Part shown: positions 1 through 64,000 of the stretch, in pieces
Layout of the letters: every line of letters starts with the position of its first letter
Numbering within the stretch: the first letter of the stretch is position 1
Origin: an uncultured Candidatus Saccharibacteria bacterium
GTDB taxonomy: Bacteria; Patescibacteriota; WWE3; UBA101185; UBA10185
Direction of reading: 5' to 3'
DNA length: 64,000 nucleotides
Assembly (NCBI GenBank): GCA_964385105.1
Contig: CAYLMU010000003.1
Span: forward strand, 2,470 to 66,469
Program-made: the position numbers and the translations under genes
The notes under the pieces: generated by a model
The model's database searches: none
Seen by the model: the letters and a program-made list of their open reading frames with translations, nothing else
Told to the model about the DNA's origin: nothing

Positions 1-2
1 GC

Positions 3-149
3 AGCACGGGCGGACAAGCAGTTTTTGTAAGTTCAAGAATTGAAGGTGAATCATTTACAGTTGCTATTGATACACCACTATGGGCAAATGACATCACGTT
101 TGACTGGTGGATAGTAAATGTTGAACCTGCAACGACTCAAAATGATTAA
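3..149 (+). CDS. 3' end of a gene (partial, N-terminus outside window). C-terminus ...DTPLWANDITFDWWIVN resembles the C-terminus of the 33045-33731 product (…LNDAEFDWWITN).
   Basis: Open frame from the window edge to TAA at 147-149. The shared C-terminal FDWWI(V/T)N motif with a second protein in the window suggests a paralogous family. Confidence 0.4.
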   Translation, partial: STGGQAVFVSSRIEGESFTVAIDTPLWANDITFDWWIVNVEPATTQND

Positions 150-201
150 TTTAACAACAAATGTTAGTTCAAATTACATATTAAAACGAATATAATTCAT
201 A

Positions 202-3200
202 ATGCACATGCTCGGTAAATTAAAAACAAAACTTGCCCAATTATTAATAAAAATCCTTCCTTATGCGACTAAGTTTGTGAACTTGTTAAAGCTTTTTTTA
301 AACAAAATTCGTCACGTTAGAAAACAAACTGTTAAAAAATTAGCTCCGTTTGCATTTGGAGCTCTTGTGGTAATTGTTCCTGTTGCCTATTTATTATTAA
401 ATAATACCGTAGAGGCTGAAGCCGGATGGTGGGTTACTGATACACCATGGCAAAAAAGACACAGACTAAACTTAACAAATAACTCATCCGAAAATTTTGC
501 TGCAGGTAATACCGTTTCGATAACGGTAAACACTATGCAAATGTATAGTAACCGTGAACTCAATGCGGACTGCTCTGACTTACGAATTTTGTATCAACCT
601 AACAATAACACTCAACAGGAACTTAGCCGCCATGTAGTATTTGAAAACGACGGTGACTGTACAACCAGTGACGCAACAAGAGTTTATTTTCCTTTACAGG
701 CAAATTTAAATTCTGGCAGTTCAACAAGAGATTATTATGTTTATTATTCAAATACCCAAGCTACTTCCCCATCATCTCAAATTGATGCATATGATATAAG
801 CTCGGTAAATGCACTATTTGCATGCGAATTTAGAGGAAACGCCAACTGTGTTAACAGCAATGGTGCTGTTTCTCCAAACACAGAATCAGGTGCCGTAAGA
901 TTTATGGGTTCAAAAAGTGCTTTAAATTTTGACGGTACTGGAGATTACGCTTCCGCTGCTGATTCAACAAGTTTATCGATAACTGATAATTTAACTGTTG
1001 AAGCATGGGTAAAGTTAAAACAAGTTGATGTAGAACAAACAATTGTCGGGAAATGGGATGAAACCACGGGTACAGATAACAGATCATACAGATTATATAT
1101 AACATCAGGTAACAAATTTGCTTTCGAAATATCTACAGACGGCACAAGCGCTACTGTAACAACAATCACCGGTTCTACTACAACAGCAAGTAAAGGTTCA
1201 TGGTATCACGTAGCAGGGGTTTACAACGCTAATAACGAAACACTTGACCTTTATGTAAATGGAATTTCTGATAATACGCAAGTTGGCTCAGCCGGTGGTG
1301 AGATTGATGATAACTCATCACTTTTATATATTGGCGGTAAAGAAAACACAAGTGGCATCGTTAACACTTTGTTTATGGGCATTTTGGATGAAATTAGAAT
1401 ATCTAACACTATAAGATACTCAACAAATGGCGATGCACCAGAGTCATCTTTTATAACAGATTTTAATACTATGGCTCTGTACCACATGGATGAAGCAGGT
1501 TCAGACCCCCGTGCAAATGGTACAACATTAGACGCAACAACTAATAATAACGATGCTACTTTAAATGGTCCTACATATGTATCGGGAATGGTAGGAATAG
1601 ACGGACCTTCGGAATTTGGGTCACACACAGGTGCTAATAATTCAGCAACGTTGGTAGACACAAATGCGTCATGGGCACCAAATGAATGGGTCGGTTATAT
1701 TGTTAATAATTCAACCGATGCCTCACACGGTACTATCACTGCAAATACAGTAAATACAATTACAGCAACTTTAGCAGGAGGCGAAGAAAATGATTTTGAT
1801 ACCGGGGATTTATATGCTCTTTCACCTGACCTTGGTAAAGAAGTATCTCAATCATTTGCCTCAAGAAATGGCGTTTTTGTGGAAGAAGCCACAACAAACT
1901 TAATTGATAATCCAAGTTTTGAAAATACAACTTATGATACAAGCTGGAGTGAGGGGTCAGGGTCTGGCGTGATTATTGCGACAACGAGAGCAACTGCCAA
2001 CACCGGGGGAGGCACTCAAGATATAACAACAAGCAAGCTGGGAGGTAACACTCCAAAAGCTGTTTTAATAATTGCTACCGACACGACTACAGATGGTTTA
2101 GCAACTGCGGGCATGAGTTACTCATATGGTGCTGCAACAGGGACTTCAAATCAATGGGTTTCGTGGCAGAATACAAGCGATGCTACTACCAGTAACCATA
2201 GATCAGCTATAGAAACGGATAACGTCATTTGTAATACACCACCAAATGTCACTGTTGGTGCTGCAAGATGCGCTTACGGTCAAGCTGCATTCTCTCAATT
2301 CATTACAAATGGTGTTAGATTGCAGTGGGACACTTTAAAAGTTCCGGCAAGTGCCTTTTATATAACTGTAGTTTTCTTTGCAGGTTCAGATGTAAGTGCC
2401 CATGCGAATTCATTTAGTCTAGGCGATACAACTAATGGCAGTGTAACAACCACAGCCCCAGGATTTCAGTTTGATTTATTATACGGAGCAACAACCAAAA
2501 ACGGATATAATGTATTTAACGGGGGGTATGGGTTTGCTCATTTTGATGGAAGTACAATAACTCAAAGAGCATATATACATCATAACAGAATTAGTGCCCA
2601 AAGTGCATGGGCCTTTGTAAGAAATGATGCTATTGCAGGAGAAATTCGACCCGATACTACTGGTGATATAGACTATAGAGCCGAGGTTACAAATGTATCA
2701 TCAACCGGATTTACTATAAGAACTACAGGCGCCGGCGGTAATAATACTCCGTTTGTTTATTTAGCGTTAGATTTTGGGGACACAGTAGATTCATGGGTAG
2801 GAACTCACTCAACCCCCACATCAACAGGAAACTACTCAGACACAGGTCCAGGATTTACCCCTCAATATACATTAATGATTCCTAATTATGTTGAAGCACT
2901 AAATACAAAAGCTGATGACGCTAAGGCCGGATCGTTTGGTTTTTCTGTAATAGATGCACTAAATCAATATTCCAACAGCTATACATTTCAAGATGCTACT
3001 TCACCCTCAAATACATCAAGTCTGGCTAACAACAAAGCGGTACACATCCTCTCGGATAATCAAACAACTAGCAGTATACAAGGTGATTTTGTTTCTTTTG
3101 ACACAGCTGCCGGGTGGACAACAAACTATACAGCAGTTACTGGCAACTCAAAGCGTTGGCCCGCTGCATCTGTACAATCTATAACTTATCTCACACGAAC

Positions 3201-6200
3201 TATAGAAACTGTTTCACCATATGTTAAATTCGGTTCAAGAGCTGCAAAAATTGCGGCATCAGCTGACACCACATTAGTAAACTCAGTGTCAATTGGTGCA
3301 AGTCCAAGCACCCACACCATGTCGTTGTACGCATACTTAGGCACTTCAGGCAGCGAAGGGGGTACAATTGACAACACTATTGCGCGTATTTTATGGGAAG
3401 GGACTTCACAAGCTTCTACCTCATATGAAGATGTAGGAGGAGGTTGGTGGAGGCTTACCTACTCTGCAACACCTACCGCCAGCACAACAAGTGATTTTGG
3501 AGTGTGGCTTGCCGAGGGCGAAACAATTTATGTAGACGGCTTTATGCTTGAAGAAAAACCAACTGCATCAACTTACACAGACGGCTCACTGGGAGCAGGT
3601 TATTCTTGGAGCGGAACTATTAACGAATCTTCCAGTTCAAGAGCAGCTGCTGACATTGATTACACTGCATCCGGTAATATTGACGCATCTAAAGGAAGTA
3701 TAAGTTTTTGGCTTAAACCCAACTGGGATGGCGATGACGGGGTTGAACACACTTTTTTTGATGTCGATACAGCATCCACATTTAAAATTTATAAAACAAG
3801 CTCAAATGTACTAACATTTACAGACGGAACAAATACAGCTACCACATCAACAACATCCTGGAATAAGGGTGATTGGCATCATATAGTTGCTACCTGGACC
3901 TCAGGTGATATGGATATATATGTAGATGCTTCTGCCGGAACAGATGATTCATATTCGGCACCAACGCTAGGTACTAACTTTTATATTGGGCAAAATAAAT
4001 CAAACACTTCGCATGCCTCAGCTGTAATTTCTAATTTAAGAATTTATGACTCGGTACTTAGCTCAGCACAAATCACTGACTTATATCACTCGAATTTATA
4101 TACTTTTGAACAAGAGTATTTTGTAGAAGCATTTATCGGAGATAAAGGACAAGATCCTATTACGATTTTACATATGGACGAAGCTTACGGTACAACTGTA
4201 CATGATGCATCACAGTATAGAAATGATTTTGGACTATCGGGTGCTTCTTGGGTAGCTGAAAGTTCTGTGACCGGAGGTACACTTAGAACCCGATACATAA
4301 ATTTTGACGGCACCAACGATTACTTAATTAACGAAAACACCGAAGATTTTAGGTTTGGAACTGACTCTTTTTCAATTTCCGGGTGGTTTAGACATCCCAT
4401 AACTGTACCGGATGGAGGAACAACGGACACAATATTAGCTCATTACGATACAACCGGATATAAAATCTATATGAATTCAAGCGGTCAGCTATGTTTTGGT
4501 ATTGATAACGATTCAACATGGTCACCCACCGATACAATTTGTTCTACTATGAGCTATGCTGACTCTACCTGGCATCACTTTAGTGCAGTTAAAACCGGAA
4601 CTTCAAGTATTGCAATTTACATAGATTCAACCCAAGTAGGACAGAACACGTCACTAAGTGCTACTGCTTCTCTATCGCATAATAAACCAATGTATATAGG
4701 TATTGATAGTAATGGTTCTTCTAACCCCTGGGAAGGTGATCTTGATGAAATAAGAATATACTCATACGCCAGATCAGAAGAACAAATTAAAATTGATTTT
4801 GCAGGGTCTTTCGGGGTAGCTTTTGGTACAGGTATTGAAAGTCAGTTGCAAAACGGCCTTGTAGCTCATTGGAAAATGGATGAAAATACAGGTACAACCT
4901 TAAGTGATTCAAGTGGCAATGCCAATAACAGCCAGAACTTTTCAGGAAACACAACGTGGGCACCCGGAAGATATGGTTCAGGATTGTTATTTGACGGCAA
5001 TAATGACGCTGTACTATTCAATGAAACACCTTCAACAGATTTAGGCGCTTTAACAGACTCCTACACAGTGTCCACTTGGTTTAAAACTACTACCAATGCC
5101 TCATCTACAGTTGTATTAGTTAATAAAGGTGTGGGAGCTGCGTCACCGATGAGTTTGGAACTTTCAGATACCGAGGTTGCCCAGTTTAGGATATTTGGTG
5201 GAGGCAACTCTTCATTAGCTGTAGGATCTGCTGCTCTAAACGATGGCAAATGGCATTTAATTACCGGGGTTAGAGATGTTAATGAAGACAAAGTGTTTAT
5301 ATATGTTGATGGTGAATTAGCAGGATTAACTACCGACACATTGACTTCAAGTGCTGCAAATGACAGTCAGCTATCACTCGGTGCAGCAGAAGATCTTTCG
5401 GGTGATTTTACAGGTACAATGGATGACACACGAATATACAATAGAGCCCTTTCTGCGAGTGAGGTTCAAATGCTGTATCAATATTCAGCGGCACCTGTGG
5501 GATATTGGGACTTCAATGTAGGAACCGGTACTGTTGCTCAAGATGTCTCAAATAACAAAAATGATGGTACTTTAACCGGCATGGTGTCGTGGATTCCAGG
5601 CATATTCGGTTCCGGAATAGATACAAATACCGCATCATCCGGTGTGGAAATTACAGACCCTCCCGGCGGAGAACTCGACTTTGATGCTGATGACAGTTTC
5701 ACATGGATGGGATGGGTAAAAACTACAAATATTGGTACTTCAAGTATATTTTTACAAAAAGGAAGAATAGAAAACAGTGTAGCAGGATACCGTGCACGAG
5801 TAGACACTTTCGGTAGAGCAAGTTGCGGCGTTTCAAATGCAGTAGACACAGGTACTACACAAATATCCGGAACCAGTGTAGTTGCAGATGGTATGTGGCA
5901 CCATGTTACTTGTGTTGATATATATACAGGCAACGCATCCCCGAATGATAGAAGACTTTTACTTTATGTGGACGGTGTGTTAGAAAACTCATTAATACAC
6001 TCTGAAGAAATAAGTAATTCAACAGAAAATTTAAACATTGGACATATAAATGCTGCTACGTATTGGCAAGGGCAAATTGATGAAGTTAAAATTTACAACT
6101 ACGCCCGAACTCCCGAAGAAATTATCAAGGATATGAATGCGGGTCATCCGACACCCGGCTCACCCATTGGGTCAGCATTGGGACATTGGAAATTTGATGA

Positions 6201-8325
6201 AGGCTATAGCAATATTGCACACGATTCCGGAATTTTAGGTAAAAACGGGACTATAACTAATGCTACCTGGTCTAATGATGCAAAACTGGGTAAATCTTTA
6301 AATCTTGATGGTACAGGTGATTTTGTGCAAGTAGGTGATGACGACTCTTATTCGTTTGGAAACGGTACTTCAGACAATCCTTTTACAATAAGTGCCTGGA
6401 TTAATAAAAACTCTACAGGAGGAGGCGATATTGTATCAAAATTCACATTAAACGGAGTTCACCTAGAATATAGACTGATTAACCCAAGTGGAAAAGATTT
6501 GGAATTTATTTTGTATGATGATTCGAGCACATCCAATATCGGAAGACGCGCAACATCAAAACTGCCTGACATAAGTGAATGGGTTCACATTGTTGGTACT
6601 TATAATGGGAATGGATCCACAAGCGGTATCAGGTTATACATAAATGGTGTACGCTCAGATGATACAAATATAATCAACGGAACTTATACGGCCATGGAAA
6701 ACACCACAGCGCCACTAGCATTCGGTGCAATTTCAACAGACGGCACACCGTCATCAGATATCCCAGCAAAACTTGACGATATTCGTATTTACACCTCAGA
6801 ATTTTCTCAAAGCCAAATCGACACCTTATATAATCTGGGGTTTGCACAATTATTAGGTGCAACCGGCAGTGATTTATCTGGAAGACCAACAGAATACTGC
6901 CCTCCCGGAGAAGTTCCTGCATGTACTGCACCTATTGCAGAATGGAAACTTGATGAGAACTTAGGTATTAGTGCCTTTGATACAAGTGGAAACGGAATTA
7001 CGGGTACTTTGGGGGGTGACGGTAGCGGGTCGGATATTCCTGTATGGAGACCCGGAAAAGTTGGACAATCCCTACTATTTGATGGCGTTGATGATTTTAT
7101 TAGCATGGGCGACCCTTCGAGCGGGATTTTGGACTTTGGCATTAGTTCGGCGTTCACTATTTCTTTATGGGTTAAAACTGATATTGACGCTATTACAGAT
7201 ACGTATCCTCTAATTATAAGTAAAGAGGGAGGTTCCCCTAGAAATGGTTACAATATACTGGCAAACCTTGCACAATATTCCAATAACTGGACAGGTCAAG
7301 TATTTGCTGGCGGAACGCAATATAACTGTGATAGCCTTGTAGATATAACTGATGGAAAGTGGCATCATCTGGCTTTTAAACACGTTTTCAATCTTTATGC
7401 TACATATACAGACGGGAAAATGACAAATATATGCACACTTACAAATTCAAATATTTCTAATTCAATGAGTTTTCATGTCGGAACACATTCAGTCCCCTTC
7501 ACAGGAAGCTACTTTAACGGTCAGATAGATAACATTCGAGTTTATAATTATACTAGAACCCCCGCACAAACGGCATGGGAATATAATCATGGAGCGCCAG
7601 GTGCCCATTGGAAATTTGATGAGTGCAGTGGTACTACAGCAAATGACTCCTCAGTCCGTAATTACCGGGGCACTATAAACGCCGGCGGTAGCGGCAGCAA
7701 CACAAGTGCTGGAACTTGCGGAGGAAGCCCAGGAACTATGTGGTCAGACGGTGCTGCAGGTAAACACAATGCGAGCCTGGAATTTGACGGTACCAATGAT
7801 TACGTGTCTGTCGGGGATGTAGATTATTTTGATTTGTCTCATATATTCTCAACATATACCTTCACCGGATGGTTCAAGAGATCGTCATTCAACACGCATG
7901 ATGTAATTCTTTCTAAGGATTCTGATATTATGAACAGTGCGGTGCCCGGTTATTCACTATATATAACATCGGATGACGTAGTGAAATTTTCAATAAAAGA
8001 TAAAAACAATAACTTAACCTCTGTAACCGGCTCATCTTTAATAACAGATTCTGAATGGTACCACGTCGCATTAGTGTTTTTCGGTAATGGTACAAACATA
8101 CCAGGAATAAGTTTGTATATTAATGGAAAACTTGAAGGTGAAAATACCGCAGGTGTATGGCTTTACGACTCTTCGAATAACCTTAGCTTCACCATTGGTG
8201 CTGAATCTGACGGCAACCACCCGTTCCATGGACAAATTGACGACGTTCGACTATTTTACTACGGCTTAACACCGGATCAAATTAAAACAGTTATGAATAA
8301 TGGCGCTGTAAACTTTATGCAATAA
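202..8325 (+). CDS. Giant (2707 aa) membrane-anchored surface protein. It has a single N-terminal TM helix followed by at least eight LamG-like (concanavalin A-like lectin/glucanase, Laminin_G_3-type) repeats.
   Basis: Uninterrupted 8.1-kb ORF. N-terminal hydrophobic segment FAFGALVVIVPVAYLLL. Recurrent modules of type W(K/H)(F/M)DE...G...D.SG.GN.G..G...W..G..G.AL.FDG.DD(Y/F)V....D...I(D/N)E(I/V)(R/K)IY(N/S)(R/Y)A(L/R)(S/T)..(E/Q)I, e.g. LDEIRISNTIRYS, DLDEIRIYSYARSEEQI, MDDTRIYNRALSASEVQMLY, IDEVKIYNYARTPEEI, LDDIRIYTSEFSQSQIDTLY, IDNIRVYNYTRTPAQ, IDDVRLFYYGLTPDQI. Thr/Ser/Asn/Gly-rich composition. No internal stops. The exact start is uncertain (202 or nearby Met). Confidence 0.75.
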   Translation: MHMLGKLKTKLAQLLIKILPYATKFVNLLKLFLNKIRHVRKQTVKKLAPFAFGALVVIVPVAYLLLNNTVEAEAGWWVTDTPWQKRHRLNLTNNSSENFAAGNTVSITVNTMQMYSNRELNADCSDLRILYQPNNNTQQELSRHVVFENDGDCTTSDATRVYFPLQANLNSGSSTRDYYVYYSNTQATSPSSQIDAYDISSVNALFACEFRGNANCVNSNGAVSPNTESGAVRFMGSKSALNFDGTGDYASAADSTSLSITDNLTVEAWVKLKQVDVEQTIVGKWDETTGTDNRSYRLYITSGNKFAFEISTDGTSATVTTITGSTTTASKGSWYHVAGVYNANNETLDLYVNGISDNTQVGSAGGEIDDNSSLLYIGGKENTSGIVNTLFMGILDEIRISNTIRYSTNGDAPESSFITDFNTMALYHMDEAGSDPRANGTTLDATTNNNDATLNGPTYVSGMVGIDGPSEFGSHTGANNSATLVDTNASWAPNEWVGYIVNNSTDASHGTITANTVNTITATLAGGEENDFDTGDLYALSPDLGKEVSQSFASRNGVFVEEATTNLIDNPSFENTTYDTSWSEGSGSGVIIATTRATANTGGGTQDITTSKLGGNTPKAVLIIATDTTTDGLATAGMSYSYGAATGTSNQWVSWQNTSDATTSNHRSAIETDNVICNTPPNVTVGAARCAYGQAAFSQFITNGVRLQWDTLKVPASAFYITVVFFAGSDVSAHANSFSLGDTTNGSVTTTAPGFQFDLLYGATTKNGYNVFNGGYGFAHFDGSTITQRAYIHHNRISAQSAWAFVRNDAIAGEIRPDTTGDIDYRAEVTNVSSTGFTIRTTGAGGNNTPFVYLALDFGDTVDSWVGTHSTPTSTGNYSDTGPGFTPQYTLMIPNYVEALNTKADDAKAGSFGFSVIDALNQYSNSYTFQDATSPSNTSSLANNKAVHILSDNQTTSSIQGDFVSFDTAAGWTTNYTAVTGNSKRWPAASVQSITYLTRTIETVSPYVKFGSRAAKIAASADTTLVNSVSIGASPSTHTMSLYAYLGTSGSEGGTIDNTIARILWEGTSQASTSYEDVGGGWWRLTYSATPTASTTSDFGVWLAEGETIYVDGFMLEEKPTASTYTDGSLGAGYSWSGTINESSSSRAAADIDYTASGNIDASKGSISFWLKPNWDGDDGVEHTFFDVDTASTFKIYKTSSNVLTFTDGTNTATTSTTSWNKGDWHHIVATWTSGDMDIYVDASAGTDDSYSAPTLGTNFYIGQNKSNTSHASAVISNLRIYDSVLSSAQITDLYHSNLYTFEQEYFVEAFIGDKGQDPITILHMDEAYGTTVHDASQYRNDFGLSGASWVAESSVTGGTLRTRYINFDGTNDYLINENTEDFRFGTDSFSISGWFRHPITVPDGGTTDTILAHYDTTGYKIYMNSSGQLCFGIDNDSTWSPTDTICSTMSYADSTWHHFSAVKTGTSSIAIYIDSTQVGQNTSLSATASLSHNKPMYIGIDSNGSSNPWEGDLDEIRIYSYARSEEQIKIDFAGSFGVAFGTGIESQLQNGLVAHWKMDENTGTTLSDSSGNANNSQNFSGNTTWAPGRYGSGLLFDGNNDAVLFNETPSTDLGALTDSYTVSTWFKTTTNASSTVVLVNKGVGAASPMSLELSDTEVAQFRIFGGGNSSLAVGSAALNDGKWHLITGVRDVNEDKVFIYVDGELAGLTTDTLTSSAANDSQLSLGAAEDLSGDFTGTMDDTRIYNRALSASEVQMLYQYSAAPVGYWDFNVGTGTVAQDVSNNKNDGTLTGMVSWIPGIFGSGIDTNTASSGVEITDPPGGELDFDADDSFTWMGWVKTTNIGTSSIFLQKGRIENSVAGYRARVDTFGRASCGVSNAVDTGTTQISGTSVVADGMWHHVTCVDIYTGNASPNDRRLLLYVDGVLENSLIHSEEISNSTENLNIGHINAATYWQGQIDEVKIYNYARTPEEIIKDMNAGHPTPGSPIGSALGHWKFDEGYSNIAHDSGILGKNGTITNATWSNDAKLGKSLNLDGTGDFVQVGDDDSYSFGNGTSDNPFTISAWINKNSTGGGDIVSKFTLNGVHLEYRLINPSGKDLEFILYDDSSTSNIGRRATSKLPDISEWVHIVGTYNGNGSTSGIRLYINGVRSDDTNIINGTYTAMENTTAPLAFGAISTDGTPSSDIPAKLDDIRIYTSEFSQSQIDTLYNLGFAQLLGATGSDLSGRPTEYCPPGEVPACTAPIAEWKLDENLGISAFDTSGNGITGTLGGDGSGSDIPVWRPGKVGQSLLFDGVDDFISMGDPSSGILDFGISSAFTISLWVKTDIDAITDTYPLIISKEGGSPRNGYNILANLAQYSNNWTGQVFAGGTQYNCDSLVDITDGKWHHLAFKHVFNLYATYTDGKMTNICTLTNSNISNSMSFHVGTHSVPFTGSYFNGQIDNIRVYNYTRTPAQTAWEYNHGAPGAHWKFDECSGTTANDSSVRNYRGTINAGGSGSNTSAGTCGGSPGTMWSDGAAGKHNASLEFDGTNDYVSVGDVDYFDLSHIFSTYTFTGWFKRSSFNTHDVILSKDSDIMNSAVPGYSLYITSDDVVKFSIKDKNNNLTSVTGSSLITDSEWYHVALVFFGNGTNIPGISLYINGKLEGENTAGVWLYDSSNNLSFTIGAESDGNHPFHGQIDDVRLFYYGLTPDQIKTVMNNGAVNFMQ

Positions 8326-8436
8326 GTACAAGTATATAGTTTCTCATTAGAGAAATGTCATACTTTTACATTATTGACACTACACTACTTGCACATGTAA
8401 CCTGAATGCACTTAGTAATTATTTACGGGAGTGAAC

Positions 8437-10716
8437 ATGAAACAAAATGCCCTAGTGATTGAAAAAATAATCAATCTCTTCATAATTGGCACAACCCTCT
8501 TAATGCCCATTTTTTTCTTACCCATAACAACCGAGTTTTATGAGATTAATAAACTCGCCCTCTTAACAGTATCAACTTTGGTTTTAGCAGTGCTCTGGGG
8601 ATTGAAACTTATTTTCAGTCAAAAGGTGTATGTGATTAAAACCCCAATTAATCTCGCTATCATAATATATTTGGCGGTATTCATACTCGCCACTATATTC
8701 TCGAACAACTTTTATCTAAGCATGTTCGGACAATACGCAAGATGGTTTCCTAGTTTATTTTCTTTTGTGACTGTGGTGGTATTCTTTTATATTGCGGCCA
8801 TCAACATTACAGATGAAAAAACTATAAACAACATTTTGTTTGCACTTATAGCGGGAATTACAATAAACACAATTGTAGGTCTTTTAAGCTACTTTGGTGT
8901 TTATTTATCGGGTAATGCATACGCACAGACACCTAACTTTTCACTAGTAGGCAATCCGACTACCGCTGCGATACTAGCAGCTATAGCTGTTATCATTGGC
9001 ATAAATAAATTGCTAAACATTACTTTTATGCCCGGTAGAATACTCTTGGTTCAGCTCGTTATTGTAAATGCTGTGCTGCTGGTTCTTTACGGCATATTTG
9101 CAGCGTGGTTTGTTCTTGCAATCGGTTTAATCTCAACCTTTGTAATGACAAGAACAGAAAAAATAACGAGTAATGCGATTTTTCTAACAGTAATAGCAGG
9201 AGCAGTTGCAGCGTTATTACTTGTTGTTTCAATGCCAAGAACCAAAGAATTAGTAATAAATGATAACTTTGCAAAGGAAATTAAACTGGACTTTAACAGT
9301 TCATGGATAATTACCGGCGCCACAGTTACAAATGACGCTCTTTTAGGTTCAGGGCCGGCAACATTCCAGAACAATTTCACGTTGTACCGACCCTCGGAAT
9401 TAAATGCAACTGATTTCTGGAACATCAGATATGACAAACCCTACAATGAGATTTTTAACATAATGTCTTCATTGGGAATCTTTGGTGCTATTGCCGCAGC
9501 ATATCTTGGAATAAAAATATTTCAGGAAATCTTGGCAACAAAATCTAACAAAGATGATAGTGGTTTAAATGTGATGTTAAGTGCTTCAACTCTTGCTATG
9601 TTGAGTATGGTTGCAGTTACATATATAACAGTGCTAAGTGCATTTGTTTTATTTGTATTACTGGCATTAACCACAGCGTATAATGCAACGCATACAAAAA
9701 GCAAAACCGACAGGGTTTTACTAAGTTTAGCCTCGCTAAGTACTATGTCATTGCTTGAAAGCCTTGGTGGTAATGATACAAATGAAATACTTCAATATAT
9801 TGTTACCGTACCGTTGCTAATATTTGCAGGTCTATGGGGGTATTTCTTGTACCAAACATATACACCTGAATATTATATGAGAAAATCGGCTATAGCTATC
9901 CAGGCAAATGACGGACTTGGAGTATACAACAACCAAAGACGAGCTTTGGAAATCAACGGAAGAAGATCTGAATACCGTAACGCATTCGCTCAAACAAATC
10001 TGGCAATTGCTAATGCCTTAGCTCAAGGTGAAAATGTTAATGATGAAACCAGACTTAACATACAAAATCTTATAGCTCAAGCAATCAGAGAGGTTAAGAT
10101 TTCAACTGAAGTCTTGAATCCAGGCAGTGCAGCCAACTGGGAAGTTCGAGCAAGTGTCTATAGATCTCTAAGAGGTGTTGCTCAAAATTCAAGTCAGTGG
10201 GCATTGCAGGCATATGATGCTGCAATACAACTTGACCCTACAAACCCAAGATTAAGACTTGAAGCAGGAGCTGTATATTATGCAGAACAGGACTTTTTAT
10301 CAGCAGCCAATATGTTTAGACAAGCTGCAAATCTAAAGCCTGATTATGCAAATGCACACTTTAATATGGCACACTCATTAAAACAGATGCAAAACTATCC
10401 TTTAGCACAAAGAGAATTTCAGATAACACAAACTTTAGTTGAAAGAGATTCGGAAGATTATGCTCTGTTACAAAGAGAGCTTGAAGATATTGCTGAACTT
10501 GCAGCTAGTACAGCAGACAACACGCAAGAAAACATTCCTACCGTTGAAGAACTTGAACAACAGCAACAACTTCAAGAACAAAGCCAGCCGTCTGCACAAG
10601 GACCTCTTGTAGCACCTGAGCAAGTGGTTGCTCCTCAAAGTCAAAGCTTAGACTTAAGCCCTGAAGAAGCAGAAGAAATACAAGAACAGAATCAAAACCA
10701 AACCGAACAAGAGTAA
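8437..10716 (+). CDS. Polytopic membrane protein with a C-terminal TPR-repeat region and a Q/E-rich tail. It is possibly an O-antigen ligase/polymerase-like (Wzy_C-type) protein.
   Basis: At least 10 predicted TM helices in the first ~480 aa. The C-terminal soluble part has TPR-like repeats (AYDAAIQLDPTNPRLRLEAGAVYYAEQDF..AANMFRQAANLKPDYANAHFNMAHSL). ATG at 8437 lies 6 nt after the SD GGGAG (8426-8430); the ORF track's GTG at 8431 is an alternative. The family call is an inference from architecture only. Confidence 0.5.
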   Translation: MKQNALVIEKIINLFIIGTTLLMPIFFLPITTEFYEINKLALLTVSTLVLAVLWGLKLIFSQKVYVIKTPINLAIIIYLAVFILATIFSNNFYLSMFGQYARWFPSLFSFVTVVVFFYIAAINITDEKTINNILFALIAGITINTIVGLLSYFGVYLSGNAYAQTPNFSLVGNPTTAAILAAIAVIIGINKLLNITFMPGRILLVQLVIVNAVLLVLYGIFAAWFVLAIGLISTFVMTRTEKITSNAIFLTVIAGAVAALLLVVSMPRTKELVINDNFAKEIKLDFNSSWIITGATVTNDALLGSGPATFQNNFTLYRPSELNATDFWNIRYDKPYNEIFNIMSSLGIFGAIAAAYLGIKIFQEILATKSNKDDSGLNVMLSASTLAMLSMVAVTYITVLSAFVLFVLLALTTAYNATHTKSKTDRVLLSLASLSTMSLLESLGGNDTNEILQYIVTVPLLIFAGLWGYFLYQTYTPEYYMRKSAIAIQANDGLGVYNNQRRALEINGRRSEYRNAFAQTNLAIANALAQGENVNDETRLNIQNLIAQAIREVKISTEVLNPGSAANWEVRASVYRSLRGVAQNSSQWALQAYDAAIQLDPTNPRLRLEAGAVYYAEQDFLSAANMFRQAANLKPDYANAHFNMAHSLKQMQNYPLAQREFQITQTLVERDSEDYALLQRELEDIAELAASTADNTQENIPTVEELEQQQQLQEQSQPSAQGPLVAPEQVVAPQSQSLDLSPEEAEEIQEQNQNQTEQE

Positions 10717-10744
10717 CAAAGTGGTCAATTACGGATTGCTAAAA

Positions 10745-10771
10745 CCTCCGGCACAACCGGAGGTTTTTTTA
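10745..10771 (+). terminator. Rho-independent terminator downstream of the membrane/TPR gene.
   Basis: Perfect hairpin cctccggcacaaccggagg (10745-10763) followed by ttttttt. Confidence 0.7.
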
Positions 10772-10787
10772 TTCTGCACTATTTTAC

Positions 10788-10817
10788 TTGACACAACACA
10801 AAAATTAGTTAAACTAG
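10788..10817 (+). promoter_or_regulatory. Candidate sigma70-type promoter for the rplJ-rplL operon, followed by a ~130-nt leader.
   Basis: TTGACA at 10788-10793, ~16-17 nt spacer, TAAACT-like -10. The leader before rplJ is consistent with L10(L12)4 autoregulatory leaders. Not computationally verified. Confidence 0.3.
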
Positions 10818-10951
10818 TTAATGTTAAGCCAAAGACAGCAAGTGTCGTATGAAATAATAAAATTAAAGCGACTTAATTATCTTGCCGAGGTTAATCAAAA
10901 GTAATACTTCACTACTCTACCTTTTGACTAATCAAGGCAAAAAATATAAAA

Positions 10952-11491
10952 ATGCCAAATCAAAAAAATATAGATACAGTAGAAAAATTAAAAACTAATG
11001 TAAGTAAGGCAAAATCTATAGTCTTTGCCGACTATCATGGTTTAACCGCACAATCCATTACTGAGTTAAGAGCAAAATTAGGCGAAGTTGACTCAGAAGC
11101 AAGTGTTGGAAAAAACACACTCGTAAAAATCGCCCTAAAAGAAAACAATTACGATGATCCAAATATGGAAAATTTTATGAAGGGACCAACTTTAACTGTC
11201 TTTTCATATGAAGATCCGGTTGCAGGTGTAAAAGCCTTATTTGAATTTTCAAGTTCACATGAAGATTTACCAAATGTGAAAGCAGGTATTATTGACGGAA
11301 GATTCACCAACCTTTCAGATCTTAAAACATTAAGTAATCTTCCTTCAAGAGATGAACTCATTGCTAAAGTCGTAGGTGGCATGAAGTCGCCACTTTTTGG
11401 CATAGTAAATACTCTTGGCGGAGTTCAAAGAAATTTTGTATATGTTTTGTCAGCAGTAGCTGAAAAGAAAAAAGAAGAGGAGGTGCAATAA
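10952..11491 (+). CDS. rplJ: 50S ribosomal protein L10.
   Basis: N-terminal ...DTVEKLKTNVSKAKSIVFADYHGLTAQSITELRAKLGEV..GKNTLVKIALKE is a typical L10 sequence. Immediately followed by rplL. Confidence 0.9.
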   Translation: MPNQKNIDTVEKLKTNVSKAKSIVFADYHGLTAQSITELRAKLGEVDSEASVGKNTLVKIALKENNYDDPNMENFMKGPTLTVFSYEDPVAGVKALFEFSSSHEDLPNVKAGIIDGRFTNLSDLKTLSNLPSRDELIAKVVGGMKSPLFGIVNTLGGVQRNFVYVLSAVAEKKKEEEVQ

Positions 11492-11494
11492 ATT

Positions 11495-11908
11495 ATGGCA
11501 GAAGATACAAAAGTAGAATTAACAGGTAACGCTCAAAAAGTAATGGAAATGGTAGAAAAGATGACAGTTTTAGAGCTTAATGATTTAGTTAAAGCATTAG
11601 AAGATAAATTTGGTGTTTCAGCAGCTGCACCAATGATGGTAGGAGCTATGCCGGCTGCAGCGTCAGGAGATGCATCAGCAGTCGATGAAGATCAAACAGA
11701 ATTTGACGTAGTATTGGCAGATGCCGGGGCTAATAAAATTGCTGTTATTAAAGCAGTTCGAGAAATAGATCAATCAATAGGTTTAGTAGATGCTAAGAAA
11801 TTGGTTGAGTCTGCTCCTAAAACAATATTAGAAGGCGTTAATAAAGAGAATGCAGACGCTGCAAAAGCAAAGTTAGAAGAAGTTGGTGCAAAAGTAGAGT
11901 TAAAGTAA
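11495..11908 (+). CDS. rplL: 50S ribosomal protein L7/L12.
   Basis: [11 protein letters not shown]...[32 protein letters not shown] (Ala-rich hinge) ...[64 protein letters not shown]. Strong SD GAGGAGG upstream. Confidence 0.95.
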
Positions 11909-11937
11909 CATTATTTCATTATATTGTATGATATTTA

Positions 11938-11965
11938 CCCCGTTTTATGACGGGGTATTTTTTTA
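11938..11965 (+). terminator. Rho-independent terminator of the rplJL operon.
   Basis: ccccgttttatgacgggg hairpin followed by tattttttt. Confidence 0.7.
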
Positions 11966-11970
11966 CGAAT

Positions 11971-13176
11971 CTATTTAAAATAATTTAAGAGTGTTGTCAG
12001 TTTAGGTGTGTTTGTATCCTCAAGTATTAAATTAAGATTGTTGGTATTTGTCTCTATATTTCTTTTATGGTTTTGTAATTGTATGTTATCACGATTTATT
12101 ACATTATTTGCAACATAAGAAATATTGTCATAGCTCAGCACTTTCAACTTTGCGATTTGTATACCCATGTCTTTATTTCTGTTTGATGTTGTATTATGCT
12201 CTTTAAATAGTTTGATGATATCTTTTATATCATGGAATACATTTACACTATTTACTAAGTTATTTATATCAATGATGTTTGAATTTCTATATTCAGAGAT
12301 TATATTGTTTATTATTTCTGCTTTATCATTAATTAAATTTATAGATACGTCATTAACATCTACTGAGGTATGCATTACATTATATTTGTACCAATTTTCT
12401 ATTACATCATTTATTGTCAATTTATTACGCTTTTCTACACTCATAAAATCTGACATTAAACGTAATATATTATTTTTACTAATATCTTGCATAATATGAT
12501 CCTCTATTAATACATAATCTATATATTTATTGTTTTCTGCTATTATATAAAATAAAACTCCTGCGTTAGCATCATATTGTGTATTTTCCTCATCTTGTTC
12601 TGTGTTTAATATTGCATTATATGTTTTAATAATTTGTGGATTTACTATATTAATATTGTTAATTTTCTTTATGTTTGATTCATCCGTAAATGATTTAGAA
12701 AACATACTCATGTCATTAATTAACACCCAATTATAAGATAAAGAATCAATTACACGTATTTGCGCTTCACTCGAGATATACGGCACATAAATGCCATTTA
12801 AATCTTTTATGACTAAAGCGTCTTCACCTTCATAAACTTGTTTTTGACCAAAAAAGCATGATAATACATACTCATTAAGTACTACATCTTCTTCGAAAAG
12901 TTTTGAGTCTATATGTATTGTGTTATATGCTGAAGTATTTACTAGCTCAACTTTTTCTCTATCTACCAATTCCTTTAAATCAGTTAACCAATCCACATGA
13001 TCCGTTCTAACCATATTTTCTATAAAACTAACAGATACAATAATACTTACTTTAACTTCTGCTTTGGATTTAATTAAACGTAATAAGGGATAATATATAT
13101 CTTTACAACGGCTGCTAAATTCAGCCTCATCTTGAAAGTAAGGTTCATGTAAATAAAACACGTATGCTCGCTGCAC
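11971..13176 (-). CDS. Hypothetical protein, extremely AT-rich with an Asn/Ile/Lys-rich low-complexity C-terminal two-thirds. The N-terminal ~150 aa (YVFYLHEPYF...) may be a GH57-like or polysaccharide-processing fold; this is speculative.
   Basis: 401-aa ORF. The local A+T content is visibly higher than the flanking ribosomal-protein and glycosyltransferase genes. The HEPY motif is reminiscent of the GH57 region-I HQP motif, but identity is unconfirmed. Confidence 0.45.
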   Translation of the reverse strand: MQRAYVFYLHEPYFQDEAEFSSRCKDIYYPLLRLIKSKAEVKVSIIVSVSFIENMVRTDHVDWLTDLKELVDREKVELVNTSAYNTIHIDSKLFEEDVVLNEYVLSCFFGQKQVYEGEDALVIKDLNGIYVPYISSEAQIRVIDSLSYNWVLINDMSMFSKSFTDESNIKKINNINIVNPQIIKTYNAILNTEQDEENTQYDANAGVLFYIIAENNKYIDYVLIEDHIMQDISKNNILRLMSDFMSVEKRNKLTINDVIENWYKYNVMHTSVDVNDVSINLINDKAEIINNIISEYRNSNIIDINNLVNSVNVFHDIKDIIKLFKEHNTTSNRNKDMGIQIAKLKVLSYDNISYVANNVINRDNIQLQNHKRNIETNTNNLNLILEDTNTPKLTTLLNYFK

Positions 13177-13380
13177 ACAGTTATTTTACATACTAATCAC
13201 TCCACATGCAACAAATAAAAAAGCTTATACCTTCTAATCCGGGTAGAACTGGTTCCTATTCTCCTGCCCACAGAATAGGAAGTACGTGTTCCACCCAGAT
13301 TAGGTAGTACAAGCTTAATGTGAAAATAATAGCATATAATTATAGGCCTGTCAACACTTGTTAGTGTACGACTAAGTAGT

Positions 13381-14277
13381 CTACAAATCAGCCACTTCGT
13401 CAAATTCGCTTGCTAAATCAACCTCTCCATTCTCTAAGAGATCCTTTCTCAATTGCACGTCATTAACTACATATAAACCGTGTATCTCTTTTCTATTCTC
13501 TATGACATGTCCATTATCAATAAATATACCCAACTGAGCACTAGACGCATTTGATTCGGTTAGCTCCAAAGCTTTTTCAAAGAATTCTTTATCCTCGGGT
13601 TTAACATATATATGTAATATGGAGAATGGTCTTATCATTTTATGTAATGATAAACCGGCATTCATCGTGAAAGCGTATGGCACATTGGAATTTCTTGCAG
13701 ATTTATTAATGTATTGGGCTAACTCTTTTAATCCACCGACGTTGCTCTTATAATAATATTCATTTTGTGCAGGTTTTTCAGGTTCTTTCTCAACTTCTTC
13801 TTCTTCTTCGGAAGCAAGTGAACTTAGTGATTCACGAGAAGCCGGTTTAGACTCTTCTGCCATTTGCGCTTCGAGTCTATGTTTTTCTGCAGCTGCTCTA
13901 AATTTAGCTAACCAATCCACTTCTTCTTCCTGAGGCTCTTCTGCCGGCTCATCTAAATCTTCTTCAACTTCTTCTTCGTCTATTGCAGTTTGATTAATTA
14001 TGGGTGCAGCTTCAGGTTCAGTATAAGTGTCAGAGGGATTATCAACACCAGTTGATGCGTTACTTTCCACAGTTCTACTTACTGGCTGGGAAATATTATC
14101 TTTATTTGGATATAAAAAGTCTAATATATTTTTTTTTGTAAATCTATGTCTTCCTGTTGCAGTCTTTACCTCTGCTTGTAGCTTATCCTCTTCAAGATAT
14201 CTATAAACTGATCTTAAACTAACGCCTAAAATTTCTGCTACTTCAGTGGATGTATAAAATCTATCTTCTAAATTCAT
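13381..14277 (-). CDS. Hypothetical protein with an N-terminal MerR/excisionase-type helix-turn-helix, a long acidic linker and a C-terminal domain of unknown function.
   Basis: N-terminus YTSTEVAEILGVSLRSVYRYLEEDKLQAEVKTATGRHRFTKKNILDFL matches the excisionase/MerR-family DNA-binding HTH pattern. The middle is highly acidic (EEEVEEDLDEPAEEPQEEE...). Confidence 0.5.
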   Translation of the reverse strand: MNLEDRFYTSTEVAEILGVSLRSVYRYLEEDKLQAEVKTATGRHRFTKKNILDFLYPNKDNISQPVSRTVESNASTGVDNPSDTYTEPEAAPIINQTAIDEEEVEEDLDEPAEEPQEEEVDWLAKFRAAAEKHRLEAQMAEESKPASRESLSSLASEEEEEVEKEPEKPAQNEYYYKSNVGGLKELAQYINKSARNSNVPYAFTMNAGLSLHKMIRPFSILHIYVKPEDKEFFEKALELTESNASSAQLGIFIDNGHVIENRKEIHGLYVVNDVQLRKDLLENGEVDLASEFDEVADL

Positions 14278-14357
14278 GACTTAATGTTTGCATACATGAA
14301 TATACTTGTCAACAATTTATTTAAAATTTTATATTACGAAAATAATAAAGACTGTAA

Positions 14358-15230
14358 CTACCTATTTTTTCTTATTGTTTCTATATAAATCTGCACGGGA
14401 AAAATCACTAAAGCTTTAAAAATCCTTCTAACACGCCATGGTTGAATTAATAACCTATAAAACCACTCCATTTTCATACTTTTGAATACATTTGGCGGTG
14501 TCCTGACATCATCACTTATATATGCAAAACTTCCACCTACACCTATGCCTATTTTTGATGGTATTTTGTTAATATTTCTATATAACCATTTCTCTTGTTT
14601 TGGGTGACCATATGCTACAAACAACATGTCTATACTTTTTATATCATGTTCTTTCATTTTTTCTTGGATAAACGATAAGGTCGTTAAATCATCCTCATCA
14701 TAGGAATTAAATGCGGATGTTGAACCTATTATTTTCAATTTAGGATATTTTTTTAATAGCCTCTCTGCTGTTTTTGTTGCTAAGTCGTAATCTACTGATT
14801 TCATCCTTCCCAACCTATCCTGTGGCCTACCTCCCAATAAAAATATTGTATACTGTTTTTGTTCTGAAACTTCACATAATTTCATCATTAAATCTACACC
14901 TGTAATTGATTTATCTACTCTTTTAAATGGTACAAAAAAACCTCTAATAAAAGCGTTTAGCGGAAACAAAAAATTTCTGTGTAAGTTTTTTATTGTATCT
15001 ATGTAAGAGACTGCAAAAATCACGCCATTACCATCCGGAGTTGAAACCAAAGAATTATTTATTATATTTCTAAATTCCTCATCCTCTTGTGCTTCAAGTA
15101 TAAATTCGGGATTAGTAGTACAAACTATCTGCGACCCACCATTTCTTATGGCTTCCTCTATCACTGACACAACCTCATCCATTGTCACACCTATATTTAC
15201 TTTTACTCCCAAAATTTTTATTTCTTTCAT
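14358..15230 (-). CDS. WecB/TagA/CpsF-family glycosyltransferase (GT26; N-acetylmannosaminyl-type transferase).
   Basis: ILGVKVNIGVTMDEVVSVIEEAI..GGSQIVCTTNPEFILEAQEDEEFRNIINNSLVSTPDGNGVIFA is a typical GT26 N-terminal signature. Its start overlaps the upstream GT4 gene by 4 nt (operon). Confidence 0.75.
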   Translation of the reverse strand: MKEIKILGVKVNIGVTMDEVVSVIEEAIRNGGSQIVCTTNPEFILEAQEDEEFRNIINNSLVSTPDGNGVIFAVSYIDTIKNLHRNFLFPLNAFIRGFFVPFKRVDKSITGVDLMMKLCEVSEQKQYTIFLLGGRPQDRLGRMKSVDYDLATKTAERLLKKYPKLKIIGSTSAFNSYDEDDLTTLSFIQEKMKEHDIKSIDMLFVAYGHPKQEKWLYRNINKIPSKIGIGVGGSFAYISDDVRTPPNVFKSMKMEWFYRLLIQPWRVRRIFKALVIFPVQIYIETIRKNR

Positions 15231-16321
15231 ATATTTTTAAATGAATTTAAAAATTCCTCGGCACACTGACGCCAGCTATACTTTTGTATATTGACAAGTC
15301 CTAAATCTATGAGTTTTTTTCTCAGTTGGTAATCCTTCAATAGTAAGTCCATACCCTGAAATATTTCATTTATGTTATTGGGATTTACACACAAAGCCGC
15401 CCCGCCACTTACCTCAGGAAGTGCACCGGTAGTAGATGTTAAAACCGGTACCTCACATGCCATAGCTTCAAGAACAGGCAAACCAAAACCCTCACTCAAC
15501 GAAACATATGACAAAAACTGAGCTCCTGAAATTAACGCCGGTAAATCTAACTGATCCACCCTACCTGTAAACTTTACACAATCCTTAACATTGTATGTTT
15601 CGGGTAATTCATACAACCTTAAATTATCTTCGGGCACACTGCCAGCAATTACAAATCGTAAACTTTCATACACTCTCTCATTAATTACTCTGGAAAAGGC
15701 TTCAATCATATTATTCAAGTTTTTCCTTTTAACTGCTGTACCAACAAACAAAATATAATTTTTCGAATCTATCTTATATTTACTTAAAACGTTTTCAATT
15801 TCACGCTCGCTTCTTTTATAAAAAAACTTAGTATCAACACCTTCACCTATTACACCTACCTTTTCGGCATTTACTTTAAACCGGCTAGAAATTTCACTTT
15901 TAGTAAACTCTGACACTGCCACCACGTAGTCTGAAAATCTCACTGTGAATAACGTAGGTGCAAATCCATATTTCTTATATTCCAAACCATGAATTACTGA
16001 CACAATCTTCAAATTAGACTTATGAATTATAGGAATTGTCTGCCACGGAGAGATTAATAAATCAAAATTATTTTTCATCAGGTACTTTGCAAAATCAAAC
16101 TGAGTCCAAGACAAGGTTTTTTTAATATATACACTTTTAAAGTTCACATTTTCAGACACTAGCTCATTAAACCAGTCTTGTGACACCTGTTGACGAAAAC
16201 AGATAAAGTATGTATTGGATTTATCAATCACCGATAAATGATGAATAAGGTTATATAAATAATTCTGCGTACCTGTGGGACTTACTATATCTAAACGAGA
16301 AGCATCTACAGCAATTTGCAT
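15227..16321 (-). CDS. Glycosyltransferase family 4 (GT-B fold, retaining).
   Basis: C-terminal ...SEGFGLPVLEAMACEVPVLTSTTGALPEV... is the EX7E-type GT4 signature. Confidence 0.75.
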   Translation of the reverse strand: MQIAVDASRLDIVSPTGTQNYLYNLIHHLSVIDKSNTYFICFRQQVSQDWFNELVSENVNFKSVYIKKTLSWTQFDFAKYLMKNNFDLLISPWQTIPIIHKSNLKIVSVIHGLEYKKYGFAPTLFTVRFSDYVVAVSEFTKSEISSRFKVNAEKVGVIGEGVDTKFFYKRSEREIENVLSKYKIDSKNYILFVGTAVKRKNLNNMIEAFSRVINERVYESLRFVIAGSVPEDNLRLYELPETYNVKDCVKFTGRVDQLDLPALISGAQFLSYVSLSEGFGLPVLEAMACEVPVLTSTTGALPEVSGGAALCVNPNNINEIFQGMDLLLKDYQLRKKLIDLGLVNIQKYSWRQCAEEFLNSFKNI

Positions 16322-16382
16322 ATCTTGTATTTTACTATGAATAGCTAGTAATTATAAGTAAGGTAAGATAAAATGTAGAAGC

Positions 16383-17540
16383 ATGAAAAGATACTGGCTC
16401 CAAACTGTTGCAACAAGTACATTCTTAATCATAATAACAACAGTCATTTTCCTATACACTTCAGGATATAGAGTGTTAAGAGAAGAAAGTGTGAATGTTG
16501 ATTTTAAAAGAACCGGCATGATAAGTGCCAAGTCTATTCCTGAAGGTGCAAATGTATATTTAAATGGCGTACTAAAAACAGCATCAAACGATACAATTCA
16601 AGCCCTTGACCCCGGCACTTATCAATTAAGAATAGTGCGAAACGGTTTTGTAACATGGGAAAAAGATGTTGAAGTTTTTGCAGAGCTTGTAACTGATATA
16701 ACGGCCGTTTTAATTTCACAAAGCCCAAGACTGGAACCTCTTACAAACACAGGCGCCAGAATGCCTGTCATATCGCCAACATTAAGTAAACTCGCATATT
16801 TCTCAAAAGACGGAACTGAATCGGGAGTTTGGATAATTCCTCTTACAAACACCGGCCTTAGCCTTTTTAGAGCTGAACCATATATAGCTATAGAAGACAC
16901 TTTCAACACAATATTCTCTAACGGTAAATCAATTGAGTGGTCACCCGATGAAAAAGAGCTTCTAGTCCAAGGGCCAAACGACCTTTTTTATGTTATAGAC
17001 ATTGGTACAAAAGCAGTAGAATCAACCACATCACCCGATGCTGTACGAAACGAATGGGAGGAAATCAGACATGTGAAAAGAGCTGACTTTCTATCAAGAA
17101 TAGATATTCCCGAAAATATGCTGATAATAGCAAACGCACCTGAAACAATGTGGTCACCGGATGAAAAAAAGTTTTTGTACAAAGTCACCAATGAAGAAGC
17201 CGGTACAACTGAATACAGAGTTTATAACATGGAAAAGCCCATACCGGTTGGAGAAAAAGTCGACAATCTAGTATTCACATTAAATGCAGATGACCCTCAA
17301 CCTGTTGTCACATGGTATGCGGACAGCTTTCACTTAATATTGGTTGAAGGAAACACCGAAGAAGAAAAACGCGGCGTCATTAGCTTAATTAGAATAGACG
17401 GTACAAATAAAACCGAAATTTATAACAACACAATGTACTCACAAAACGTTTACAGCTCACCGGGAGGCGACAAGCTTATTTTCTTGACATCATTTAAGTC
17501 CGGTGGTCAAACTGATTTATATACCATTGGTATAAGATAA
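16383..17540 (+). CDS. Membrane-anchored PEGA-domain protein with a TolB/PD40-like beta-propeller region.
   Basis: N-terminal TM (FLIIITTVIFLYT). PEGANVYLNGVLKTASNDTIQALDPGTYQLRIVRNGFVTWEKDVEV is a PEGA domain. Repeated WSPDEK../SSPGGDKLIF motifs are typical of PD40 repeats. Confidence 0.6.
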   Translation: MKRYWLQTVATSTFLIIITTVIFLYTSGYRVLREESVNVDFKRTGMISAKSIPEGANVYLNGVLKTASNDTIQALDPGTYQLRIVRNGFVTWEKDVEVFAELVTDITAVLISQSPRLEPLTNTGARMPVISPTLSKLAYFSKDGTESGVWIIPLTNTGLSLFRAEPYIAIEDTFNTIFSNGKSIEWSPDEKELLVQGPNDLFYVIDIGTKAVESTTSPDAVRNEWEEIRHVKRADFLSRIDIPENMLIIANAPETMWSPDEKKFLYKVTNEEAGTTEYRVYNMEKPIPVGEKVDNLVFTLNADDPQPVVTWYADSFHLILVEGNTEEEKRGVISLIRIDGTNKTEIYNNTMYSQNVYSSPGGDKLIFLTSFKSGGQTDLYTIGIR

Positions 17541-17577
17541 TCCTAGGGCTATAGCACTGTACCCCATTTAATTGCTA

Positions 17578-18279
17578 TTATTTAACTTCAATCAAGTTTG
17601 CCGTTACAACAAGCCTATTTAAAGTAGTACCCGGAGGATCACATGTTTGTAAAGTCAAAGTGGGCTCAATCACCGGTCTTGTAATAGGATAAGTGTTCCA
17701 ACCTTCAAGCTTTTCTTTGTTTACAACATTGTAAACATAATCTTTGCCATCATAAAACACATGCACTTTATCCCCTACTTCAAGTTTTCGAAGCAAATTA
17801 AAAACTGTGGCGTATCTGCCCAATTCCCAAAAATCAGTAGAAGCATGAGCAAATAAGTAAACATTGCCCGGCTCATTAGAAGGATAGTTTGAAACAGCCG
17901 CATGTGCCACACCGTTTTTTAATGCATTTTTATACGAATCTTCGTTTGTTATCGCAACATCCGCAACCACAGGGGCATTTACACCTATTTTCTCAATTAC
18001 AAGCGAAAAATCTTTATTAACAGGCTCAAGCAGTACAGGGCTTGATGATAAATATCTTGCAAACACGCTATCATCCACTGAGTTTTCACTTGCAAACAAT
18101 GAATACTCCTGGGATTTTAGTTGTTTTAAAAAATACCACACTTCACTTCGAATAACAGGTCCAAAAGCCATTATAATAAACAAAAATCCTAATATAATGA
18201 GAGTATTTGAAATCGTTTTAAAAAAAACATATTCTGCTTTTGTTGGCTTATTTTTATAAGTATATTTTTTTGATTTCAC
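17578..18279 (-). CDS. Sortase-family transpeptidase.
   Basis: N-terminal TM anchor. Catalytic-region motifs LFAHAS (His) and LTLQTCDPPGT (TLxTC Cys motif). Confidence 0.7.
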   Translation of the reverse strand: MKSKKYTYKNKPTKAEYVFFKTISNTLIILGFLFIIMAFGPVIRSEVWYFLKQLKSQEYSLFASENSVDDSVFARYLSSSPVLLEPVNKDFSLVIEKIGVNAPVVADVAITNEDSYKNALKNGVAHAAVSNYPSNEPGNVYLFAHASTDFWELGRYATVFNLLRKLEVGDKVHVFYDGKDYVYNVVNKEKLEGWNTYPITRPVIEPTLTLQTCDPPGTTLNRLVVTANLIEVK

Positions 18280-18405
18280 AATAAAAGTTTAGCACAACAA
18301 AGTGCCGAAATAATCTTAATATTTGCCTGTAGAATTGTCATACAAGCGCTCGATTTACTTATAACAAAGGGTTTGGTAGTGTTCGAAAATAGTAAAAAAA
18401 TTTTA

Positions 18406-18480
18406 TGGTGCCCCCGGCAGGAATTGAACCTGCATTTTACCCTTAGGAGGGGTATGTTCTATCCGTTGAACTACAAGGGC
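18406..18480 (-). tRNA. tRNA-Arg(CCU) with encoded CCA.
   Basis: Reverse complement GCCCTTGTAGTTCAACGGATAGAACATACCCCTCCTAAGGGTAAAATGCAGGTTCAATTCCTGCCGGGGGCACCA folds as a cloverleaf: acceptor with two G-U pairs, D-arm GTTC/GAAC, anticodon stem TACCC/GGGTA, loop CUCCUAA giving anticodon CCU, T-arm GCAGG-TTCAATT-CCTGC. Confidence 0.7.
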
Positions 18481-18555
18481 AAGCACCTTAATATTTTATG
18501 ATAAAATGTACAATACCGCCAGTTTATCATAGAATTTTTATGTGGTTGTATATAA

Positions 18556-18643
18556 GGAGGGGTGCAGGAGTGGCTTATCTGGCCGGTCTTGAAAACCGTG
18601 CATGCGCAAGCATACGAGGGTTCGAATCCCTCCCCCTCCGCCA
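18556..18643 (+). tRNA. tRNA-Ser(UGA) (class II, long variable arm) with encoded CCA.
   Basis: GGAGGGG...CCCCTCC acceptor. G73 discriminator. Anticodon loop CUUGAAA gives UGA. Variable arm ATGC-GCAA-GCAT. T-arm GAGGG-TTCGAAT-CCCTC. Confidence 0.75.
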
Positions 18644-20341
18644 TGTGGAATTGATAGCTTCTTGAAGTTCTTTTTTGCTTGTTATACCAGCCAATACTTT
18701 GGGTTCTAACTGTTGTTTTATCTCTTGTATCTCATTCAATCCTTTTTCAATTAAGAAGAAGTGTTTTTGCTTATCAAACCATAGTTTTTTGTCTTTTAAT
18801 TTTAGGTTCAAACCAAGTGATTGAAGTATTTGTGTTTTGGTATTTGAATCTCCATTTTTAAGCCAGTAGTTAGCATATCTAGCAAAATTAAATGCTTTTT
18901 CTGTGTTTTCCGTTGCTGTTTCAACCCTGTTGTTATTATCGTTAATTAAATCCTCAACTTCTTTTATTCTTGATAGCAAATCTTTTCTTTGTAATACATA
19001 TTCCTGTTCTGAAATTCTACTACCATCTCTATTTTCAGGGGATACTTTAAGTTTAAGTAGTTCTTTTAGGGAATATTGTAAGTTCTCTAATTCTACATTC
19101 AGCCCGTTACAAGACTTTCTAATAACATTAAAATCAACGTCTGTAACTTCGTGAATATATTTGATAGCAAGATTCAAAAAGTCATCATCTATTTCAAATT
19201 TGCTTATTTCAGCCTCAATAGTTTGCTCTAAATTATCAACTCTCATAGCCTTTTCAGTGCAGTTAGGATTTGTCTTTTTAGCACAAGAAAGATATACATA
19301 ATGTAGGATTTTTGGATTATCCATTTGTTCAATTAGCATTCCACAATTAGTACAAGCATTTCTATCTTGGGTTTTAGCAAATTTAGTTTTACAGTTACTA
19401 CAAATTACTTGCCATTTCTCATGTGCTGTAATACTTCCTCCACAACCACCACAAACTAAAGCCTTTTTATATGGAAAATCCTTATCTTTTGAATAATGAC
19501 TTCTAGTTTTCTTACCAAGTCTAATTTGAAGCGTATTAAACTCATCAATTGTTAGCATTGCAGGGTGTTTACCCCAACATTCACCATCTTTACGTTGAAT
19601 ATAGCCATATATAAAGGGCTTAGATAGAAAGCGATACCAAGCAGTTCTACTCATTGGCTTTCCACCTTGTTTAAAAGATTTTCTAGTTTTAAATCCCCAT
19701 TTATCATTAAGAATATGCAGGGCTTCCATAAGGGAATAGCCCTCGTAGATTATTAAATAAATTGCTTTTTGTATTAAATCAAAAGAAACAGGGTCTTTAT
19801 CAATAGACTTTTCCTTTGTATAAGGGTTTGTAACATTAATATATCCTTGCAATGCTTGGGTTGGAATATATCCTTCTCGTAACTTTTTTCTATTTCCTCT
19901 TTTTACATTTTGGGATTTATCATCACTATCTTTTTTAGCCATGCCAAATTCAATAGTAAGCAGTAAAACATCGGAAGAATCACCAGTAAAAATCTTGTAG
20001 GGTGTTCTTAACTCTAAAATTTTGCCTGTACTCATTAAATACAAGAAGTCTCCTGCATCTTTTGGGTTTCTGCTTATTCTATTTGGTTGCCAACATAAAA
20101 CCCCATTTGCCTCACCTTTTTCTATTCTTTTTAGCATTTCATTAAATCGTGGTCTGCCTATTTTGTATGCACTCTGTGCCTCTGAAAATACCCCTACAAT
20201 CTTTAACCCTAGTTTTCTAGCATATTCTCTTAGTTCTTCCTCTTGTGCTTCTAGGGAAAGGATTTGTCTATCTTCTTCCTCGCTACTTTTACGAATATAT
20301 AAGAAGTATCTTTTTTCAATTTCTAGAATTTCATTAAACAT
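18575..20341 (-). CDS. Large serine recombinase (resolvase/invertase-type catalytic domain + recombinase domain + zinc ribbon + coiled-coil). The annotated C-terminal ~25 aa are translated from the antisense of tRNA-Ser.
   Basis: N-terminal YIRKSSEEEDRQILSLEAQ (catalytic Ser motif). Cys cluster CGGCGGS...CSNCK...CTNCG (zinc ribbon). Long coiled-coil region. The ORF 3' end (18575-18643) is antisense to the tRNA. Confidence 0.85.
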   Translation of the reverse strand: MFNEILEIEKRYFLYIRKSSEEEDRQILSLEAQEEELREYARKLGLKIVGVFSEAQSAYKIGRPRFNEMLKRIEKGEANGVLCWQPNRISRNPKDAGDFLYLMSTGKILELRTPYKIFTGDSSDVLLLTIEFGMAKKDSDDKSQNVKRGNRKKLREGYIPTQALQGYINVTNPYTKEKSIDKDPVSFDLIQKAIYLIIYEGYSLMEALHILNDKWGFKTRKSFKQGGKPMSRTAWYRFLSKPFIYGYIQRKDGECWGKHPAMLTIDEFNTLQIRLGKKTRSHYSKDKDFPYKKALVCGGCGGSITAHEKWQVICSNCKTKFAKTQDRNACTNCGMLIEQMDNPKILHYVYLSCAKKTNPNCTEKAMRVDNLEQTIEAEISKFEIDDDFLNLAIKYIHEVTDVDFNVIRKSCNGLNVELENLQYSLKELLKLKVSPENRDGSRISEQEYVLQRKDLLSRIKEVEDLINDNNNRVETATENTEKAFNFARYANYWLKNGDSNTKTQILQSLGLNLKLKDKKLWFDKQKHFFLIEKGLNEIQEIKQQLEPKVLAGITSKKELQEAINSTWRRGRDSNPRMLAHARFSRPAR

Positions 20342-20364
20342 AGTTTCCTTTTTTCTTCGTTGTG

Positions 20365-20373
20365 ATTATATCA
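20365..20373 (-). promoter_or_regulatory. Extended -10 promoter element (TGaTATAAT) for the recombinase gene.
   Basis: Reverse complement of 20365-20373 is tgatataat, ~27 nt upstream of the recombinase ATG, followed by an AAAGGAA SD-like sequence. Confidence 0.35.
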
Positions 20374-20397
20374 CTGTATTTCTTTCTAACTTTCCTA

Positions 20398-20542
20398 GTT
20401 TAACCGCTATTAGATAATCGGTTAAACACAAATTTAATACTTTTGCTTATAAGAGGGAAAATGGCGTGTGCATTTTCCCTCAAATCCCATTGTTTTGGTT
20501 GTTACAGTCGTCAAGGGCGCTACCGCGCCTATCCTTGACGAC
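20398..20542. promoter_or_regulatory. Cluster of three perfect inverted repeats between the recombinase and the 362-aa cargo gene. Candidate operator, origin (ori/oriT) or attP-derived site of the element.
   Basis: IR1 gtttaaccg-N12-cggttaaac (20398-20427). IR2 gggaaaatg-N7-cattttccc (20455-20479). IR3 gtcgtcaagg-N16(GC-rich)-ccttgacgac (20507-20542). Confidence 0.45.
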
Positions 20543-20549
20543 CCCAATA

Positions 20550-21638
20550 CTAAAGTGTGTTTCTTAAGTTTTGTAGTAGTTCCATAACGTCTGTATCGGG
20601 GGCGTTTACAGCAAGATTACTTGGTATTTTTAAATCAAATTTAAAATCTTTTAATGTGTTAATTATTCCTATATCAGCATTTTTCAACAAATCCAAGCGT
20701 TTTTTAACAGTGCTTAAAGTTAAATTATCTTCAAGGATAATTCTATTTTGCTTTTCCTGTGTTTTATCCGCACAATACCAAGTGTTTACAAACTGAAACA
20801 GATTTATAGCCTTCTTCTTATCGTAAACCGATTGTAGTTTGTTAAAAACTTCAATCATATCCATAGACTCATAATTGTTCGTTTTTACAAGTTCTGATAA
20901 TGACTGCTTAAGTAAATCCTCAATAATGTTGGTATCACGTATTCTGGTATAGTTGCTATCTTTCTCACCAAACACCTGTTGAATTTTCTTTTTGTGCATG
21001 GTTACTTCTGTTCTAAAGATACCTTCACTAAACTCATGTAATTTATATGCAAAGTTTGGGTCTATTTTTCTAATATCTTTAAAGTCGTGGGCTTTAAATT
21101 CCGGCTGTTTCTGATAAAACTTAAGTTTATATGTATTACCCCAATAAGTTAGCGATTCATCATCAATTAAAATCTTCTTTTTTCTTGGATATTCATAACT
21201 TGAAAGATTAGTGATAATACATTTACACTCTACATTTGATAGCAATTTCCAAGCGTAACAAATATCAAGTCTTTGAAGTATCCACAAAAATGGGTCTGGT
21301 AGTGTTATTTCATAAAACTGTTCAAGAATATGTTTTACTTTTTGCAATACATCAACAATTTTATCGGGATAAAGCATAAAGATATTTGTTCCATACATTA
21401 CTTTTGGTGCTGAAAATTCAATAAATATGTTATCCCAATTAAATGCAGATACATATATTTGATATCCATTTTCTTCTATAATTGGTTTTGAATAGTAGTA
21501 ACTTCCTTTTTTCTCATAAGTGTTTGTTTCTTCTTCCTGTATCTCTGGTTCAATTTCTCTTTTTTCATAGAATTTCTTTTTACAAACATCAAAAATATCT
21601 TTATTACTTGGGATTTTCCATCGGGTAGTGTCTAACAT
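20550..21638 (-). CDS. Hypothetical protein (362 aa), cargo of the integrated element. Possibly replication/maintenance-associated (speculative).
   Basis: Long ORF with normal protein-like composition. No recognisable catalytic motif. Located between the recombinase and a wHTH protein, with the IR cluster immediately 3'. Confidence 0.5.
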   Translation of the reverse strand: MLDTTRWKIPSNKDIFDVCKKKFYEKREIEPEIQEEETNTYEKKGSYYYSKPIIEENGYQIYVSAFNWDNIFIEFSAPKVMYGTNIFMLYPDKIVDVLQKVKHILEQFYEITLPDPFLWILQRLDICYAWKLLSNVECKCIITNLSSYEYPRKKKILIDDESLTYWGNTYKLKFYQKQPEFKAHDFKDIRKIDPNFAYKLHEFSEGIFRTEVTMHKKKIQQVFGEKDSNYTRIRDTNIIEDLLKQSLSELVKTNNYESMDMIEVFNKLQSVYDKKKAINLFQFVNTWYCADKTQEKQNRIILEDNLTLSTVKKRLDLLKNADIGIINTLKDFKFDLKIPSNLAVNAPDTDVMELLQNLRNTL

Positions 21639-21787
21639 TTTTCCCCCTTTGGAATTGGTCTGTAAATTAGTTTGAAGAAATTAAGAAATTGCAGGAATAG
21701 TTTTTCCGCTTCGTTATCAGTTAGTTCTATTTTGAATTTCTTGGAATACAGTTGTTTAAACTCCTGTATTGCTTGTTTGCTTAGCAT
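21632..21787 (-). CDS. Small ORF (51 aa; MLSKQAIQEFKQLYSKKFKIELTDNEAEKLFLQFLNFFKLIYRPIPKGEKC). Its stop overlaps the start of the 362-aa gene (ATGTTAG), suggesting translational coupling.
   Basis: Read directly from the sequence. Below the 60-aa ORF-track cutoff. Predicted helical small protein (regulator or Xis-like?). Confidence 0.3.
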   Translation of the reverse strand: MLSKQAIQEFKQLYSKKFKIELTDNEAEKLFLQFLNFFKLIYRPIPKGEKC

Positions 21788-21834
21788 AACTAAGCCCAAG
21801 CGTAGTGCTTAACAGGGGTTATGTTGCAACAGTT

Positions 21835-22404
21835 CTAGTCGTTATGTTCTTGTTCTAAAATTCTTCGCTTTACGGCTAATCTATAAGCTCCTTTGCCGTA
21901 TGATTCTATTCCTACAAAAGGGGATAATTTTGGGTAGTTTTTTAGTTTGTTTTGAAGATTGTTTAAAGTTGCTCTTGCTTTATCAGGGCCACAACCAAGT
22001 TGTTTAGCAATTAATTGAGTTTCTACAAATTCTCCCTTTGCGTCTGTTAATAGTTTAAATGCATTCTTTGCTTTGCTATTTTTCTTTTCAAAATCAATCT
22101 TTCCAAATCTTCCAAATTTATAGTATGTAAAGTTTCCACCCCACGAGAAATCAACAGGAAATTCTTTTCCCTTTAATGTATCAATAAATACTGGTTCTAT
22201 TTTCTCTTTTTTGGTAAGTAGTTTCTTTACTAATCCTGCAAACTCAAGTGGTGTTCTTACATCATGTTTTAAGGCTAAATACAGTCTTACTGCAATAACA
22301 CCCAATATCATTGCAAATACCCACCAAATTCTAATTACAGCCTCAAAAAAAGCTTTAGGAACACTATCCCACATTGTGTTTACTATTTCGTTATACATTT
22401 CCAT
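21835..22404 (-). CDS. Membrane-anchored protein with a C-terminal winged-helix DNA-binding-like domain.
   Basis: N-terminal TM (IWWVFAMILGVIAVRLYLAL). C-terminal ...FVETQLIAKQLGCGPDKARATLNNLQNKLKNYPKLSPFVGIESYGKGAYRLAV resembles wHTH regulators. Confidence 0.5.
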   Translation of the reverse strand: MEMYNEIVNTMWDSVPKAFFEAVIRIWWVFAMILGVIAVRLYLALKHDVRTPLEFAGLVKKLLTKKEKIEPVFIDTLKGKEFPVDFSWGGNFTYYKFGRFGKIDFEKKNSKAKNAFKLLTDAKGEFVETQLIAKQLGCGPDKARATLNNLQNKLKNYPKLSPFVGIESYGKGAYRLAVKRRILEQEHND

Positions 22405-22450
22405 ATATTTAATTTTGAGCAGGGGAATACATTGCTATTTTACTATATAA

Positions 22451-22497
22451 AACAAAAAAGCTCAGAACACCTGCATATGATTGCAAAATGTCTGAGC
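22451..22497 (-). terminator. Rho-independent (bidirectional-type) terminator 3' of the GC-rich gene.
   Basis: agctcaga...tctgagct 8-bp stem flanked by aaaaaa on one side and T-run on the other. Reverse complement gives stem then tttttgtttt. Confidence 0.5.
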
Positions 22498-22530
22498 TCT
22501 TTTGGTACTGCTTTCCTGACGTGTCGCCGA

Positions 22531-22923
22531 TTACCGTGCCGAAATGAACGCGTCGCGGTCGTACCAAACGCCCTTGTAGAACATCATGAAGCGCTCGTTA
22601 TGCCCCTCGTCGTACACGGTCGTCCAGAAGCCCGAAGTTTCCTTCGTCCAGCCGGCGGGTGCTTCGACTTCATAGAACAAATCGTCGTGGGTTTCCTTGA
22701 CCTTGAAGCCGAGACCTTCCAGATAGGGCTTGCTGTCGGGACCACTCGAAGCGCGGGCGTTCAGTTTGCGGGCGAGCATCCACTTGGCGCTTTCCGCAAT
22801 ACGGCGCTGTTCCGACTCCTCAATCCGCACGTTATCCCGCGCGGTGCGACCAGAAACGGTCATGGTGTCGGGGACTTCATCAGGGTTCGTACCAGGCTTA
22901 TACTTAGCCATTCTAACCTCCAT
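22531..22923 (-). CDS. Hypothetical 130-aa protein encoded by a conspicuously GC-rich (~55-60% GC) cassette with GC3-biased codons. Probably recently acquired from a high-GC donor.
   Basis: Strong SD (GGAGGTTAGAATG) and own terminator. The composition contrasts sharply with the ~35% GC surroundings. An overlapping plus-strand ORF (22432-22953) looks like a GC-driven shadow ORF. Confidence 0.55.
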   Translation of the reverse strand: MEVRMAKYKPGTNPDEVPDTMTVSGRTARDNVRIEESEQRRIAESAKWMLARKLNARASSGPDSKPYLEGLGFKVKETHDDLFYEVEAPAGWTKETSGFWTTVYDEGHNERFMMFYKGVWYDRDAFISAR

Positions 22924-23405
22924 TTGGGTAGTTTTGGATATGACTTATTATAACACACTATAGGGTTAGTAGCAACTTTTATAGTTGTTGATTGGTTGCC
23001 ATATATTAGCACATTCTGTGATAAAATGGGTTCTAACTTGGTATATAGTCGCCCGCCAGTTGTTTAAATCGCCTTTTTTTGATGCTAAATGTACCTATTA
23101 ATATGACTTGTTGTATTGATATGACGATATTTCTTTATCTTTAATGTTTAATTTCCAAAGTTGCTTGTGCTGATTCCTTGGGAAATTTGCTTAACTGCTC
23201 TTTTATGAGTAATTGCTAGGTATATCTCTACCACCCTTAGTATTTCCATATATTCATCACTACGTATATAATCTCTGAATATAAATCTATCAAAAAGGGA
23301 TAAAAGTGTATTTATTAATTTATCGTAGCCAAGTTGATTAATTGTGCGACCTATAGTATAGTTAGCGCTAGAAATTATTGTTAAGGATAAGATAGGGAGT
23401 TGAAA

Positions 23406-23570
23406 ATGAACAAGTCAGGCAAAGTTCGTTTTATTCGTCGTAGTGTGATTTCCTTGGCCATAGGGTGGTCAGTTTCCAGAATTTGGTTCGTTCCTCCTGT
23501 TACGGAAAGGGATCTCGTCGTCGTGCTGGTAATGTTGGTGATCATCTACATCCTGCATTACGCAGAATAA
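23406..23570 (+). CDS. Small hydrophobic ORF (54 aa; MNKSGKVRFIRRSVISLAIGWSVSRIWFVPPVTERDLVVVLVMLVIIYILHYAE), GC-elevated.
   Basis: SD-like GGGAG 8 nt upstream. Two predicted TM segments. Below the ORF-track cutoff. Speculative. Confidence 0.3.
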   Translation: MNKSGKVRFIRRSVISLAIGWSVSRIWFVPPVTERDLVVVLVMLVIIYILHYAE

Positions 23571-23796
23571 ATAGAAGATTTCACCACTAACCCAAACCCC
23601 AACTGGTTAACTACCAAGTTTTCCATGAGGGGTTTTCTTTTTATAAACCTTTTCCCAGTGATAAGATATTTATTGGATACATGGATAAATATTTTCCAAT
23701 ATCACTCCATGCTATCCGCCATAACACTGTAAATTTTAAATATGTAAAAATTCCATAAAAAAAGCTCGGGAGTCTCACTTTTATGCTAGCTAATTT

Positions 23797-24384
23797 TTAA
23801 TAATTATACAAATCCTCGTGCACCCTTTTATACGTCACCAACTCTTCAGGCTTAAACCACAAATTAATCTCTTCCTCAGCCTCCTCAATCGTACCAGATG
23901 CATGAATCATATTATAAATAGTTCTTTTTCGCAGTAGGCTGGTTATTGGCAATTCAAGCCCATAATCCCCTCTTATTGTGCCGGGTTGTGCTTCAAGTGA
24001 AAACGTAGGGCCAACCAATCTTCGTACCTTTTCAACAGCATGCGGACCTTCTAAAACAAATCCAAAAACCGGCCCCATTGTTATATAATCAACATTTGCT
24101 TTATTTACCATATCACCAATTGTTTCTGGATCATTTGTTCCGTAATATTCAGTAATATCTAAACCATGCATTTCGGCATCTTCAATGCGTAAATTTCCAA
24201 CCTTAATTTTCCATTCACTATCTTTTTTGTAATGATTAGCCACTTTTTCGGCATCGGCCATAAACAACTTCGCACCAACCATCTTAAGCCCGGCTCTTTC
24301 AAACCGGTTCAAAATTTCACCAATTATTCCGCGTTGTACCGCATCGGGTTTTATTAAAATTAAAGATCGTTCTACCACCACCAT
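23797..24384 (-). CDS. ndk: Nucleoside diphosphate kinase (longer than usual, ~195 aa, with an internal insertion).
   Basis: ERSLILIKPDAVQRGIIGEILNRFERAGLKMVGAKL... and C-terminal NMIHASGTIEEAEEEINLWF match NDK signatures. Confidence 0.85.
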   Translation of the reverse strand: MVVVERSLILIKPDAVQRGIIGEILNRFERAGLKMVGAKLFMADAEKVANHYKKDSEWKIKVGNLRIEDAEMHGLDITEYYGTNDPETIGDMVNKANVDYITMGPVFGFVLEGPHAVEKVRRLVGPTFSLEAQPGTIRGDYGLELPITSLLRKRTIYNMIHASGTIEEAEEEINLWFKPEELVTYKRVHEDLYNY

Positions 24385-24400
24385 AAGCTTTTCGAGTATA

Positions 24401-25417
24401 TCACTCTAAAATCACCTCTTCAACACCGTAATCTCCTGTTGCATATACATGTAATATTGAAAATCTTGGACGTTGTAAGTTTCTTTGTGTAGCTACAGAA
24501 CCAACGACGTGGTGTGTTAGGCTATTTCGCACCGGATCCTTGTTTTCACTTGATTTGTGGTGGTCAGCCGCAAAAATAGCCTCTACCTTAGAGTCCCTAA
24601 CCGCCTCTAACAATACTTCAGCCTGTGATTTTACTTTTTTGTCAATTTTTCCGTCAAAAACACCCATTACTCTCGGGTTAACCGGATGATAAATAGGTTG
24701 AGACATTATTACAAAATCCGACTTTTTAATGTTACTTAGCTGCCAGTTTAAGGATTCTTCACTTATTGGAGTAAAGTTTGCGCTGTTGTCTAATAACAAA
24801 AAGGTTTTGCCTTGTACTTCAAACATTGAATTTGTTTCACCAAAAACTTGTATAAAATTGTCAGCTCCTACTGAATCAGCTAAATCATGATCACCGGGAA
24901 TTATATACCACTCAACGCTTGCACTGTTTAAAACCGATTTTGCAGCTTCCAGGCTTTTTATATCTCCCCATGCCGTGGCATCCCCCATATGCACAATATA
25001 ATCAACACCGGCTTCTTCAGCTTTGTTTATTGCTTTTTCCAACATATCGTTTTCATCACCTGAATCAGCAATTAACGCAACAGAAAACAATCTTTCGGAC
25101 TTTCGGTCTGAAGAAGTCTTTTCAGTTTGAACAGCTGCAACCTGCGGCAGTTCTTTATTTTGTTGTGAATTAATTTTGGTGTGTGCAAGCCGTTCTACAA
25201 ACTCACCGGCAACTACTCCTGCCGCATCCCCACTAAATCCTAATTTATTAAGAACCGGGGATGTATATTTTGATACAGCTATGGAATTAAAACTTGACAT
25301 CTGTTTAACCAACAAAGCTATAGCTATAACAAATGCACTTAAAATAACAATAGAAAATAAAGACCTAAACAGCCTTCCAAAAAGTCCGCGTTTTTTTTCT
25401 CTGCCTCTTTTTTGCAT
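24401..25417 (-). CDS. Membrane-anchored calcineurin-like metallophosphoesterase.
   Basis: N-terminal TM. Metallophosphatase motifs DYIVHMGDATAWGD, GDHDL, ADHH. Confidence 0.7.
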   Translation of the reverse strand: MQKRGREKKRGLFGRLFRSLFSIVILSAFVIAIALLVKQMSSFNSIAVSKYTSPVLNKLGFSGDAAGVVAGEFVERLAHTKINSQQNKELPQVAAVQTEKTSSDRKSERLFSVALIADSGDENDMLEKAINKAEEAGVDYIVHMGDATAWGDIKSLEAAKSVLNSASVEWYIIPGDHDLADSVGADNFIQVFGETNSMFEVQGKTFLLLDNSANFTPISEESLNWQLSNIKKSDFVIMSQPIYHPVNPRVMGVFDGKIDKKVKSQAEVLLEAVRDSKVEAIFAADHHKSSENKDPVRNSLTHHVVGSVATQRNLQRPRFSILHVYATGDYGVEEVILE

Positions 25418-25419
25418 AG

Positions 25420-27375
25420 TTACATTTTATCTGGTGCATCAATACCAAGCAAATACAGTCCATTATTAATTACAATCTTAACAGCATGCGTCAAAGTTAA
25501 TCTAAATTTCTTTAACTCCTCAGTGTCCGCCATTAAAATCGGCAAATCATTATAAAATGAGTTATATTTTTGCGACAAATCAAATAAAAATGTACACAAC
25601 AAGTTTGGCGAAAACTCAAGTGCGGATTTTTCAATAATTTCGGTAAACTGATAAATCAATCTCAAAATGTCTATTTCTTTATCTGCAAGTTTCCCTTCCA
25701 TCTCTTCAACCAAAAGCATAAAGTTATGCTCATCAAACATATAACCTGACTTTGAAAGTACAGAGTTAGCTCTTGCATGAGTGTACTGAATGTATGGCCC
25801 TGTAAACCCAACAAGATTTAATGCCGAGTCCATGTCAAAAACCAAATCCTGAAATGTATTATACTTTAGCATTTCAAACTTTATGGCGCCATTTCTAACA
25901 ACTTCTCGTGTAGCAAAATCACCATGCTCATCCATAATCTTGTTGTCAACAATTTGAATAAAATCATCAATTTTAATTCCCCAGCCTTTTCTGCCACTCA
26001 TGCCATATTGGCTTTTACCGTAACTTATATCAATTCCAAGTTTTTCTGCTGTATTAGGCGACAAATAAACAAATCCATAATTAACATGGTGCATGTTTTC
26101 GGCCTGATTTACGTAGCCCAAGTACATTAATGAATTTTTTACCGATTCCATAGCGTATGTCTGTTTCACATCAATAACATTAATTACCTTGTCAACTCCC
26201 GAAAATGTCAAGTTATTATCGTTTTGGCTATCTGATTTTGCATTTGAAGTGGTTATCCAAAGAGGCTTATCTTGAGTTTTAACATCCAGCTTTTCATAAT
26301 AAAAATCCTTTTTTAACAACCCAAACTTCCACATATGATAAGCAATATCCTTACCCGTGTAGGTAGGAACGCCATTTGATCTGACTATAATCTTATCTTC
26401 TTCAACAGCTTTATTTTCTGTATTTTCGTTATCTCCATTTTTTGACATTTTAACCAGCCAGCAACCTTTTGACGAGCCTGATTCTGCAAAGTACACATTT
26501 TCATTCTTTTTTAAAATTTCAAAAGCTTCGTCCCAAATTCCCAATGAAACAATATCTCTTTCTCTTATCACAACATCATAATCAAATCCCAACTGTTTAA
26601 ACGTACGCAATTGCTCAACAAGTATCTTTTTTGACAATTCCTCCTGTTCCTTTGATACAGCATCATTCTCATCTTCCAGCCTCTTCATCAATTCTTCACG
26701 TTCTTTTTTCAAATCCTCGCTTTTTTCAATTAAACTTTCCATTTTCGAATAAACATCCCATGCGTAATGGTCAAATTTATCATAATCTTCAGGAGATATT
26801 TGGGTTATATGCTTTGTACCCATTAATGACGTGGTCACTTGTACCCCCAAATCATTATCAAAATATTGAACTTCTATATCACCGCCCAATTTTTCATAAA
26901 CCCGTTCAATAAACTGGCCAATACAAGCATTTCTTAAATGACCTATGTGTGCAGCTTTATTAGGATTCACGTTGGAATGCTCTAGTGCAACCCCTACATC
27001 TTTAAAAATTTCACCTGACCCATAGCTGTGTTCATTGGCGATGATTTCATAGAGTACATATTGTAACCACGAATCTGACATTGAAAAGTTAATGAAGCCC
27101 GGATTGGCATATGAGATTTTTTTAAAAATGTGGTATTTATGAATGTCATGACTTACTTCATACTCCAAGTCATTTAACTCATAGCTTAGTTTTTTGGCAA
27201 TGTCTATGGGAGATTGCTTAAGTTGGGCAGATAATTTTAGTGCAACATTTGTAGCATAGTCTCCCCACTCTAAATTATTCGGATGTTCAATATGAATCTG
27301 TTCAACCGGAATTTCTATTTCATACAAATTCCAAATAGCTTTTTTTATACTTTCTTTAATAACGTGATTTATCAT
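25420..27375 (-). CDS. argS: Arginine--tRNA ligase.
   Basis: Class I HIGH motif (AAHIGHLRNACIG). ArgRS-specific YIQYTHARANSVL. C-terminal DALR-type anticodon-binding region. Contains a charged coiled-coil insertion (EDLKKEREELMKRLEDEND...). Confidence 0.85.
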   Translation of the reverse strand: MINHVIKESIKKAIWNLYEIEIPVEQIHIEHPNNLEWGDYATNVALKLSAQLKQSPIDIAKKLSYELNDLEYEVSHDIHKYHIFKKISYANPGFINFSMSDSWLQYVLYEIIANEHSYGSGEIFKDVGVALEHSNVNPNKAAHIGHLRNACIGQFIERVYEKLGGDIEVQYFDNDLGVQVTTSLMGTKHITQISPEDYDKFDHYAWDVYSKMESLIEKSEDLKKEREELMKRLEDENDAVSKEQEELSKKILVEQLRTFKQLGFDYDVVIRERDIVSLGIWDEAFEILKKNENVYFAESGSSKGCWLVKMSKNGDNENTENKAVEEDKIIVRSNGVPTYTGKDIAYHMWKFGLLKKDFYYEKLDVKTQDKPLWITTSNAKSDSQNDNNLTFSGVDKVINVIDVKQTYAMESVKNSLMYLGYVNQAENMHHVNYGFVYLSPNTAEKLGIDISYGKSQYGMSGRKGWGIKIDDFIQIVDNKIMDEHGDFATREVVRNGAIKFEMLKYNTFQDLVFDMDSALNLVGFTGPYIQYTHARANSVLSKSGYMFDEHNFMLLVEEMEGKLADKEIDILRLIYQFTEIIEKSALEFSPNLLCTFLFDLSQKYNSFYNDLPILMADTEELKKFRLTLTHAVKIVINNGLYLLGIDAPDKM

Positions 27376-27396
27376 TTTTATGATTATAACGCACTT

Positions 27397-28365
27397 TTAC
27401 TCAAAGCTAAATCTAATTGTTCCTTGTTGGTCGGTTCTTAAAACCTCAATTTTTCTACTTTTAAAATACATAAGTACTTCTTCACTCGGGTGTCCATAAC
27501 TGTTATTTCCAACACTTATCACAGCTCTTTTTATATCAAGCGCATCAATAAAAGCTTTGTTCAATCCATCTTTAGCCCCTTGATGAGATACTTTATAAAT
27601 ATCTAAGCCATTTTCTACTTTGCTAGTGATTGACTTGGTATCAATTTTTTGTAATATGTCTGATTCGGCATCACCAGTTAAAAGTACTTCGGTATCATCA
27701 TAATCAACCAACAAAACTACAGATAAATTATTTGGATTTTTGATGCTGTTTTTTTGCCTCTCATCATTTAGAAATTCACCTGAGGGCCATAAAATAATAA
27801 ATTCTACGCCGTCCAGAAGTAAACTTCCTTGTTCTATTGTTGCTTGACGCACATTCTTATTTTCAAGCAAATTTTTGAAATCATTATAAGCCCTACTCTT
27901 AAACGTCACATCATTGTGCAAAACCATACCAACCCTGCAGCGTTCCAATACTCTCAAAAGCCCAAACACATGATCTTTGTGCGGATGTGTTAATACAACA
28001 ACATCGAGATTACATTTTTGCAATGGCTTTAACTTATACAAAAAATAATCTATGTCATAACTTGAACCTCCATCTATTAGAACAGTTTTATTATTTGGCG
28101 TCTTCACATATATAGCGTCACCCTGACCTACATTAAAAAAAATAACATCCAAACTCCCTGAATCACTAATACCACCGTAAACCTGTTTAATAATCAAAAA
28201 AAGATAAAAAATAAAAATTAGATTAATGAACTTTCGTAAACTCATTTTTCTTAAGCAAGCGGGGAACTGCCATAGCCATAAAATAATAAAACCAAATGAA
28301 TTGTATGCTCGGTTTAAAAATAATATTTGAATAGGGAAATGTTGAAAAGAAATAGCAGACCTCAA
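27397..28365 (-). CDS. comEC: ComEC/Rec2 C-terminal part (metallo-beta-lactamase domain). Appears as a separate ORF overlapping the upstream ComEC membrane part by ~140 nt in another frame.
   Basis: MBL motifs VVVLTHPHKDHVFGL, GDAIYVKTP..TVLIDGG, VSHQG. The real start is probably the internal Met of MSLRKFINLIFIF (TM) if the gene is truly separate. Confidence 0.7.
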   Translation of the reverse strand: MRSAISFQHFPIQILFLNRAYNSFGFIILWLWQFPACLRKMSLRKFINLIFIFYLFLIIKQVYGGISDSGSLDVIFFNVGQGDAIYVKTPNNKTVLIDGGSSYDIDYFLYKLKPLQKCNLDVVVLTHPHKDHVFGLLRVLERCRVGMVLHNDVTFKSRAYNDFKNLLENKNVRQATIEQGSLLLDGVEFIILWPSGEFLNDERQKNSIKNPNNLSVVLLVDYDDTEVLLTGDAESDILQKIDTKSITSKVENGLDIYKVSHQGAKDGLNKAFIDALDIKRAVISVGNNSYGHPSEEVLMYFKSRKIEVLRTDQQGTIRFSFE

Positions 28366-29263
28366 TAAAAATATCCAATGGAACCATAATTATGTACGAA
28401 AATACTTGCCCCAAATAAACATTTAAAAACGACGCCACCAGGTATAGGCCTCCAACCACTGTAGATAACGGAATTAACCATAATACCAATGAATTAACCA
28501 GGGGACTTATTATACTAACCCTTTCAAAATGATATGCAATCAGTGGCCAAACCAATACCTGTGCTGCCAATGTAGAAATTAGGTCGGAAAAAAGAGCGTT
28601 TTTGCTTTTGAATAAACCACTAAATAGATCAGCAAACATAATTAAACCCAATGCGGCTAAAAAACTTAGTTGAAAGCTTAAACTATATAAATAAGTAGGA
28701 TTTATTGACACCATGACAAAACCTGAAAACAATAATATTTGCGTTACATCAATCTTTCGCCCATAAAATGTGCCTAAGCATACAATAGACCCCATAATCC
28801 AGGCTCTAACGACCGGAGGGTCAAATCCTGAAATTACCGCATAAACAAGTGTTGCGGTTAATGCAATCAATAAATTTCTATAGCTGTATTTTTTACCGAT
28901 AATTCGGTATACAAAAGCAAAAACAAGATTAATATTGTAACCGGAAACAACGATTACATGAACCGTCCCAACATCTCGAACGACGTCGTTAAACGTAGGA
29001 GTGTTATTTATGTCATTTATACCTAGTAAAACTCCCCCCAATAATTCGCTATGCGGACTAGGCAAATTTTGCTTTATTTTTTTATTTGAAAGCTCTCGAA
29101 ATTTTAAAACCTTATCTTCAATACCCAAAAATGACCTACCCCTCTCCTCAGACTGCTCAACTACTTCGGTACACTTCCATATGAAATAACTTTGACAATA
29201 GTTTGTTACTCTTAAATACGTTATTGTTGCAAACAAAAGGTACAATATATGACCCCTATGCAT
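28223..29263 (-). CDS. comEC: ComEC/Rec2 membrane 'Competence' domain part.
   Basis: LLGGVLLGINDIN...VRDVGTVHVIVVSGYNINLV matches the ComEC competence-domain signature. Multiple TM helices. Overlaps the next ORF (MBL part); possible frameshift. Confidence 0.65.
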   Translation of the reverse strand: MHRGHILYLLFATITYLRVTNYCQSYFIWKCTEVVEQSEERGRSFLGIEDKVLKFRELSNKKIKQNLPSPHSELLGGVLLGINDINNTPTFNDVVRDVGTVHVIVVSGYNINLVFAFVYRIIGKKYSYRNLLIALTATLVYAVISGFDPPVVRAWIMGSIVCLGTFYGRKIDVTQILLFSGFVMVSINPTYLYSLSFQLSFLAALGLIMFADLFSGLFKSKNALFSDLISTLAAQVLVWPLIAYHFERVSIISPLVNSLVLWLIPLSTVVGGLYLVASFLNVYLGQVFSYIIMVPLDIFIEVCYFFSTFPYSNIIFKPSIQFIWFYYFMAMAVPRLLKKNEFTKVH

Positions 29264-30030
29264 TAAAATCCTAAAGAACTTTCGATTTTTTTAAGCGTAC
29301 TCTCCGGAATCTTAGTTTTGCTAATTAATTCGGCCAAATTTGTATAGGGTCGATTCTCGATTATTTTTTGAGCATAAACCTTACCTATACCTTTTAAACT
29401 TTCAAGTTCCGTTTGCGACGCCGTATTAACATTTATTTTTGATAAATCCGATACTTCCGACTCATCAGATGCTGCTGATGAAGGCACTCCATTTAAATCT
29501 ATTGAATCCGGCTCAAAATTATTATTTACCGCTGTACTCTCTTGAACAGGTATACTTGCAACCAAAGAACGCTTGTTTTCTAAGTCATGTTCAAACGGAA
29601 TATAAACCTTTTGACTGTCTGTCAAAACCTGTGCCAAGTTTAATTGTCTACTCACCCACTCTTCTGAAGATTCATTTAACACATCACCACCCAATACTAA
29701 AAGATCAGCAACTCTTGCACCCTCATGTAATTTATAAATACCCGGACGTTCGATTGCTCCTGCTAAATCAACATATATAAAACTATCCTCTGTTTCATCA
29801 TTATTTGAAACAGTGATGTTGGTGTCTGAACTATTTTGGAGGTTATAGAAAATTAAATATAAAGTAACTGAAGCAACAATCAATATAAATAAAATTATGC
29901 TGAATTTCTCTTTGATTATGGACAATATTTGGATTATTAACTGACTGTGTTCTGAACTCATACCCGAAGTGTAATGCCACTCTAAAAAAAATTGAAGAGT
30001 GCTTTGTCTATTTTTAATAGATATTTGCAA
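29263..30030 (-). CDS. comEA: ComEA-like DNA receptor (N-terminal TM, SLBB-like region, C-terminal tandem helix-hairpin-helix).
   Basis: C-terminus INVNTASQTELESLKGIGKVYAQKIIENRPYTNLAELISKTKIPESTLKKI is a typical ComEA HhH motif. Confidence 0.75.
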   Translation of the reverse strand: MQISIKNRQSTLQFFLEWHYTSGMSSEHSQLIIQILSIIKEKFSIILFILIVASVTLYLIFYNLQNSSDTNITVSNNDETEDSFIYVDLAGAIERPGIYKLHEGARVADLLVLGGDVLNESSEEWVSRQLNLAQVLTDSQKVYIPFEHDLENKRSLVASIPVQESTAVNNNFEPDSIDLNGVPSSAASDESEVSDLSKINVNTASQTELESLKGIGKVYAQKIIENRPYTNLAELISKTKIPESTLKKIESSLGF

Positions 30031-30222
30031 AGTATTTCCCGCATTATTTCCGCAAGTAAATTTGCGATGTAGTTTTTACATTGTGGATAAATTTGGGACA
30101 AGTTAATATGTTATTATTTAACGCATTTTTCCCGCATACTTTTGACAAAGTAATTATTACACAATAGTCTACGCTCTATTAAAGATTATTTATTTGTACA
30201 ATGAGATATAATGAAAATGGGA

Positions 30223-30546
30223 TTATTTAGTCTTCTCTTCTTCAACTGCTTCTAACAGTGCTTCTCTAAAAAATTCATTCTTTTGTAAATCTTTAAGCAC
30301 CTTAACAATTTTGGCTTTATTCAAGTCATAGTAAACCTGTCTTCCTTTTTTATTATTCTTTAAAAGTCCTAGTGAAAATAGAACTCTTAAGTGATGAGAA
30401 GCTAAATTCTCCTCTACATTTAAGTGGTCAGCCACAGTACTTACGTTTTTTGGACCATCGCTAAGCATTTTTAAAATTTTGACTCTATTTTGATCGGAAA
30501 AAGCTTTTGAAAGCTTTAACATGTTTGCCATGCCTACAATATACAA
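30223..30546 (-). CDS. ArsR/SmtB-family winged-helix transcriptional regulator.
   Basis: VKILKMLSDGPKNVSTVADHLNVEENLASHHLRVLFSLGLLKNNKKGRQVYYDL. Confidence 0.75.
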   Translation of the reverse strand: MYIVGMANMLKLSKAFSDQNRVKILKMLSDGPKNVSTVADHLNVEENLASHHLRVLFSLGLLKNNKKGRQVYYDLNKAKIVKVLKDLQKNEFFREALLEAVEEEKTK

Positions 30547-30573
30547 TAATAATTAGAACGATGCAATACAGAT

Positions 30574-32109
30574 TTAACGACTATATTGAAGTGCTTCTGC
30601 TATATGTTCACTACTTATATGAGGTGAAGATTCCAAATCAGCAATGGTGCGAGCAACTTTAATTACTTTAAAATAAGCTCGTGCAGACAATACTAAGCTT
30701 TTTGTAGCTTGTGTCATTAATTGTCTACTTTCCAAATCTAATTTGCAATATTTGTCAATATGAATCTTTTTCATTTTAGAGTTGCATTTTATTACATCAT
30801 TCTTAAATCGTTGATTTTGTATCTCACGAGCTTTTATAATACTCGCTTTTATTTTAGTATGACTAAACTTTGAGTTTAATATTTGTGAGGTTAATCTCTG
30901 TGAAGAGTTAAGATCCTCAATGTCTACCGGTTTGACGTTGATTTTTATGTCAATTCTGTCCAATATGGGACCAGAAATTTTAGACTTGTATTTTTGTATC
31001 TGTTGCGGTGTGCATGTACACTTTTTCATATGATGTGTATGGTACCCGCACGGACACGGGTTAGATGCTGCCAGCAAAGTAAAATCTGCCGGAAATATAA
31101 ATGTGCCCTTCTTTCGTGTAATTACACATATATCTTCTTCAAGCGGCTGTCTCAAAGATTCAATTACTTGCCTATTAAACTCAGGAAATTCATCAAGAAA
31201 TAACACACCTTTGTGAGCCAAACTAATCTCACCCGGTATAGGATTATTACCTCCACCAATCATTCCTGCATATGAAGTTGTATGATGCGGAGATCTATAC
31301 GGTGGCACTTTTATCATGTTATCACCCTGTTTAATCGTTCCTGTTATTGCATGTATTTTAGTGACATTGAAAGAATCCTCTAAATCCAAATTTGGTAATA
31401 ATCCGGAATATGTATGCGATAGCAATGTCTTACCAGCTCCGGGAGGTCCTTCAAAATGCATATTATGCCTACCTGCAGCTGATATTAAAATAGCACGTTT
31501 AGCGTCATCTTGTCCTATAATATCATCTAACGTACCCCTATAATTGTTCTCCATACTGTTCTTAATACTGTCGCTATTTGTTAGCTTTTTGACTGACATT
31601 ATACCTGTTTGTAAAAATTCTAGCACTTCATTTAAATGGCTAAACCCCAAAACAGATACTTGTTCTCTACTTTCTATATTAATAGCATTGACGTCAGATA
31701 TTATTACATTTTTGTAACCATGTAAATATGCGTACATGCATGCTAAAAATGCTTTATTTGAATATTTAATTGTTCCATCCAGTGAAAGCTCTCCAAGCAT
31801 TAATGTATCACTTGGAATTTGTAAATTTGACATAAGTGAAATAATACCTATGGCAATCGGTAAATCATAAAAAGATCCATCTTTTGGTAAATCAGCGGGT
31901 GCTAAGTTCACAAGTATCTTTTTGCCTGATATTGTAATCCCTATGTTTCTTAACGCTGTTGAAATTCGTTCCTTACTTTCTGATATTTCCTTACCCGGAA
32001 GTCCAATAATATCAAATCCCGGAAAACCTCTGCCAGAAATATTTACTTCAACCGTTACCAAAACTAAATCTAAGCCATAAGAAGTAACAGAATAAGTTTT
32101 AGTTAACAT
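30574..32109 (-). CDS. comM: YifB/ComM-family Mg-chelatase-like AAA+ ATPase.
   Basis: N-terminal Lon-like ChlI domain. Walker A GPPGAGKTLL. C-terminal Mg_chelatase_C-like region. Confidence 0.85.
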   Translation of the reverse strand: MLTKTYSVTSYGLDLVLVTVEVNISGRGFPGFDIIGLPGKEISESKERISTALRNIGITISGKKILVNLAPADLPKDGSFYDLPIAIGIISLMSNLQIPSDTLMLGELSLDGTIKYSNKAFLACMYAYLHGYKNVIISDVNAINIESREQVSVLGFSHLNEVLEFLQTGIMSVKKLTNSDSIKNSMENNYRGTLDDIIGQDDAKRAILISAAGRHNMHFEGPPGAGKTLLSHTYSGLLPNLDLEDSFNVTKIHAITGTIKQGDNMIKVPPYRSPHHTTSYAGMIGGGNNPIPGEISLAHKGVLFLDEFPEFNRQVIESLRQPLEEDICVITRKKGTFIFPADFTLLAASNPCPCGYHTHHMKKCTCTPQQIQKYKSKISGPILDRIDIKINVKPVDIEDLNSSQRLTSQILNSKFSHTKIKASIIKAREIQNQRFKNDVIKCNSKMKKIHIDKYCKLDLESRQLMTQATKSLVLSARAYFKVIKVARTIADLESSPHISSEHIAEALQYSR

Positions 32110-32959
32110 AGTACGAACCTTCTGAATCAGATACTATCCCCTTAACTAATAGGTGTGTGATTGCAGCATTTAGCCTGCCAATTTCCATATCACATATATT
32201 TATTATTTCATTCTTTGTCATTACTTTATTTTTGATTTTTGAATAAACTATTTGCTCATCTGTAGACAAAAGTGTCATATTAATACTTTCGTTTTTCTTT
32301 TTGTTCTTTATGCCATAAAACGTCAATATATCACTTGCATCGGTTACAACTGTTGCCCCCTCTTTTAATAAGGTATTGCTTCCCAGTGACATCCTTGAAT
32401 CAATGTTGCCTGGAATCGCAAAAAGTTTTCTACCAAATTTCTTAGCGTATTCTGCAGTAATCATTGAACCGCTATTATTCTCGGCTTCCACAATTAACAC
32501 ACCTTTACATAATCCCGCAACAATCTCATTTCTCTTGCTAAACATCCATTTTTGCGGTTTTGCCTTATCTTCATACTCTGACATAATGATGCCGCCGGAA
32601 TCCAATATAGAGTAATAAAGATTTTCTTGATATGCTGGTGTTATAAAATTAATTCCACAAGGCATAACAGCAATCGTTTTTCCTCCAGCTTCTATGCAAG
32701 AACTATGTGCTGTAGCATCTACCCCAAACATAAAGCCCGAAACAACCGAGATACCATTATCAGCAAGTTGGGGAACTAATTTCCTCACTAATCTTTCACC
32801 GTAATTTGTCATCCTTCTACTTCCTACAACTGCCAAACAGTTATCAAAAATTTTGCCATCAAAGCTTTTATATTTCACGAATAGTTTTTTTGAGGATGAA
32901 TAAATTGAACCTAGTAAAGGTGATACTTCTTTAACATCCATTTGACTAATGTGATACAT
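32099..32959 (-). CDS. dprA: DNA-processing protein DprA (Smf).
   Basis: VVSGFMFGVDATAHSSCIEAGGKTIAVMPCGINFITPAYQENLYYSILDSGGIIMSEY is the DprA Rossmann-fold signature. Overlaps comM by 11 nt. Confidence 0.85.
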   Translation of the reverse strand: MYHISQMDVKEVSPLLGSIYSSSKKLFVKYKSFDGKIFDNCLAVVGSRRMTNYGERLVRKLVPQLADNGISVVSGFMFGVDATAHSSCIEAGGKTIAVMPCGINFITPAYQENLYYSILDSGGIIMSEYEDKAKPQKWMFSKRNEIVAGLCKGVLIVEAENNSGSMITAEYAKKFGRKLFAIPGNIDSRMSLGSNTLLKEGATVVTDASDILTFYGIKNKKKNESINMTLLSTDEQIVYSKIKNKVMTKNEIINICDMEIGRLNAAITHLLVKGIVSDSEGSYYVN

Positions 32960-33044
32960 ATTGCCAACATATCAAAATTTTATGCAATAAAATACATGGT
33001 AAATTCCACTATAAATAGAGTGAAAACTCGGGAAAAATATTGAA

Positions 33045-33731
33045 TTGCTATGCTATAATCGTGACATGAACGATTACTTACCCATTGATGAATTCATAAA
33101 GCTTGCAGAACAAAAAGGTGTGGATTTTGGTAACGGAGACCCATATAACAGATTAAGATATTATACAAAAATCGGATGGATTCCACATATGACACGAATG
33201 AAAGGTGATGAAGCCTCTACCAAAGGTCATTTATCCAAGTCTATTGTAGATAGACTTTTATACATTCAAGAATTAAAAGATTCCGGCATGACAAATGATG
33301 AAATAACGGAAGAATTAAGCAAACAAAGTAAATTTCAAACACTGATATCAATAATCAAATCAGAAAAATTTCAGAATAAATTTACAGCAGTTGCCCTGCT
33401 AGTAATGCTGTTTATTGTTTTAGTATCAGAGCTGGGTGTAATTAAAATAGGTAAATCGCAGACACCGGCCTCGTTTATAGTACAAAATAATAATCCTAAT
33501 ATATCAATTATCGATGCCGGAAGTGCTTTTATGCCTCGAGGTGAAAAGACAGTATTTGTCACAAATGTGGAGGTTACAGAGACTTCAAAAATTTATGTAT
33601 CGTTTAAAAATGACTTTTCGCCTGCAGCAAAATTCTGGATTTCAGAACAAATACCCGGTACAGGCTTTAGAGTTGAACTGGATGCTCCAACTTTAAACGA
33701 TGCTGAATTTGATTGGTGGATTACTAATTAA
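33045..33731 (+). CDS. Hypothetical protein: N-terminal MerR-like HTH, central TM helix, and a C-terminal domain ending FDWWITN (paralogous to the gene ending at 149).
   Basis: N-terminal ...YNRLRYYTKIGWIPHMTRMKGDEASTKGHLSKSIVDRLLYIQELKDSGMTNDEI. TM AVALLVMLFIVLVSELGVI. C-terminal similarity to the window-start gene. Confidence 0.5.
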   Translation: MLCYNRDMNDYLPIDEFIKLAEQKGVDFGNGDPYNRLRYYTKIGWIPHMTRMKGDEASTKGHLSKSIVDRLLYIQELKDSGMTNDEITEELSKQSKFQTLISIIKSEKFQNKFTAVALLVMLFIVLVSELGVIKIGKSQTPASFIVQNNNPNISIIDAGSAFMPRGEKTVFVTNVEVTETSKIYVSFKNDFSPAAKFWISEQIPGTGFRVELDAPTLNDAEFDWWITN

Positions 33732-33740
33732 AATTAATTT

Positions 33741-33816
33741 TGGTGGACCGTAGCGGGATCGAACCGCTGACCTCTACTATGCCATAGTAGCACTCTACCA
33801 ACTGAGCTAACGGCCC
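33741..33816 (-). tRNA. tRNA-Ala(GGC) with encoded CCA.
   Basis: Reverse complement GGGCCGTTAGCTCAGTTGGTAGAGTGCTACTATGGCATAGTAGAGGTCAGCGGTTCGATCCCGCTACGGTCCACCA. G3:U70 Ala identity pair present. Anticodon loop AUGGCAU gives GGC. Confidence 0.8.
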
Positions 33817-33833
33817 AAGACTTAAACATTATA

Positions 33834-34979
33834 CTATGATTTTACTACTCTTCTGTTAGGTAAATTATCAATTGTGTAAGTTTTAGTAGGTTGTTCATCC
33901 GCAAAAAATACTATTCTCTCAGGTGCCTCTTTTAACTTTTCTACAATTTTTTCCTGAAGCACTTTTGTTCCCTCGCCCGTTACCGCAGAAATTCCAATTA
34001 CATCCACACCCATTAACTTAAACTCTTTAATTATTTCAGGTAGTGATTCTTTTACTTCAGTTATATCTATTTTATTTATCACTACTATCTCAGGTTTGTC
34101 AGCAAGCCTCACTCTGCCTTTCACATAGCTGCTTAATTCTTCTCTAATTGCTTTATATGATTGTAAAGCAGTATCAACCATAGTCATGTCAACATTTATC
34201 CCCTCTATTGTATATGACAACGGATTTATCAAATGAACCAATATTCGTGTTCTTTCAATGTGGCGCAAAAAGTCATCACCAAGCCCTTTACCCTGTGAAG
34301 CACCTTCAATCAAACCCGGAAGATCGGCCACTATAACATTTTGCCCGGTATAAAGAGTAAGTTTGCCTAAATTTGGAGTAATTGTAGTAAAAGGATAACT
34401 GGCAGTTTTGGCTTTTGTGTTTGTCCAATAATTAATGAGTGTACTCTTACCTGCATTAGGCATACCAATCAACCCCACGTCGGCCACCATTTTAATTTCA
34501 AGAATTAATGTTTTTTCTTCACCGCTTGTTCCATGAGTAAATTGAACCGGAGCTTGATTTGTTGAACTTTTAAACCTCACATTCCCCTTACCTCCAATAC
34601 CACCTTTAGCAATTAAAAGCTTTTCTTCTTTTGATACAGCTACCATGTCACCTACAAGAATTTCCTCATCACCTTTTACTTCATAAATTAATGTGCCGAC
34701 GGGAATTTTAATATAAAGGTCTTCTCCGCTTTCACCGCTCATTTTTCGTTTCCCACCTTCTTTACCATTTTGCGCTTTATACTGTGTTTTTGTTCTAAAA
34801 TCCAGTAATGTCACCATATTTTCTTCGGGTACCAAATACACATCTCCGCCATTTCCTCCGTCACCACCGTCAGGACCACCTTTGGGAATATATTTTTCAC
34901 GTCTAAATGAAACATGACCGTCTCCGCCATTTCCGGCTTTGACATATATTTTTACTTTGTCTACAAGGGCTTTTGCCAT
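33834..34979 (-). CDS. obg: GTPase Obg/CgtA.
   Basis: Obg-fold Gly-rich N-terminus (GGNGGDGHVSFRREKYIPKGGPDGGDGGNGGDVY). G-domain motifs GMPNAGKST, DLPGLIEGAS, NKID. Confidence 0.9.
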   Translation of the reverse strand: MAKALVDKVKIYVKAGNGGDGHVSFRREKYIPKGGPDGGDGGNGGDVYLVPEENMVTLLDFRTKTQYKAQNGKEGGKRKMSGESGEDLYIKIPVGTLIYEVKGDEEILVGDMVAVSKEEKLLIAKGGIGGKGNVRFKSSTNQAPVQFTHGTSGEEKTLILEIKMVADVGLIGMPNAGKSTLINYWTNTKAKTASYPFTTITPNLGKLTLYTGQNVIVADLPGLIEGASQGKGLGDDFLRHIERTRILVHLINPLSYTIEGINVDMTMVDTALQSYKAIREELSSYVKGRVRLADKPEIVVINKIDITEVKESLPEIIKEFKLMGVDVIGISAVTGEGTKVLQEKIVEKLKEAPERIVFFADEQPTKTYTIDNLPNRRVVKS

Positions 34980-34993
34980 GGATGTATTATAGA

Positions 34994-36280
34994 CTAATTT
35001 ATGTAATTTAGCGGATTTTGTGATACACCGTTAAAGTTTATTGTAAAGTGCACGTGCGGCCCTGTTGATCTTCCGGTATTACCCATGAGTCCGAGTGCCT
35101 GCCCTTTTGCCACCGTATCGCCATAGCCAATATCAACCCTGCTCATATGGCCATATACAGTTTCGTATCCGTTACCATGGTCTATTCTTACATGAAGGCC
35201 TAATCCCCATGGATCCCAACCGGACCTTGTTACAACACCACCAGCACATGCATATAAAGGAGGCATTGCGTTTCCACTTGGATTAGCAATATCAAGCCCA
35301 TTGTGATACCACGAGAAGTATTGCGTGATAATTCGGGTTGTTGTAGGCCACATGCACCACCCAGAAGATGCGTTCGGATCAACTGCTGAAGGTAATGGAG
35401 CCAAGTATGACGGCGAAGGCACAACCACATTTTGAGGAATTTTTGCATCGGGAATAACAAGCTCAGAACCCACAACAAGACTTGACGTATTTAAAATGTA
35501 GTTAAAGTCAGCAATAGCCTGTGGAGCAACAGAATATTTATTGGCAATAGAACTTAAAGTATCTCCTTTTGCAACTGTGTGAATTAATCCTGTTACCGGA
35601 GGGATTACAATCTGATCTCCAACATTTAATACAGAATAATCCGACAAATTGTTTACATACTTTAAAGCATCAACTGAGATTTTAAATTTATTACCAATCG
35701 AAGATAGTGTATCCCCGTCTTCAATAACATAAGCAAACGGCTCAGATTGTTTTCTACTGTCGGGCACTGTTGTAATAGCTGTGGTTCTTTGAGGAATAAT
35801 ATCTGTGACACTTGCCAAATAGTCAGGGTCAATTTCTTGGCTGTTCACAAGTTTAGAACTATTAAAGACTTCTCCAATCATAAAAACCATAAAAGCTACA
35901 ACCATAACAAAAGAAGTTACAATAGGCCTGCCCAGTCTTCCTCTTGACCATATCATTTTTCTTACAACAAATGCCTTTGTCACCGGCACAGAGTTAACTG
36001 CTAACACCCCTGTTCTTCGTGTTCCCCTTAATATATTCCTAATTTTTAATCTTAAATATTTTAGTGTGGAATTGAAAAAATCAATATAAATATTAAACCA
36101 CTGTTCTACTTTATTTCGACCTTTAGGGTCAAAACCTTCAAAACGAACCTGAAAAAATCTTTGAGATTTTGGACGCTTTGAAGTTATAGTCCATAAACGG
36201 CTATGCTGGACACGGTCTTTTATGCTTTTATCTTTTTTAAGTGATAACTTACCACCTAGTTTAAAAGACATCTTGTACAT
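34994..36280 (-). CDS. LysM-domain M23-family peptidoglycan endopeptidase (membrane anchored).
   Basis: Two LysM motifs (YVIEDGDTLSSIGNKFKISVDALKYVNNL; HTVAKGDTLSSIANKYSVAPQAIADFN). M23 motifs HNGLDIA and GHMSRV..GNTGRSTGPHVHF. Confidence 0.8.
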   Translation of the reverse strand: MYKMSFKLGGKLSLKKDKSIKDRVQHSRLWTITSKRPKSQRFFQVRFEGFDPKGRNKVEQWFNIYIDFFNSTLKYLRLKIRNILRGTRRTGVLAVNSVPVTKAFVVRKMIWSRGRLGRPIVTSFVMVVAFMVFMIGEVFNSSKLVNSQEIDPDYLASVTDIIPQRTTAITTVPDSRKQSEPFAYVIEDGDTLSSIGNKFKISVDALKYVNNLSDYSVLNVGDQIVIPPVTGLIHTVAKGDTLSSIANKYSVAPQAIADFNYILNTSSLVVGSELVIPDAKIPQNVVVPSPSYLAPLPSAVDPNASSGWCMWPTTTRIITQYFSWYHNGLDIANPSGNAMPPLYACAGGVVTRSGWDPWGLGLHVRIDHGNGYETVYGHMSRVDIGYGDTVAKGQALGLMGNTGRSTGPHVHFTINFNGVSQNPLNYIN

Positions 36281-36296
36281 TTTATCAAATGTAAAG

Positions 36297-37475
36297 CTAC
36301 TTTGCTTGGTGCAGGGTTTCTAGAAAGTCTTTATTGTTTTTTGACTTTTTAAGCTGTTGAATAACAAGTTCTGTGGCCTCATTATTATTTAATAAATCAA
36401 CCATTCGTCTTAGTCGATGTACGGAATCTAAAGTCTTTTCGTCATACAACTGTTCTTCGTGTCTTGTACCGCTGGCTTTAATATCAATTGCAGGATATAT
36501 TCTTCTTTCGGCAAGGTTTCTATCAAGTCTCAATTCCATGTTACCGGTACCTTTAAATTCTTCAAAAATAACTTCATCCATTCTTGAACCTGTATCAACT
36601 AACGATGTCGCAATAATAGTTAAGCTACCTGCTTCTTCAAAATTACGTGCAGCTCCAAAGAAATGTTTAGCCGGATATAATGCAGACGGGTCAAATCCAC
36701 CGGATAATGTTCTTCCTGATGGCGGAACCACCATATTGTATGCCCTGGCTAATCTGGTCAATGAGTCCATTAATATAACCACATCCTTACCCTTCTCAGC
36801 CATTCTTTTTGCTTTTTCTAAACAAATTTCAGCAATTCTGGTCTGATCTTCTGCTTTTTCATCAAAATTACTTGCAAACACTTCACCTTTAACTTTTCGT
36901 TGCATATCTGTCACCTCTTCAGGTCTTTCGCCAATTAGTGCAACCAACAATTCCACTTCAGGGTAATTGTCTGCTAATCCATGCGCTATATCTTGTAATA
37001 ACCAGGTTTTACCTGCTTTAGGAGGTGCAACAATCATAGCTCTTTGACCTTTACCTATTGGTGCAATTAAGTCGATTAATCTTGTTGAAATAATGTCGGG
37101 TTTTGTTTCCAGCTTTAACCACTCATTCGGAAACACCGGAGTCATTTTGCTAAACGAAGGTCTTTTCTTTGCTTCATCAGGGTTTAAATCATCAACCTTT
37201 TCGACTTGTAACAAAGACAGCCATCTCTCACCCTCTTTTGGAGCGCGTGCATAACCTTCTATTGTGTCACCCATTCTAAGATTAAATCTTCTAATTTGTG
37301 ACTGGCTTATATAAACATCTTTAGGTAAGTCAGAATTCTCAGGAGCTTCAGGTTGTCTTATAACTCCATAATCAGGAAATATTTCAAGTGTACCTTTTAC
37401 GGCTATTGTTGAACCTGAGTAGTAAGTACTTTCTGAATCACCGTTACCATTATTTATTTTTTTTGTTCTTGGCAT
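36297..37475 (-). CDS. rho: Transcription termination factor Rho.
   Basis: RNA-binding N-terminal domain. Walker A APPKAGKT. Q-loop and R-loop regions typical of Rho. 392 aa. Confidence 0.9.
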   Translation of the reverse strand: MPRTKKINNGNGDSESTYYSGSTIAVKGTLEIFPDYGVIRQPEAPENSDLPKDVYISQSQIRRFNLRMGDTIEGYARAPKEGERWLSLLQVEKVDDLNPDEAKKRPSFSKMTPVFPNEWLKLETKPDIISTRLIDLIAPIGKGQRAMIVAPPKAGKTWLLQDIAHGLADNYPEVELLVALIGERPEEVTDMQRKVKGEVFASNFDEKAEDQTRIAEICLEKAKRMAEKGKDVVILMDSLTRLARAYNMVVPPSGRTLSGGFDPSALYPAKHFFGAARNFEEAGSLTIIATSLVDTGSRMDEVIFEEFKGTGNMELRLDRNLAERRIYPAIDIKASGTRHEEQLYDEKTLDSVHRLRRMVDLLNNNEATELVIQQLKKSKNNKDFLETLHQAK

Positions 37476-37554
37476 AGAATAATTCTTTAAGGGAACTAAT
37501 TAACTAAGATCGGGAGATAGCCACTGCCCCGAGCTACCTCCCTATCTCAATAAA

Positions 37555-38211
37555 CTAATAATGAACAAGTTCGGATTTTACCACTAACCTTTTGTTGTAA
37601 CCTTCCCCGGGTATCCAAACACCACCGCATGTAATTAACGTAAGCTCCGACTTATCATAAACTTTATCAAATATTTTTAATCTTTCAGGATCAAGAATAT
37701 CGATATAAAACAGATTAGTGATTTTGTAGGTATATACTTTACCTAAACTATCAACTAAAAAAACTCTATCATTTATTTGTGCATTTTTCAACTCATACAA
37801 TGCTGCAGGAGCACCAAAATTATTATCATAATGCGCGTTTACAATTATGTTTCCGACCTCACCGGGTTTAGCACTTTTGTAGTACCAACCCCCTACATTC
37901 CAATCGTCAGGAGCTTCTAATGCCCCATCTTCCTCAACACCAACTTCTATAATGTCAAAATCTACATTTACGCTGTTCATAAACAAACGTGTAGGGTTTG
38001 CATACAAAGGCTTCAAACTATCTTTAAAAACGGATGGCTTTGGAGTCTGTATCTCTTCTTGTGGCTTAAATCTGTTCGTAATAGAAATTATGTTTTTCAA
38101 GCTTATTTTATTTAATAAATCAGGATTAAACGAAAAAGCCAAAACAACAATTGTAGCACCAACCAGTGAGCTGTATATTAAAAGCTTTTTATTTAGATCC
38201 GTTGTGAACAT
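37555..38211 (-). CDS. Sortase-family transpeptidase (second copy).
   Basis: N-terminal TM. LTLITCGG (TLxTC) motif. Adjacent to the LPKTG-protein gene. Confidence 0.7.
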   Translation of the reverse strand: MFTTDLNKKLLIYSSLVGATIVVLAFSFNPDLLNKISLKNIISITNRFKPQEEIQTPKPSVFKDSLKPLYANPTRLFMNSVNVDFDIIEVGVEEDGALEAPDDWNVGGWYYKSAKPGEVGNIIVNAHYDNNFGAPAALYELKNAQINDRVFLVDSLGKVYTYKITNLFYIDILDPERLKIFDKVYDKSELTLITCGGVWIPGEGYNKRLVVKSELVHY

Positions 38212-38361
38212 TTTTTATTATTAACATTTAGTTTTTTCCAGCAGGGGTTTGTTACTGCAAAGTTAGATTTCAAATAGAATGGTCGCGTAAGCGTGCGGCA
38301 AACCCAACCATTCTACTCAAAACCCAACCTTCTTGACTTGTAAATGAATTTTGGGGGTGTA

Positions 38362-38382
38362 GGGGCCGGAATATCCGGCCCC
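38362..38382. other. GC-rich perfect hairpin ggggccgga-ata-tccggcccc immediately 3' of the LPKTG-protein gene. Possible terminator/RNA-stability element without a U-tract.
   Basis: 9-bp G/C stem read directly. No adjacent T-run on either strand. Confidence 0.3.
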
Positions 38383-38406
38383 TAACCTAGCGTCTATATA
38401 TTAGTA

Positions 38407-39033
38407 TTAAGCTAATATGTTCTTTTTGACTAATGTTCCTGTCGAAATCAACGCTAGACCTGCAACTAATAATGCTAAACTTGACCCGGCACCAGTTTTT
38501 GGTAACTCGGATATTTCAGCATCACCATAACAAACAGTTGCGGTATCACTTCCCTCAAAGTTGCCGTCGTATTCAAGTTCTACCTTGTTTACCACGCACT
38601 TTTCAAATTCTTTTTCATTGTCAAACTCATCTTTGTCAACTTTAGCTCTTATAAAGAACTCAACAGTTTCACCGGGTTCAAAGTTATCCCATTCCTCGGT
38701 TAAACCATCGCTACCTGAGTCAACGTATTCAAGTTCATCAGGTAAAAAGTCTTCGTATTTCATGTTGTCAACTTCTACTTCACCTACGTTTTCTACTTTG
38801 ATTCTAAAGTAGAATGTGTCATTCCATTCGTCAGTATCAAGAACTATTTTGTCCTTATAGTTACCGTCTTTGTCTTTACTTACCTCTTTAGTGATTCGGA
38901 AAGATTTATTACAGATCTCTCCACCACCATAAGTTTGTTTACATTTATTATCTGCAAATACCTGTTTGCTGCTTGTAATCGATACCAAAATTAATGACAC
39001 TAATATTAGACTTTTACTTATATATTTATACAT
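38407..39033 (-). CDS. Secreted cell-wall-anchored protein with a C-terminal LPXTG sorting signal (LPKTG + hydrophobic stretch + basic tail).
   Basis: N-terminal signal peptide. Acidic beta-rich body. C-terminus ISELPKTGAGSSLALLVAGLALISTGTLVKKNILA. Confidence 0.7.
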   Translation of the reverse strand: MYKYISKSLILVSLILVSITSSKQVFADNKCKQTYGGGEICNKSFRITKEVSKDKDGNYKDKIVLDTDEWNDTFYFRIKVENVGEVEVDNMKYEDFLPDELEYVDSGSDGLTEEWDNFEPGETVEFFIRAKVDKDEFDNEKEFEKCVVNKVELEYDGNFEGSDTATVCYGDAEISELPKTGAGSSLALLVAGLALISTGTLVKKNILA

Positions 39034-39197
39034 ATTATTTTCTTTTAGGCAGGGTGTTTAGGCAGAAATAACAACTAAAAACAGTGGCTCATTAAAGCCA
39101 ATAGTAGTATTTTACATAAAAATAGCACAATTGTCAAGGCTATAGGATATGTTATTTCTAGGTTTATCATCTAGCTATTGTTTGGCATAATTAGTAC

Positions 39198-40391
39198 ATG
39201 CAACCTGAATTACCTTTAAAAGTGCTTTTAGTATTACCTTTCTTCTATCCACACCGAGGAGGAAGTCAAAAGTACGCTGAAGAAATTTATGTTCATCTAA
39301 TAAATAATCACCCAGATTGCCACATAGATGTACTCGCATACAATACAGACCACGTAGAACACTTCGAGGAATATAGAGGGTTAAAAATCTATAGGATTCC
39401 CTGTTGGAACATAATTCCTGCGCGATTTGTATTACCTAATCCCCTAGCATTGTATCGTATACTCAAACAGCTCTCTTATAACAAATACGATTTTGTCAAC
39501 ACCCATATTAGATTTTTTGACCCTACGTGGTGGGTATGGTTTTACGCAAAAAAAATAGGCGCAAAAAGCTTTTACACTGGACATGTCGCATCCTATCCCA
39601 TACACCAAAATAAGCTAGTAGAAGTAATAGCTAAGTTAGTAGACATTACTATAGGTAAATATTCAGTTAATAAATATGAGCTTATAACTTTTACAAACAA
39701 AACTGCTCAAAACTTTTTTGTTAATGTGCTCGGTTTGAAAAAAAACTCCTATATTGTATATGGCGGGGTAGATACGAAGTTTTTTGCTCCCACAAATAAA
39801 CAAAATAGAGTACTTCCCAAAATAAACCTAAAGATAGATAATGAAGCTATACTAATAACATATCTTGGACGTTTGATTTGGACAAAAGGTGTTACATATT
39901 TATACGAGGCAATTACCTTAATGCTTAAAGAAACCGATCAAAAGATGATTTTTGTACTCGCAGGTCCCGGTGAATTAGAAATGAAACTAAGGAACCAAGT
40001 AAAACAAGATGGATTAGAGGAACAAGTACTCATTTTAGGAGATATGTCATATACCCAAGTGCGCGATCTACTAGCCATTTCTGATATATTTGTAAATCCA
40101 TCTCACCATAACGAAGGATTTCCAAACACGATACTAGAAGCAGGCTCTTCAGGATGTTATGTCATCGCTACAGACAACGCAGGAACTTGGGAAGTAATCC
40201 GAGATAAAGAAACGGGTCAACTTGTACCTCAAAAGAATGTCCAGTCCTTGTATGACGCTATATCGTGGGCACTAAATAATAAAGAAAAAAGAAATAAAAT
40301 AGCTAATAATTTCAGAAATGAACTTGTTCAATCTTTTGATTGGAACGTGATTGCAGAACAACTCTACAAATTACTCATCAAAATACGATAG
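39198..40391 (+). CDS. Glycosyltransferase family 4.
   Basis: ...NPSHHNEGFPNTILEAGSSGCYVIATDNAG... GT4 signature. Confidence 0.75.
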   Translation: MQPELPLKVLLVLPFFYPHRGGSQKYAEEIYVHLINNHPDCHIDVLAYNTDHVEHFEEYRGLKIYRIPCWNIIPARFVLPNPLALYRILKQLSYNKYDFVNTHIRFFDPTWWVWFYAKKIGAKSFYTGHVASYPIHQNKLVEVIAKLVDITIGKYSVNKYELITFTNKTAQNFFVNVLGLKKNSYIVYGGVDTKFFAPTNKQNRVLPKINLKIDNEAILITYLGRLIWTKGVTYLYEAITLMLKETDQKMIFVLAGPGELEMKLRNQVKQDGLEEQVLILGDMSYTQVRDLLAISDIFVNPSHHNEGFPNTILEAGSSGCYVIATDNAGTWEVIRDKETGQLVPQKNVQSLYDAISWALNNKEKRNKIANNFRNELVQSFDWNVIAEQLYKLLIKIR

Positions 40392-40395
40392 TAAA

Positions 40396-41175
40396 TTAAA
40401 TTGCAAATTTAACTTTGTGACCTTCAAATACAGGCTTTTCCCAGTCACTTCTTATGAAAGCATATACATACCCACCAAGAACACTATCCTCAGTAAATCT
40501 TCTTTTTAGTATATATATAAAGTGGTTAAATCCAGTTTTCCAAATTTGTTGCTTACTTGGCTCATGTTCCCTTTCAAAGTGATTAATGTGATACTCACTA
40601 AAACACACTTCTTTATTAGTTATAGCTGACACTTTTATTTCAGGGGATAAATTCCAATCACCCATTCTTAAATTTATTTTAGGTAACGCTTCACGTTTAA
40701 TACCCCACATGCCTGTTAAAGCATCTTTAATAGGATACCCATATAAAATAGCAATCTCCATATTAAGTATATAAATACCCAATCTTCTTGTTTTGGATAT
40801 GGCTTTTGGGTTCAATAATGGCAAACGATTACACGAAACAACATCAAAATCGTTGTCTTCCATATATTTAACTATATATTTTATTTCATTAGATGGGTAT
40901 GTATCATCAGCATCCATAGCAAATATATAGTCACCTGTTGAGGTAGCTATACCTGACAAATGTGCATATCCATACCCAATACCATTAAGTTTTCTATTCT
41001 CCTTTACAACAATAGCACCAGCTTCTCTGGCAACTTTTGCAGAATTATCGGTAGAGCCGTTATCAACAACGATTATTTCATCTACATAAGTAGGCACATT
41101 TTTAATTGTATTTGAAATGATTTTTTCCTCGTTTTTACAAGGAATAATAAGTGATATCTTTTTATCGTGTATCAT
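40396..41175 (-). CDS. Glycosyltransferase family 2 (Dpm1/polyprenyl-phosphate hexosyltransferase-like).
   Basis: ISLIIPCKNEEKII...DEIIVVDNGSTDNS...DADDT GT2 motifs (DxD). Confidence 0.75.
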   Translation of the reverse strand: MIHDKKISLIIPCKNEEKIISNTIKNVPTYVDEIIVVDNGSTDNSAKVAREAGAIVVKENRKLNGIGYGYAHLSGIATSTGDYIFAMDADDTYPSNEIKYIVKYMEDNDFDVVSCNRLPLLNPKAISKTRRLGIYILNMEIAILYGYPIKDALTGMWGIKREALPKINLRMGDWNLSPEIKVSAITNKEVCFSEYHINHFEREHEPSKQQIWKTGFNHFIYILKRRFTEDSVLGGYVYAFIRSDWEKPVFEGHKVKFAI

Positions 41176-41305
41176 AGGATAAAATATATCATGCTATAGG
41201 TTAATTGTCAATATGAGGTTATGGTGTTATATAAGGATATAAAAGGAAAGCAAGAGAGTTACGGGGTTTAACCCTCTTGCTTAAGTGCTTTAGAAAAGAA
41301 CTAGT

Positions 41306-42919
41306 TTATTTCACCCCGATTACGGTAAGTTCGGCATAACTGCCATTCCACTCACCAGTGTCGAAATTCCAAATGTCCAGAGTATAACTCCATTCTTTTG
41401 GAATCAGCGAATAATCATAGCCACGAATACTATAAACAGCATCATAGCCGTACTTGGCGCCCATCTCAACAATATTTACATCTACGCTATTGGCACCAAC
41501 TGTCAGGAATTCGCCTACAAAAGCCTCACCGGGTTCGAGATATGCAACTTCAACTTCAAATGCTTCTGCGCCTGCGGCAACAGTGTGAACTCCTTCTTGC
41601 GGCTCGGCATAGTAATTGAAGTCGATATTTGCCACAAAATCAGTTCCGTGCCCATTCAACATCACCTCTTGGGGGGAACAAATTCCAATCCCGCCGTCTA
41701 CTGTACTGCCAGGAATACTATACCCATACAAGGGTACAATAAAAGGCAGACTCGGATAGTTGAAGTTATCCCAACACTCATCACGTGGAGTAACAAATAT
41801 GGGAAGGTTCACCGAGAAGCTTTCTTCGACGGGTGGTGGCTCTGGGGTTTCTGTTGGACCCGGTGTAGGTGTTGGCTCTGGTTCAACTGTCTGAGTCGCA
41901 AGGTAGTTTTGTCCTAAACCACTTGTGTCCCAAGCTACACCTTCAACAAGGTTACCAGTAGTGAAATCGTGCATGTGGGTATAACCACTACTTAGATAAC
42001 CAAAACCGGTAGCTTGAATGTAGTTCCATCCATCATAGGCAAATGTGAGTACATTCACCGGAAATTCCTCCGCCGTTAAACTCATACCAGCATAAGCAGT
42101 CATTTGCTCTCCGGCAGAAAGTTGGCTACGATGTGCAGTGTACTCAACAGTACCCGCTACTACGTTTACGGTTCCTTCCGGGACTTCAGCAATGTAGTTG
42201 TAACGTTCCTGCTCAGAATATTGAGTCTCAATGCCATTGACAAAGGGTGCCACAGACGAGCATATGCCCATCATATTTCCTTCATCTTCTAGCATAAGTA
42301 CACTGCCATCGAAACGAGCTGTTTCAAGACAAGTATCATCCGCGGGATTTATGTCTATGACATAAGAGAAAAGCAAGGGCCTTTCCCATTCAGCCCAAGG
42401 ATAATTTTCCATGGAAACCCATGCGCGCTCACTCCACTTCCAACCATGCGTGTAACCTTCACTATCAAACCCATATCCAGCAACAGCTACGTTCACACGC
42501 AACATCGTTGCAGTTTCCTGAGTTACATAGTGAGCAAGGTTAATAGGATCTGTACCTGGTGCGAACCGTAATGGGCCATCGACAAATTCTTCCCCGGTGA
42601 CCAAACGATATGTGTCAACTGAATAGCTAACATTTCCTGCTTGAATCACATGGGGATTTTGCCAATTTGCTACCTCTTGTTGGAAATTGTACAAATCCAG
42701 ATCGCCCGCATAACCTGCGGGCTCGCCGTCGACTTCCACCGGTTCCGAAGAACAAATATTAGCCACGACGGGATAAAACTCATCTTTCAAGGTTAGCGCG
42801 CCATCAAAGGGCACATTTGCATTGCAAATAGCCTCCGGGACATCGGGTGATGCCACAACAGCACTACCCACTACCAAAAGTAGCAATACCAGTATAAAAC
42901 CAGCAATTCGCGATTTCAT
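41306..42919 (-). CDS. Secreted hypothetical protein (537 aa) with signal peptide and Pro/Thr/Glu-rich linker. GC content clearly above genome background.
   Basis: N-terminal AGFILVLLLLVVGSAVVASP. Linker EPEPTPTPGPTETPEPPPVEE. GC-rich codon usage relative to neighbours. Confidence 0.6.
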   Translation of the reverse strand: MKSRIAGFILVLLLLVVGSAVVASPDVPEAICNANVPFDGALTLKDEFYPVVANICSSEPVEVDGEPAGYAGDLDLYNFQQEVANWQNPHVIQAGNVSYSVDTYRLVTGEEFVDGPLRFAPGTDPINLAHYVTQETATMLRVNVAVAGYGFDSEGYTHGWKWSERAWVSMENYPWAEWERPLLFSYVIDINPADDTCLETARFDGSVLMLEDEGNMMGICSSVAPFVNGIETQYSEQERYNYIAEVPEGTVNVVAGTVEYTAHRSQLSAGEQMTAYAGMSLTAEEFPVNVLTFAYDGWNYIQATGFGYLSSGYTHMHDFTTGNLVEGVAWDTSGLGQNYLATQTVEPEPTPTPGPTETPEPPPVEESFSVNLPIFVTPRDECWDNFNYPSLPFIVPLYGYSIPGSTVDGGIGICSPQEVMLNGHGTDFVANIDFNYYAEPQEGVHTVAAGAEAFEVEVAYLEPGEAFVGEFLTVGANSVDVNIVEMGAKYGYDAVYSIRGYDYSLIPKEWSYTLDIWNFDTGEWNGSYAELTVIGVK

Positions 42920-43008
42920 CGAATCTCCTCTACTAGTTCTTTTTGTTTTTAAAGTTCTTTATCTAAAGCTTTGATATTATATCATACCTATAGGTTATTT
43001 TCACCTTA

Positions 43009-43869
43009 GTGATTACTTTATTTGTTAAAAATCAGGCTATAATAATAAGCATGGCACAGTATAAAGTAAATGGCGTTTTACTATTTGTTTTACTTATAGG
43101 TCTTTTGGGTATTTCTTTACATGGAAGACCCATCCCTAGAGATAAGGAAATGTACAAAAAAATCGGTAGATTTGAGGTCAGACCCTATAAATACGGGTTA
43201 TACCTAACCCAGCCAGCATCAAATGTTTTTTATAATATTTCCCCTTACGATTTTTATTATCTGGAACCTCAAGGGCAAGAGCATAGACTACTTGAAAGAG
43301 GTTCTACTGAAGTATTTAGCAATGAATACTGGCTCACACAAAGTTCAAGTTCTTTCCCAGCAAAGCTTAGTAGTGTCTTGAGTTACTTTAACTATCAAAA
43401 TCCTAAAAGTACGTTCTTGATTCCAAACGAAAAAACAGTGTTACTTTCTGAAAAAATAAATAATAGCTTGTTTGTCACACTTTCTCAATATTCAATTGAT
43501 ATACCCACGAATAATGTAACAATGACCTTGAGCTTTAACTCAAATGACTTCATTTTTGATGATTCGGGAAACTTATATAATAACCCCCTACCTGAAGATG
43601 TCAGTGATTTTGTTAAAGTTACTCAATTCCCACTAAAATACTATCAATTTGAAAGTCCTAAACGTTATATTGTAGGTCAACAATACTTATTTATAGCTAA
43701 CAGAAGCGTACCAGGAGTAATAAGAATAAACTTACATGACCCTCAATACGATGTTGTTTATGTAAATTTGGAAAAACAACTAATAGAATTCGACATAAAA
43801 AACCTGGAAAATGCTAAAGTAAAAGTTGAACTATATGATTCTCTAGAAAGGGCAAGGAATGACCGATGA
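43009..43869 (+). CDS. Hypothetical exported/membrane-anchored protein (286 aa), AT-rich. GTG start at 43009, or ATG at 43051.
   Basis: Hydrophobic N-terminal segment VLLFVLLIGLLGISL. Stop overlaps the downstream gene start (ATGA), indicating an operon. Confidence 0.5.
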   Translation: MITLFVKNQAIIISMAQYKVNGVLLFVLLIGLLGISLHGRPIPRDKEMYKKIGRFEVRPYKYGLYLTQPASNVFYNISPYDFYYLEPQGQEHRLLERGSTEVFSNEYWLTQSSSSFPAKLSSVLSYFNYQNPKSTFLIPNEKTVLLSEKINNSLFVTLSQYSIDIPTNNVTMTLSFNSNDFIFDDSGNLYNNPLPEDVSDFVKVTQFPLKYYQFESPKRYIVGQQYLFIANRSVPGVIRINLHDPQYDVVYVNLEKQLIEFDIKNLENAKVKVELYDSLERARNDR

Positions 43870-45809
43870 TTATTAATTCCTTCATCTCAGCATTATCATT
43901 TTATATAATTCCAGTTTTTATTGGTTATGCGATTGTTAGATTAAAAAATGTGCCTTTTAAAGATGAACTATCATCCGAGAAAACGTTAACCGTAAAAATC
44001 CTTGATCAATTTAGGTATTTTACATATGGCTCATTAGGAATTTATGTAATTTTTTGTGCTGCATTGTTGGGCAAAAATAATGGTTTGGGTATAGAGTTTA
44101 CTCATGCAACAATATTCATCACACTCTTATTTTTGATATATATACCTTTGTTAATAGTAGGTCTTATACCCTATTTCAAAAACATTAAGAATTTGAACAT
44201 CTTTGACATCCTCGACATTTTATTTTTAATCATGATTGCATTATTAACATATGCAATATGGAGATGGGATAGCGGCATTAATACCACCCTAAATTGGGAC
44301 ATATATCACCATCAAACACTTGCAACGCTAATCCAAGGTAACAATTTTGACATTGTTACTTCTAATTTATCCGATTCATTTCAATTCGATGGCTACTCTA
44401 CCCTGTTTCACACACAAGTCGCTATAACCCAAAAAATATTCAATCCTGATTTATTGGCATACTGGTGGTTTATTGAACTCTTTCATCTATTTACTACAGT
44501 AGCCGTCTCCTTTGCCCTGGCATTTGCTGTTACAAAAAAAAGATGGGTTTCATATATAGGAGCTATTATAGGTGCATTAATCTTTGAATCAGCTGTATCA
44601 TACACTTCGCTATTTCTCATACCTCAAAATCTCGCTGCGACCGTTACAGTGGGCTACATAGCATCAATAATCAATAGATATGCCCAATCACGGGATACTT
44701 CAAAGATTCTAACAATTGACTTTGTAGTTTATATTTTTTATATAATGCTCAGCCATATAGTAATTGGAACATTAGGTGTATTTTTAGTGGCATTTTCAAA
44801 AGTATATTTGTTGCTTAAAAGTATAAACAAAGGGAAATCCATTCAAGGAGTATTATTTGTCTTGTCATTTATATTGTTGATAATAGTACCTTTGATTGCT
44901 CAACAGTTTGACTTGAACAATATAAACCGTGGGGAAGCTGAATTCTTTAATTACACACTTGAAGAAAAGTACAATTTAATGAAACAATTTTATGGTTTCA
45001 GTCTTGTATTTCTACCACTTGGTTATATATATGCGATTAGGCAAAAAAATCATTCTTATAATCTGCTTTTAATCATTACAAACGGTTTACTAGCATTAAT
45101 TATTGCGCACATCCCTTACTCTCTTAAATTCTTTACACTAGGGAGATTCACAGTTCATACTGTTATGGCATTAGGGGTATGGCTAATAATCCAACACTTT
45201 AATAAATATATAAAATTTTTAAGTTTAAAACTAATTTATTTAACATTCAGTGCGATTTTTGTAATTAATATTTCGGATTACAAGCAAGTACCTGCCTACA
45301 AAGAAATTTCTACACACGTAACACAAAATGAGATAGACGCAGCTAATTTTTTGAAATCTAATTACACCGGACACAATATACTTTTAGTATCAGATCCAGC
45401 TACTATGCATATTCTAGAGGGGTTAAGCGGTATAAACTCTCCCGGTGGTTCATATACAAGCCTTCACACCCGAGAAGTGCTTTCAGATGTCTACTTTATA
45501 CGCGACGAACAAATCACCCAAAAGTTGTTTCAAATAAGAGATGGTGTCGTAGATACTGAACCTGACAAGATTTTATTTGTTATAAGCGGTAGATTCAGCA
45601 AATGGCAACTAGGCGGTAACGTTGACAAGTTTGGTATACATTGGAACATATGGTCCCCTTTTGACTTGTCATCAAAGGATTTAGAAGACCACGATTTTAT
45701 TTATTATTTGAGAGAAAACTTAAGATATAATGAAGTGTTTAGAAATGAGGGCTTGATTATATTTGAAATAGAAAAACCTCCTATTACTACAGTTGTACAG
45801 AGTCAATAA
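43866..45809 (+). CDS. Polytopic membrane protein (~13 TM) with a C-terminal extracytoplasmic domain. Putative GT-C-type (polyprenyl-phosphate-sugar-dependent) glycosyltransferase.
   Basis: Topology plus an acidic DE pair in the first predicted extracytoplasmic loop (KNVPFKDELSS), as in GT-C enzymes. Genomic neighbourhood with GT2 and GT4 genes. The family call is an inference. Confidence 0.4.
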   Translation: MIINSFISALSFYIIPVFIGYAIVRLKNVPFKDELSSEKTLTVKILDQFRYFTYGSLGIYVIFCAALLGKNNGLGIEFTHATIFITLLFLIYIPLLIVGLIPYFKNIKNLNIFDILDILFLIMIALLTYAIWRWDSGINTTLNWDIYHHQTLATLIQGNNFDIVTSNLSDSFQFDGYSTLFHTQVAITQKIFNPDLLAYWWFIELFHLFTTVAVSFALAFAVTKKRWVSYIGAIIGALIFESAVSYTSLFLIPQNLAATVTVGYIASIINRYAQSRDTSKILTIDFVVYIFYIMLSHIVIGTLGVFLVAFSKVYLLLKSINKGKSIQGVLFVLSFILLIIVPLIAQQFDLNNINRGEAEFFNYTLEEKYNLMKQFYGFSLVFLPLGYIYAIRQKNHSYNLLLIITNGLLALIIAHIPYSLKFFTLGRFTVHTVMALGVWLIIQHFNKYIKFLSLKLIYLTFSAIFVINISDYKQVPAYKEISTHVTQNEIDAANFLKSNYTGHNILLVSDPATMHILEGLSGINSPGGSYTSLHTREVLSDVYFIRDEQITQKLFQIRDGVVDTEPDKILFVISGRFSKWQLGGNVDKFGIHWNIWSPFDLSSKDLEDHDFIYYLRENLRYNEVFRNEGLIIFEIEKPPITTVVQSQ

Positions 45810-45920
45810 ATTAACTTAACAGTTTTTTTGCAAAAAAATAGCCGACTATATGATGAAAACTTCCCCAAAGGGTCGCAATCTTTCAAATAGTCGGCTAAAA
45901 GGCCTATACGGCAATCGGGC

Positions 45921-46811
45921 TTACTGAGAAGGCAAAGGCCAGTTGTCGACCGAAGTCCACTTCTCGCCTTGCCAAAACTGCACTTGGCCATTGTCAACCA
46001 CAATGCGAACATCGTAGTGACCATCCCAGTCGGCAGGGAATGCGAGTTGATACACGCCACCGCCTTCGAGGATTTGACATTCGCCATTTACACAAACAGT
46101 GCCGTTAAAGCCCTGCGCAAACCAACCGAGTCCCAAAGGACTATTGCCGGCGTTTGCCACAGTGTATGGATCGGGGTTAACCTCATTGCTGGCAGCAAGA
46201 TCGCGCCAAAGGTCAAACTCCAAAATCCCTGATCCACTCACGGTCATCTGTGTCGGGTGCGGCCACTGAATCTTCAAATCATCACCATCACTGGTCTGCC
46301 AATTGCAGAAAACAGCAGTCCAGGGCAAGTTCTTCAGATTCGTCGCCTGCCATACCCGTCCGCAATCATCGACTTCATAGTCATCGGAAGGTAGGGTGAC
46401 ATCTGTCGCCCACTCTCCGAATCCCTCACCACCAGGCGTGTAGGTGAATACCTCAGTCGCCATGATGCTGTTGAAATCGGTCAAGAGGATCGGGCCAGTA
46501 CCTCCGCTGGTGGCAGTGGTTGTTACTGGTTCTGTAACTGCTGGTTCTGGTGTTTCAGCAGGCCGAGTCAGAAAAATTGTTTCGCCTTCCTCAGTAACGA
46601 TTTCAGTAACGACACGTGTCACTTCAACCACTGGCTGCTCACCTCCCCCAGTCAAGTTGTTGAACAGTTGTGCCAAATTTTGGCCACCAGCCTCAAGACC
46701 GGAAGTGCTTGCTCCAGAAACAAAACCAACGGTAAGTGGCCAACAAACAAAAGCGATAAACAACATAAGAATTACAAAACCGATCAACTTTCCTACGGTT
46801 ACTCGTGTCAT
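45921..46811 (-). CDS. N-terminally membrane-anchored hypothetical protein (296 aa) with TPEP-type linker. GC-rich.
   Basis: TM VTVGKLIGFVILMLFIAFVCWPL. Linker TRPAETPEPAVTEPVTTTATSGG. Trp/Gly/Asp-rich C-terminal domain. Elevated GC. Confidence 0.55.
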   Translation of the reverse strand: MTRVTVGKLIGFVILMLFIAFVCWPLTVGFVSGASTSGLEAGGQNLAQLFNNLTGGGEQPVVEVTRVVTEIVTEEGETIFLTRPAETPEPAVTEPVTTTATSGGTGPILLTDFNSIMATEVFTYTPGGEGFGEWATDVTLPSDDYEVDDCGRVWQATNLKNLPWTAVFCNWQTSDGDDLKIQWPHPTQMTVSGSGILEFDLWRDLAASNEVNPDPYTVANAGNSPLGLGWFAQGFNGTVCVNGECQILEGGGVYQLAFPADWDGHYDVRIVVDNGQVQFWQGEKWTSVDNWPLPSQ

Positions 46812-46858
46812 GTCATATCCTCCAATATTGAGCTACTGTTTAAATGGTTTCTGTTTAA

Positions 46859-47299
46859 CTAACGAAGAAACTGAAAGGTCAAAACGTACTTGATTCCTTC
46901 CCACACTCCGTCTTTGCTACCGTTGCTGGAATTAGTTGGAGGATTTTTACCTGCTAAATCTGCATTTTTGACACGCGGATTAGCTTTGAACTCCTTACCG
47001 AACTCATTCTCAACATCTGTAGTAACATCAACGTTTTTTTGACCTAGGAAATTTTCAAGCTCGTCCGAAATTACATCCGAAACGCCATCAAATCTCTCCA
47101 AGTCACCCACCTTGGATTCGCCCCAAGAAGGGAGCGTAAGGGAACTGATCAATGCCTTGCATAAGTCCTCAATCGTTACCCAACCCTTATTCAGACATAC
47201 ATCTTTCGCTGCACGCGAAAGTTCCAAGTCTGGAATGGATTGGATTGATGTTGTAAGTCCATAACGCACACCAACTACTAATTTGCCTGTTACTGCCAT
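46859..47299 (-). CDS. Hypothetical protein (~147 aa). Likely start MAVTGKL at 47299 (SD GGAGG 8 nt upstream); the ORF track extends to 47359.
   Basis: GC-rich. RBS read from the reverse complement of 47297-47316. Confidence 0.5.
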   Translation of the reverse strand: MAVTGKLVVGVRYGLTTSIQSIPDLELSRAAKDVCLNKGWVTIEDLCKALISSLTLPSWGESKVGDLERFDGVSDVISDELENFLGQKNVDVTTDVENEFGKEFKANPRVKNADLAGKNPPTNSSNGSKDGVWEGIKYVLTFQFLR

Positions 47300-47533
47300 G
47301 GTTTTTACCTCCATTTTTTTTGCCGTATATTTTTTTGTCAAATTCATCAATATGCCCAAAAATCAGGCAAATTGCTGATACATAAACTCGCTAAAAGTTC
47401 ATTTATCAACAATCTGACTATAAATCTCTATTTGGGCAATAATAGAAACACACGGTTAATGTGAGAATTCTATACTACAATAACTGATTTGTCAACACTA
47501 TAGGGTTTAATATATTAGCCACACCTTCCAAAA

Positions 47534-47572
47534 TAAAAAAAGAAGCTGACGGAAATAAATCATCAGCTTCTT
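47534..47572 (-). terminator. Rho-independent terminator (minus-strand orientation; stem + T8).
   Basis: agaagctg...cagcttct 8-bp stem. Reverse complement is followed by tttttttt. It would terminate a minus-strand transcript originating between 47580 and 48100, where there is no ORF. Confidence 0.45.
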
Positions 47573-48097
47573 AGGATGCTACCCCAACTCCTTACCGTTA
47601 ATATCCGTGGGTTTACATCTCCTCTCATGTATTTAAATACCTTCTCAATGACTTCCGTGTCTATCCAAATAGACTCTATTATGCTCTTTCACATCATGTC
47701 CAACTGTTAACACAAAGATGAAGCAACTTTTCTACCTCTTCATCAAAAAAAAGGACTGACATATTGATAATCCTCAGAAGAATTATGGGTACGTTTAACT
47801 AAAACCGGCATCTCACACACTCCTTATACACTCACCAGTAAATTTTTAAGCAGCATAAAACCACATAAACCTTTTCATTGCACACATTAACTATTCTTCT
47901 TACACACCTCTAACACAACTCAAAAACTTCTTTAAAACACCATCATTTGTCATAGCCGTCTGCTAAAGTGGCTCAAATTTCAATGTACATCGCTTGTTTA
48001 GCAAAAATATTTTGATAAAGTGATAATATTCCTGCTTCTCCTGTCCAGAAGCATGATCTTATAACTTAGTCATGTTTTTTATTTGACTAATGTTCCG

Positions 48098-48151
48098 TAA
48101 AAAACGCTCTGTGGTTGTCGCACTGAGTCGCTCCTTATGGAGCGTTTTTTA
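48098..48151. terminator. Bidirectional Rho-independent terminator after the yacL-like gene.
   Basis: aaaaaacgctc...(loop)...gagcgtttttt: A-run, 7-bp stem, T-run. Confidence 0.55.
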
Positions 48152-48260
48152 TAAATCGCAATTAACGTTAATTTATAGAAAGCCTTCACAAATTAGCCCA
48201 AAATAGTTTTATCCCAAGCATCGCTCAAAAAGTATCTTGTCTCTTGCTCCTAAAACCTGC

Positions 48261-49208
48261 TTACCCATTTAACTCACCAAACACCATTTTTCCCGCCGGA
48301 GTTTGTATTAACTTAGAGACTGTAACTAAAACCTCTTCTTCAACCTTGTTTGAAGCAGCACTAACAACAACCATTGTTCCATCTTCCAAATACCCAACTC
48401 CTTGGCCCGGTTCTTTACCTTCATGCACGATTTTTATGTGCAATTGCTCCCCCGGTACAAATACCGGTTTTATTGCTTCAGCCAGTAGATTTAAGTTTAA
48501 AACTTTTATTCCCGATACTTTTGCTACTTTGTTTAAATTGAAATCCAAAGTCATTATGCTTAAGTTGTATTTTTTTGCGAGATTAACAAGCTCTTTGTCT
48601 ACTCCTTGTTCGTTGTCTTTGTTACGCATTATATGTACTTTGGTAGCTTTTTTAAGTTCACCAATTAAATCAAGCCCCCTGCGACCTTTGCTTCGTTTTA
48701 GGTCATTTTTGTTGTCGGCCAGCAAATGAAGTTCGTCTATCACAGAATCCGGTATAACCAAAATACTTTGAATAAATCCTGCCTGAGCAATTCCAAGAAT
48801 TCGACCATCAATTAATACCGATGTATCAATTAAAACCCCATCTTTTAGCTTAGATTTTAGTTTATCTTCTTTTTCTTTCTTTTTGGATTTGGAATCTTTT
48901 TTGCGCTGATCTCTCGCATCTTCCATTTTTTTCATGTATTGATTCCAAAAGTCTCCCACCAGTTTTTGTATGGTGGCTGAAACTAAAGCTTCAAGCCAAT
49001 CTTTTATTATAAAAAAATATTTTGGAACGAGGTAAAATCCAATTAAGCCTGTAGCCACGGATATTATGGTCTCAGCAACAAACGGTACACCAAAAAGCGG
49101 ATACTCATTGAAAAATATGGAATTTGAAAAAATCAGCCCCGCCGTAAACATTATTGCGGCTATTGATAATCTAACTATTAAATTAAATGTTCGTTCATTT
49201 TTGTTCAT
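48261..49208 (-). CDS. yacL: PIN/TRAM-domain membrane protein (YacL-like).
   Basis: N-terminal TM helices. PIN region GVLIDTSVLIDGRILGIAQAGF...VIPDSVIDEL. C-terminal TRAM-like beta domain. Immediately upstream of radA, as is commonly the case. Confidence 0.75.
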   Translation of the reverse strand: MNKNERTFNLIVRLSIAAIMFTAGLIFSNSIFFNEYPLFGVPFVAETIISVATGLIGFYLVPKYFFIIKDWLEALVSATIQKLVGDFWNQYMKKMEDARDQRKKDSKSKKKEKEDKLKSKLKDGVLIDTSVLIDGRILGIAQAGFIQSILVIPDSVIDELHLLADNKNDLKRSKGRRGLDLIGELKKATKVHIMRNKDNEQGVDKELVNLAKKYNLSIMTLDFNLNKVAKVSGIKVLNLNLLAEAIKPVFVPGEQLHIKIVHEGKEPGQGVGYLEDGTMVVVSAASNKVEEEVLVTVSKLIQTPAGKMVFGELNG

Positions 49209-49209
49209 T

Positions 49210-50565
49210 TCATCTCTGTTTATTTATAAATGACTTGTTAATGGCGTCTCGAATGGTTTTTGTATTTGAAGGATTTATTACATTATTGTACCCCAGTTTG
49301 TTGGCTTCTTTAACTCTTTTTTCTTCCGACGGAACTCTTCTAATTTCACCCAAAAGCCCTGTTTCGCCAAATGCGACTGTGCCTTTAGGTAAAGGCTTAT
49401 CTTTAAGTGACGAGGCTATAGCTAAGCAAACCGCCATATCAGCAGCATATTCGTCTATTTTAAAGCCTCCTGCTACATTAACGTAAACATCATGGTTTGA
49501 TAAGTTTAATCCCGCTCTTTTTTCTAAAACAGCAATAAGCACTTTAAGCCTGTTTACGTTAAAACCGCTTGTTGTTCTTACAGGATAGCCAAATGCGGTT
49601 TTGGTAGTTAAAGCCTGAATTTCAAAAAGCAAGGGTCTATAACCTTCCATAACAACTGTTGTACACGACCCCGGAACATTACTGTTGCTATCTTTTAAAA
49701 ACAATTCAGAGGGGTTTGTTACCTCATTTAACCCCTCTTCTGTCATTTCAAATATACCAACCTCCGAAACAGGCCCAAATCGGTTTTTTGTGGTTTTTAA
49801 GATTCTAAACATATGCTGGGCATCACCTTCAAGATACAACACTGTATCTACCAAATGTTCTAAAACTTTTGGACCGGCAATTGAGCCCTCTTTTGTCACA
49901 TGTCCAATTAAAATCATTGGTATTCCAAGCTTTTTTGCAGTTTGTGCCAAAATTTGCGCTCCTAATTTTACTTGACCTACAGACCCTGCTATACCGGTTA
50001 ATTCGTCACTCACAAGAGTTTGTATTGAGTCAACAATAATTAACCCTACTTCTTCTTCACCGGCAGTATGTTCAACAGTTCTTGCAATTAGGTCTGCGTT
50101 TGTTTCAGAAATAGTTAACAAATTTTGCGGTTCATAATTCATTCTGTCTGCTCGTAATTTAATTTGCTCAGGACTTTCTTCACCGGCTACATATATAACT
50201 GTAGATTTTTCATTATTTTCGTTTGTCATACTTTTTGATATTTGGGTAAGTATAGTACTCTTTCCAATTCCCGGCTCCCCTGATAAAAGAATAACCTGTC
50301 CATTTACAAAACCACCTCCTAATACTCTATTAAATTCATTAATTCCTGATGACACCCTTTGTACTTTTTTAGGCTTAACATCAGATAATCTTTGGGTTCT
50401 GGCTACAGACCCCCCAGACGCGGATTTTGCTGATTTACCGGCAGTATTTTGTACCAACGTCTCTTCAAATGTATTCCATTCACCGCAATCAGGGCATTGA
50501 CCCATCCATTTTGGGCTTTCAAATGCACAGTTTTGGCAAACATATAAAGATTTTAGCTTTGCCAT
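49210..50565 (-). CDS. radA: DNA repair protein RadA/Sms.
   Basis: N-terminal zinc finger CQNCAFESPKWMGQCPDCGEW. RecA-like Walker A GEPGIGKST. KNRFG motif. C-terminal Lon-protease-like domain. Confidence 0.9.
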   Translation of the reverse strand: MAKLKSLYVCQNCAFESPKWMGQCPDCGEWNTFEETLVQNTAGKSAKSASGGSVARTQRLSDVKPKKVQRVSSGINEFNRVLGGGFVNGQVILLSGEPGIGKSTILTQISKSMTNENNEKSTVIYVAGEESPEQIKLRADRMNYEPQNLLTISETNADLIARTVEHTAGEEEVGLIIVDSIQTLVSDELTGIAGSVGQVKLGAQILAQTAKKLGIPMILIGHVTKEGSIAGPKVLEHLVDTVLYLEGDAQHMFRILKTTKNRFGPVSEVGIFEMTEEGLNEVTNPSELFLKDSNSNVPGSCTTVVMEGYRPLLFEIQALTTKTAFGYPVRTTSGFNVNRLKVLIAVLEKRAGLNLSNHDVYVNVAGGFKIDEYAADMAVCLAIASSLKDKPLPKGTVAFGETGLLGEIRRVPSEEKRVKEANKLGYNNVINPSNTKTIRDAINKSFINKQR

Positions 50566-50626
50566 ATGTTCATAATATCACTTGTGAGTTAAAGGTGAGT
50601 TAGAGAATTCTCGTAAAACAAGAACA

Positions 50627-52927
50627 TTAAACCAAAATGTTTATTTCAAGTTGGTCATTTTTTGCTACTGCACTTAGTTTTAGGGGTCTTACAGAATTTT
50701 GCAATAACACTTTTGCTACCTCATCAAGTAAATTCCTTTCCACCACGCGCCTTAATGACCTGGCACCATATTCTTTTGAATAACCTAACTTAAGCAAATG
50801 GTCTTTTGCCGATTTATTTAAACGTAAGCTTATTTGCTGTTCTTTAAGGTTTTTGTCCACTTCTTTTAGCAATAAATCCAAAACTCTCATTTGATCTTGT
50901 TTTGTTAAACGCTTAAATACAATTACCTCGTCAAATCGGTTTATAAGCTCAGGCTTAAGAATTTTCTTTAAATTTTGTTTAAGGTTTTTTGCTATTGTCT
51001 CTTCTTCTGCCGTTGCAATAGATTCTGTGAATCCGATTTCCTGATTGTGTAGTATTTCTGTACCCAAGTTACTGGTTAATATAATAACAGCACGTGAAAA
51101 ATCAAAAACATGTCCTTTTGCATCAGAAAGTTCTCCTTCTTCCATTATTTGCAATAAAATGTTTAATACATCAGGGTGTGCTTTTTCGATTTCATCAAAC
51201 AAAACCACACTGTTTGGCTGTAATTCTATTTTTTGAGTAAGTTCTCCCCCCTCGTTGTATCCGACATATCCCGGAGGCGCCCCAACCAGACGTGCAACAG
51301 TATGCTTTTCACTAAAATCACTCATATCAAGCCTAATTAAGTGATTAAACCCTACTCCGCCAAATGCATGTTGGGACAACACTTTTGCAAGTTCTGTTTT
51401 ACCCACACCTGTTGGACCTAAAAACAAAAAACTCCCAATCGGTCTTTTTTTAGGCCTTAGACCTAGCTTTGATCTTATTAAAGCGCGTGCAACAGAATCT
51501 ACGGCCTCATCCTGTCCTATGATTTCTTTTTTTATTCTCTGGGATAAATCACTTAACAACTGTGTGTCTACCTCTTCATCTTGAGATTTGGTCATATTCA
51601 TTTCTCGCAAAGTGTCGTCTATATCCTGTTTTGTTAATACAACCGGACTACTTGTTACCATTTTGTCCTCATAACTCGTAAGTTTTTTTTCGTATTCTCT
51701 AATTTTGTCCTGATGAACCGCTGCTTCTTCATAATTTCCTTTGTCTAAGCTTTTGTCCATAGCCTCAAAAAGCATCATTGTTTTATCTACCAAGTTTTTG
51801 TAACCTTCTGGAACTTTACTTTTTTTCACCAAAACACGAGCACAGGCTGCATCGAGTAAATTTATACCCTTTTGTGGAAATTTAATGTGATGTATATGTT
51901 CTAAAGATGAGTCATAAACGTAATCAATAACGCCGGGCTCCATTTTAATATTATGAAATTCCTCAAGTGCACTGGCTTTGGTGTGTAATATTTCAAGTGT
52001 CTTTTGTTCCCCCGGCTCCGGTACTTCAATTATGGTAAAGTTTTGAAAAATATGGTCATTATCTGCAGTAATGCGGTCATAAACAGACGATGAAATCGTG
52101 GCAATAAAGTTAACACCTGATGACTCAAGCGTATCGCGCAATGCCGGAAATATAGCCGGTATTCCAACTCCTGAACCCGTTGGAATAAATAAGCTTTCAA
52201 AATTTTTAATACTCAGTATTACCCTATTTAAACTCTGCAACTCTTCATGAAGCTGCATCAGAGTAAAATCAATATTACCTTTGGATGCAAGACTTGAAAT
52301 ATAATTCATTAAATCAAACTCAATTACTCTATAGCCTGCTAAATGAGGCGGTACATCAAGAGATGCAATATCCCGTACCAGCAAATTAATCAACGAATTC
52401 TTGCCTACACCCATATCACCAACAATTAATGCATTGGAATTTTCTTTTTTTAAAAACACAGAAACCAGTTGCTCAAGCTCTTTTCTTTCTACCAAAGGTT
52501 CTTTATATAATTTGTATAAATTTCTACTTAAATCAACGCCATAAGCATCTATGAGTAAATTGTCTTTTTTTGCAGGATTGAGTACTTTTAATGCTTTTGG
52601 AAACAAGTTAGTACTCAAAAGATTTTCTTTTACTTTTTCATAATCCGGGGATTTTGTTATTTTAAGCAACGACAACAATAAATGCTCCGTACCAACATAT
52701 GGATGTTCTAATTTTGATGACTGGTAATATGCTTCGGTTACCAACTGATTTACATCAATCGCTACTCTCTTATTTATCTTTGCTTTAGGAAAATTTTTTA
52801 ATAACAAACCGGCCAAGCCTGCAGATTTAGTTAATAAAGTAACTATTTCTGCAGATTTAACCACCTTTTCGTCAGATAGCTGAGTTATTACGTACTTAGC
52901 TCTTTTAGTTAATCTATGTAACGGCAT
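50627..52927 (-). CDS. clpC: ClpC/ClpA-type AAA+ chaperone (Clp protease ATP-binding subunit).
   Basis: Clp_N repeats at the N-terminus. NBD2 Walker A GPTGVGKTELAK, sensor and ClpB_D2-small region. NBD1 P-loop is degenerate (GDMGVGKNSL). Confidence 0.85.
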   Translation of the reverse strand: MPLHRLTKRAKYVITQLSDEKVVKSAEIVTLLTKSAGLAGLLLKNFPKAKINKRVAIDVNQLVTEAYYQSSKLEHPYVGTEHLLLSLLKITKSPDYEKVKENLLSTNLFPKALKVLNPAKKDNLLIDAYGVDLSRNLYKLYKEPLVERKELEQLVSVFLKKENSNALIVGDMGVGKNSLINLLVRDIASLDVPPHLAGYRVIEFDLMNYISSLASKGNIDFTLMQLHEELQSLNRVILSIKNFESLFIPTGSGVGIPAIFPALRDTLESSGVNFIATISSSVYDRITADNDHIFQNFTIIEVPEPGEQKTLEILHTKASALEEFHNIKMEPGVIDYVYDSSLEHIHHIKFPQKGINLLDAACARVLVKKSKVPEGYKNLVDKTMMLFEAMDKSLDKGNYEEAAVHQDKIREYEKKLTSYEDKMVTSSPVVLTKQDIDDTLREMNMTKSQDEEVDTQLLSDLSQRIKKEIIGQDEAVDSVARALIRSKLGLRPKKRPIGSFLFLGPTGVGKTELAKVLSQHAFGGVGFNHLIRLDMSDFSEKHTVARLVGAPPGYVGYNEGGELTQKIELQPNSVVLFDEIEKAHPDVLNILLQIMEEGELSDAKGHVFDFSRAVIILTSNLGTEILHNQEIGFTESIATAEEETIAKNLKQNLKKILKPELINRFDEVIVFKRLTKQDQMRVLDLLLKEVDKNLKEQQISLRLNKSAKDHLLKLGYSKEYGARSLRRVVERNLLDEVAKVLLQNSVRPLKLSAVAKNDQLEINILV

Positions 52928-54042
52928 TATTTTTCTTCTTCAAGTCTTCTGGTGCTTAATGCAAGCTTTTGTTTAGATCCATCTACATTCGTAACAATAG
53001 CCTCAACCTTATCCCCTATTTTGAGCGGAGTAGCAGCCTCCGACACATGAATCAAACCGTCTAACCCTTTTTCAAGATTAACAAACGCTCCAAATGGAAC
53101 GATTTTGCTTACAACACCTTCGACTTTTGTTCCTTCCGAATATCTTTCTTCTACACCTTCCCAAGGATTTTTTATAAGTTGTTTGACGCTTAAAGCCAAT
53201 TTCTTTGATTTATCATCAATACCCAAAACTTTTACCTCAATTGGAGATCCAACAGAATAATAATCAGCCGGGTTACTTACTTTTTCCCATGCAATCTCAC
53301 TAATATGAACAAGCCCTTCAACTCCGTTTAAATCAACAAACAATCCAAAAGGCATAACACCGGTTACAATACCTTCCAAAATGTCACCTTCGTTTATCTG
53401 ACTTAATTTTTCTTCACGTGCTTCTTCACTATATGTAGCTGCAGCTTCTTTTTCAGATAAAACGAGCCTATTTTTTGCTCTATCATGCTCAATTACTTTT
53501 ACTTTCAACTGTTTTCCTGCTAAAACCTGCAAACTCTCTTTTAACTCTGCTTCATTACCTGATGCAGTATTAGTTAAATCTTCAGCAAAATGCACGCGGT
53601 CTAAGTGCGACAAAGGAACAAAGCCCCTCATACCTAAACAGTCCACCAACAATCCTCCTTTTGTATATTCAAGAACTGTTACTTCAAGCACTGCGCCGGT
53701 TTCATATGCATCCTCAATATTGCTCCATTTTCTATCTTTTTCAGCCCTTTTAAGTGAAAGAACCAAATACCCCTGATCATTCTCAGACTGAATAACCATT
53801 GCCAAAACAGTATCCCCGGGCTTTAGATTTTTATAAGATTTATCTGAATCAACAAGTTCTTCACCTGTAATTATTCCTTCACTTTTTGCACCCACATCAA
53901 CCAAAACCTCATTTGACCCTGCCGATACAACAACACCTTCAACCAAATCGCCAAATTGAAACTGCTTAATATCAATGTCACTGTCTTTGAGCAGTTTAGT
54001 CATCACGGAATCTTCTTTGTGTATAGTTTTTGCTTTTGCCAT
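52927..54042 (-). CDS. rpsA: 30S ribosomal protein S1 (four S1 domains).
   Basis: Repeated S1 OB-fold motifs (G.V.G.V..I..FGAFV.L..G.DGL.H.S). Confidence 0.8.
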   Translation of the reverse strand: MAKAKTIHKEDSVMTKLLKDSDIDIKQFQFGDLVEGVVVSAGSNEVLVDVGAKSEGIITGEELVDSDKSYKNLKPGDTVLAMVIQSENDQGYLVLSLKRAEKDRKWSNIEDAYETGAVLEVTVLEYTKGGLLVDCLGMRGFVPLSHLDRVHFAEDLTNTASGNEAELKESLQVLAGKQLKVKVIEHDRAKNRLVLSEKEAAATYSEEAREEKLSQINEGDILEGIVTGVMPFGLFVDLNGVEGLVHISEIAWEKVSNPADYYSVGSPIEVKVLGIDDKSKKLALSVKQLIKNPWEGVEERYSEGTKVEGVVSKIVPFGAFVNLEKGLDGLIHVSEAATPLKIGDKVEAIVTNVDGSKQKLALSTRRLEEEK

Positions 54043-54267
54043 AAAAAATAAAGTAATCGTTTTGAAACTATGTACTGCTGCATTCGGAACAAAACGACAA
54101 AGCCCGATTTACCAGCGTATGAAGTATATAGTAATGTATTTTATTTTACAAGGAATATGTTTTTTGGTTATAGCAGAGGTGTGGATGACGTGGTTTTGAT
54201 TTCTAATTAAAAAAAGAAGTGAACTTTTAACTATTGCTAGCAAAAGAACACTTCTTATTTACATCGA

Positions 54268-54612
54268 CTATGCAAAAAGCTGTGGCCAATTTATTTTAGG
54301 TATAAACTTTATACCTAGCCTCCTATACTCATTTTCCACGTCATGATTGTCGGATGTTCCAATGATAATACCAGGTGAAACGCCTTGAGCTATAAGCCTT
54401 TTAGCGCAAACTATACCGGCTTCCGGGTTATTATCAAAACGGGTATCAAGTATAATCAGGTTAAATGGCCCGTTTGTAGATAATTGTTCAAGCGCTTCTT
54501 GACAGGTGGTAACCTGCACCAGCTCACCAATTCCTGAAATCTCCGCAAAAGCACGGGCTAATGCCCTATGATCCGGAGAATCCTCAACCTGCAACACTCT
54601 AACTTTTTCCAT
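54268..54612 (-). CDS. Stand-alone response-regulator receiver (REC) domain protein.
   Basis: CheY-like fold: acidic pocket (LQVEDS), phospho-acceptor region IILDTRF, T/K positions. No output domain. Confidence 0.65.
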   Translation of the reverse strand: MEKVRVLQVEDSPDHRALARAFAEISGIGELVQVTTCQEALEQLSTNGPFNLIILDTRFDNNPEAGIVCAKRLIAQGVSPGIIIGTSDNHDVENEYRRLGIKFIPKINWPQLFA

Positions 54613-54622
54613 TTCTCATCCT

Positions 54623-54985
54623 TTATTCTTTTAACAATCTCTTAAGTGTTTGTATAAGTATCTCAACACCAGAGAAATCTAATTTATCAACCACACGTTT
54701 AGCCCCCGCAGATGTAAATACTCCTCTTGGCAAAGTGCTGGCTGTAAACATTACAATCTTAGCTTCAGGATGTTTTTTGAGTATCCTTGGAATTGCTTCT
54801 AATCCAGATAATCTACCTTCACCAAAGCTATCATCCAGTACAATTACAGCAACCCCTTCTAAAGTGCTAGCCAACAAATCTTCAACGGTTGAAAATACTT
54901 TAACTTCATACCCTGCACTCCTTAACTTACCACTCACATACATTCTAGCTGTGGTGTTATCATCAGCATAGGCAACGATTTCCAT
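54623..54985 (-). CDS. Stand-alone response-regulator receiver (REC) domain protein.
   Basis: ADDNTTARMYV...VIVLDDSFGEG...KIVMFTAS... CheY-like. No output domain and no kinase nearby. Confidence 0.65.
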   Translation of the reverse strand: MEIVAYADDNTTARMYVSGKLRSAGYEVKVFSTVEDLLASTLEGVAVIVLDDSFGEGRLSGLEAIPRILKKHPEAKIVMFTASTLPRGVFTSAGAKRVVDKLDFSGVEILIQTLKRLLKE

Positions 54986-55120
54986 CTTACTCTCCTTTTT
55001 TACGAGTGTAAATTATAGGCATTGTGTTATGCCACGTCTTTTACACTATCGGTATAAGCCAATAAAATTTGAGTGAATATTATCAATAATTTTAGGAATT
55101 TACAAAAACTGATAAGCAAT

Positions 55121-55237
<117 letters not shown>

Positions 55238-55380
55238 ATTACCTACCAGTATTTAAATTTCAAAAAGTACTCAATTTGTGAGCAAAAGCGATGGACCCAG
55301 TAAACCCGAAATGGGCAACCGGACCCTCGATTTTGCTCACAAAAGAACTACGCTCTGACAAGACGTAGTATGCTGATAAA

Positions 55381-55425
55381 GAAAAACAATCTGCAGGCCT
55401 GAAAGGCCGAAGCCGTTTTTCGTAT
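55381..55425. repeat. 45-nt structured repeat, copy A, in the 23S-5S spacer (gaaaaacaatctgcaggcctgaaaggccgaagccgtttttcgtat).
   Basis: 44/45 identical to 58943-58987. Outer 7-bp stem GAAAAAC/GTTTTTC enclosing GGCCTTCGGCC-type inner hairpins. Confidence 0.7.
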
Positions 55426-55932
55426 CAGCATACGAAGCTGTACTCTAAAAACTGAACAAAACTTTGATTAAGCCCAATTACTAAAAGTCTTAATTTAAAG
55501 ATGCGCACACATTAGTACTGCTTAGCTAAACACATTACTGTGCGTACACTTGCAGCCTATCAACCTGGTAATCTCCCAGGAGGTACGTCCGATAAATCGG
55601 AAGAATTCTAATCTTGGGATGGGCTTCGTGCTTAGATGCTTTCAGCACTTATCCCGACCGAACGTAGCTACCCAGCGATGCCACTGGCGTGACAACTGGA
55701 ACACTAGAGGTTCGTCCGCTCCGGTCCTCTCGTACTAGGAACAGCCTCCCTCAGAATTCATACGCTCGTTGTGGAAAGAGACCGAACTGTCTTACGACGT
55801 TCTGAACCCATCTAACGCGCCTCTTTAATGGGCGAACAGCCCAACCCTTGGAACCTGCTTCAGCTCCAGGATGAGACGAGACGACATCGAGGTGCCAAAC
55901 ACCGCCGCCGCTATGAACGCTCGAGCGGTATT

Positions 55933-55965
<33 letters not shown>

Positions 55966-56456
55966 AAGTTCCGAGCTTACCATAAAGCATTCGGAAGATC
56001 ATTAAGACCTACTTTCGTAACTGCGCGACTTGTGTGTCTTGCAGTAAAGCTCCCATATACCTTTACGCTTACAGCGCCATTTCCATCGGCGCTAAGGGAA
56101 CCTTTGTGCTCCTGCGTTACTTTTTAGCAGGAAACCGCCCCAGTTAAACTGCCCATCAAGCATTGTCCTCGTACCCGATAAGGGCACACAGTAAGACTCA
56201 TAATATTAGAAGAGAGGTGTTACATTGGCGACTAGCTCACCTAAGCGAGCTAATCTCCCTCCTACGCTATACAACTAATATCACTTGTCAATGCCAGACT
56301 ACAGTAAAGCTCCACGGGGTCTATTTGTCCAACAACGAGTAACCGGCATCTTCACCGGTAGTTCAATTTCACCGAGTCCGTGATTAAGAGAGTGCTCAAG
56401 TCGTTACGCCTTTCGTGCGGGCCGGAACTTACCCGGCAAGGGATTACGCTTGTTAA

Positions 56457-57184
56457 TTCTTCATCTATATTAAATAGACTTTGAGTAACCTTCCCAGTGT
56501 TACTCCTGCATGTCGCCATGCAGACGCCACTATATCTTCATGCACTAGCATGTTTGGCGTATAGTGTGTGAGGATTCAAGAAACTTTGGAGTAACCTTAC
56601 GATTCATAAGACTACATAATAATGCAATCTCATGTATACCGTTAAAATTAAGGTGTTTCCTTTGTTCAATCAATTCCATAATTTCGCAGAATAATTGAAA
56701 ATCATTTTGCTTACTTGTTCTTAATTTGTGTGCCCTAAAAAAAGGTACTATTTTTGAATTAAGATCTGTAATGGATCTCACACAATAGCGATAAAGGTCT
56801 TCGTTGTGATTATCAAACCTTCTGTTTAAATATACTTTTCCACATCCAAAAAAGTTTTGGAAAATGTAAAGAACATTTTTACTCTTTGCTGATTGTGTGA
56901 CTATGAACTCTGGAAATACCTGCCAACCGGTTTTGCTCGTGGAGTTTTTTAGTATGCTTACTGTAAAAGCACCCTCCCCATCTACAAACCCAATTATCCA
57001 ACCAATGGTTTCTTGTCTTTCCTGCTGATTGTCCGCACTTGCTGCATTTTCACTCAACACATCCGAATATTATCCGAACATGTTAAGTAGCACAAGATTC
57101 TTTATTCTACTTTTAATAGACACTACCTTTTTTAGGTAGACGGAGTTTCCAGCATATAGCCAAATTTTACTATGGCGGCGCGAT
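56457..57184 (-). mobile_element. Group I-type intron in 23S rRNA (insertion near the E. coli 1917-1923 region, helix 69-71 area) carrying a homing-endonuclease ORF. Boundaries approximate.
   Basis: 23S exon homology (…ACGGCAGCAGTAACTATAACTGTTCTA) stops at ~57190 and resumes at ~56456 (CGTAATCCCTTGCCGGGTAAGTTCC…). An intervening ~730 nt contains a LAGLIDADG ORF. Confidence 0.6.
56545..57060 (-). CDS. LAGLIDADG-family homing endonuclease (single-motif type) encoded within the 23S intron.
   Basis: IGWIIGFVDGEGAF matches the LAGLIDADG motif. 171 aa, typical for homodimeric I-CreI-like enzymes. Confidence 0.8.
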   Translation of the reverse strand: MLSENAASADNQQERQETIGWIIGFVDGEGAFTVSILKNSTSKTGWQVFPEFIVTQSAKSKNVLYIFQNFFGCGKVYLNRRFDNHNEDLYRYCVRSITDLNSKIVPFFRAHKLRTSKQNDFQLFCEIMELIEQRKHLNFNGIHEIALLCSLMNRKVTPKFLESSHTIRQTC

Positions 57185-58033
57185 TCACCATAGAACAGTT
57201 ATAGTTACTGCTGCCGTTCACCCGAGCTTCGACCAAAAGCTCATTCACAATTGCACAAGTGCAAAAGTAAGATCACCTCCAGCTTTAACTTACGGGCACT
57301 GGGCAGGCGTCGGCCCCTATACATCCCCTTACGGGTTTAGCAGAGACCTGTGTTTTTGATAAACAGTCGCTTGAACCATTTTTGTGCCCCCTACGTATCT
57401 CTACGCAGGGCATCCTTTTCCCTAAGTTACGGATGTAATTTGCCTAGTTCCTCGATCACGGTTCTCTCGTTCGCCTTGGTATTCTCTACCTGTCTACCTG
57501 TGTCGGATTGCGGTACGGATATCATAGGATCTCCCTAGAAGATTTTCTTGGAAGCTTAACGCAGCTAAATCAGCGGTATTACCCGCTTTTCCACCGGCTC
57601 GTATAAACGCCTGTGCGGATTTGCCTACACAGACTGACTTGCCTTCTGGACTGGAATCCTTAACCAGCCTAGCCTATCAAACTCCGTCCCTCCATTGGTA
57701 ATAATGATCAAATGATAGTGCAGGAATATTAACCTGCTGTCCATCGGTTACGCCCTTCGGCCTCACCTTAGGACCGACTTACCCTCCGTTGACTGACATA
57801 GCGGAGGAAACCTTAGACTTCCGGCGGGGTGGGTTTTCACCACCCTCTCGTTACTCATGCCCACATTCTCACTTGATGCCGCTCCAGCATACCTCACGAT
57901 ACACCTTCAGTGCAGACATCAATGCTCCCCTACCATCCATTAAAATCTAAAAGAAATTAATGAATCCACAGCTTCGGTTCTTTGCTTTAGCCCCGTTAAA
58001 TCATCGGCGCGAAACCGTTGAACTAGTGAGCTG

Positions 58034-58076
<43 letters not shown>

Positions 58077-58645
58077 AGCTGTCTAAACAGTTTCACTTCC
58101 TTACCCACTAAGCAAAGATTAGGGACCTTATCTGATGGTCCGGGTTGTTTCCCTCTCGTACCAGGAACTTGCTCCCTAGTACTGACTCCTAAGTTGAAGA
58201 TTTGCGCATTCGGAGTTTGGTAAGAATGGGTACGCTTGCGCGCCCCAATTCTTTTCAGTATCTCTACCTCACAAATCCATAATAACTTAGGGCTATACCT
58301 AAATATATTTCGGGGAGAGCCAGCTATCGCCGAGTTCGATAAGCGTTTCACCTCTTACCACAAGTCATCCCAGCATTTTTCCGCATACACGGGTTCGGTC
58401 CTCCGCCTGTCTTTCGACAGGTTTCAACCTGCTCATGGTAAGCTCACTCGGCTTCGGGTCTAATAACATATACTAAAGCGCCCTTTTAAGACTCGCTTTC
58501 GCTGCGTCTACACAACTGAGTTGCTTAAACTTGCATATGTTATTAACTCGCGGGCTCATTCTTCAATAGGCACAACATCACACCACAAGGGTGCTCTGTC
58601 AGCTTGTTTGCATACGGTTTCAGGTTCTATTTCACTCCCCTAACA

Positions 58646-58677
<32 letters not shown>

Positions 58678-58942
58678 TGTTCACTATCGGTGTCCTCATG
58701 TATTTAGCCTTAGCTGATGGTCCAGCTGTATTCACACAGGGTTTCACGTGCCCCATGCTACTCTGGATAAACCCAAGAAGGCATTTTTGTTTCGAATACA
58801 GGGCTATTACCTGCTATGGCGCAGCTTTCCAGCTGGCTTCTTCTACAAAAATACTTTTTTACTTCTTTGTCATTCAAGATGACGTAGGGCTTTCCTAACC
58901 CCCTAATCTTAAAACTTTGTTTCAAAATATTTGTGCAATTAA

Positions 58943-58987
58943 GAAAAACAATCTGCAGGCCTAAAAGGCCGAAGCCGTTTTTCGTAT
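58943..58987. repeat. 45-nt structured repeat, copy B, inside the 23S rRNA domain I (candidate intervening sequence/expansion).
   Basis: gaaaaacaatctgcaggcctaaaaggccgaagccgtttttcgtat. Lies after the GAGTAGCGGCGAGCGAAAAGG...AGCCCAAACC block, where E. coli has no corresponding sequence. Confidence 0.7.
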
Positions 58988-59512
58988 TGCAAAATTTTTA
59001 AGACTTGGGTTTGGGCTCATTCCTTTTCGCTCGCCGCTACTCAGGAAATACCTAATGGTATCTTTTCCTCCAGTTACTAAGTTGTTTCAGTTCACTGGGT
59101 ACCCATCTATGCACCTATGTTCGCCCGAAGGCAAATTTCAGCACATGATCACCTCATATTACTATGGATGGAGTTTCCTCATTCGGAGATTCCCGGTTAA
59201 TAGCGCTTCTTGTCAGCTCACCGAGACTTAACGCAGACTTGCACGTCCTTCATCGGCACAAGGACCCAAGGCATCCACCGTATGCATTAGTATCTTTAAT
59301 ATCAAGACGAATTGAACTTAAATCTAGTTTTGTTCAGTTTTCAAAGTACATGCTACGTTTTACATTTTCAAAAACTGTCCTCGGGCATAGCCCTGCGGAT
59401 TGTTTTTTCAAATTGTAAAACTTCGCCACAATTAAGTGACTTGTTGGCAATTCGTCGCTTTCGCTCCTATTGCACATCAATTCACTAAACTCACTTCATT
59501 CGTTAAGTGACT

Positions 59513-59589
59513 TGGTGGACCCGGCGGGATTCGAACCCGCGACCCCTGCAGTGCAAATGCAGTGCTCTAGCCAACTGAGCTACAGGCCC
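59513..59589 (-). tRNA. tRNA-Ala(UGC) with encoded CCA, immediately upstream of the 23S rRNA.
   Basis: Reverse complement GGGCCTGTAGCTCAGTTGGCTAGAGCACTGCATTTGCACTGCAGGGGTCGCGGGTTCGAATCCCGCCGGGTCCACCA. G3:U70 present. Anticodon loop UUUGCAC gives UGC. Confidence 0.8.
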
Positions 59590-59872
59590 AGAATAATAAG
59601 TAAAATCGTATTCCAATATTACTTAGTTAGGGCCTCCCAGTCAACCGGCCAAAAGGTCCATAATATATTATTTTTCAGTTTGTTCAGAGCTTCTGTCGCA
59701 ATGACATTAAATCCTTTCGGATGGAAGTTGTATAGTAAGTGTGTGTAGATTAGCATTGTGAATATTTTGTGTCAAGGGTTATAGCTAAATTGTATATGAC
59801 CGGGTTTAAGTTATAATCTCAATAAAAAAAGCGGCATCAAGAAAAGTAAATTCTTATACCGCTTTTGTTTGC

Positions 59873-60382
59873 TTAACTTAGGTAGCTTAGTAATAAAACT
59901 ATCAATACAAGTGTCAAAGATAGCTTAATTACAATTGGTTTAATCTCCATGTTTTCTAACTTTCCCCTCAGTGTTATTGTCACTTCACCGGTTAAAGGTA
60001 ATACTTCAATAACTGCTTCCTTGACACCTGTGAGTATTCCTTTAACACCATTGCTATCAATCCTCACAGGAATTTGTATCACATCTTGCCTATTTTGCTC
60101 CAAACCATAAATGTACTTTGGATACTCTCCCGAATCATCCCTGTACACTCCGTTATTTTGAGCTATGGCATAAGCTCTTTTCCATAACTCAGTCTTTGAA
60201 ATCTTCCGGAACTTAGGTAATGGAAACTTTACTGCAAACGGTGCCTCGGTGAACGCAATGTGAGTATCGTATGCTGAAGTCACTCTATTTTTTTCAAAAT
60301 GCTTGAGTAGCCATTGTGCAGCCACTTCTACCTCGTCAGCAGTCGGTTCATCCCACAAAGAGATTTTCTTTTTAGATGACAT
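59873..60382 (-). CDS. Hypothetical C-terminally tail-anchored membrane protein (169 aa), paralog of the adjacent 273-aa gene.
   Basis: WDEPTADEVEVAAQWLLKHF...LWKRAY...YIYGLE...IPVRIDSNGVKGILTG...KLE aligns with the downstream paralog. C-terminal TM IVIKLSLTLVLIVLLLSYL. Confidence 0.55.
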   Translation of the reverse strand: MSSKKKISLWDEPTADEVEVAAQWLLKHFEKNRVTSAYDTHIAFTEAPFAVKFPLPKFRKISKTELWKRAYAIAQNNGVYRDDSGEYPKYIYGLEQNRQDVIQIPVRIDSNGVKGILTGVKEAVIEVLPLTGEVTITLRGKLENMEIKPIVIKLSLTLVLIVLLLSYLS

Positions 60383-60515
60383 CTGTTGTCTTACTCCTTT
60401 TATTGTTTATTAGAATAAAACACATTTTAAATAGTATTTCAACCTATAGAAAAAATGAATAAAAAAGCGACTGTAACCATGCAATAATTTGCATTGGTCA
60501 AGCCGCTTTTGTACT

Positions 60516-61337
60516 TTATGCGAGCAAATATAGTAAAACCACTATAATCCCAAGAATTCCAAGAGGAATTGAAATTTTTACGGTTTTACTAACTGCATCT
60601 TCAAGCTTCGCCCTAATCCTGATGAAGACCGTTGCCTCTCCAGTTAAGCGGTCAATTTCCACATCCATTTTGGGCTCACCTGTAAGCCTCAATGTTCCCT
60701 TAATTCCTTGTTCGTCCACGTTGAGAGGAATATTTAACACGTGAAAAGCACCAGCAGTTGATGCGATTGAATCATCATTAACTTTCGATCCCTCTAACAC
60801 ATAAGAATCATATTTACCGATCTTTCTGATAACAACGCCTTGCTTTTCAGCTCCTTGAATTACCTTTTTCCACAAAGGTCTGTATACAATCTTCGCAGAT
60901 CGAGGGAGTGGCCTTGCAATTTCTGATTTTAAAAGCATTCTATGAGTAGTTTGAACCCGTACATTACCCTTATTACTCACCACATGTGCAACAAGCCAAT
61001 CAACAACCTTTCTAACCTGCTCAGGCGTGGGATTATCCCAGTCTGCTATCATAGCATGTCTTCTTTGTACCTCTGCATGTGCCTTAGAAGTCCAAAGACC
61101 CTTTAGTTTAGGATCATAAATAAAACCAAACTCCGGAGCATGTTTTTTGAGAGCATCTCGAAACTTATCAAGCGAGGGGGGCACTGAGGTGGATCTATCG
61201 TGCTTTACGGCCCATGAACGTGCATTTTCTAAAGGGAAAGGCTTTTCGTTTTGAAGATTATATCTTTCCACATTTAATACTGCTTGTCTATAAAAGTTTC
61301 TCACAAAATCGTCCAGTGCAGCATTACTCATTCCCAT
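60516..61337 (-). CDS. Hypothetical C-terminally tail-anchored membrane protein (273 aa), paralog of 59873-60382 with an extra N-terminal ~100 aa.
   Basis: WDNPTPEQVRKVVDWLVAHV...LWKKVI...YVLE...IPLNVDEQGIKGTLRLTG...KLE. C-terminal TM ISIPLGILGIIVVLLYLLA. Confidence 0.55.
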   Translation of the reverse strand: MGMSNAALDDFVRNFYRQAVLNVERYNLQNEKPFPLENARSWAVKHDRSTSVPPSLDKFRDALKKHAPEFGFIYDPKLKGLWTSKAHAEVQRRHAMIADWDNPTPEQVRKVVDWLVAHVVSNKGNVRVQTTHRMLLKSEIARPLPRSAKIVYRPLWKKVIQGAEKQGVVIRKIGKYDSYVLEGSKVNDDSIASTAGAFHVLNIPLNVDEQGIKGTLRLTGEPKMDVEIDRLTGEATVFIRIRAKLEDAVSKTVKISIPLGILGIIVVLLYLLA

Positions 61338-61519
61338 CTCTTACCTTCCTTTTTTATTCGATTATCAATTTAAAAACATTTTACAAAAAAATAAAATAAA
61401 AACAAGCTATAGGGCATAAAAGTATATAAATTTCATTTGTACATCAATCCATACAGCCACATACAAAAAAAGAGCTGATAACCATGCACATCAAATGCAA
61501 AAGTCATCAGCTCAATTTG

Positions 61520-61789
61520 CTAATCTCCCGCCAAGGGAAGTTCTGCCGGCTCATCACAGGGTTCATCACAAGGCACCTTTTCGGATGAAATTACTACAAT
61601 TCTGTACTCAATACCATTAAGCTCAATTTGCTTTTCTTCAACTAACTGTCGTAAAGCTTCGTCGAGCTCCTTGTCGCTCATGTCGTTTGCAAGGGTCAAT
61701 GGCAATAAATCGACTCGCGTAGTTGGACTCCTGCCTAGGCGGGCAACTAAAATATGTTTAAACTCTTCGAAATCGGGAAACATGCTCAA
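61520..61789 (-). CDS. Small acidic hypothetical protein (89 aa) with a C-terminal CDEPCDEP motif.
   Basis: ORF with its own hairpin terminator (61455-61500). No recognisable motif. Confidence 0.4.
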   Translation of the reverse strand: MSMFPDFEEFKHILVARLGRSPTTRVDLLPLTLANDMSDKELDEALRQLVEEKQIELNGIEYRIVVISSEKVPCDEPCDEPAELPLAGD

Positions 61790-61934
61790 CTCCTTTACTA
61801 GATTAGGGGCTTATAAAGTTGTAATTATTTTATCGGCATGTACTCAAATTATCAAATTGATTCTAAACATTGCATGTTGATAATACAGTCTCCAAAGGTA
61901 CAAATTTTCTTAAAGAGTTGTAACTACAATAAAT

Positions 61935-62861
61935 CTAAAAAAGTGACATCTGGTTATCATTAACCTCAACACTCTTCCCCTCATCCGGCCCGTTATAATC
62001 AGTAAAACCAAGCCTCTTAATCAAACTTTTAAACCTGTATTTTTCAAGCACTTTTTTTACTTCACCCGCGTTATAGTCGCTGTAATAACATTCATTTAAA
62101 TTCACATCCATTGGAACATCCCTTATTATAGTTGCAAGCTTTTTGCTCATTATTGCTTCTTCATAATTATTCAAAAGTTTTTCTTTTAGCTTTACCGGAT
62201 GGATTTGGTCGATGTTATTATAAATTCCTTCAACGCTTCCATACACCTCAATTAAATTTTTTGCTGTTTTATCTCCAATTCCGTAAACTCCGGGTATGTT
62301 ATCACTTGGATCACCTCTCAATGCTTTGTATTCAACCAACAATTCCGGATTAAACCCAAGTCTTGCTTCAGCTTCCCTCATACCCACCAAATCAGCAGAG
62401 CCTTTAGTTGAAGGTATCATTATCAAAACTTTATCATTTATCAACTGCCACAAGTCTTTGTCATTTGACGCAATTATTACTTCAATATCTTCATCTTTGG
62501 TTTTTTCAACCATTGTTCCAATAATGTCATCTGCCTCATACCCGTCAACAGTTAAAGATTTAACACCAAAAGCATCTATAACTTCAAAAATTTTTGGAAT
62601 TTGTTGCGAAAGGTCATCTTCCATTGGCCTGCGATGTGCTTTGTAACCGGTAAAGTCCTCAACTCTAAAAGTAGGTTTTTTACTATCTAAAGCAGCCACG
62701 GCATAATCAGGCTTTAAAGTTTGAAAAATGCTAATTAGCATTGATGTTGTGCCGTATATTGCATTTGTAGGGTTACCGTCGCTATCAGTTAAAGTTTTGG
62801 GTAAAGCAAAGTAAGCTCGGTGTAAAAAGTTAAATGTGTCTATAAGCAGAAGTTTTTTCAT
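61935..62861 (-). CDS. 5'-3' exonuclease (FEN-like; Pol I N-terminal-domain homolog).
   Basis: LLLIDTFNFLHRAYFA...AALDSKKPTFR...GYKAHR...GYEADDIIGT...GIGDKTA (H3TH) are typical 53EXO motifs. Confidence 0.8.
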   Translation of the reverse strand: MKKLLLIDTFNFLHRAYFALPKTLTDSDGNPTNAIYGTTSMLISIFQTLKPDYAVAALDSKKPTFRVEDFTGYKAHRRPMEDDLSQQIPKIFEVIDAFGVKSLTVDGYEADDIIGTMVEKTKDEDIEVIIASNDKDLWQLINDKVLIMIPSTKGSADLVGMREAEARLGFNPELLVEYKALRGDPSDNIPGVYGIGDKTAKNLIEVYGSVEGIYNNIDQIHPVKLKEKLLNNYEEAIMSKKLATIIRDVPMDVNLNECYYSDYNAGEVKKVLEKYRFKSLIKRLGFTDYNGPDEGKSVEVNDNQMSLF

Positions 62862-62887
62862 TAGTAATGTAGCATAATTAATGTAGC

Positions 62888-64000
62888 TTACGACTCCATG
62901 AGTTCGGCAAATTCACCTCCGTCGATTGTTTCTTTATCAAGTAAAACCATTGCAACCTGGTCAAGCTTATCTTTATTATCCTGCAAAAGCTTTCTTGCCA
63001 AATCATACTGTTTTTCAATAATATCTTCTACTTCGGCATCAATTTTTGCTGCTACTTCCTGGCTCACAACGTGTGCCTCGCCCATTTGTTTGGCAAGCCA
63101 ATGTCTTTCTTCATCACCACCCAAGTTAATCGGCCCAAGTGAACTCATTCCCCACTCAGTAACCATTTTTCTTGCAATGTTGGTTGCTTTTTCAAAATCA
63201 TTTGCAGCACCGGTAGTTATTTCATTAAATACAACTTCTTCAGCAACTCTTCCGCCCATTATCATTGCAATCATAGCTAATAATCTTGTTTTACTTTCAT
63301 TGTACCTGTCTCTTTCAGGAGGCAAACTTGTATGACCTAAAGAGCCGCCTCTTGGAACAATAGTCACTCTACCCACAGGGTCTAAACTTCCAACTAAAGC
63401 TCCAACAATTGCGTGTCCAGCTTCGTGGTATGCAGCAAGTTTTCTGTCATTTTCATCTTGAAGGCGCTTTCTTTCAGGCCCCATGGTTACTTTAAGAGCT
63501 GCATTATCAATGTCTCTCATGGTAATTGTTTTTCTGTCCTCTCTTGCAGCATAAATGGCAGACTCGTTTAAAACGTTTTCAATGTCGGCTCCGCTAAACC
63601 CAACTGTCTTTTTTGCAACTTTTTCTAAATCAAAGTCTTCAGCAAACGGTTTTCCCTTCATGTGAATTTGAATTATCTCTTTTCTGCCCTCAAGATCAGG
63701 CATCGGAATAGTTACTTTTCTATCAAACCTTCCCGCCCTAACCAAAGCCGGATCAAGCATATCAGGCCTGTTTGTGGCAGCAATCACAATTACATTAGTT
63801 CTTTCGTCAAAACCATCCATTTCAATTAAAATCTGGTTTAAGGTTTGTTCTCTTTCATCATGACCTCCACCGATTCCCATACCTCTTTGTCTACCAATAG
63901 CATCAATTTCGTCTATAAAAATAAGTGCGGGTTGTGCTGTTTTTGCCATTTTAAATAAATCCCTCACTCTGCTTGAACCCACACCAACAAGCATCTCCAT
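62888..64000 (-). CDS. ftsH: ATP-dependent zinc metalloprotease FtsH (C-terminal ~370 aa; N-terminus beyond window end).
   Basis: AAA+ second region of homology (…ATNRPDMLDPALVRAGRFDR…), protease HEAGHA zinc motif, and C-terminal helical domain. The ORF is open to the window edge. Confidence 0.9.
   Translation of the reverse strand: MEMLVGVGSSRVRDLFKMAKTAQPALIFIDEIDAIGRQRGMGIGGGHDEREQTLNQILIEMDGFDERTNVIVIAATNRPDMLDPALVRAGRFDRKVTIPMPDLEGRKEIIQIHMKGKPFAEDFDLEKVAKKTVGFSGADIENVLNESAIYAAREDRKTITMRDIDNAALKVTMGPERKRLQDENDRKLAAYHEAGHAIVGALVGSLDPVGRVTIVPRGGSLGHTSLPPERDRYNESKTRLLAMIAMIMGGRVAEEVVFNEITTGAANDFEKATNIARKMVTEWGMSSLGPINLGGDEERHWLAKQMGEAHVVSQEVAAKIDAEVEDIIEKQYDLARKLLQDNKDKLDQVAMVLLDKETIDGGEFAELMES

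Follow-up and report, generated by a model that had tools for sequence, protein, structure and literature searches.

A putative modular adhesin of WWE3 bacteria with a conserved base, a phage-related jelly-roll module and a fast-evolving LamG array

Host recognition by CPR/Patescibacteria is, to our knowledge, largely unknown, and we know of no host for WWE3. Surface proteins with concanavalin/LamG domains have been treated as putative attachment factors in CPR bacteria (PMC11310336, PMC12911398), and two papers propose that large proteins with DUF2341 are adhesins associated with pili (PMC4858521, PMC11809585), the first of them suggesting a genomic association with a type IV pilus-like system. 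TNF-like receptor-recognition domains are known in phage tail fibres, such as Pam3 gp24 (PMC9608196). The giant protein described here is encoded in a 64,000-nucleotide stretch of DNA, called the window below. It was originally assigned to a class of giant LamG-repeat surface proteins thought to act in attachment in episymbiotic bacteria. The organism is an ultra-small CPR bacterium: among named sequences, those nearest to the giant and to its neighbour are all annotated as 'candidate division WWE3'. The proposed role agrees with the view of LamG proteins in the CPR literature, adhesion by this particular protein being what we infer. The protein is best read as a putative secreted adhesin of modular build, in which the base is conserved and the lectin tip evolves fast. 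The probability that it is a secreted multi-domain surface or extracellular binding protein, acting as a putative adhesin of WWE3/Katanobacteria, is estimated at roughly 60%.

The features on which this reading is built are the following, all on the forward (+) strand.

3..149, +, 3' end of the upstream phage-fibre-like gene
168..196, +, best match to a sigma-70-like promoter (TTCAAA-17-TATAAT; consensus match only)
202..8325, +, giant ORF (ATG to stop, 2707 aa)
202..423, +, predicted extended signal peptide (aa 1-74; n-region, h-region, AEA↓GWW motif)
424..816, +, divergent DUF2341 beta-sandwich (aa 75-205; hhalign, AF2 pLDDT ~80)
895..1428, +, LamG1 (aa 232-409; Pfam, AF2)
1627..1824, +, small beta domain (aa ~476-541; AF2 strands, pLDDT ~70-79)
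1966..3177, +, triplicated jelly-roll module (aa 589-992; phage homology, AF2, hhalign)
1966-2388, +, jelly-roll unit J1
2389-2781, +, jelly-roll unit J2
2782-3177, +, jelly-roll unit J3
3199..3576, +, CBM-like beta-sandwich (aa ~1000-1125)
3577..4107, +, LamG2 (Pfam)
4267..4818, +, LamG3, last domain of the conserved N-terminal part (Pfam, orthologue identity)
4951..5499, +, LamG4, first domain of the fast-diverging array (Pfam, orthologue identity)
5584..6156, +, LamG5 (Pfam, orthologue identity)
6265..6852, +, LamG6 (Pfam, orthologue identity)
7039..7605, +, LamG7 (Pfam, orthologue identity)
7744..8316, +, LamG8, C-terminal (Pfam)
8431..10716, +, 761-aa polytopic membrane protein with C-terminal TPR, related to O-antigen ligases (Wzy_C)
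10741..10767, +, strong intrinsic-terminator-like hairpin (11 bp stem and T run), between the TPR gene and rplJ

The giant ORF is real, an uninterrupted frame from ATG to stop exactly as first called; the Logan gene call places its start at the ATG at 208, which gives 2705 aa. The suspicion that such a long frame could be an assembly artefact or hide a frameshift is ruled out, since 12,144 nt of the window are identical to a Logan contig from an independent assembly (SRR9016296_40386), the gene contains no DNA repeat of more than 45 nt, and collinear full-length orthologues of 2632-2712 aa exist. The -10 element of the best promoter match ends 6 nt 5' of the ATG, in a region where promoter-type matches are in total no more numerous than in shuffled sequence.

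Eight stretches of the protein match Laminin_G_3 (PF13385) in Pfam, with a whole-protein E of 3.9e-158 and 520.9 bits for a gathering cut-off of 27.6 bits. Each of them is also significant when scanned singly (E 1e-17 to 2e-27, 65-96 bits). The Pfam spans are aa 244-403, 1156-1291, 1369-1530 and 1598-1756 for LamG1 to LamG4, and aa 1814-1974, 2037-2206, 2312-2456 and 2529-2695 for LamG5 to LamG8. The LamG/ConA-like identity, the count of eight and the domain-closing motif of the original prediction were all recovered, the motif (I/L)D(E/D)(I/V)R(I/V)Y...(E/Q)I ending most of the domains. The expected beta-sandwich fold is seen by structure prediction for LamG1, the one domain of the eight that was modelled, as an all-beta AF2 model (pLDDT 80-90). 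The picture of a protein simply made of ~230-aa LamG repeats has to be abandoned. The layout is rather 1 + 7, with an isolated LamG1, then about 700 non-LamG residues (aa 425-1125), and a sevenfold array confined to the last 1,580 residues. This non-LamG third, the phage-related module included, had been overlooked.

The N-terminal domain is a divergent one. PF10102 (DUF2341) reaches only 15.3 bits on the giant (E 0.029), below its 23.4-bit gathering score. When aa 72-206 are aligned by hhalign with DUF2341-bearing N-termini, which themselves score 51-72 bits on PF10102, a probability of 99.3% and an E of 3.4e-20 are obtained across the PF10102 region. On this profile evidence, aa 75-205 are homologous to bona fide DUF2341; they carry a conserved Cys124/Cys153 pair. 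The 16 cysteines of the giant form eight closely spaced pairs, of which the first is invariant and the second nearly so, and this arrangement fits extracytoplasmic disulfides. Serine and threonine make up 22% of the residues, and no catalytic domain was found in Pfam or NCBIfam. The small beta domain has no Pfam match; its identity is 56-65% in four of the five compared orthologues and 32% in the fifth (P0008). An NCBIfam match to TafC, of the haloarchaeal Tat-fimbria, was set aside as LamG-level similarity below the cut-off.

Orthologues of the giant are found in WWE3 genomes only. Their comparison delineates two regimes, with 32-68% identity to five orthologues over aa 75-1539 and 19-47%, mostly around 30%, over LamG4-8, the break falling sharply at the LamG3/LamG4 boundary; for the first 1,540 residues as a whole the range is given as 40-68%. 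More distant relatives lack the segment corresponding to aa ~570-985 or have inserts of other lengths in its place. It had been suggested that repeat number might vary between strains; the LamG count stays at about 8 throughout, even where identity between orthologues is down to 33-45%. The mutual identity of the repeats (16-28%) also speaks against any recent gain or loss of repeats, a possibility that was rejected. The only repeat of at least 45 nt involving the gene is a 45-nt LamG motif at 73% identity. Mutagenesis of the DGR type was considered and rejected as well, with no template/variable repeat pair in the window. As far as the sequences tell, the protein varies by divergence of LamG4-8 and by swapping of its central cassette, not by repeat number. 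Relaxed constraint, instead of diversifying selection, could account for the low identity seen in LamG4-8.

The AF2 model of the central module (pLDDT 83.9) contains 3 x 10 strands, and the triplication into J1, J2 and J3 is supported by hhalign probabilities of 94-99%. Residues 589-992 align with residues 2 to ~400 of ~420-aa proteins from uncultured phages (35 proteins, E 1e-8 to 3e-74), with 30-41% identity and the same triplicated organisation. A profile of this family, which was defined in this analysis (P0099-P0262), finds 8,570 representatives; clustered at 50% identity, the family exceeds 8,500 groups. Neither the module nor its phage homologues match any entry of PHROGs, Pfam, NCBIfam or the PDB sequences; for the module, nothing appears in Pfam at E <= 1, and no match to NF048003 (GTA/phage head spike fibre domain) reaches the curated cut-off. 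C1q/TNF-like trimeric heads are counted among the closest known systems, the module itself having no C1q or TNF match in Pfam and no match in PDB sequences. Foldseek against BFVD and the PDB returned only generic beta-sandwich matches of low TM score. A degenerate DNA pattern search recovered three IMG/VR contigs with family members; a single-protein scan of IMG/VR gave nothing, tblastn with three family members found no match among 50,697 deposited phage genomes, and no homologue turned up in a cultured phage.

Stand-alone genes for the module lie after a tape-measure gene, or near genes for tail-fibre-like proteins, LamG proteins or lysins. On one contig (L005) the module gene is preceded by genes for a tail tube, a chaperone and a tape measure and followed by one for a GH25 lysin; another (L006) carries terminase and portal genes, and a third (L007) a major head protein. 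The IMG/VR contigs add to this phage context. The phage proteins are mostly stand-alone, or have an N-terminal module followed by varied C-terminal extensions, whereas the module is internal in the giant. Fusion to LamG is rare among them (one of the 129 newly retrieved best-scoring representatives). Many of the phage genes are preceded by a gene for a conserved helical protein of ~105 aa, which is absent at the giant locus; the idea that this partner could be represented within aa 425-588 of the giant was rejected, no similarity being found. The module-bearing phage contigs have a GC content of 51-55%, against 37-44% in WWE3 genomes, so these phages probably do not infect the WWE3 lineage. 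The modules of the giants are at a p-distance of 0.58 from each other and of 0.66 from the phage proteins, values so close that neither p-distance nor neighbour-joining resolves the direction of transfer.

The surroundings of the gene show a partly conserved order, from the phage-fibre-like gene to one or more giant genes, the O-antigen-ligase-like TPR gene and rplJL. The TPR gene is probably co-transcribed with the giant gene. Upstream, the fibre-like gene encodes a protein that combines an intramolecular-chaperone domain (Peptidase_G2) and a coiled coil with a C-terminal domain resembling K1-lyase_C, and that ends in FDWWIVNVEPATTQND before the stop. Its claimed paralogy with the gene ending at 33731 holds for a C-terminal domain of ~70 aa (34% identity, E 3e-10), not over the full length. 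A fibre-like homologue lies directly 5' of the giant in WWE3 UBA1379 and 5' of a giant pair in a third genome, which lends some support to the earlier idea of a partner module. Synteny with rplJ-rplL is kept in two other loci (L001 and L011; it is also seen in L003, which represents the window's own DNA). In relatives, paralogous giants occur as tandem sets of two or three. The locus has the GC content of the host gene pool. Among the ORFs scanned in the window, which is a part of the genome, none was recognized as a type IV pilus gene.

How the giant leaves the cytoplasm, and whether it stays attached by its N-terminus, can be discussed from the first 77 residues. A basic n-region with 12 K/R is followed by an h-region (aa 47-66), the sole hydrophobic segment of the protein, and by AEA↓GWW (aa 72-77). 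Of 33 homologues, 28 have an AxA-type motif with Trp after it, 22 showing a canonical small residue at -3, and the site lies 7-14 residues past the h-region. With this motif behind it, the hydrophobic segment looks like part of a Sec signal peptide that can be cleaved off. Across 15 homologues neither Ala74 nor Trp76 varies, in an N-terminus otherwise unconserved (8-28% identity), a pattern expected of a signal-peptidase site. A single N-terminal TM anchor had been predicted, and its hydrophobic segment is indeed there; the anchoring role itself is disfavoured by the AxA-W motif. At ~20 residues, the h-region would be just as able to cross a membrane, and with a very long basic n-region before it and no other retention motif in the protein, aa 47-66 might be an uncleaved signal-anchor; the giant would then be a type II membrane protein whose ectodomain counts 2,640 residues. 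Against this reading, which we regard as unlikely, stand the invariant Ala at -1, the mostly small -3 residue and the immediate invariant Trp. Release from the signal peptide, as predicted by the motif, is more likely than anchoring by it. The bacterium is generally regarded as single-membraned. The C-terminus (...NNGAVNFMQ) has neither an LPXTG-like motif, as anticipated, nor a hydrophobic tail; there is no class III pilin signal (G↓F/M-T-L-x-E), and no SLH or known S-layer domain in Pfam. The predicted mature protein thus has no known retention signal left among these.

Other roles than adhesion have been weighed. A string of beta-sandwiches, glycosylated or attached by the O-antigen-ligase-like neighbour, might form the lattice of an S-layer or sheath. 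Predicted secretion, the Ser/Thr-rich composition, the lack of catalytic domains, the probable operon with the Wzy_C-related protein and the position beside rplJL in several genomes are all compatible with it, but the missing S-layer domains, a length beyond that of usual S-layer proteins, the tandem paralogous giants of relatives and a divergent C-terminal half better suited to recognition than to a lattice make such a structural role improbable. Non-catalytic capture of environmental or host polysaccharide for nutrients, by the LamG and CBM-like modules, appears still more doubtful: neither a hydrolase or lyase domain nor an adjacent transporter accompanies them, and recognition of cell surfaces is what the fibre-like partner and the module shared with phage tail regions suggest instead. 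That the giant would be the tail fibre of an integrated phage or tailocin, together with the upstream fibre gene, is hardly credible, even with the Peptidase_G2 chaperone domain and K1-lyase_C-like end of that gene and the phage homologues of the central module. Genes for a capsid, portal, terminase or tape measure are missing on either side of the locus, rplJ-rplL synteny is kept while orthologues are only 40-60% identical, the GC content is that of the host pool, and a Sec signal peptide is not usual in phage fibres.

The putative adhesin would then work as follows. Exported through Sec and cleaved after Ala74, the mature chain would begin with the invariant Trp and the DUF2341 domain. The base, its first ~1,540 conserved residues (DUF2341, LamG1, small beta domain, triple jelly-roll, CBM-like sandwich, LamG2 and LamG3), would assemble on or attach to the cell surface, possibly acting together with the upstream-encoded phage-fibre-like protein. 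LamG4-8 would be the distal array, with species-specific recognition of ligands on partner or host cells, as suggested by the conservation gradient and the general role of LamG/ConA-like domains. The central module may be a single-chain pseudo-trimer of C1q/TNF-like jelly rolls, used either for additional binding or to connect the giant to a trimeric fibre. A bolder proposal, unlikely as it stands, is that a complete phage tail-fibre or receptor-binding module was built into the main surface adhesin of an episymbiotic CPR bacterium, where it would recognise, on the bacterium's host, the cell-surface receptor used by that host's phages, or dock the giant monomer on the upstream trimeric fibre, in either case yielding a phage-derived attachment organelle. 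Were the link between phage module and adhesin functional, a cellular symbiont would be reusing phage hardware for host recognition. The locus is a concrete candidate for host attachment, with its conserved base, swappable central cassette and fast-evolving lectin tip. The module reveals in addition a very large family in phage tail regions, and a natural single-chain head of C1q/TNF type would be of interest for the biology of phage receptor-binding proteins and for protein engineering.

Compared with known systems, the giant resembles the large DUF2341/LamG proteins known from Patescibacteria and from archaeal loci for type IV pili (PMC11809585; PMC4858521), with an N-terminal DUF2341 and many ConA-like/LamG domains, a very large size, an origin in ultra-small symbionts and an inferred part in adhesion or host interaction. 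It differs from them by a DUF2341 domain below the Pfam threshold and by the lack of pilus genes seen nearby. Its architecture is conserved full-length across WWE3 species, in contrast to the Patescibacterium danicum giants, for which no full-length homologues were found, and a triple jelly-roll module is reported in none of the cited proteins (PMC11809585; PMC4858521). The sortase-anchored MSCRAMM adhesins of Gram-positive bacteria are similar in their long beta-sandwich strings and Sec export, which is predicted for the giant, but the latter lacks LPXTG as well as a C-terminal anchor and shares no domain family with them. With the concanavalin/LamG 'adhesion' proteins of CPR/DPANN and phages (PMC11310336, PMC12911398), the giant shares the superfamily, the proposed role and the theme that CPR surface proteins and phages have domains in common. 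In those studies the shared domain is LamG itself, whereas in the giant it is a different, unannotated module, found in phages of far higher GC content than WWE3.

The gene at 202..8325 (+) is a single unbroken open reading frame of the window encoding 2707 aa, as originally predicted. A Logan contig from run SRR9016296 reproduces the window DNA with 100% identity over 12,144 nt, the gene's DNA contains no direct repeats longer than 45 nt, and full-length collinear orthologues measure 2632-2712 aa, which rules out an assembly artefact such as a frameshift or a fusion. In the whole protein, hereafter the giant, Pfam recognizes eight Laminin_G_3 stretches (E 3.9e-158). Each of them was significant by itself when the protein was split into 13 pieces scanned separately (65-96 bits against a cut-off of 27.6 bits). 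The prediction of at least eight LamG domains is thus supported, and the domain-closing motif proposed with it is found in most of them.

Laminin_G_3 domains of the giant (Pfam, piecewise scan)
LamG1, aa 244-403
LamG2, aa 1156-1291
LamG3, aa 1369-1530
LamG4, aa 1598-1756
LamG5, aa 1814-1974
LamG6, aa 2037-2206
LamG7, aa 2312-2456
LamG8, aa 2529-2695

The giant is not a uniform array of LamG repeats. A lone N-terminal LamG1 is followed by about 700 residues (aa 425-1125) that match no LamG model, and then by seven LamG domains in tandem. Pairwise identity among the eight domains is only 16-28%, which indicates that their duplication is old. The domain content includes no catalytic domain.

The N-terminus contains one hydrophobic segment (aa 47-66), formerly described as a transmembrane anchor. 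In the giant and 27 of 32 homologues (28/33), a basic n-region of very variable length (0-26 Lys/Arg) precedes a hydrophobic stretch of ~15-20 residues, and an AxA-type motif followed by Trp lies 7-14 residues past it (AEA/GWW in the giant; TEA/AWW, AQA/AWS and AYA/APW in homologues). The -3 residue is canonically small in 22 of these 28 motif-bearing proteins, and the pattern resembles a type I signal-peptidase site. Since Ala74 and Trp76 are invariant in a 15-sequence alignment while orthologues share only 8-28% identity over the first 74 residues, cleavage of a signal peptide is favoured over a permanent N-terminal anchor by roughly 3:1. Neither an LPXTG-like motif, whose absence had been noted, nor a C-terminal anchor was found in the giant. 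The following aa 75-205 match DUF2341 weakly in Pfam (E 0.029); they are read as a divergent DUF2341 domain because their profile matches the N-termini of relatives scoring 51-72 bits on PF10102 (probability 99.3%, E 3e-20). The 16 Cys of the giant fall into eight pairs of neighbouring residues; the first pair is invariant and the second almost so, as would fit an extracytoplasmic location.

A query with aa 560-1000 retrieved 35 proteins, most of 411-440 aa and devoid of Pfam domains, whose residues 2 to ~400 match aa 589-992 of the giant (the module) with 27-41% identity and E-values down to 3e-74. The AlphaFold2 model of aa 556-1140 (36-sequence alignment; mean pLDDT 83.9, pTM 0.72) is all-beta, with three successive ten-strand sets over aa 589-992 and a separate sandwich at aa ~1000-1125. 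Profile-profile comparison shows a triplication within the module: its thirds (J1, J2, J3) are homologous in view of probabilities of 98.8% for J1-J3 (E 5e-17), 98.0% for J2-J3 and 94.2% for J1-J2. Foldseek searches of the model against PDB and BFVD gave low TM-scores only. Among the model's ranked matches are phage baseplate proteins and, later, many carbohydrate-binding modules, the latter falling on the C-terminal sandwich. The module is read as a naturally occurring pseudo-trimer: three C1q/TNF-like jelly rolls on one chain, in a presumed three-fold packing. Some trimeric tail fibres of phages are known to recognize their receptors through TNF-like domains, as in Pam3 gp24 (PMC9608196).

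Three contigs with module homologues are plainly of phage origin (L004, L005 and L006), and a degenerate DNA pattern retrieved three further members from IMG/VR, one of them a few genes past the major head protein. A conserved ~105-aa helical protein is encoded directly upstream of the module gene in four phage loci.

Phage loci encoding module homologues
L004: lysin, LamG protein and tail-fibre-like protein genes; helical protein, L004:9681-10001
L005: upstream, genes for tail tube, tail chaperone and tape measure; downstream, genes for LamG and GH25 lysin
L006: large terminase and portal genes; helical protein, L006:2409-2723
L007: helical protein, L007:8052-8366
L009: helical protein, L009:4425-4763 (-)

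The helical proteins, which lack annotation, are 28-37% identical between loci where similarity is detectable, and are candidate chaperones or adaptors for the triple jelly-roll family; no similar counterpart was found in the giant. Searched against 1.84 billion cluster representatives, the module profile recovered 8,570 of them at E <= 1e-3 and 3,702 at E <= 1e-30. Among 129 newly retrieved best-scoring members of the 8,570, the module stands alone in 63, is N-terminal with a C-terminal extension in 50 and internal in 16; two or three copies occur in 17, and only one combines it with LamG. The family had no match in Pfam, PHROGs, NCBIfam or PDB sequences, nor in 50,697 deposited phage genomes.

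Full-length orthologues of the giant were found in WWE3-type genomes only. The whole N-terminal architecture is present in three of 185,579 GTDB species genomes (WWE3 SURF_46, WWE3 UBA1379 and one unclassified MAG), the remaining GTDB matches covering LamG1 only. The suggested variation in repeat number was searched for and not observed, the LamG count remaining essentially constant at about eight across orthologues of only 33-45% identity. A sharp conservation gradient is seen in its place: in comparisons with five orthologues, identity is mostly 40-68% over aa 75-1539 (J2 being lowest, 29-42%), 19-37% in LamG4-7 and 24-47% in LamG8, and BLAST often recovered no positional counterparts of LamG4-8. 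In more distant relatives (P0009-P0018), aa ~570-985 are absent or swapped for inserts of very different length, so that the central module behaves as a cassette. Two related WWE3 loci (L001:1-9944 and L002:1-9691) carry two or three tandem giant LamG genes of 2,287-2,987 aa each, one or two paralogues preceding the orthologue of the window's giant. All share the signal peptide/AxA-W/DUF2341 start and the LamG grammar; the phage-type module is present only in the last one, the giant's orthologue, and absent from the paralogues.

The upstream gene (3-149, +) is partial in the window, with 648 codons visible in L003, the same DNA reaching further upstream (L003:1-1947). Its Peptidase_G2 intramolecular-chaperone domain (28 bits, cut-off 25), coiled coil and K1-lyase_C-like C-terminus characterize the trimeric fibres or spikes of phages, and its sequence can be qualified as phage-fibre-like. 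In WWE3 UBA1379 the gene immediately preceding the giant is a fibre-like homologue (46-66% identity), and L002 has another upstream of its pair of giants. The paralogy proposed with the gene ending at 33731 holds for a C-terminal domain of ~70 residues (34% identity, E 3e-10), the rest being unshared. That gene (33045..33731, +), which adjoins tRNA-Ala, encodes a protein that combines a MerR-HTH, a single TM segment and a FDWWIxN end; it is odd for a DNA-binding protein to sit in the membrane and carry a fibre-type ectodomain.

The downstream gene (8431-10716, +) encodes a membrane protein of 761 aa: ~11-12 TM helices are accompanied by a TPR region at the C-terminus, and the tail is acidic. 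All its named homologues come from WWE3, across which it is conserved, and many homologues match Wzy_C (O-antigen ligase). No terminator was found between the two genes, and a strong one lies 3' of the second (10741-10767); they are probably co-transcribed, and the 761-aa protein may serve to glycosylate the giant, which is rich in Ser/Thr, or to attach it. The rplJ-rplL genes come next in the window, as in the related loci L001 and L011.

Other features of the window
16383-17540 (+), 385-aa PEGA-domain protein near the giant locus
18406-21638, tRNA-Arg and tRNA-Ser adjoining a serine recombinase (18575-20341, -), with a Phage_CRI/G2P-type replication initiator (20550-21638, -)
55376-55425 (5S-23S spacer) and 58938-58987 (within 23S), 50-nt direct repeat, 96% identical
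55492-59300 (-), 23S rRNA gene, spanning 3,809 nt (model length 2,925 nt)
56545-57060 (-), LAGLIDADG homing endonuclease ORF within 23S (E 6e-24)
58034-58351, second ORF within 23S, no family match

PEGA domains are known from S-layer and other surface proteins, and the 385-aa protein is another candidate envelope component. The 18406-21638 stretch points to a small integrated element, perhaps of inovirus or plasmid type; the ARAGORN tRNA-Ser prediction overlaps the recombinase ORF, and Rfam gave no confirmation. The span of the 23S gene and its internal LAGLIDADG ORF indicate an intron-bearing gene, as is common in CPR bacteria. The inner repeat copy lies ~310 nt from the 23S 5' end, and the repeat may be tied to rRNA processing or intron mobility.

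With a probability of about 0.6, the giant is an elongated multi-domain protein that is secreted and serves in binding. The conserved N-terminal half would be the base, serving in cell attachment or assembly, possibly with the fibre-like partner, and LamG4-8 a fast-diverging recognition tip. The phage-type module could act as an extra binding head or as a connector to a trimeric fibre. Export, surface location and adhesion are putative. The main alternative concerns topology: an uncleaved signal-anchor would also account for the hydrophobic segment, and is rather unlikely in view of the AxA-W motif. That the giant is instead an envelope or S-layer component seems improbable, and a function in glycan capture slightly more so. 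Cargo of a prophage is the least credible proposal, since the chromosomal setting is conserved and the GC content differs little from that of the genome elsewhere.

Patescibacteria and archaeal pilus loci are already known to encode large DUF2341 proteins, which have been proposed as adhesins (PMC11809585, PMC4858521), and CPR concanavalin/LamG proteins with their phage-borne counterparts have been discussed as attachment factors (PMC11310336, PMC12911398). As a large DUF2341/LamG putative attachment protein, the giant adds little to these descriptions. It differs from them, however, by its embedded module of three jelly rolls, a member of a very large unannotated phage family, by a fixed 1 + 7 LamG plan in which the base is conserved and the tip variable, and by its conserved pairing with a phage-fibre-like gene.

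Follow-up and report, generated by a model that had tools for sequence, protein, structure and literature searches.

A probable integrative mini-replicon beside the remnant of a second element at the 3' end of tRNA-Ser(UGA) in a Saccharibacteria-like bacterium

In a small-genome, Saccharibacteria-like bacterium, positions 18644-23052 of the analysed stretch of 64,000 nucleotides (hereafter, the window) are best explained, with a probability that we put at roughly 0.78, as a 4.4-kb integrative mini-replicon located at tRNA-Ser beside the remnant of a second element. Under this model, element A would combine an integration module, the large serine recombinase (LSR) denoted LSR-A, with a rolling-circle replication module formed by a G2P-family Rep and a coupled 55-aa protein; in addition, it contains a predicted winged-helix protein anchored in the membrane, along with a single exchangeable cargo cassette. 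The initial annotation of this DNA had proposed a recombinase-driven element that extends over 18556-23800. The insertion at tRNA-Ser stands, and the recombinase presumably drives it, but the right end has to be moved because the element proper ends at 23052.

These boundaries are defined by three copies of the 6-bp core CCGCCA (TGGCGG on the LSR strand), all in direct orientation. Given that CCGCCA is common in the window (13 occurrences on the + strand), the cores carry weight only in combination with homology breakpoints. Core copy 3 (18638-18643, + strand) covers the final two bases of the acceptor stem together with the discriminator G and the CCA of an intact tRNA-Ser(UGA), that is, tRNA-Ser(tga) (18556-18643, + strand; ARAGORN; Rfam tRNA model, 48.5 bits). 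The 3' end of this tRNA gene is the same as in element-free relatives, and the gene supplies the B' half of the attachment site, namely, the acceptor 3' strand and the T-arm. Core copy 3 is the attL-type junction P(A)/core/tRNA, and L001 and L002 show the matching junction. Core copy 2 (23053-23058, + strand) is the junction P(B)/core/P'(A) between a decayed element B and element A, and homology to L002 7040-7085 runs across it. Core copy 1 (23716-23721, + strand), at the outer end of the tandem array, is the junction host B arm/core/P'(B), where the L002 homology starts precisely at TGGCGG and the ndk-side sequence is unrelated. Homology breakpoints thus fall exactly at cores for P(A)/tRNA (window, L001, L002) and for P'(B) (window, L002), and the direct core copies at 18638, 23053 and 23716 delimit element A as 18644-23052.

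The left end of element A (22915-23052, - strand), 91% identical to its counterpart in L039, contains the half-site P'(A), GCGACTATATACCAAGTTAGAACC, as well as a sequence resembling a promoter, TTGCTA-17-TATAAT (22975-22947), which points into the operon and is a consensus match only, of a kind that is not enriched in the region. The P'(A) arm is kept in nine contexts with unrelated left flanks, and the homology stops exactly at the core. The flank is a non-LSR, presumably host, sequence in five of these contexts (L032, L033, L035, L038, L039), an LSR-B tail in three (window, L002, L036) and an LSR#1-type tail in one (L041).

Beyond this end, there is no convincing open reading frame across the 873 bp ahead of ndk, in agreement with the original description of an ORF-poor stretch of ~850 bp, which, however, is not mere spacer. 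Most probably, it includes what remains of another LSR+Rep element, of type B, which had used this tRNA end as well: a decayed 663-bp remnant (23059-23715, - strand) collinear with element B of L002. The remnant retains the 3' end of an LSR-B gene, the beginning of a 301-aa gene and the left end P'(B). In blastn comparisons, 23633-23721 matches L002 2640-2726 (85%) and 23217-23324 matches 3545-3659 (74%); in tblastn, LSR-B residues 406-426 and 458-514 match 23215-22990 (53-67%). Like the distant genome L002, the locus therefore appears to carry a tandem array. The array is separated from the ndk stop codon by a presumed host spacer of about 75 bp (23722-23796), which, in the reconstructed empty site, would have flanked tRNA-Ser on its 3' side; none of the relatives carries this exact flank. 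The ndk gene itself (23797-24384, - strand; PF00334, E 9e-38) belongs to the chromosomal host flank, and the relatives share a syntenic ndk-metallophosphatase-argS block.

LSR-A (588 aa; 18575-20341, - strand) has an N-terminal Resolvase catalytic domain (PF00239, E 8.6e-20; Pfam) and matches PHROG 95 'integrase' (E 3.6e-52). The catalytic serine assigned earlier was confirmed in a 33-sequence alignment, where the catalytic-motif residues Y15, R17, K18, S19, R88 and R91, as well as eight cysteines between positions 297 and 361, are invariant; LSR-A retains every family-invariant residue. Pfam detects the recombinase and zinc-ribbon domains on homologues only, not on LSR-A itself, and the similarity to solved LSRs is limited to the catalytic domain (E 1e-4 to 1e-5). 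The clade of LSR-A, which targets tRNA ends, is large and apparently undescribed. The gene runs antisense into the end of tRNA-Ser, as annotated originally (ARAGORN and the ORF call agree), although the overlap of 69 nt (18575-18643) amounts to 22 codons, W567-R588, plus the stop codon, and not to ~25 codons.

The W567 codon TGG is the antisense of the tRNA-encoded CCA, and from this point on the tail (residues 567-588) is exact tRNA antisense, whereas the tails of homologues diverge wholly beyond it, depending on which tRNA they adjoin. These comparisons support the earlier proposal that the C-terminus is a read-through into host sequence. The proposal that the excised form ends differently also held: reconstruction from the other element end predicts a C-terminus ...STWRATIYQVRTHF...CY and a protein of 596 aa. 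The tail of the reconstructed attP reading frame, WRATIYQVRTHF, resembles that of the homologue P0036, WRRTIYDVITYF, and the reconstructed attP(A) reads ...ATCAATTCCACA TGGCGG GCGACTATATACCAAGTTAGAACC....

Reading into tRNA genes is widespread in this family, being found in 88 of 120 LSR homologues (58 + 30 by tail type), with the tRNA identity verified for Ser, Gln and Trp. T-loop-antisense tails (D/E-S-N-P) occur in 58 homologues; another 30 end four residues past the anchor, and a DNA-level check of three of these (L011, L042, L043) showed that all three are tRNA-antisense, with the T-stem xTAGG making the TAG stop. The tRNA in L011 is tRNA-Gln (ARAGORN), and a more distant homologue (31% identical) on the viral contig L018 reads into tRNA-Trp. 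AttP-type tails, with V-R-T encoded by GTT CGA ACC, were found in 19 of the 120. The T-loop motif TTCGAACC begins 11 nt past the core in every tRNA junction, whereas four independent junctions of the attP type (window site 2, L002 7053, L010, L020) have a look-alike motif that begins 16 nt past the core; the L016 tail is of the same kind. The difference in offset matches the canonical shift in serine integrases (Rutherford et al. 2013, PMC3783163), where attB has the zinc-ribbon-domain motif 5 bp nearer the centre than attP does. We found no convincing inverted copy of the motif in the left half-sites (P and B arms).

Taken together, these features suggest a mechanism whereby LSR-A would act on an attP situated across the 3' end of the LSR-A gene and recombine it with an attB formed by the last ~35 bp of tRNA-Ser(UGA) and its 3' flank. 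Strand exchange would occur within CCGCCA, that is, the acceptor-stem end, discriminator and CCA, so that the tRNA would remain intact. Integration would make the LSR reading frame run antisense into the tRNA and would swap the last ~29 native residues (RATIYQVRTHF...CY) for 21 tRNA-encoded residues past the shared W567. The T-loop sequence TTCGAACC in attB and, 5 bp further out, the look-alike TTAGAACC in attP are probably what the zinc-ribbon domain recognises. The excised circle would then replicate by the rolling-circle route.

Comparison with other genomes supports the view that element A is of foreign origin and was inserted at the 3' end of tRNA-Ser. The search for empty sites that had been suggested in the initial annotation identified tRNA-Ser(tga) without an adjoining LSR or Rep in L003, L004, L006 and L007, relatives at about genus or family distance that were retrieved via the neighbouring sortase gene (61-64% identical). 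The only other contig of the organism is 100% identical and, therefore, does not provide a strain-level empty site. The similarity to L002 is much higher for element proteins (LSR, 74%; 55-aa protein, 80% identical) than for host proteins (ArgRS, 29%; metallophosphatase, 35%; NDK, 53%). The 91-93% identical element end in L039 adjoins a flank without a match in the window and is accompanied by a different, 357-bp cassette in the cargo position. In L038, the N-terminal 316 residues of the LSR are 98% identical, beside a Rep that is only 45% identical, which implies recent exchange. These findings, along with the five intact open reading frames of element A, all on one strand, and the complete set of family-invariant residues in LSR-A, make it unlikely that the array is an immobile relic, vertically inherited and decaying in place, in which LSR-A moves nothing any more. 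Such a relic would be compatible with the decay of element B to 663 bp, the B-A order common to the window and L002, the mere ~690 bp from the P'(A) junction to tRNA-Ser in L033, and the lack of a free circle or attP(A) junction in JGI metagenomes and IMG/VR. It would also fit the right-hand sites: P(B) occupies the place expected for the host B arm at site 2, and site 1 has P'(B) rather than P'(A). Neither is a canonical attR for LSR-A, so the present-day excision competence is uncertain. Excision, integration, replication and a circular form are predictions of the mini-replicon model.

The 362-aa protein (20550-21638, - strand), a gene correctly located but considered unknown in the initial annotation, is a rolling-circle replication initiator of the Phage_CRI/G2P family (PF05144, 41.4 bits with a cut-off of 21.7, E 1.7e-10; phrog_702 'replication protein', E 1.9e-15) that is kept beside the LSR in L001, L002 and L036-L038. 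Its start is overlapped by the stop of the coupled small reading frame noted previously (21632-21799, - strand; 55 aa from TTG, 51 aa from ATG). Among the accessory genes of the element family, this one is conserved best (65-80% identical in L001, L002, L036 and L038), and it has no family match in Pfam and PHROG searches; a role as a recombination directionality factor or Rep cofactor is only a guess. We identified neither a recombination directionality factor nor a replication origin in the element, and none of its reading frames matches packaging or conjugation genes (Pfam, PHROGs), which leaves transfer between cells without explanation; uptake by natural transformation, or carriage along with a filamentous phage, would be mere guesses.

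The lack of transfer genes in the same searches would also fit an integrative mobilizable element, in which the G2P-family protein is mainly a relaxase, or a satellite that a helper inovirus packages; in neither case would the protein initiate replication autonomously. Rolling-circle Rep-like proteins are reported to act as relaxases in some integrative mobilizable elements (review, PMC5704250), and a rolling-circle plasmid has been described as an inovirus satellite (bioRxiv 10.1101/2023.11.28.569023). This assignment, by analogy only, seems improbable to us given that neither a helper element nor a type IV secretion system or an oriT was identified in the window and that the annotation of PHROG 702 is that of a replication protein.

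The remaining genes are a 189-aa protein and the cargo. The former (21835-22404, - strand), described earlier as a membrane-anchored winged-helix protein, indeed combines a long N-terminal hydrophobic helix with a predicted C-terminal winged-helix domain. Its match to HTH_36 is below threshold (E 0.04), but the AlphaFold model (pLDDT 71-89 over residues ~101-180; H-H-H-beta-beta topology) matches the winged helices of ScpB, ArsR and MarR in Foldseek (best E 1.5e-3, probability 1.0, rmsd 1.9 A, 79 columns). The G+C-rich gene of the initial annotation (22531-22923, 130 aa; 57% G+C vs 37% in the window) lies in the cargo cassette (22460-22914, - strand). Its product has no Pfam, PHROG, PADLOC or PDB-fold assignment and belongs to a rare family (8 homologues), with distant matches in Gordonia phage VanLee, Brevundimonas jumbo phages and C. 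botulinum plasmids.

The Rep family is also that of the gene II protein of filamentous phages, and Candidate Phyla Radiation bacteria have predicted inoviruses (PMC6813254). The phages phiRSM1 and phiRSM3 of Ralstonia solanacearum resemble element A in being rolling-circle replicons that integrate via a serine recombinase, with a 13-bp core, into the 3' end of tRNA-Ser (PMC4471427). Nevertheless, even with the membrane helix of the 189-aa protein, a defective inovirus- or plectrovirus-like prophage, reduced to Rep and LSR by loss of coat and morphogenesis genes, is very unlikely: no reading frame matches a pI/Zot ATPase or coat protein (Pfam, PHROGs), only about 1.5 kb lies beyond the LSR and Rep genes, and the compact set (189-like, 55-aa, Rep, LSR) recurs in L001, L002, L036-L038 and L039, which points to a minimal architecture that is stable rather than to a single deletion event. 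Furthermore, the ~9-kb phiRSM is a complete inovirus, coat and assembly genes included; it integrates by means of a small enzyme of the resolvase/invertase type rather than an LSR, and its attP lies between two genes, not inside the integrase gene.

Among other integrative elements, the pSAM2-type AICEs of actinomycetes are likewise small, encode a tRNA-gene integrase and a rolling-circle Rep, and alternate between integrated and circular replicating forms. However, pSAM2 has a tyrosine integrase with Xis as well as transfer genes, and differs from element A in Rep family and host phylum. Phage Mx8 likewise targets a tRNA gene, and its integration reportedly replaces 112 residues of the integrase. 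As in LSR-A, the reading frames of Mx8 IntP/IntX and the SSV-type integrases span attP, and integration alters or splits the gene (PMC4383910). These are tyrosine recombinases, with other chemistry and longer identity segments, and the changes reported for their proteins are large, the SSV1 gene being split, whereas LSR-A would swap only a short, non-conserved tail.

LSR-A shares with phage-type large serine integrases (Listeria A118/LI, phiC31, Bxb1, TP901-1, SPbeta) the N-terminal resolvase domain with the Y-x-R-x-S motif, the cysteine-rich zinc-binding region, short att sites without a long direct repeat, and a recognition motif 5 bp farther from the centre in attP than in attB (the rule of PMC3783163). 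In contrast to these enzymes, it targets a tRNA gene 3' end, its carrier is a 4.4-kb rolling-circle replicon and not a tailed phage, and its attP lies inside the integrase gene, so that the protein tail would change upon integration. Serine-integrase islands at t(m)RNA genes accounted for 14 of 297 in a survey that called this usage previously unreported (PMC7192596). The tycheposons of Prochlorococcus are described (bioRxiv 10.1101/2020.12.28.424599) as small integrative elements at tRNA genes, including tRNA-Ser(tga), with their own replication genes, exchangeable cargo, arrays and streamlined host genomes. They differ in using tyrosine recombinases in 910 of 937 cases, with LSRs in the rest, for which the text consulted gives no att analysis, and their replication genes encode primases, helicases and polymerases, in contrast to the G2P Rep of element A.

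The 588-aa large serine recombinase of element A (LSR-A; 18575-20341, minus strand) was assigned from its ORF together with matches to PF00239 and PHROG 95. Its catalytic domain scores 71.8 bits against the Pfam Resolvase profile PF00239 (cut-off 23.3; E 8.6e-20) and can be aligned with the catalytic domains of the TP901-1 and SPbeta integrases, and residues 9-332 match PHROG 95 ('integrase') at E 3.6e-52. The catalytic residues, which the initial annotation expected to be conserved, are all invariant across a 33-sequence alignment (Y15, R17, K18, S19, R63, R88 and R91 in LSR-A numbering), as are eight cysteines at positions 297-361. The Pfam families PF07508 and PF13408 both miss E 0.01 on LSR-A, for which the sole related match is Zn_ribbon_3 (E 0.0017); both are present on homologues at 38-48% identity. 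ARAGORN and Rfam both identify tRNA-Ser(tga) (18556-18643, plus strand) and tRNA-Arg(cct) (18406-18480, minus strand). The proposal that the recombinase ORF runs antisense into tRNA-Ser was borne out to the nucleotide: the final 69 nt are the exact antisense of the tRNA, beginning at the encoded CCA, which is read as TGG (W567) and followed by RRGRDSNPRMLAHARFSRPAR and the stop codon. According to ARAGORN and Rfam, the tRNA is complete after insertion, and its 3' end is identical to that of unoccupied relatives. The initial description also holds for the remaining four genes, for the G+C-rich segment and for the ORF-poor stretch (873 bp) ahead of ndk.

A repeat search for long direct repeats flanking the element gave chance-level matches only, as expected for a serine integrase, and the boundaries were taken instead from homology breakpoints against independent copies. 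Three junctions in the window, given here on the LSR strand, have nothing but the 6-bp core TGGCGG in common. At site 3 (18643-18638; ...ATCAATTCCACA-TGGCGG-AGGGGGAGGGATTCGAACCC), the LSR-A tail is joined to the tRNA; at site 2 (23058-23053; ...GGCGATTTAAACAAC-TGGCGG-GCGACTATATACCAAGTTAGAACC...), the tail of a second recombinase gene, LSR-B, is joined to the left end of element A; and at site 1 (23721-23716; ...TTTACAGTGTTA-TGGCGG-ATAGCATGGAGTGATATTGG...), ndk-side DNA is joined to the left end of element B, the decayed tandem neighbour. Homology to a distant genome (GCA_020047475.1, locus L002) starts or stops exactly at these cores. Furthermore, P'(A), the element-side arm that follows site 2 on its right, was found again in seven metagenome contigs and in two further loci, L039 and L041, and among the nine P'(A) contexts aligned, the window included, similarity begins at TGGCGG in every one. 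The left flanks consist of non-LSR, presumably host, DNA in L032, L033, L035, L038 and L039, of an LSR-B tail in three contexts (window, L002 and L036), and of an LSR#1-type tail in L041. Element A is therefore delimited as 18644-23052, 4,415 bp from core to core. Its predicted attP junction is ...GCTATCAATTCCACA-TGGCGG-GCGACTATATACCAAGTTAGAACCCATT, the predicted composite attP is P(A)-TGGCGG-ATAGCATGGAGTGATATTGG, and the predicted empty attB is ...TTTACAGTGTTA-TGGCGG-AGGGGGAGGGATTCGAACCC. Neither right-hand site qualifies as a canonical attR for LSR-A.

The ORF-poor stretch, by its collinearity with L002, is a 663-bp decayed second element in tandem with the first. The segment 23059-23715 matches the left end of L002 element B (85% over 89 nt), holds the start of its 301-aa gene (71% over 31 aa) and retains the last ~110 codons of LSR-B at 53-67% identity; Rfam returned nothing on the stretch. 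About 300 bp in the middle of the remnant (23381-23570) have no match in L002 element B, show slightly raised G+C and contain two overlapping ORFs of 54-56 aa on opposite strands. The presumed host DNA before the ndk stop amounts to about 75 bp only, and removal of both elements would leave tRNA-Ser, these ~75 bp and then the convergent ndk as the reconstructed empty site. The empty site that the initial annotation envisaged, with tRNA-Ser followed by ndk, is thus recovered by reconstruction, and this exact flank occurs in no relative. As for a conspecific empty site, the identical ndk protein was found on one other contig, which is 100% identical to the window. An unoccupied tRNA-Ser in related genomes, which was also anticipated, was seen in four Saccharibacteria-labelled MAGs (L003, L004, L006 and L007) that were retrieved by way of the flanking sortase, where tRNA-Ser(tga) stands beside ordinary genes, with neither LSR nor Rep, although this sortase is only 61-64% identical.

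The tails of LSR-A homologues indicate that reading into a tRNA is widespread. Among the candidates scored, 475 matched LSR-A at E <= 0.001, and we classified the C-terminal tails of the best 120, which come from WWE3, Woesebacteria, Levybacteria and others. A T-loop-antisense signature (D/E-S-N-P) is present in 58/120, whereas the stop falls exactly four residues past the anchor in 30/120; a further 19/120 have an attP-type tail with V-R-T, and the tail is unclear in 13/120. Homologues that end in 'WLGD', 'WLRG' or 'LLPG' might be taken for excised forms, but this reading was rejected: in all three four-residue-stop cases checked at the DNA level (L011, L042 and L043), the tail is tRNA-antisense and is ended by an in-frame TAG derived from the T-stem xTAGG, the tRNA in L011 being tRNA-Gln according to ARAGORN. 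A more distant homologue (31% identical) on the viral contig L018 runs into tRNA-Trp, and the third LSR of L002 into tRNA-Ser(gga). Reading into a tRNA thus characterises the clade and is not peculiar to the window locus.

The V-R-T of the attP-type tails is encoded by GTT CGA ACC or GTT AGA ACC, that is, by a copy of the T-loop sequence TTCGAACC. The motif TT[C/A]GAACC begins 11 nt past the core in the tRNA and 16 nt past the core in each of four independent junctions of the attP type (site 2 of the window, L002, L010 and L020), with TTCGAACC on the attB side and TTAGAACC on the attP side; L016 has an attP-type tail of the same kind. In serine integrases, the motif of the zinc-ribbon domain lies 5 bp closer to the crossover in attB than in attP (Rutherford et al. 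2013; PMC3783163). Because the 16 versus 11 nt offsets reproduce this 5-bp outward shift, we infer that the zinc-ribbon domain of LSR-A would read T-loop DNA, in the right half-sites only; manual inspection of the left half-sites revealed no convincing inverted copy of TTCGAACC. The same 8-mer also occurs within the gene, in direct orientation, ~66 nt upstream of the core, where it encodes the near-invariant [F/L]-E-P of the clade: TTAGAACC at 18702-18709 of the window (LSR codons L545-E546-P547) and TTCGAACC in L011.

We propose, with a probability of roughly 0.45, that these enzymes would form a large, essentially undescribed clade of LSRs, found mainly in the Candidate Phyla Radiation and specialised for tRNA 3' ends, in which the universal T-loop DNA (GGTTCGAA) would serve as the zinc-ribbon-domain motif of attB, a mimic would lie 5 bp further out in attP, attP would fall inside the 3' coding end of the integrase gene, and the 'VRT' peptide, conserved in appearance, would be the translated DNA motif. 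With attP so placed, each integration would swap the C-terminal tail for a tRNA-antisense peptide. In agreement with the suggestion that the C-terminus of the excised form differs, joining the LSR-A coding sequence to P'(A) over the core yields a 596-aa protein, compared with 588 aa when integrated, that ends in ...INSTWRATIYQVRTHFITECANIWQPINNYKSCY and has a tail similar to that of the homologue P0036 (...SWRRTIYDVITYF). A regulatory role of the swap, for example as a switch between integration-competent and excision-competent enzymes, is possible but unsupported. Past the tryptophan, the tail length varies between 3 and more than 30 residues, and tails from different targets bear no relation to each other; they are therefore probably dispensable. 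Most simply, the swap is a by-product of the position of attP at the very end of the LSR gene.

In mechanism, element A resembles canonical serine integrase systems, judging by its domain set, of which the recombinase and zinc-ribbon domains were detected on homologues, and by its short core and attP/attB motif shift. Its tRNA target bears on an issue raised in the literature, namely, why tRNA genes are often used by tyrosine integrases but seldom by serine integrases: a survey of mapped islands placed 14/297 serine-integrase islands at t(m)RNA genes and noted that this use 'has not been reported previously' and requires proof (PMC7192596). Functionally, the closest analogue is the filamentous phage phiRSM, which uses a small serine recombinase to insert itself at the 3' 13 bp of a tRNA-Ser (PMC4471427). 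Among tyrosine enzymes, those of Mx8 and SSV have genes that extend across attP (PMC4383910). The literature, which we covered incompletely, yielded no paper on this integrase clade in Patescibacteria. It is this clade-wide att architecture, rather than the window locus, that is the most interesting part of the present analysis. Serine integrases are the main tools for the insertion of large DNA into genomes, and in nature they usually target idiosyncratic protein-coding genes; integrases from a clade that reads the tRNA 3' end would, owing to the conserved T-arm, have landing sites that can be predicted, and the T-loop mimic in attP would provide a simple rule to tell attP from attB. For annotation, it would explain the recurrence of integrase ORFs that end in ...RDSNP-type peptides and of contigs that break at this point. 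Many contigs with such integrases (L042, L043, L018, L019 and L020) stop within ~20 nt of the tRNA junction or within the tRNA itself. The att core thus seems to be a point at which assemblies break, which would hide both the elements and their flanks in metagenome bins.

Apart from the recombinase, element A encodes a 362-aa protein that was initially considered unknown. That description does not hold: residues 48-223 match PF05144 well above the cut-off (41.4 bits against 21.7; E 1.7e-10), and the protein also matches phrog_702 (E 1.9e-15), so that it is a predicted rolling-circle replication initiator (Rep) of the filamentous-phage gene II (G2P / Phage_CRI) family. The stop of a 55-aa ORF overlaps the Rep start; this is the best-conserved accessory gene, with 65-80% identity in related elements. 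The 189-aa protein, previously described as a membrane-anchored winged-helix protein, gains modest support as such: it combines a long N-terminal helix with a C-terminal winged helix, for which the evidence comprises HTH_36 at E 0.04, an AlphaFold model with pLDDT 71-89 across the winged-helix domain, and Foldseek matches of that model to ScpB and ArsR-type winged helices (E 1.5e-3, probability 1.0). Despite the gene II-type Rep, element A would not be an inovirus or filamentous prophage, given that Pfam and PHROGs detect neither a pI/Zot-like morphogenesis ATPase nor a small coat protein among its ORFs; the coding space beyond the LSR and Rep genes is ~1.5 kb. Matches in promoter and terminator scans were not enriched over shuffles. 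The initial observation is real and its interpretation right in substance: element A is a tRNA-targeting, putatively LSR-driven and rolling-circle mini-replicon, with a decayed sibling in tandem.

The G+C-rich cassette (22460-22914; 57% G+C against 37% for the window) contains a 130-aa gene (22531-22923, minus strand). An otherwise 91-93% identical element, L039, carries a different cassette of 357 bp and 70 aa in its place. The protein family is rare, with eight homologues that are G+C-enriched relative to their own genomes, and its distant relatives are found in Gordonia phage VanLee, Brevundimonas jumbo phages and C. botulinum plasmids. No match to the protein was obtained in Pfam, PHROG or PADLOC, and the AlphaFold model, although confident (pLDDT 84.8), has no PDB fold match below E 0.39. 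That the gene came from an actinobacterium hosting Saccharibacteria is unsupported, the homologues being in 39-43% G+C genomes and in assorted phages and plasmids.

Comparisons between hosts indicate that element A is foreign and mobile. Between the window and L002, identity is 74% for the LSR and 80% for the 55-aa protein, compared to 29% for ArgRS, 35% for the metallophosphatase and 53% for NDK; the same set of 189-like, 55-aa, Rep and LSR genes also runs into tRNA-Ser(tga) in L002, where another LSR+Rep element, distinct from the first, comes before it. The end of the L039 element is 91-93% identical to the window, and its flank is unrelated. In L038 (JGI Ga0172370_10012435, 6928-9330 in LSR sense), the N-terminal 316 residues of the LSR are 98% identical to those of LSR-A, whereas the neighbouring Rep is only 45% identical and resembles that of L002, which implies that integration and replication modules are reshuffled between elements. 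We further infer that element A has integrated and would excise and replicate. The excised circular junction sought after the initial annotation did not emerge: a pattern search with P'(A) for a free attP or circular form retrieved seven metagenome contigs, each with the element integrated or in tandem, and gave no match in IMG/VR; nor do the ends of the short contigs L001, L009 and L010 overlap. The missing free attP speaks against present activity, as do the non-canonical right-hand sites and the complete identity of the one other contig of this organism. If the clade exists as proposed, minimal replicons would use its module with different partners, a rolling-circle Rep here and Prim-Pol in L042, and would pile up as tandem arrays and scars at the tRNA-Ser of streamlined genomes. 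Very small, streamlined, uncultured bacteria would then carry active-looking mini-replicons that swap their cargo cassettes, move over large host distances and leave scar arrays at a tRNA gene.

Several individual loci are worth describing in this context. In L042 (Logan SRR22388145; genes at 2427-4745 and 6001-7779), an LSR of the clade runs into a tRNA-like sequence with the T-stem CTAGG and is linked not to a rolling-circle Rep but to a 772-aa Prim-Pol protein, so that the integrase module serves several kinds of small replicon. Three LSR genes lie inside 12 kb of L002 (JAHZTK010000104.1, 1-11800): one runs into tRNA-Ser(gga) at 1392-1482, followed by an element with LSR-B and REP_ORF2-G2P at 2640-7052, itself flanked on the left by the remnant of an LSR tail, and then by the A-type element, whose LSR runs into tRNA-Ser(tga). 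Such tandem arrays recur at tRNA-Ser. In L033 (2550-3359), ~690 bp between the P'(A) junction and tRNA-Ser(tga) represent the scar of a near-complete deletion of an A-type element, and in L032 a tRNA-Ser(gga) is surrounded by pieces that resemble P(B), P'(A) and P'(B). Scars of these kinds seem to be common.

The orientation of the tRNA gene itself varies between ndk and tRNA-Arg. An element that carried its own tRNA-Ser, or inverted the resident one, was considered and rejected, since L006 has the orientation of the window without any LSR; by the same token, the inversion need not come from element A. The block comprising tRNA-Ser and its downstream island appears to have been flipped between ndk and tRNA-Arg. 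tRNA-Ser and its 3' neighbours are inverted in the window as well as in L006 and abut tRNA-Arg(cct) there. L002, L004 and L007 have tRNA-Ser(tga) directly downstream of a co-directional ndk, and L033 shows an equivalent arrangement that adjoins the metallophosphatase gene.

Follow-up and report, generated by a model that had tools for sequence, protein, structure and literature searches.

A probable rolling-circle replication origin composed of three inverted repeats in a small element integrated at a tRNA-Ser gene

Small integrated elements that carry their own rolling-circle initiator together with an integration function, and that replicate after or around excision, are known from the RS1 satellite of CTXphi and from the pSAM2-type elements, which integrate by means of XerCD/dif or a tyrosine integrase. 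Like any rolling-circle replicon, they need a lagging-strand origin. With respect to the double-strand origin, the closest described systems are the staphylococcal plasmid pT181 and its family, and the Ff filamentous phages of E. coli (M13, f1, fd). The origin of pT181 resides inside rep, which encodes a Rep_trans initiator, and its hairpin IR-II, also termed ICRII, is composed of AACCGG, the loop CTACTCTAATAG, and CCGGTT. Plasmids of this family are cleaved at AAAACCGGaTACTCT/AATAGCCGGTT, i.e., TCT/AATAG (PMC8407400), and their Rep proteins recognise a sequence (ICRIII) whose centre lies 23 bp downstream from the nick (PMC4797284). In M13, hairpin D consists of GAGTCCAC, the loop GTTCTTTAATA, and GTGGACTC, and the gene II protein (pII) cuts at CTTT/AATAG between 5780T and 5781A (PMC5405960; PMC11765958). 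Tyr197 of pII is the DNA-linking residue, which is joined to the 5' end at the nick, and the (-) origin precedes the (+) origin in the Ff intergenic region (PMC5405960).

The window, by which we denote the whole stretch of 64,000 nucleotides that was analysed, contains three perfect inverted repeats (IR1, IR2, and IR3) inside 145 bp at 20398-20542, as had been reported in an earlier note on this DNA. All three are situated in the 208-bp region between a replication gene (rep) and a recombinase gene, and are described here on the minus strand, which is the sense strand of rep. IR1 (20398-20427) is a 9-bp stem with a 12-nt loop, reads GTTTAACCG-ATTATCTAATAG-CGGTTAAAC on this strand, and has its arms GTTTAACCG and CGGTTAAAC at 20398-20406 and 20419-20427, respectively. 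IR2 (20453-20481) consists of the arms GAGGGAAAATG (20453-20463) and CATTTTCCCTC (20471-20481) with a 7-nt spacer; it is indeed perfect, but its arms comprise 11 nt rather than the 9 nt originally given. IR3 (20507-20542) has the arms GTCGTCAAGG (20507-20516) and CCTTGACGAC (20533-20542) and a 16-nt spacer, in which a 4-bp stem is nested (GCGC-N4-GCGC, with the inner stem-loop GCGC-GGTA-GCGC). IR3 as a whole is a composite, GC-rich hairpin made of a 10-bp outer stem, a 4-nt bulge, and the inner stem-loop. It starts 7 nt past the rep stop codon and is followed by IR2.

Such a density of repeats is exceptional. Counting perfect arms of at least 9 nt with spacers of 3-20 nt, we found that the 64 kb contain 14 inverted repeats in total, of which three lie in this 145-nt stretch; the Poisson probability for such a stretch is approximately 5e-6. 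When the 208-bp intergenic region was shuffled 5000 times, two or more such repeats never occurred. The native region, treated as single-stranded DNA, reaches a folding energy of -36.1 kcal/mol (z = -8.0) on the minus strand and -34.5 kcal/mol (z = -7.4) on the plus strand. A second copy of IR1 was not found in the window with up to 3 mismatches allowed, and a search of IMG/VR with the IR1 pattern gave no matches. Rfam yielded no match over 20250-20650 at E up to 1, and only rRNA and tRNA in the whole window at gathering thresholds.

The repeats belong to an element whose ends were defined by homology to related copies. This homology spans approximately 18553 to 22459-22503, the right-end limit being 22459 against L012, L013, and L037, and 22503 against L001. 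On the left, the element ends at a tRNA-Ser(tga) gene (18556-18643, plus strand; ARAGORN), its integration target. At the right boundary lies a hairpin, AAAAAAGCTCAGA-N23-TCTGAGCTCTTTT (22455-22503, no strand assigned), which resembles a bidirectional terminator. The homology limits together with the tRNA-Ser end point to an integrated element of approximately 3.9 kb with four genes. Direct repeats marking the element ends were not found, as expected for a serine recombinase.

All four genes are located on the minus strand. Upstream of rep, two small genes (21632-22404) encode a protein of 189 aa, which matches HTH weakly (E 0.04) and is predicted to contain a membrane helix, and a second one of 51 to 55 aa; in related loci, counterparts of 182-214 aa and about 50 aa likewise precede rep. 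The third gene, rep (20550-21638), encodes a 362-aa protein. The fourth (18575-20341) encodes a large serine recombinase of 588 aa (Pfam Resolvase, E 8.6e-20; PHROG 95 integrase, E 3.6e-52; additional weak zinc-ribbon matches in Pfam), which is predicted to serve integration and excision of the element. Its final 23 or so codons cross the complete tRNA-Ser(tga) gene in antisense, and the same arrangement of recombinase and tRNA-Ser recurs in related loci with the anticodons cga, gga, and tga. The rep-then-recombinase order was observed in 36 fetched loci, among which this gene pair is thus widespread. Apart from the rep-recombinase intergenic region, the element contains little non-coding DNA.

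Neither phage structural nor Zot nor transfer genes were detected among the four genes with Pfam and PHROGs. An inovirus (filamentous) prophage was considered and rejected: a pI/Zot-type morphogenesis ATPase and coat proteins are missing from the matches to both collections, and the IR1 pattern is absent from IMG/VR. Compared with RS1 and the pSAM2-type elements, the element is likewise small and integrated, but it uses a large serine recombinase at tRNA-Ser, carries no transfer genes, and has a gene content far below that of pSAM2. Terminal overlaps were sought among the fetched contigs, and no circular or single-stranded form of the element family was found there. Circular contigs of 2.5-5.6 kb carry distant relatives of Rep only, which fits a family of plasmid-type initiators. 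We found no description of a mini-element with Rep and a serine recombinase targeting tRNA-Ser in the searchable literature. The four-gene carrier therefore appears to be undescribed, while its type of origin is already known and finds a further example in the window.

The family assignment of Rep links the locus to both known systems. The 362-aa protein matches Pfam Phage_CRI, the family of the filamentous-phage gene II protein, above the curated cut-off, as well as PHROG 702 ('replication protein'). A profile of 13 Rep homologs aligns with M13 pII at an hhalign probability of 93.8 %, and Tyr175 of Rep is the residue aligned with Tyr197 of pII; it is invariant across the 13 homologs. The motifs described for Rep_trans proteins are RxD, YxKxxE with the nucleophilic tyrosine, and L/WxRxE (PMC5714925). 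In Rep they take the form R123-L-D125, Y175-Q-K177-Q-P-E180, and R209-T-E211, again invariant in the 13 homologs; in motif IV (I207-F-R209-T-E211), I207 occupies the place of L/W. The comparison of Rep with RepC of pT181 by hhalign was not significant, and both a sequence-only comparison with the PDB and a Foldseek search were negative. Hence, the link to pT181 is one of Rep_trans-like fold, motifs, and origin, not of close homology. Based on these similarities, Rep is predicted to be a tyrosine nicking-joining enzyme of the pII/RepC type, and a putative cognate rolling-circle initiator of the Rep_trans/Phage_CRI superfamily is thus encoded right beside IR1.

IR1 itself reveals a close correspondence to the nick hairpins of pT181 and M13. 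Its loop has the same length as that of pT181 IR-II (12 nt), the last 8 nt of both loops are identical (TCTAATAG), and the two stems have AACCG/CGGTT in common, although the stem comprises 6 bp in IR-II and 9 bp in IR1. M13 hairpin D, with an 8-bp stem and an 11-nt loop, likewise presents its nick, T/AATAG, in the loop. Split at the nick, the loops match in sequence as ATTATCT AATAG (window), CTACTCT AATAG (pT181), and GTTCTTT AATA(G) (M13), and in all three cases the motif is found on the rep-sense strand. The nick is accordingly predicted between T20412 and A20411 of the minus strand, at ATCT/AATAG.

The second element of the known origins has a candidate counterpart at about the same distance. 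When all sequences are anchored at the nick, the dyad GCACA/TGTGC (IR-III) of pT181 is centred at +23, and the dyad TGTTCCA/TGGAACA (hairpin E) of M13 at +22. In the window, two direct repeats, TAGGAAAG (20397-20390) and TAGAAAG (20388-20382), form the block TAGGAAAG-T-TAGAAAG (20382-20397, minus strand), centred approximately 23 nt 3' of the predicted nick. The sequence at this position is conserved. Unlike pT181, where this element is a dyad bound by RepC/RepD (ICRIII/IR-III), and unlike M13, the lineage of the window thus possesses a pair of direct repeats. By position, they are likely the Rep-binding site and a candidate determinant of specificity.

Taken together, the neighbouring cognate initiator, the nick sequence of pT181/M13 type in the loop, and the shared geometry of nick and second element argue that IR1 is the nick hairpin of a double-strand replication origin, a reading that is well supported by sequence comparison. 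Of the functions proposed in the earlier note for the three repeats, a replication origin is therefore the one that IR1 bears out. More generally, the three repeats most likely serve a small mobile element, resident in a tRNA-Ser gene, as its replication origin; we assign a probability of about 0.68 to the reading that the 208-bp region is the cis-acting replication region of this 3.9-kb element.

The locus also differs from the two model systems. The origin in the window is intergenic and downstream of rep, whereas that of pT181 lies within rep; the initiator belongs to Phage_CRI in Pfam instead of Rep_trans; and the host is a candidate-phyla-radiation bacterium, in which the replicon carries a serine recombinase and is integrated in a tRNA-Ser gene. 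In the Ff phages, hairpins B and C make up the (-) origin and are followed by hairpins D and E of the (+) origin. With these phages, the window shares the initiator family (pII, Phage_CRI), a comparable spacing to the second element, further hairpins located 5' of the nick hairpin on one strand, so that a presumed minus-origin precedes the plus-origin, and the packing of all presumed cis functions into a single intergenic region. This region measures about 200 bp and is located downstream of rep in the window, as opposed to about 500 bp upstream in Ff. In contrast to Ff, it also holds the promoter of the integrase gene, IR2 and IR3 reveal no sequence similarity to the Ff hairpins A-C, and the element has neither coat nor morphogenesis (pI/Zot) genes; by itself it is thus not a phage.

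For a comparative view, the contigs of the 13 Rep homologs were retrieved together with additional loci obtained by scanning genomes and metagenomes. The family shows a consistent order of rep, an intergenic region of approximately 170-225 bp, and the recombinase gene. A lack of conservation of the dyads in homologous elements had been named beforehand as a refutation, and the dyads are conserved: about 12 distinct relatives of the element retain IR1, IR2, and IR3, with compensatory substitutions, and all three are present in every family member whose Rep is at least 45 % identical. In an alignment of 12 sequences, 97.8 % of the cells pair and in 8 pairs both partners are changed. These values of pairing and covariation were reached neither by shuffles nor by slid registers, and RNAalifold independently recovers the same helices.

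The three repeats differ in what is conserved. IR1 keeps a fixed 12-nt spacing, and the spacer is its most conserved part: the loop motif CTAATAG is invariant in 20 of 20 family loci, including those with a Rep of merely 32-36 % identity, while the stem reveals one compensatory change, from CCG/CGG to CTG/CAG. The IR2 stem covaries (GAGGGAAAATG, GAGGTGAAATGG, GGTGAAATGG), and its loop varies among relatives in both sequence and length (4-7 nt). For IR3, compensatory variants were observed in the outer stem (GTCGTC, GATGTC, GAAGTC) and in the inner stem (GCGC/GCGC to GTGC/GCAC). In the group with a Rep identity of 45-50 %, the 5' arm of IR3 falls inside the last rep codons; the stem sequences of IR2 and IR3 are kept even across this distance. 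Palindromes also covary when they are bound by a dimeric protein, so covariation by itself does not prove a hairpin, and our argument for IR1 is based on loop sequence and geometry instead.

Two cases illustrate how the parts of the region evolve. In L042-L044, whose Reps are 32-36 % identical to that of the window, the intergenic region is shortened to about 100 bp, and a single GC hairpin at the rep 3' end, inside the coding sequence, replaces IR2 and IR3. IR1 is nearly unchanged in these loci and is followed by a new palindrome (ATTGCAAATTTGCAAT in L042), a true dyad centred at +22.5 from the nick. L039, on the other hand, is a mosaic in which a group-2 Rep is joined, within IR3, to IR2, IR1, and the recombinase of group 1. 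IR1 can thus travel with the recombinase module and is not strictly co-inherited with its own Rep; since the two IR1 variants differ little, cross-recognition by Rep is plausible.

The location of the repeats directly upstream of the recombinase gene, and the fact that IR2 and IR1 go with the recombinase module in the mosaic L039, would also suit attP-like or accessory sites to which the large serine recombinase, or else a directionality factor, binds. Nevertheless, this is a highly improbable explanation. The element is integrated, with its ends at 18556-18643 and approximately 22460-22503, so that attP is split into these ends and cannot correspond to the internal repeats, which are about 1.8-2 kb away from either end. 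Att sites of large serine recombinases measure approximately 40-50 bp, more than the 30 bp of IR1, and the sequence of the IR1 loop is that of a Rep nick site. The suggestion that the spacing might reflect an attP half-site architecture consequently finds no support.

A regulatory function deserves closer consideration, as the region between IR1 and the recombinase gene contains a promoter. The extended -10 element TGATATAAT of the recombinase promoter, of the form TGnTATAAT, is located on the minus strand at 20373-20365, precisely where the earlier note had placed it; it is followed by CACAAC and is conserved in the family. It lies in a small dyad, GTGAT-ATA-ATCAC (20362-20374), of which RNAalifold pairs GTG with CAC. 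A recognisable -35 element does not exist: at a 17-nt spacer, the hexamer at 20388-20393 reads AAAGTT, with 0 of 6 matches to TTGACA. IR1, which had been thought to sit at the -35 position, ends at 20398, 4 nt upstream of this hexamer, and that placement was hence off by a few bases. It is the direct repeats at 20382-20397 that overlap the -35 position. Given that Rep presumably binds there, occupancy of the origin may modulate recombinase expression, and a regulatory coupling of Rep binding to the recombinase promoter appears plausible.

An entirely transcriptional explanation would take IR3 and IR2 as terminators or 3'-stabilising hairpins of the rep mRNA, and IR1 as an operator or activator site through which a dimeric regulator, the 189-aa HTH-like or the 51-aa protein, acts on the recombinase promoter. 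We regard it as rather unlikely. For IR1, perfect arms at a constant 12-bp spacing suit a dimer, the conserved extended -10 follows approximately 27 nt downstream, and the weak HTH match of the 189-aa protein offers a conceivable regulator. Yet the centre of IR1 is near -54 and not over the promoter, its invariant part is the asymmetric spacer CTAATAG, equal to a known nick site, and no second copy of any half-site was detected in the element (18000-23800 searched). Operators are characterised by conserved half-sites, a fixed spacing, and a less constrained spacer, and are often repeated at co-regulated promoters. The repeats depart from this pattern: the loop of IR2 varies in length (4-7 nt), IR3 is a nested hairpin with a bulge, conservation in IR1 is highest in the spacer, and half-sites do not recur; the proposal of repressor operators is accordingly poorly supported.

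For IR2 and IR3, the transcriptional explanation draws on their position, with IR3 only 7 nt past the rep stop codon and IR2 next to it. Neither hairpin has the form of a Rho-independent terminator, since no T/U run comes directly after it; the next bases are TGTAAC for IR3 and TTATAAG for IR2. A terminator scan of 19800-21200 returned no terminator-like site, whereas canonical sites of hairpin and T-run are present elsewhere in the window and at the right end of the element (22455-22503). The retention of both stem sequences across Reps of only 45-50 % identity and the location of the GC hairpin of L042-L044 within the rep coding sequence speak against this explanation as well. We consider it possible, albeit doubtful, that IR2 and IR3 are 3' structures or terminators of rep, a role which is not exclusive of one in replication.

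Overall, IR2 and IR3 behave as conserved structural hairpins rather than as operators. The combination of a variable loop and a covarying stem in IR2 fits a hairpin and is hard to reconcile with the site of a dimeric protein. On the rep-sense strand, which would be displaced during replication, both lie to the 5' side of the predicted nick at a distance of some 26-130 nt. Our best guess, put forward tentatively, is that they form the single-strand (lagging-strand) origin. It is favoured by the Ff-like order, the need of a rolling-circle replicon for such an origin, the scarcity of other non-coding DNA in the element, and the lack of T-runs. Conserved, stable structure (z = -8, covarying) in non-coding DNA near the double-strand origin, as generally expected of single-strand origins, is found here. 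An ssoA-type origin was also examined, for which RSB and CS-6 (TAGCGT/A) in a large hairpin are the signatures; the palA region of pT181 contains GCCGAGAAAAC and TAGCGA. In the window, the IR3 loop displays the CS-6-like TAGCGC, in place of which relatives have GGAAGCGC, GGAAGCAC, or GGGAGCGC; an RSB-like block is not conserved either. The ssoA type was therefore rejected, and IR2 and IR3 are not assigned to this class.

A further possibility is that IR1 acts in transfer instead of replication. Here, Rep would be a MOBT-like relaxase and IR1 an oriT, the nicking of which would let a single strand pass into another cell or a helper phage particle. Within the Rep_trans superfamily, sequence does not distinguish an oriT from a double-strand origin. 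Conjugative relaxases such as NicK of ICEBs1 and Orf20 of Tn916 do belong to it, and some of its enzymes serve replication as well as transfer (PMC5714925). Still, we hold a transfer origin to be very unlikely. Neither a coupling protein nor a type IV secretion or morphogenesis gene was identified in the 3.9-kb element with Pfam and PHROGs, Rep belongs to the replication family Phage_CRI, and its distant relatives reside on circular contigs of 2.5-5.6 kb which resemble autonomous replicons.

For the favoured replication origin, the following course of events can be envisaged. The serine recombinase would excise the element, and IR1 would be extruded as a cruciform from the supercoiled circle. 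Rep would bind TAGGAAAG and TAGAAAG, whose common centre is 23 bp downstream from the nick, and would cleave the IR1 loop of the rep-sense strand at ATCT/AATAG (T20412/A20411, minus strand). Tyr175 would remain linked to the 5' end, while the 3'-OH would prime leading-strand synthesis toward the recombinase gene. After one round, the regenerated IR1 hairpin would be cut, the ends rejoined, and a single-stranded circle released. On the displaced strand, IR3 and IR2 would fold just upstream of the nick, most likely as the single-strand (lagging-strand) origin, in an order of IR3/IR2 and then IR1 that mirrors the (-) and (+) origins of the Ff intergenic region. Rep at the -35 position may, in addition, modulate expression of the recombinase.

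A more far-reaching version would combine origin and switch. Rep at the +23 repeats would couple the excised, replicating state to recombinase expression, the four-gene element would represent an RS1-like, inovirus-derived minimal replicon of candidate-phyla-radiation bacteria, and IR3 might additionally be used, in the presence of a helper, as a signal for packaging or priming. We judge this version to be improbable.

The T/AATAG nick hairpin with its partner at +23 is common to a plasmid of staphylococci, a filamentous phage of E. coli, and elements integrated in candidate-phyla-radiation bacteria. On this evidence, such an origin accompanies the Rep_trans/Phage_CRI superfamily as a whole, including members whose proteins can hardly be aligned. 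At the same time, rep, the origin of approximately 200 bp, the serine recombinase, and the tRNA-Ser target make up a compact and fully delimited cassette, which may lend itself as a backbone for vectors that replicate or integrate and comes with a precise, testable prediction of the nick site. To our knowledge, very few genetic tools exist for the candidate division WWE3, to which the lineage of the window is related.

Hairpins of similar appearance near more distant Rep relatives were recorded and not used as evidence. Hairpins with a YTAATA loop, sought in order to see if the motif goes with Rep in the absence of a recombinase, gave 54 matches compared with 11-23 in shuffles, a weak excess that derives mostly from the close family. 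In L015 and L036, hairpins with GC stems and the loop TGTTACTAATA lie beside rep in the opposite orientation relative to it; neither locus has a recombinase match, and in L036 rep is cut off by the end of the sequence. On contigs of cyanobacterial plasmids, CTAATAG hairpins were rejected as plain palindromes, which show CTAATAG or CTATTAG at the same position. Finally, and as a separate observation, the 23S rRNA gene in the window is about 880 nt longer than the model; together with the base composition, this would presumably fit a candidate-phyla-radiation genome.

The large serine recombinase of the integrated element is read from the minus strand (18575-20341), and its reading frame terminates in antisense orientation within a complete tRNA-Ser gene (18556-18643, plus strand), which is thus overlapped by the 3' end of the recombinase gene. 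Therefore, approximately 23 C-terminal residues of the recombinase (...RRGRDSNPRMLAHARFSRPAR) derive from tRNA-Ser sequence. A like overlap occurs in related elements (L007 5070-5160, L010 5319-5408, L012 8891-8981, and L040 8021-8111), where the tRNA-Ser genes involved carry three kinds of anticodon (tga, gga, and cga). The recurrence of this antisense arrangement in tRNA-Ser genes of three anticodons suggests that the attachment site lies within tRNA-Ser and that the tail of the recombinase varies with the insertion site. At the other end of the recombinase gene, a fourth small dyad, GTGAT-ATA-ATCAC (20362-20374, minus strand), surrounds the -10 hexamer of the promoter and is a possible operator; in the other lineage it is reduced to GTG...CAC.

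L039 represents a natural mosaic. Its Rep belongs to the 45 % identity group, while the sequence from the 3' arm of the inverted repeat IR3 onwards, comprising IR2, IR1, and the recombinase (97.8 % amino acid identity to that of the window), is of the window type. Consequently, the outer pairs of its IR3 are mismatched, and the recombination breakpoint falls within the conserved IR3 hairpin (L039 6080-6160, equivalent to IR3 of the window).

Many distant Rep relatives, with 33-36 % identity across the catalytic core, were found on metagenome and cyanobacterial contigs (L023, L066-L103). These contigs measure 2.5-5.6 kb with terminal overlaps of 117-127 nt and are likely small circular plasmids; one of them, from a Pseudanabaenaceae culture, has a coverage of about 1448x. 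GC-stem hairpins adjoin distant Rep homologs in L015 (2300-2329), L036 (5621-5651), and L050 (1869-1896). Their loop reads TGTTACTAATA in the first two but TGTTACAAAATA in L050, and in all three loci another dyad comes after the hairpin. These hairpins resemble IR1 (the predicted nick hairpin) and hairpin D of M13, but their orientation relative to rep is reversed.

Directly outside the right end of the element lies a GC-rich island (22505-22950; 53-59 % GC versus 30-35 % in the surrounding genome). Its 130-aa reading frame (22531-22923, minus strand) has no match in Pfam or PHROG. The island is missing from the closest relatives L012, L013, and L037, where other sequence is found instead. Either a recent gain of foreign DNA or a chimeric assembly could account for it. 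Beyond the island, 23029-23214, 23217-23324, and 23633-23721 show short matches to parts of L040 (region 23029-23721 against L040 987-3471). In L040 the element is immediately preceded by another module, unlike it in type, in which a REP_ORF2-G2P Rep (312 aa) and a serine recombinase (521 aa) overlap. Decayed, rearranged pieces of a second Rep-recombinase element seem to be retained in the window.

The 23S rRNA gene (55492-59300, minus strand) spans 3809 nt versus a 2925-position model, indicating roughly 880 nt of inserted sequence; insertions of this sort are known in rRNA genes of the candidate phyla radiation.

Follow-up and report, generated by a model that had tools for sequence, protein, structure and literature searches.

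The comEC gene in the analysed DNA (the window, a stretch of 64,000 nucleotides) is, with high confidence, genuinely two genes, the outcome of an ancient split. The upstream gene encodes the channel and the downstream gene the nuclease, and the two products would act together as one ComEC. Comparison with relatives shows that the split is at least as old as the divergence of lineages that today share only 35-60% identity, and that split comEC is common in Patescibacteria, being the normal, conserved arrangement in this lineage.

A channel gene and a nuclease gene with a 23-nt overlap

The features of the locus, all on the minus strand, are as follows.

27397..28245, minus strand: ComEC-type nuclease gene (ORF2, 282 aa from ATG 28245), with an N-terminal membrane anchor and a metallo-beta-lactamase (MBL) domain
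27970..27987, minus strand: HxHxDH metal-binding motif of ORF2, H87-P-H89-K-D91-H92, placed by the alignment of MBL homologues
28168..28239, minus strand: N-terminal helix of ORF2 (residues 3-26), the TM11 equivalent, from the AF2 model (helix 3-26) and the profile alignment at ComEC residues 510-530
28223..28245, minus strand: overlap of ORF1 and ORF2, 23 nt, from the ORF2 ATG (28245-28243) to the ORF1 TAA (28225-28223), read from the sequence
28223..29263, minus strand: comEC channel gene (ORF1, 346 aa), with an N-terminal helix, a short helical segment containing C23 and C31, and the Competence domain
29263..30030, minus strand: comEA (DNA receptor; SLBB and helix-hairpin-helix), HHH_3 E 8.5e-13, SLBB match, TIGR01259; the coordinates are those of the longest ORF, and the true start may be internal
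30223..30546, minus strand: ArsR-family HTH regulator, between comM and comEA, HTH_5 E 2.9e-11
30574..32109, minus strand: comM (Mg-chelatase-like AAA+ protein), Mg_chelatase E 4.8e-82, with ChlI and Mg_chelatase_C matches
32099..32959, minus strand: dprA (recombination mediator), PF02481 E 1.5e-59

An earlier, sequence-only reading had described two ORFs in different frames, overlapping by about 140 nt. Both ORFs are indeed present on the minus strand, at 28223-29263 and, in the longest reading of ORF2, at 27397-28365 (322 aa from TTG), and they do overlap. The figure of about 140 nt, however, comes from over-extension of ORF2 to its furthest-upstream TTG, at 28365, and the real overlap is 23 nt (28223-28245), beginning with the ATG at 28245, from which ORF2 runs in the +1 frame relative to ORF1. 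Over the long overlap the coding frame is that of ORF1, because three observations agree. The Competence match extends to ORF1 residue 333 (nt 28265); Y326 and Y327, which lie in the ORF1 frame inside the long overlap, are conserved across the channel family in the alignment; and all 30 aligned MBL homologues share an N-terminus made up of a Met, some basic residues and a single hydrophobic helix, which aligns with the ATG at 28245. The internal start proposed earlier (MSLRKF...) is thus the right one.

The stop-free stretch upstream of this ATG is 48 codons long and is not beyond chance: among the 42 gene-like ORFs of the window, 9% of the +1-frame codons lie in runs of at least 48 codons. 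In relatives the matching stretch measures from 0 to 147 nt. We detected no Shine-Dalgarno motif before the ORF2 ATG, which is no evidence against its translation, since only 13 of 42 window genes have one. The 23-nt overlap is a likely site of translational coupling.

ORF1 has the Competence domain of ComEC/Rec2, matching PF03772 over residues 89-333 (E 2.2e-46) and TIGR00360 (E 7.6e-25). Its AF2 model (pLDDT 88.6, pTM 0.85) is all-helical, with one N-terminal helix and two short helices ahead of the conserved core, which is preceded by about 65 residues; a pair of cysteines just past the first helix, C23 and C31, is invariant or nearly so in the channel family. No profile match to the OB fold (DUF4131, PF13567) was obtained in ORF1 and none is seen in its model, and the OB region is a gap in the alignment of ORF1 to fused Chloroflexota proteins. 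The OB fold is optional among ComEC proteins (PMC6299819). A fold search with the ORF1 model gave no match at E <= 0.001 in a PDB set reaching to April 2026, which apparently predates the full-length ComEC entries.

ORF2 matches Lactamase_B (PF00753; E 1.3e-15), and its AF2 model (pLDDT 94.7) consists of the helix at residues 3-26, a short linker and an MBL sandwich. As seen from a Foldseek search, the top PDB match of this model is the ComEC beta-lactamase-like domain itself (9ic4; E 1.9e-24, TM 0.76/0.81, 32% identity), the second-best match being weaker by 9 orders of magnitude. The helix, a hydrophobic counterpart of which is found in 30/30 aligned homologues, would anchor the nuclease in the membrane. 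H87, D91, H92, D192, H221 and H252 are invariant across the 30 MBL homologues, and the window protein also has H89, so that the metal-binding motifs (HxHxDH and the downstream His/Asp ligands) are intact. The HxHxDH of ORF2 corresponds to the H-X-D/H-X-D-H carried by the characterized ComEC nuclease domain (PMC12455585). Metal-dependent nuclease activity needed for transformation has been shown solely for B. subtilis and Moorella, whose ComECs are fused (PMC12455585, PMC8579336), and from its residues ORF2 is a putative nuclease of the same kind.

On the model of full-length ComEC/Rec2 (TIGR00361), ORF1 covers positions 147-410 and ORF2 positions 438-663, with 66.8 and 95.7 bits, respectively. 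Both scores are below the 190-bit cut-off, each ORF covering its own part only; since these parts are successive, the two are co-linear pieces of one canonical protein. The same order was obtained with the ComEC of Neomoorella carbonis, a protein of 801 aa with solved structures (PDB 30bt/30bu/32ks), to which the family profile of ORF1 aligns at residues 210-491 (E 6e-23) and that of ORF2 at residues 510-793 (E 3.5e-66). In the solved protein a short cytoplasmic helix (CH1) lies between TM10 and TM11, both of which are peripheral, TM11 being mobile, and the nuclease domain starts at residue 532 (PMC13539106). The cut is thereby placed by alignment in the short cytoplasmic TM10-TM11 segment, with ORF1 ending past the TM10 equivalent and ORF2 comprising the TM11 equivalent and the nuclease. 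The break falls in the same loop in the alignment to the Chloroflexota fusions. Because this segment is cytoplasmic, both halves would keep the membrane topology of the fused protein. Lys and Arg make up 24% of the last 15 channel residues and 19% of the first 8 MBL residues, versus 9% overall, an enrichment at both ends that by the positive-inside rule fits a cytoplasmic junction. The MBL nuclease is thus found not on the channel polypeptide but in a separate overlapping gene in another frame.

The two-gene layout among relatives

The best 120 homologues of ORF1 are all proteins of 237-400 aa with the Competence domain only, and the best 120 homologues of ORF2 are all stand-alone MBL proteins of 251-337 aa. 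To these searches we added a survey of 80 further loci from species-representative genomes, in which every stop-to-stop ORF was scored with HMMs of both families. In 67 of the resulting 85 loci, a number that includes the window itself and one record fetched three times, an MBL ORF lies downstream of the Competence ORF on the same strand, within about 200 nt in 64 cases and after gaps of 182-913 nt in the other three. The readable junctions (n=64) comprise overlaps of 1-34 nt and gaps of 0-204 nt, and frame offsets of 0, 1 and 2 all occur; the commonest overlaps are 4 nt (15 loci), 11 nt (11), 14 nt (11) and 8 nt (5). The sequence-only reading had proposed to compare orthologues and had called a split arrangement unusual. 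The comparison identifies a genuine split, and the two-gene layout proves to be the rule among these Patescibacteria.

Five of the 85 loci scored as fused. Two of these, the Patescibacteria loci L039 and L054, stay open only because stretches of N, which translate to X, lie at the junction or close to it. This leaves three genuine fusions, all of them Chloroflexota proteins (777-880 aa), which have the OB-fold region. No MBL ORF was found downstream in 13 of the 85 loci, six of which are cut off by the end of the contig and two of which have under 750 nt of sequence remaining; the other five are related loci in which about 3.7 kb or more of sequence holds none.

The closest relative (locus L001, 60% identity) has an identical 23-nt overlap in a diverged nucleotide sequence. 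Three relatives (49-60% identity) share the gene order dprA-comM-arsR-comEA-Competence-MBL-argS-metallophosphoesterase-ndk, with junctions called in their records as a 41-nt overlap, a 19-nt gap and a 4-nt overlap. A Levybacteria genome is split too (comEA-Competence-MBL, with a 2-nt gap), and on a contig labelled Cloacimonetes the channel gene retains DUF4131 while the MBL domain again has its own gene. A complete Nealsonbacteria genome has a stand-alone MBL gene that adjoins no Competence gene.

These observations bear on the two other explanations that had been offered beside a genuine split, an assembly frameshift and a recent inactivation, and the orthologues refute both. In favour of a sequencing or assembly error of one nucleotide that falsely splits a fused comEC, the junction region is AT-rich and contains homopolymers, a run of five A (28245-28249) sits exactly at the ORF2 ATG, and removal of one A from this run joins the frames (...LLKKMSLRKF...). 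With the run in this position, a 1-nt indel could not be dismissed on the evidence of the sequence, but comparison with relatives rules it out, leaving the artefact a negligible probability. Fused proteins are absent (0/120) among the nearest homologues of either ORF, and the 67 loci that repeat the two-gene layout were assembled independently and show many geometries, some having gaps that contain stop codons. Junctions so varied, in all three frames, cannot be explained by one indel. Moreover, the closest relative keeps the overlap despite its divergence, and the start of ORF2 coincides with that of every family member. No more credible is a frameshifted pseudogene with loss of DNA uptake, an idea in keeping with the overlap of the two frames and with the accumulation of pseudogenes in reduced genomes. 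Both ORFs, however, are full length for their families and keep every invariant residue, the MBL metal ligands included; their family-HMM scores (466 and 359 bits) are as good as those of relatives; and the split is shared by lineages that have long since diverged.

Programmed ribosomal frameshifting or stop-codon readthrough could in principle still yield a fused ComEC from the two ORFs, given that these overlap, that ORF2 lies in the +1 frame and that the junction includes a stretch rich in A. Nevertheless, we consider this explanation highly improbable, as the relatives show all three frame offsets and gaps up to 204 nt, so that no single recoding mechanism is conserved. A canonical slippery heptamer that would move ribosomes into the +1 frame is absent from the junction, and ORF2 has a conserved start and an N-terminal anchor of its own.

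Joint action of the channel and the nuclease

The surrounding cluster had been described as comEA, comM and dprA, an assignment that the domain matches listed above bear out. The stop codon of comEA overlaps the start of ORF1 (TAATG), and comEA is also directly upstream of the Competence gene in loci L001, L002, L004, L085 and L087; the ArsR-family gene holds the same position in L001, L002 and L004. Since stop and start codons overlap both between comEA and the channel gene (TAATG) and between the channel gene and the nuclease gene (the 23-nt overlap), the string comEA-comEC-mbl is probably co-transcribed and translationally coupled.

The upstream product would be a membrane channel made of the N-terminal helix and the Competence domain, equivalent to TM4-TM10 and without an OB fold, and the downstream product a TM11-like helix followed by an extracytoplasmic MBL domain. 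We suggest that channel and anchored nuclease assemble in the membrane as subunits and function as canonical ComEC does. In this scheme double-stranded DNA would be handed over by ComEA. Its non-transforming strand would be broken down outside the membrane by the MBL subunit, while the remaining strand would enter the cell through the channel subunit and reach DprA and ComM. Physical assembly, coupling, nuclease activity and competence itself are predictions. Joint function of channel and nuclease is further supported by the co-variation of their distance matrices: pairwise distances of both proteins correlate with a Mantel r of 0.79 (36 pairs), a value reached in 0 of 2000 permutations.

The only live rival accepts two separate genes and gives the MBL protein a role apart from the channel, for instance as a surface nuclease that scavenges nucleotides for an organism that cannot synthesize them, its link to comEC being merely historical. 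The unlinked MBL gene of the Nealsonbacteria genome and the five related loci with no MBL gene downstream speak for such independence, as do the peripheral position and mobility of TM11 in the solved structure (PMC13539106). ComEC-based nucleotide scavenging has moreover been proposed for these bacteria, according to a citation in PMC10633639. The weak point of reading the pair as one machine is that ORF1 is without the OB fold, which in canonical ComEC binds DNA, holds in place a nuclease domain that is otherwise mobile, and raises the activity of that domain (PMC12455585, PMC13539106). We speculate that ComEA, which stimulates ComEC nuclease activity in vitro (PMC13539106), may supply DNA binding in place of the OB fold. 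Against an independent nuclease stand the position of the MBL gene downstream in most loci, often with a 4-nt overlap of the ATGA type, and the co-evolution of the channel and MBL genes. The closest relative of the MBL protein, by sequence and by fold, is specifically the ComEC nuclease domain together with the preceding helix, and in Southlakia epibionticum the com genes are dispensable for growth, which argues against scavenging there (PMC10633639). We therefore hold an independent nuclease to be improbable, and take the pair to be one split ComEC.

Implications and comparison with known systems

In the open-access literature we found no paper that describes a split ComEC, or that presents its nuclease domain as a conserved partner with a gene of its own. 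Domain variation of ComEC, including Competence-only proteins, has already been catalogued (PMC6299819), and databases list the pair as two genes. The result means that the competence cluster of this genome is to be read as intact, and that the pair should be annotated neither as a frameshift or pseudogene nor, in its second gene, as a generic 'MBL fold metallo-hydrolase'. It also amounts to a natural experiment on where ComEC can be cut, namely in the cytoplasmic TM10-TM11 segment, with both halves conserved over the long term.

Silale et al. posed as a question the fate of the non-transforming strand in ComECs without a nuclease domain (PMC8579336). Our analysis bears on this question: in many Patescibacteria at least, the nuclease domain was never lost but simply resides in a gene of its own, which would go unnoticed in surveys that score domains protein by protein. 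About half of bacterial ComECs are scored as nuclease-less, and many of these may likewise have a ComEC-type membrane-anchored MBL in trans, adjacent or unlinked, though we think a generalization of this breadth rather unlikely. If true, it would explain how such organisms degrade the non-transforming strand, and the core mechanism would require neither an OB fold nor a covalent link between channel and nuclease.

Canonical ComEC/Rec2, as known from B. subtilis and N. carbonis (PDB 32ks/30bu/30bt), shares with the window proteins the Competence channel, the MBL nuclease with HxHxDH, the order of channel, one membrane helix and nuclease, the location of the nuclease outside the cell, and comEA as a neighbour. 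In contrast to that single protein of about 800 aa, the window has two polypeptides of 346 and 282 aa, cut in the cytoplasmic TM10-TM11 segment, and has neither the OB fold (DUF4131) nor two of the three N-terminal helices. Taken alone, ORF1, whose polypeptide carries neither DUF4131 nor Lactamase_B, would score as one of the Competence-only (C-profile) ComECs of Pimentel & Zhang 2018, a survey in which domains were scored per protein and the words 'split' and 'separate' are absent (PMC6299819). It differs from these in that the nuclease is not lost but encoded by the next gene.

The ComEC of the Saccharibacterium S. epibionticum (SEML1_0777), deletion of which abolished transformation (PMC10633639), is likewise a Patescibacterial ComEC without a fused MBL domain. 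It is, however, a protein of 482 aa with DUF4131 and Competence, and its gene is followed by YebC rather than by an MBL gene. S. epibionticum is the only Patescibacterium experimentally shown to be transformable, and its different ComEC gives no support for the split form. A precedent for a separate nuclease working with ComEC is instead provided by EndA of Streptococcus pneumoniae, which degrades the non-transforming strand in trans (PMC8579336). Like the ORF2 product, EndA is a nuclease with its own gene and a membrane anchor, and it acts on the outer membrane face next to the ComEC channel (PMC8579336). In contrast, EndA lacks an MBL fold and did not arise from ComEC, whereas the window protein corresponds to the ComEC nuclease domain itself.

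Ribosomal RNA genes

55492-59300, minus strand, 23S rRNA (Rfam model)
56545-57060, 171-aa ORF within the 23S rRNA insertion, match to LAGLIDADG_1 (E 6.5e-24)
59516-59589, tRNA gene near the 23S rRNA

The 23S rRNA of the window is 3809 nt long, against 2925 nt for the Rfam model, and therefore carries an insertion of ~880 nt. The ORF with the LAGLIDADG_1 match inside this gene is probably an intron-encoded homing endonuclease. The 5S and 23S rRNA genes lie side by side, and no 16S rRNA gene was found after the 23S-5S genes and the tRNA as far as the window end (region 55122-64000). Since the region beyond the rRNA and tRNA genes, up to position 64000, is occupied by protein-coding ORFs instead, the 16S gene appears to be unlinked from 23S-5S.

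Genes near the comEC-mbl block

24401-25417, calcineurin-like metallophosphoesterase, shortly downstream of the comEC-mbl(-argS) block
30223-30546, ArsR-family regulator, between comM and comEA

A calcineurin-like metallophosphoesterase was seen downstream of comEC-mbl(-argS) again in three related loci (L001, L004 and L087), in the last of which it stands immediately after the MBL gene. This proximity may reflect a functional link, or conserved synteny only. The position of the ArsR-family regulator between comM and comEA is common to the window and three relatives, and the regulator is a candidate for control of the competence genes.

The channel and nuclease proteins

In the channel protein (ORF1), a pair of cysteines, C23 and C31 (window 29171-29197), directly follows the first helix. 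Each is kept in at least 90% of the aligned ORF1 relatives, and C31 is likewise conserved in the paired alignment of 26 concatenated channel and nuclease sequences. The pair stands at the place of the OB fold in canonical ComEC, and for this reason the two cysteines may be joined by an extracytoplasmic disulfide or may bind a metal.

The split comEC arrangement was also observed in two MAGs labelled 'uncultured Gammaproteobacteria' (L062 and L067), one of the loci being on a 1.57-Mb contig; either these labels are wrong, or the split reaches beyond Patescibacteria.

In the three fused Chloroflexota ComECs (L073, L076 and L077) the MBL motif THPHxDH is replaced by degenerate versions ('TRADADR', 'TALDSSH'), and other ligands are also missing from their nuclease domains, which may be catalytically dead. 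The split Patescibacteria nuclease domains, in contrast, are intact.
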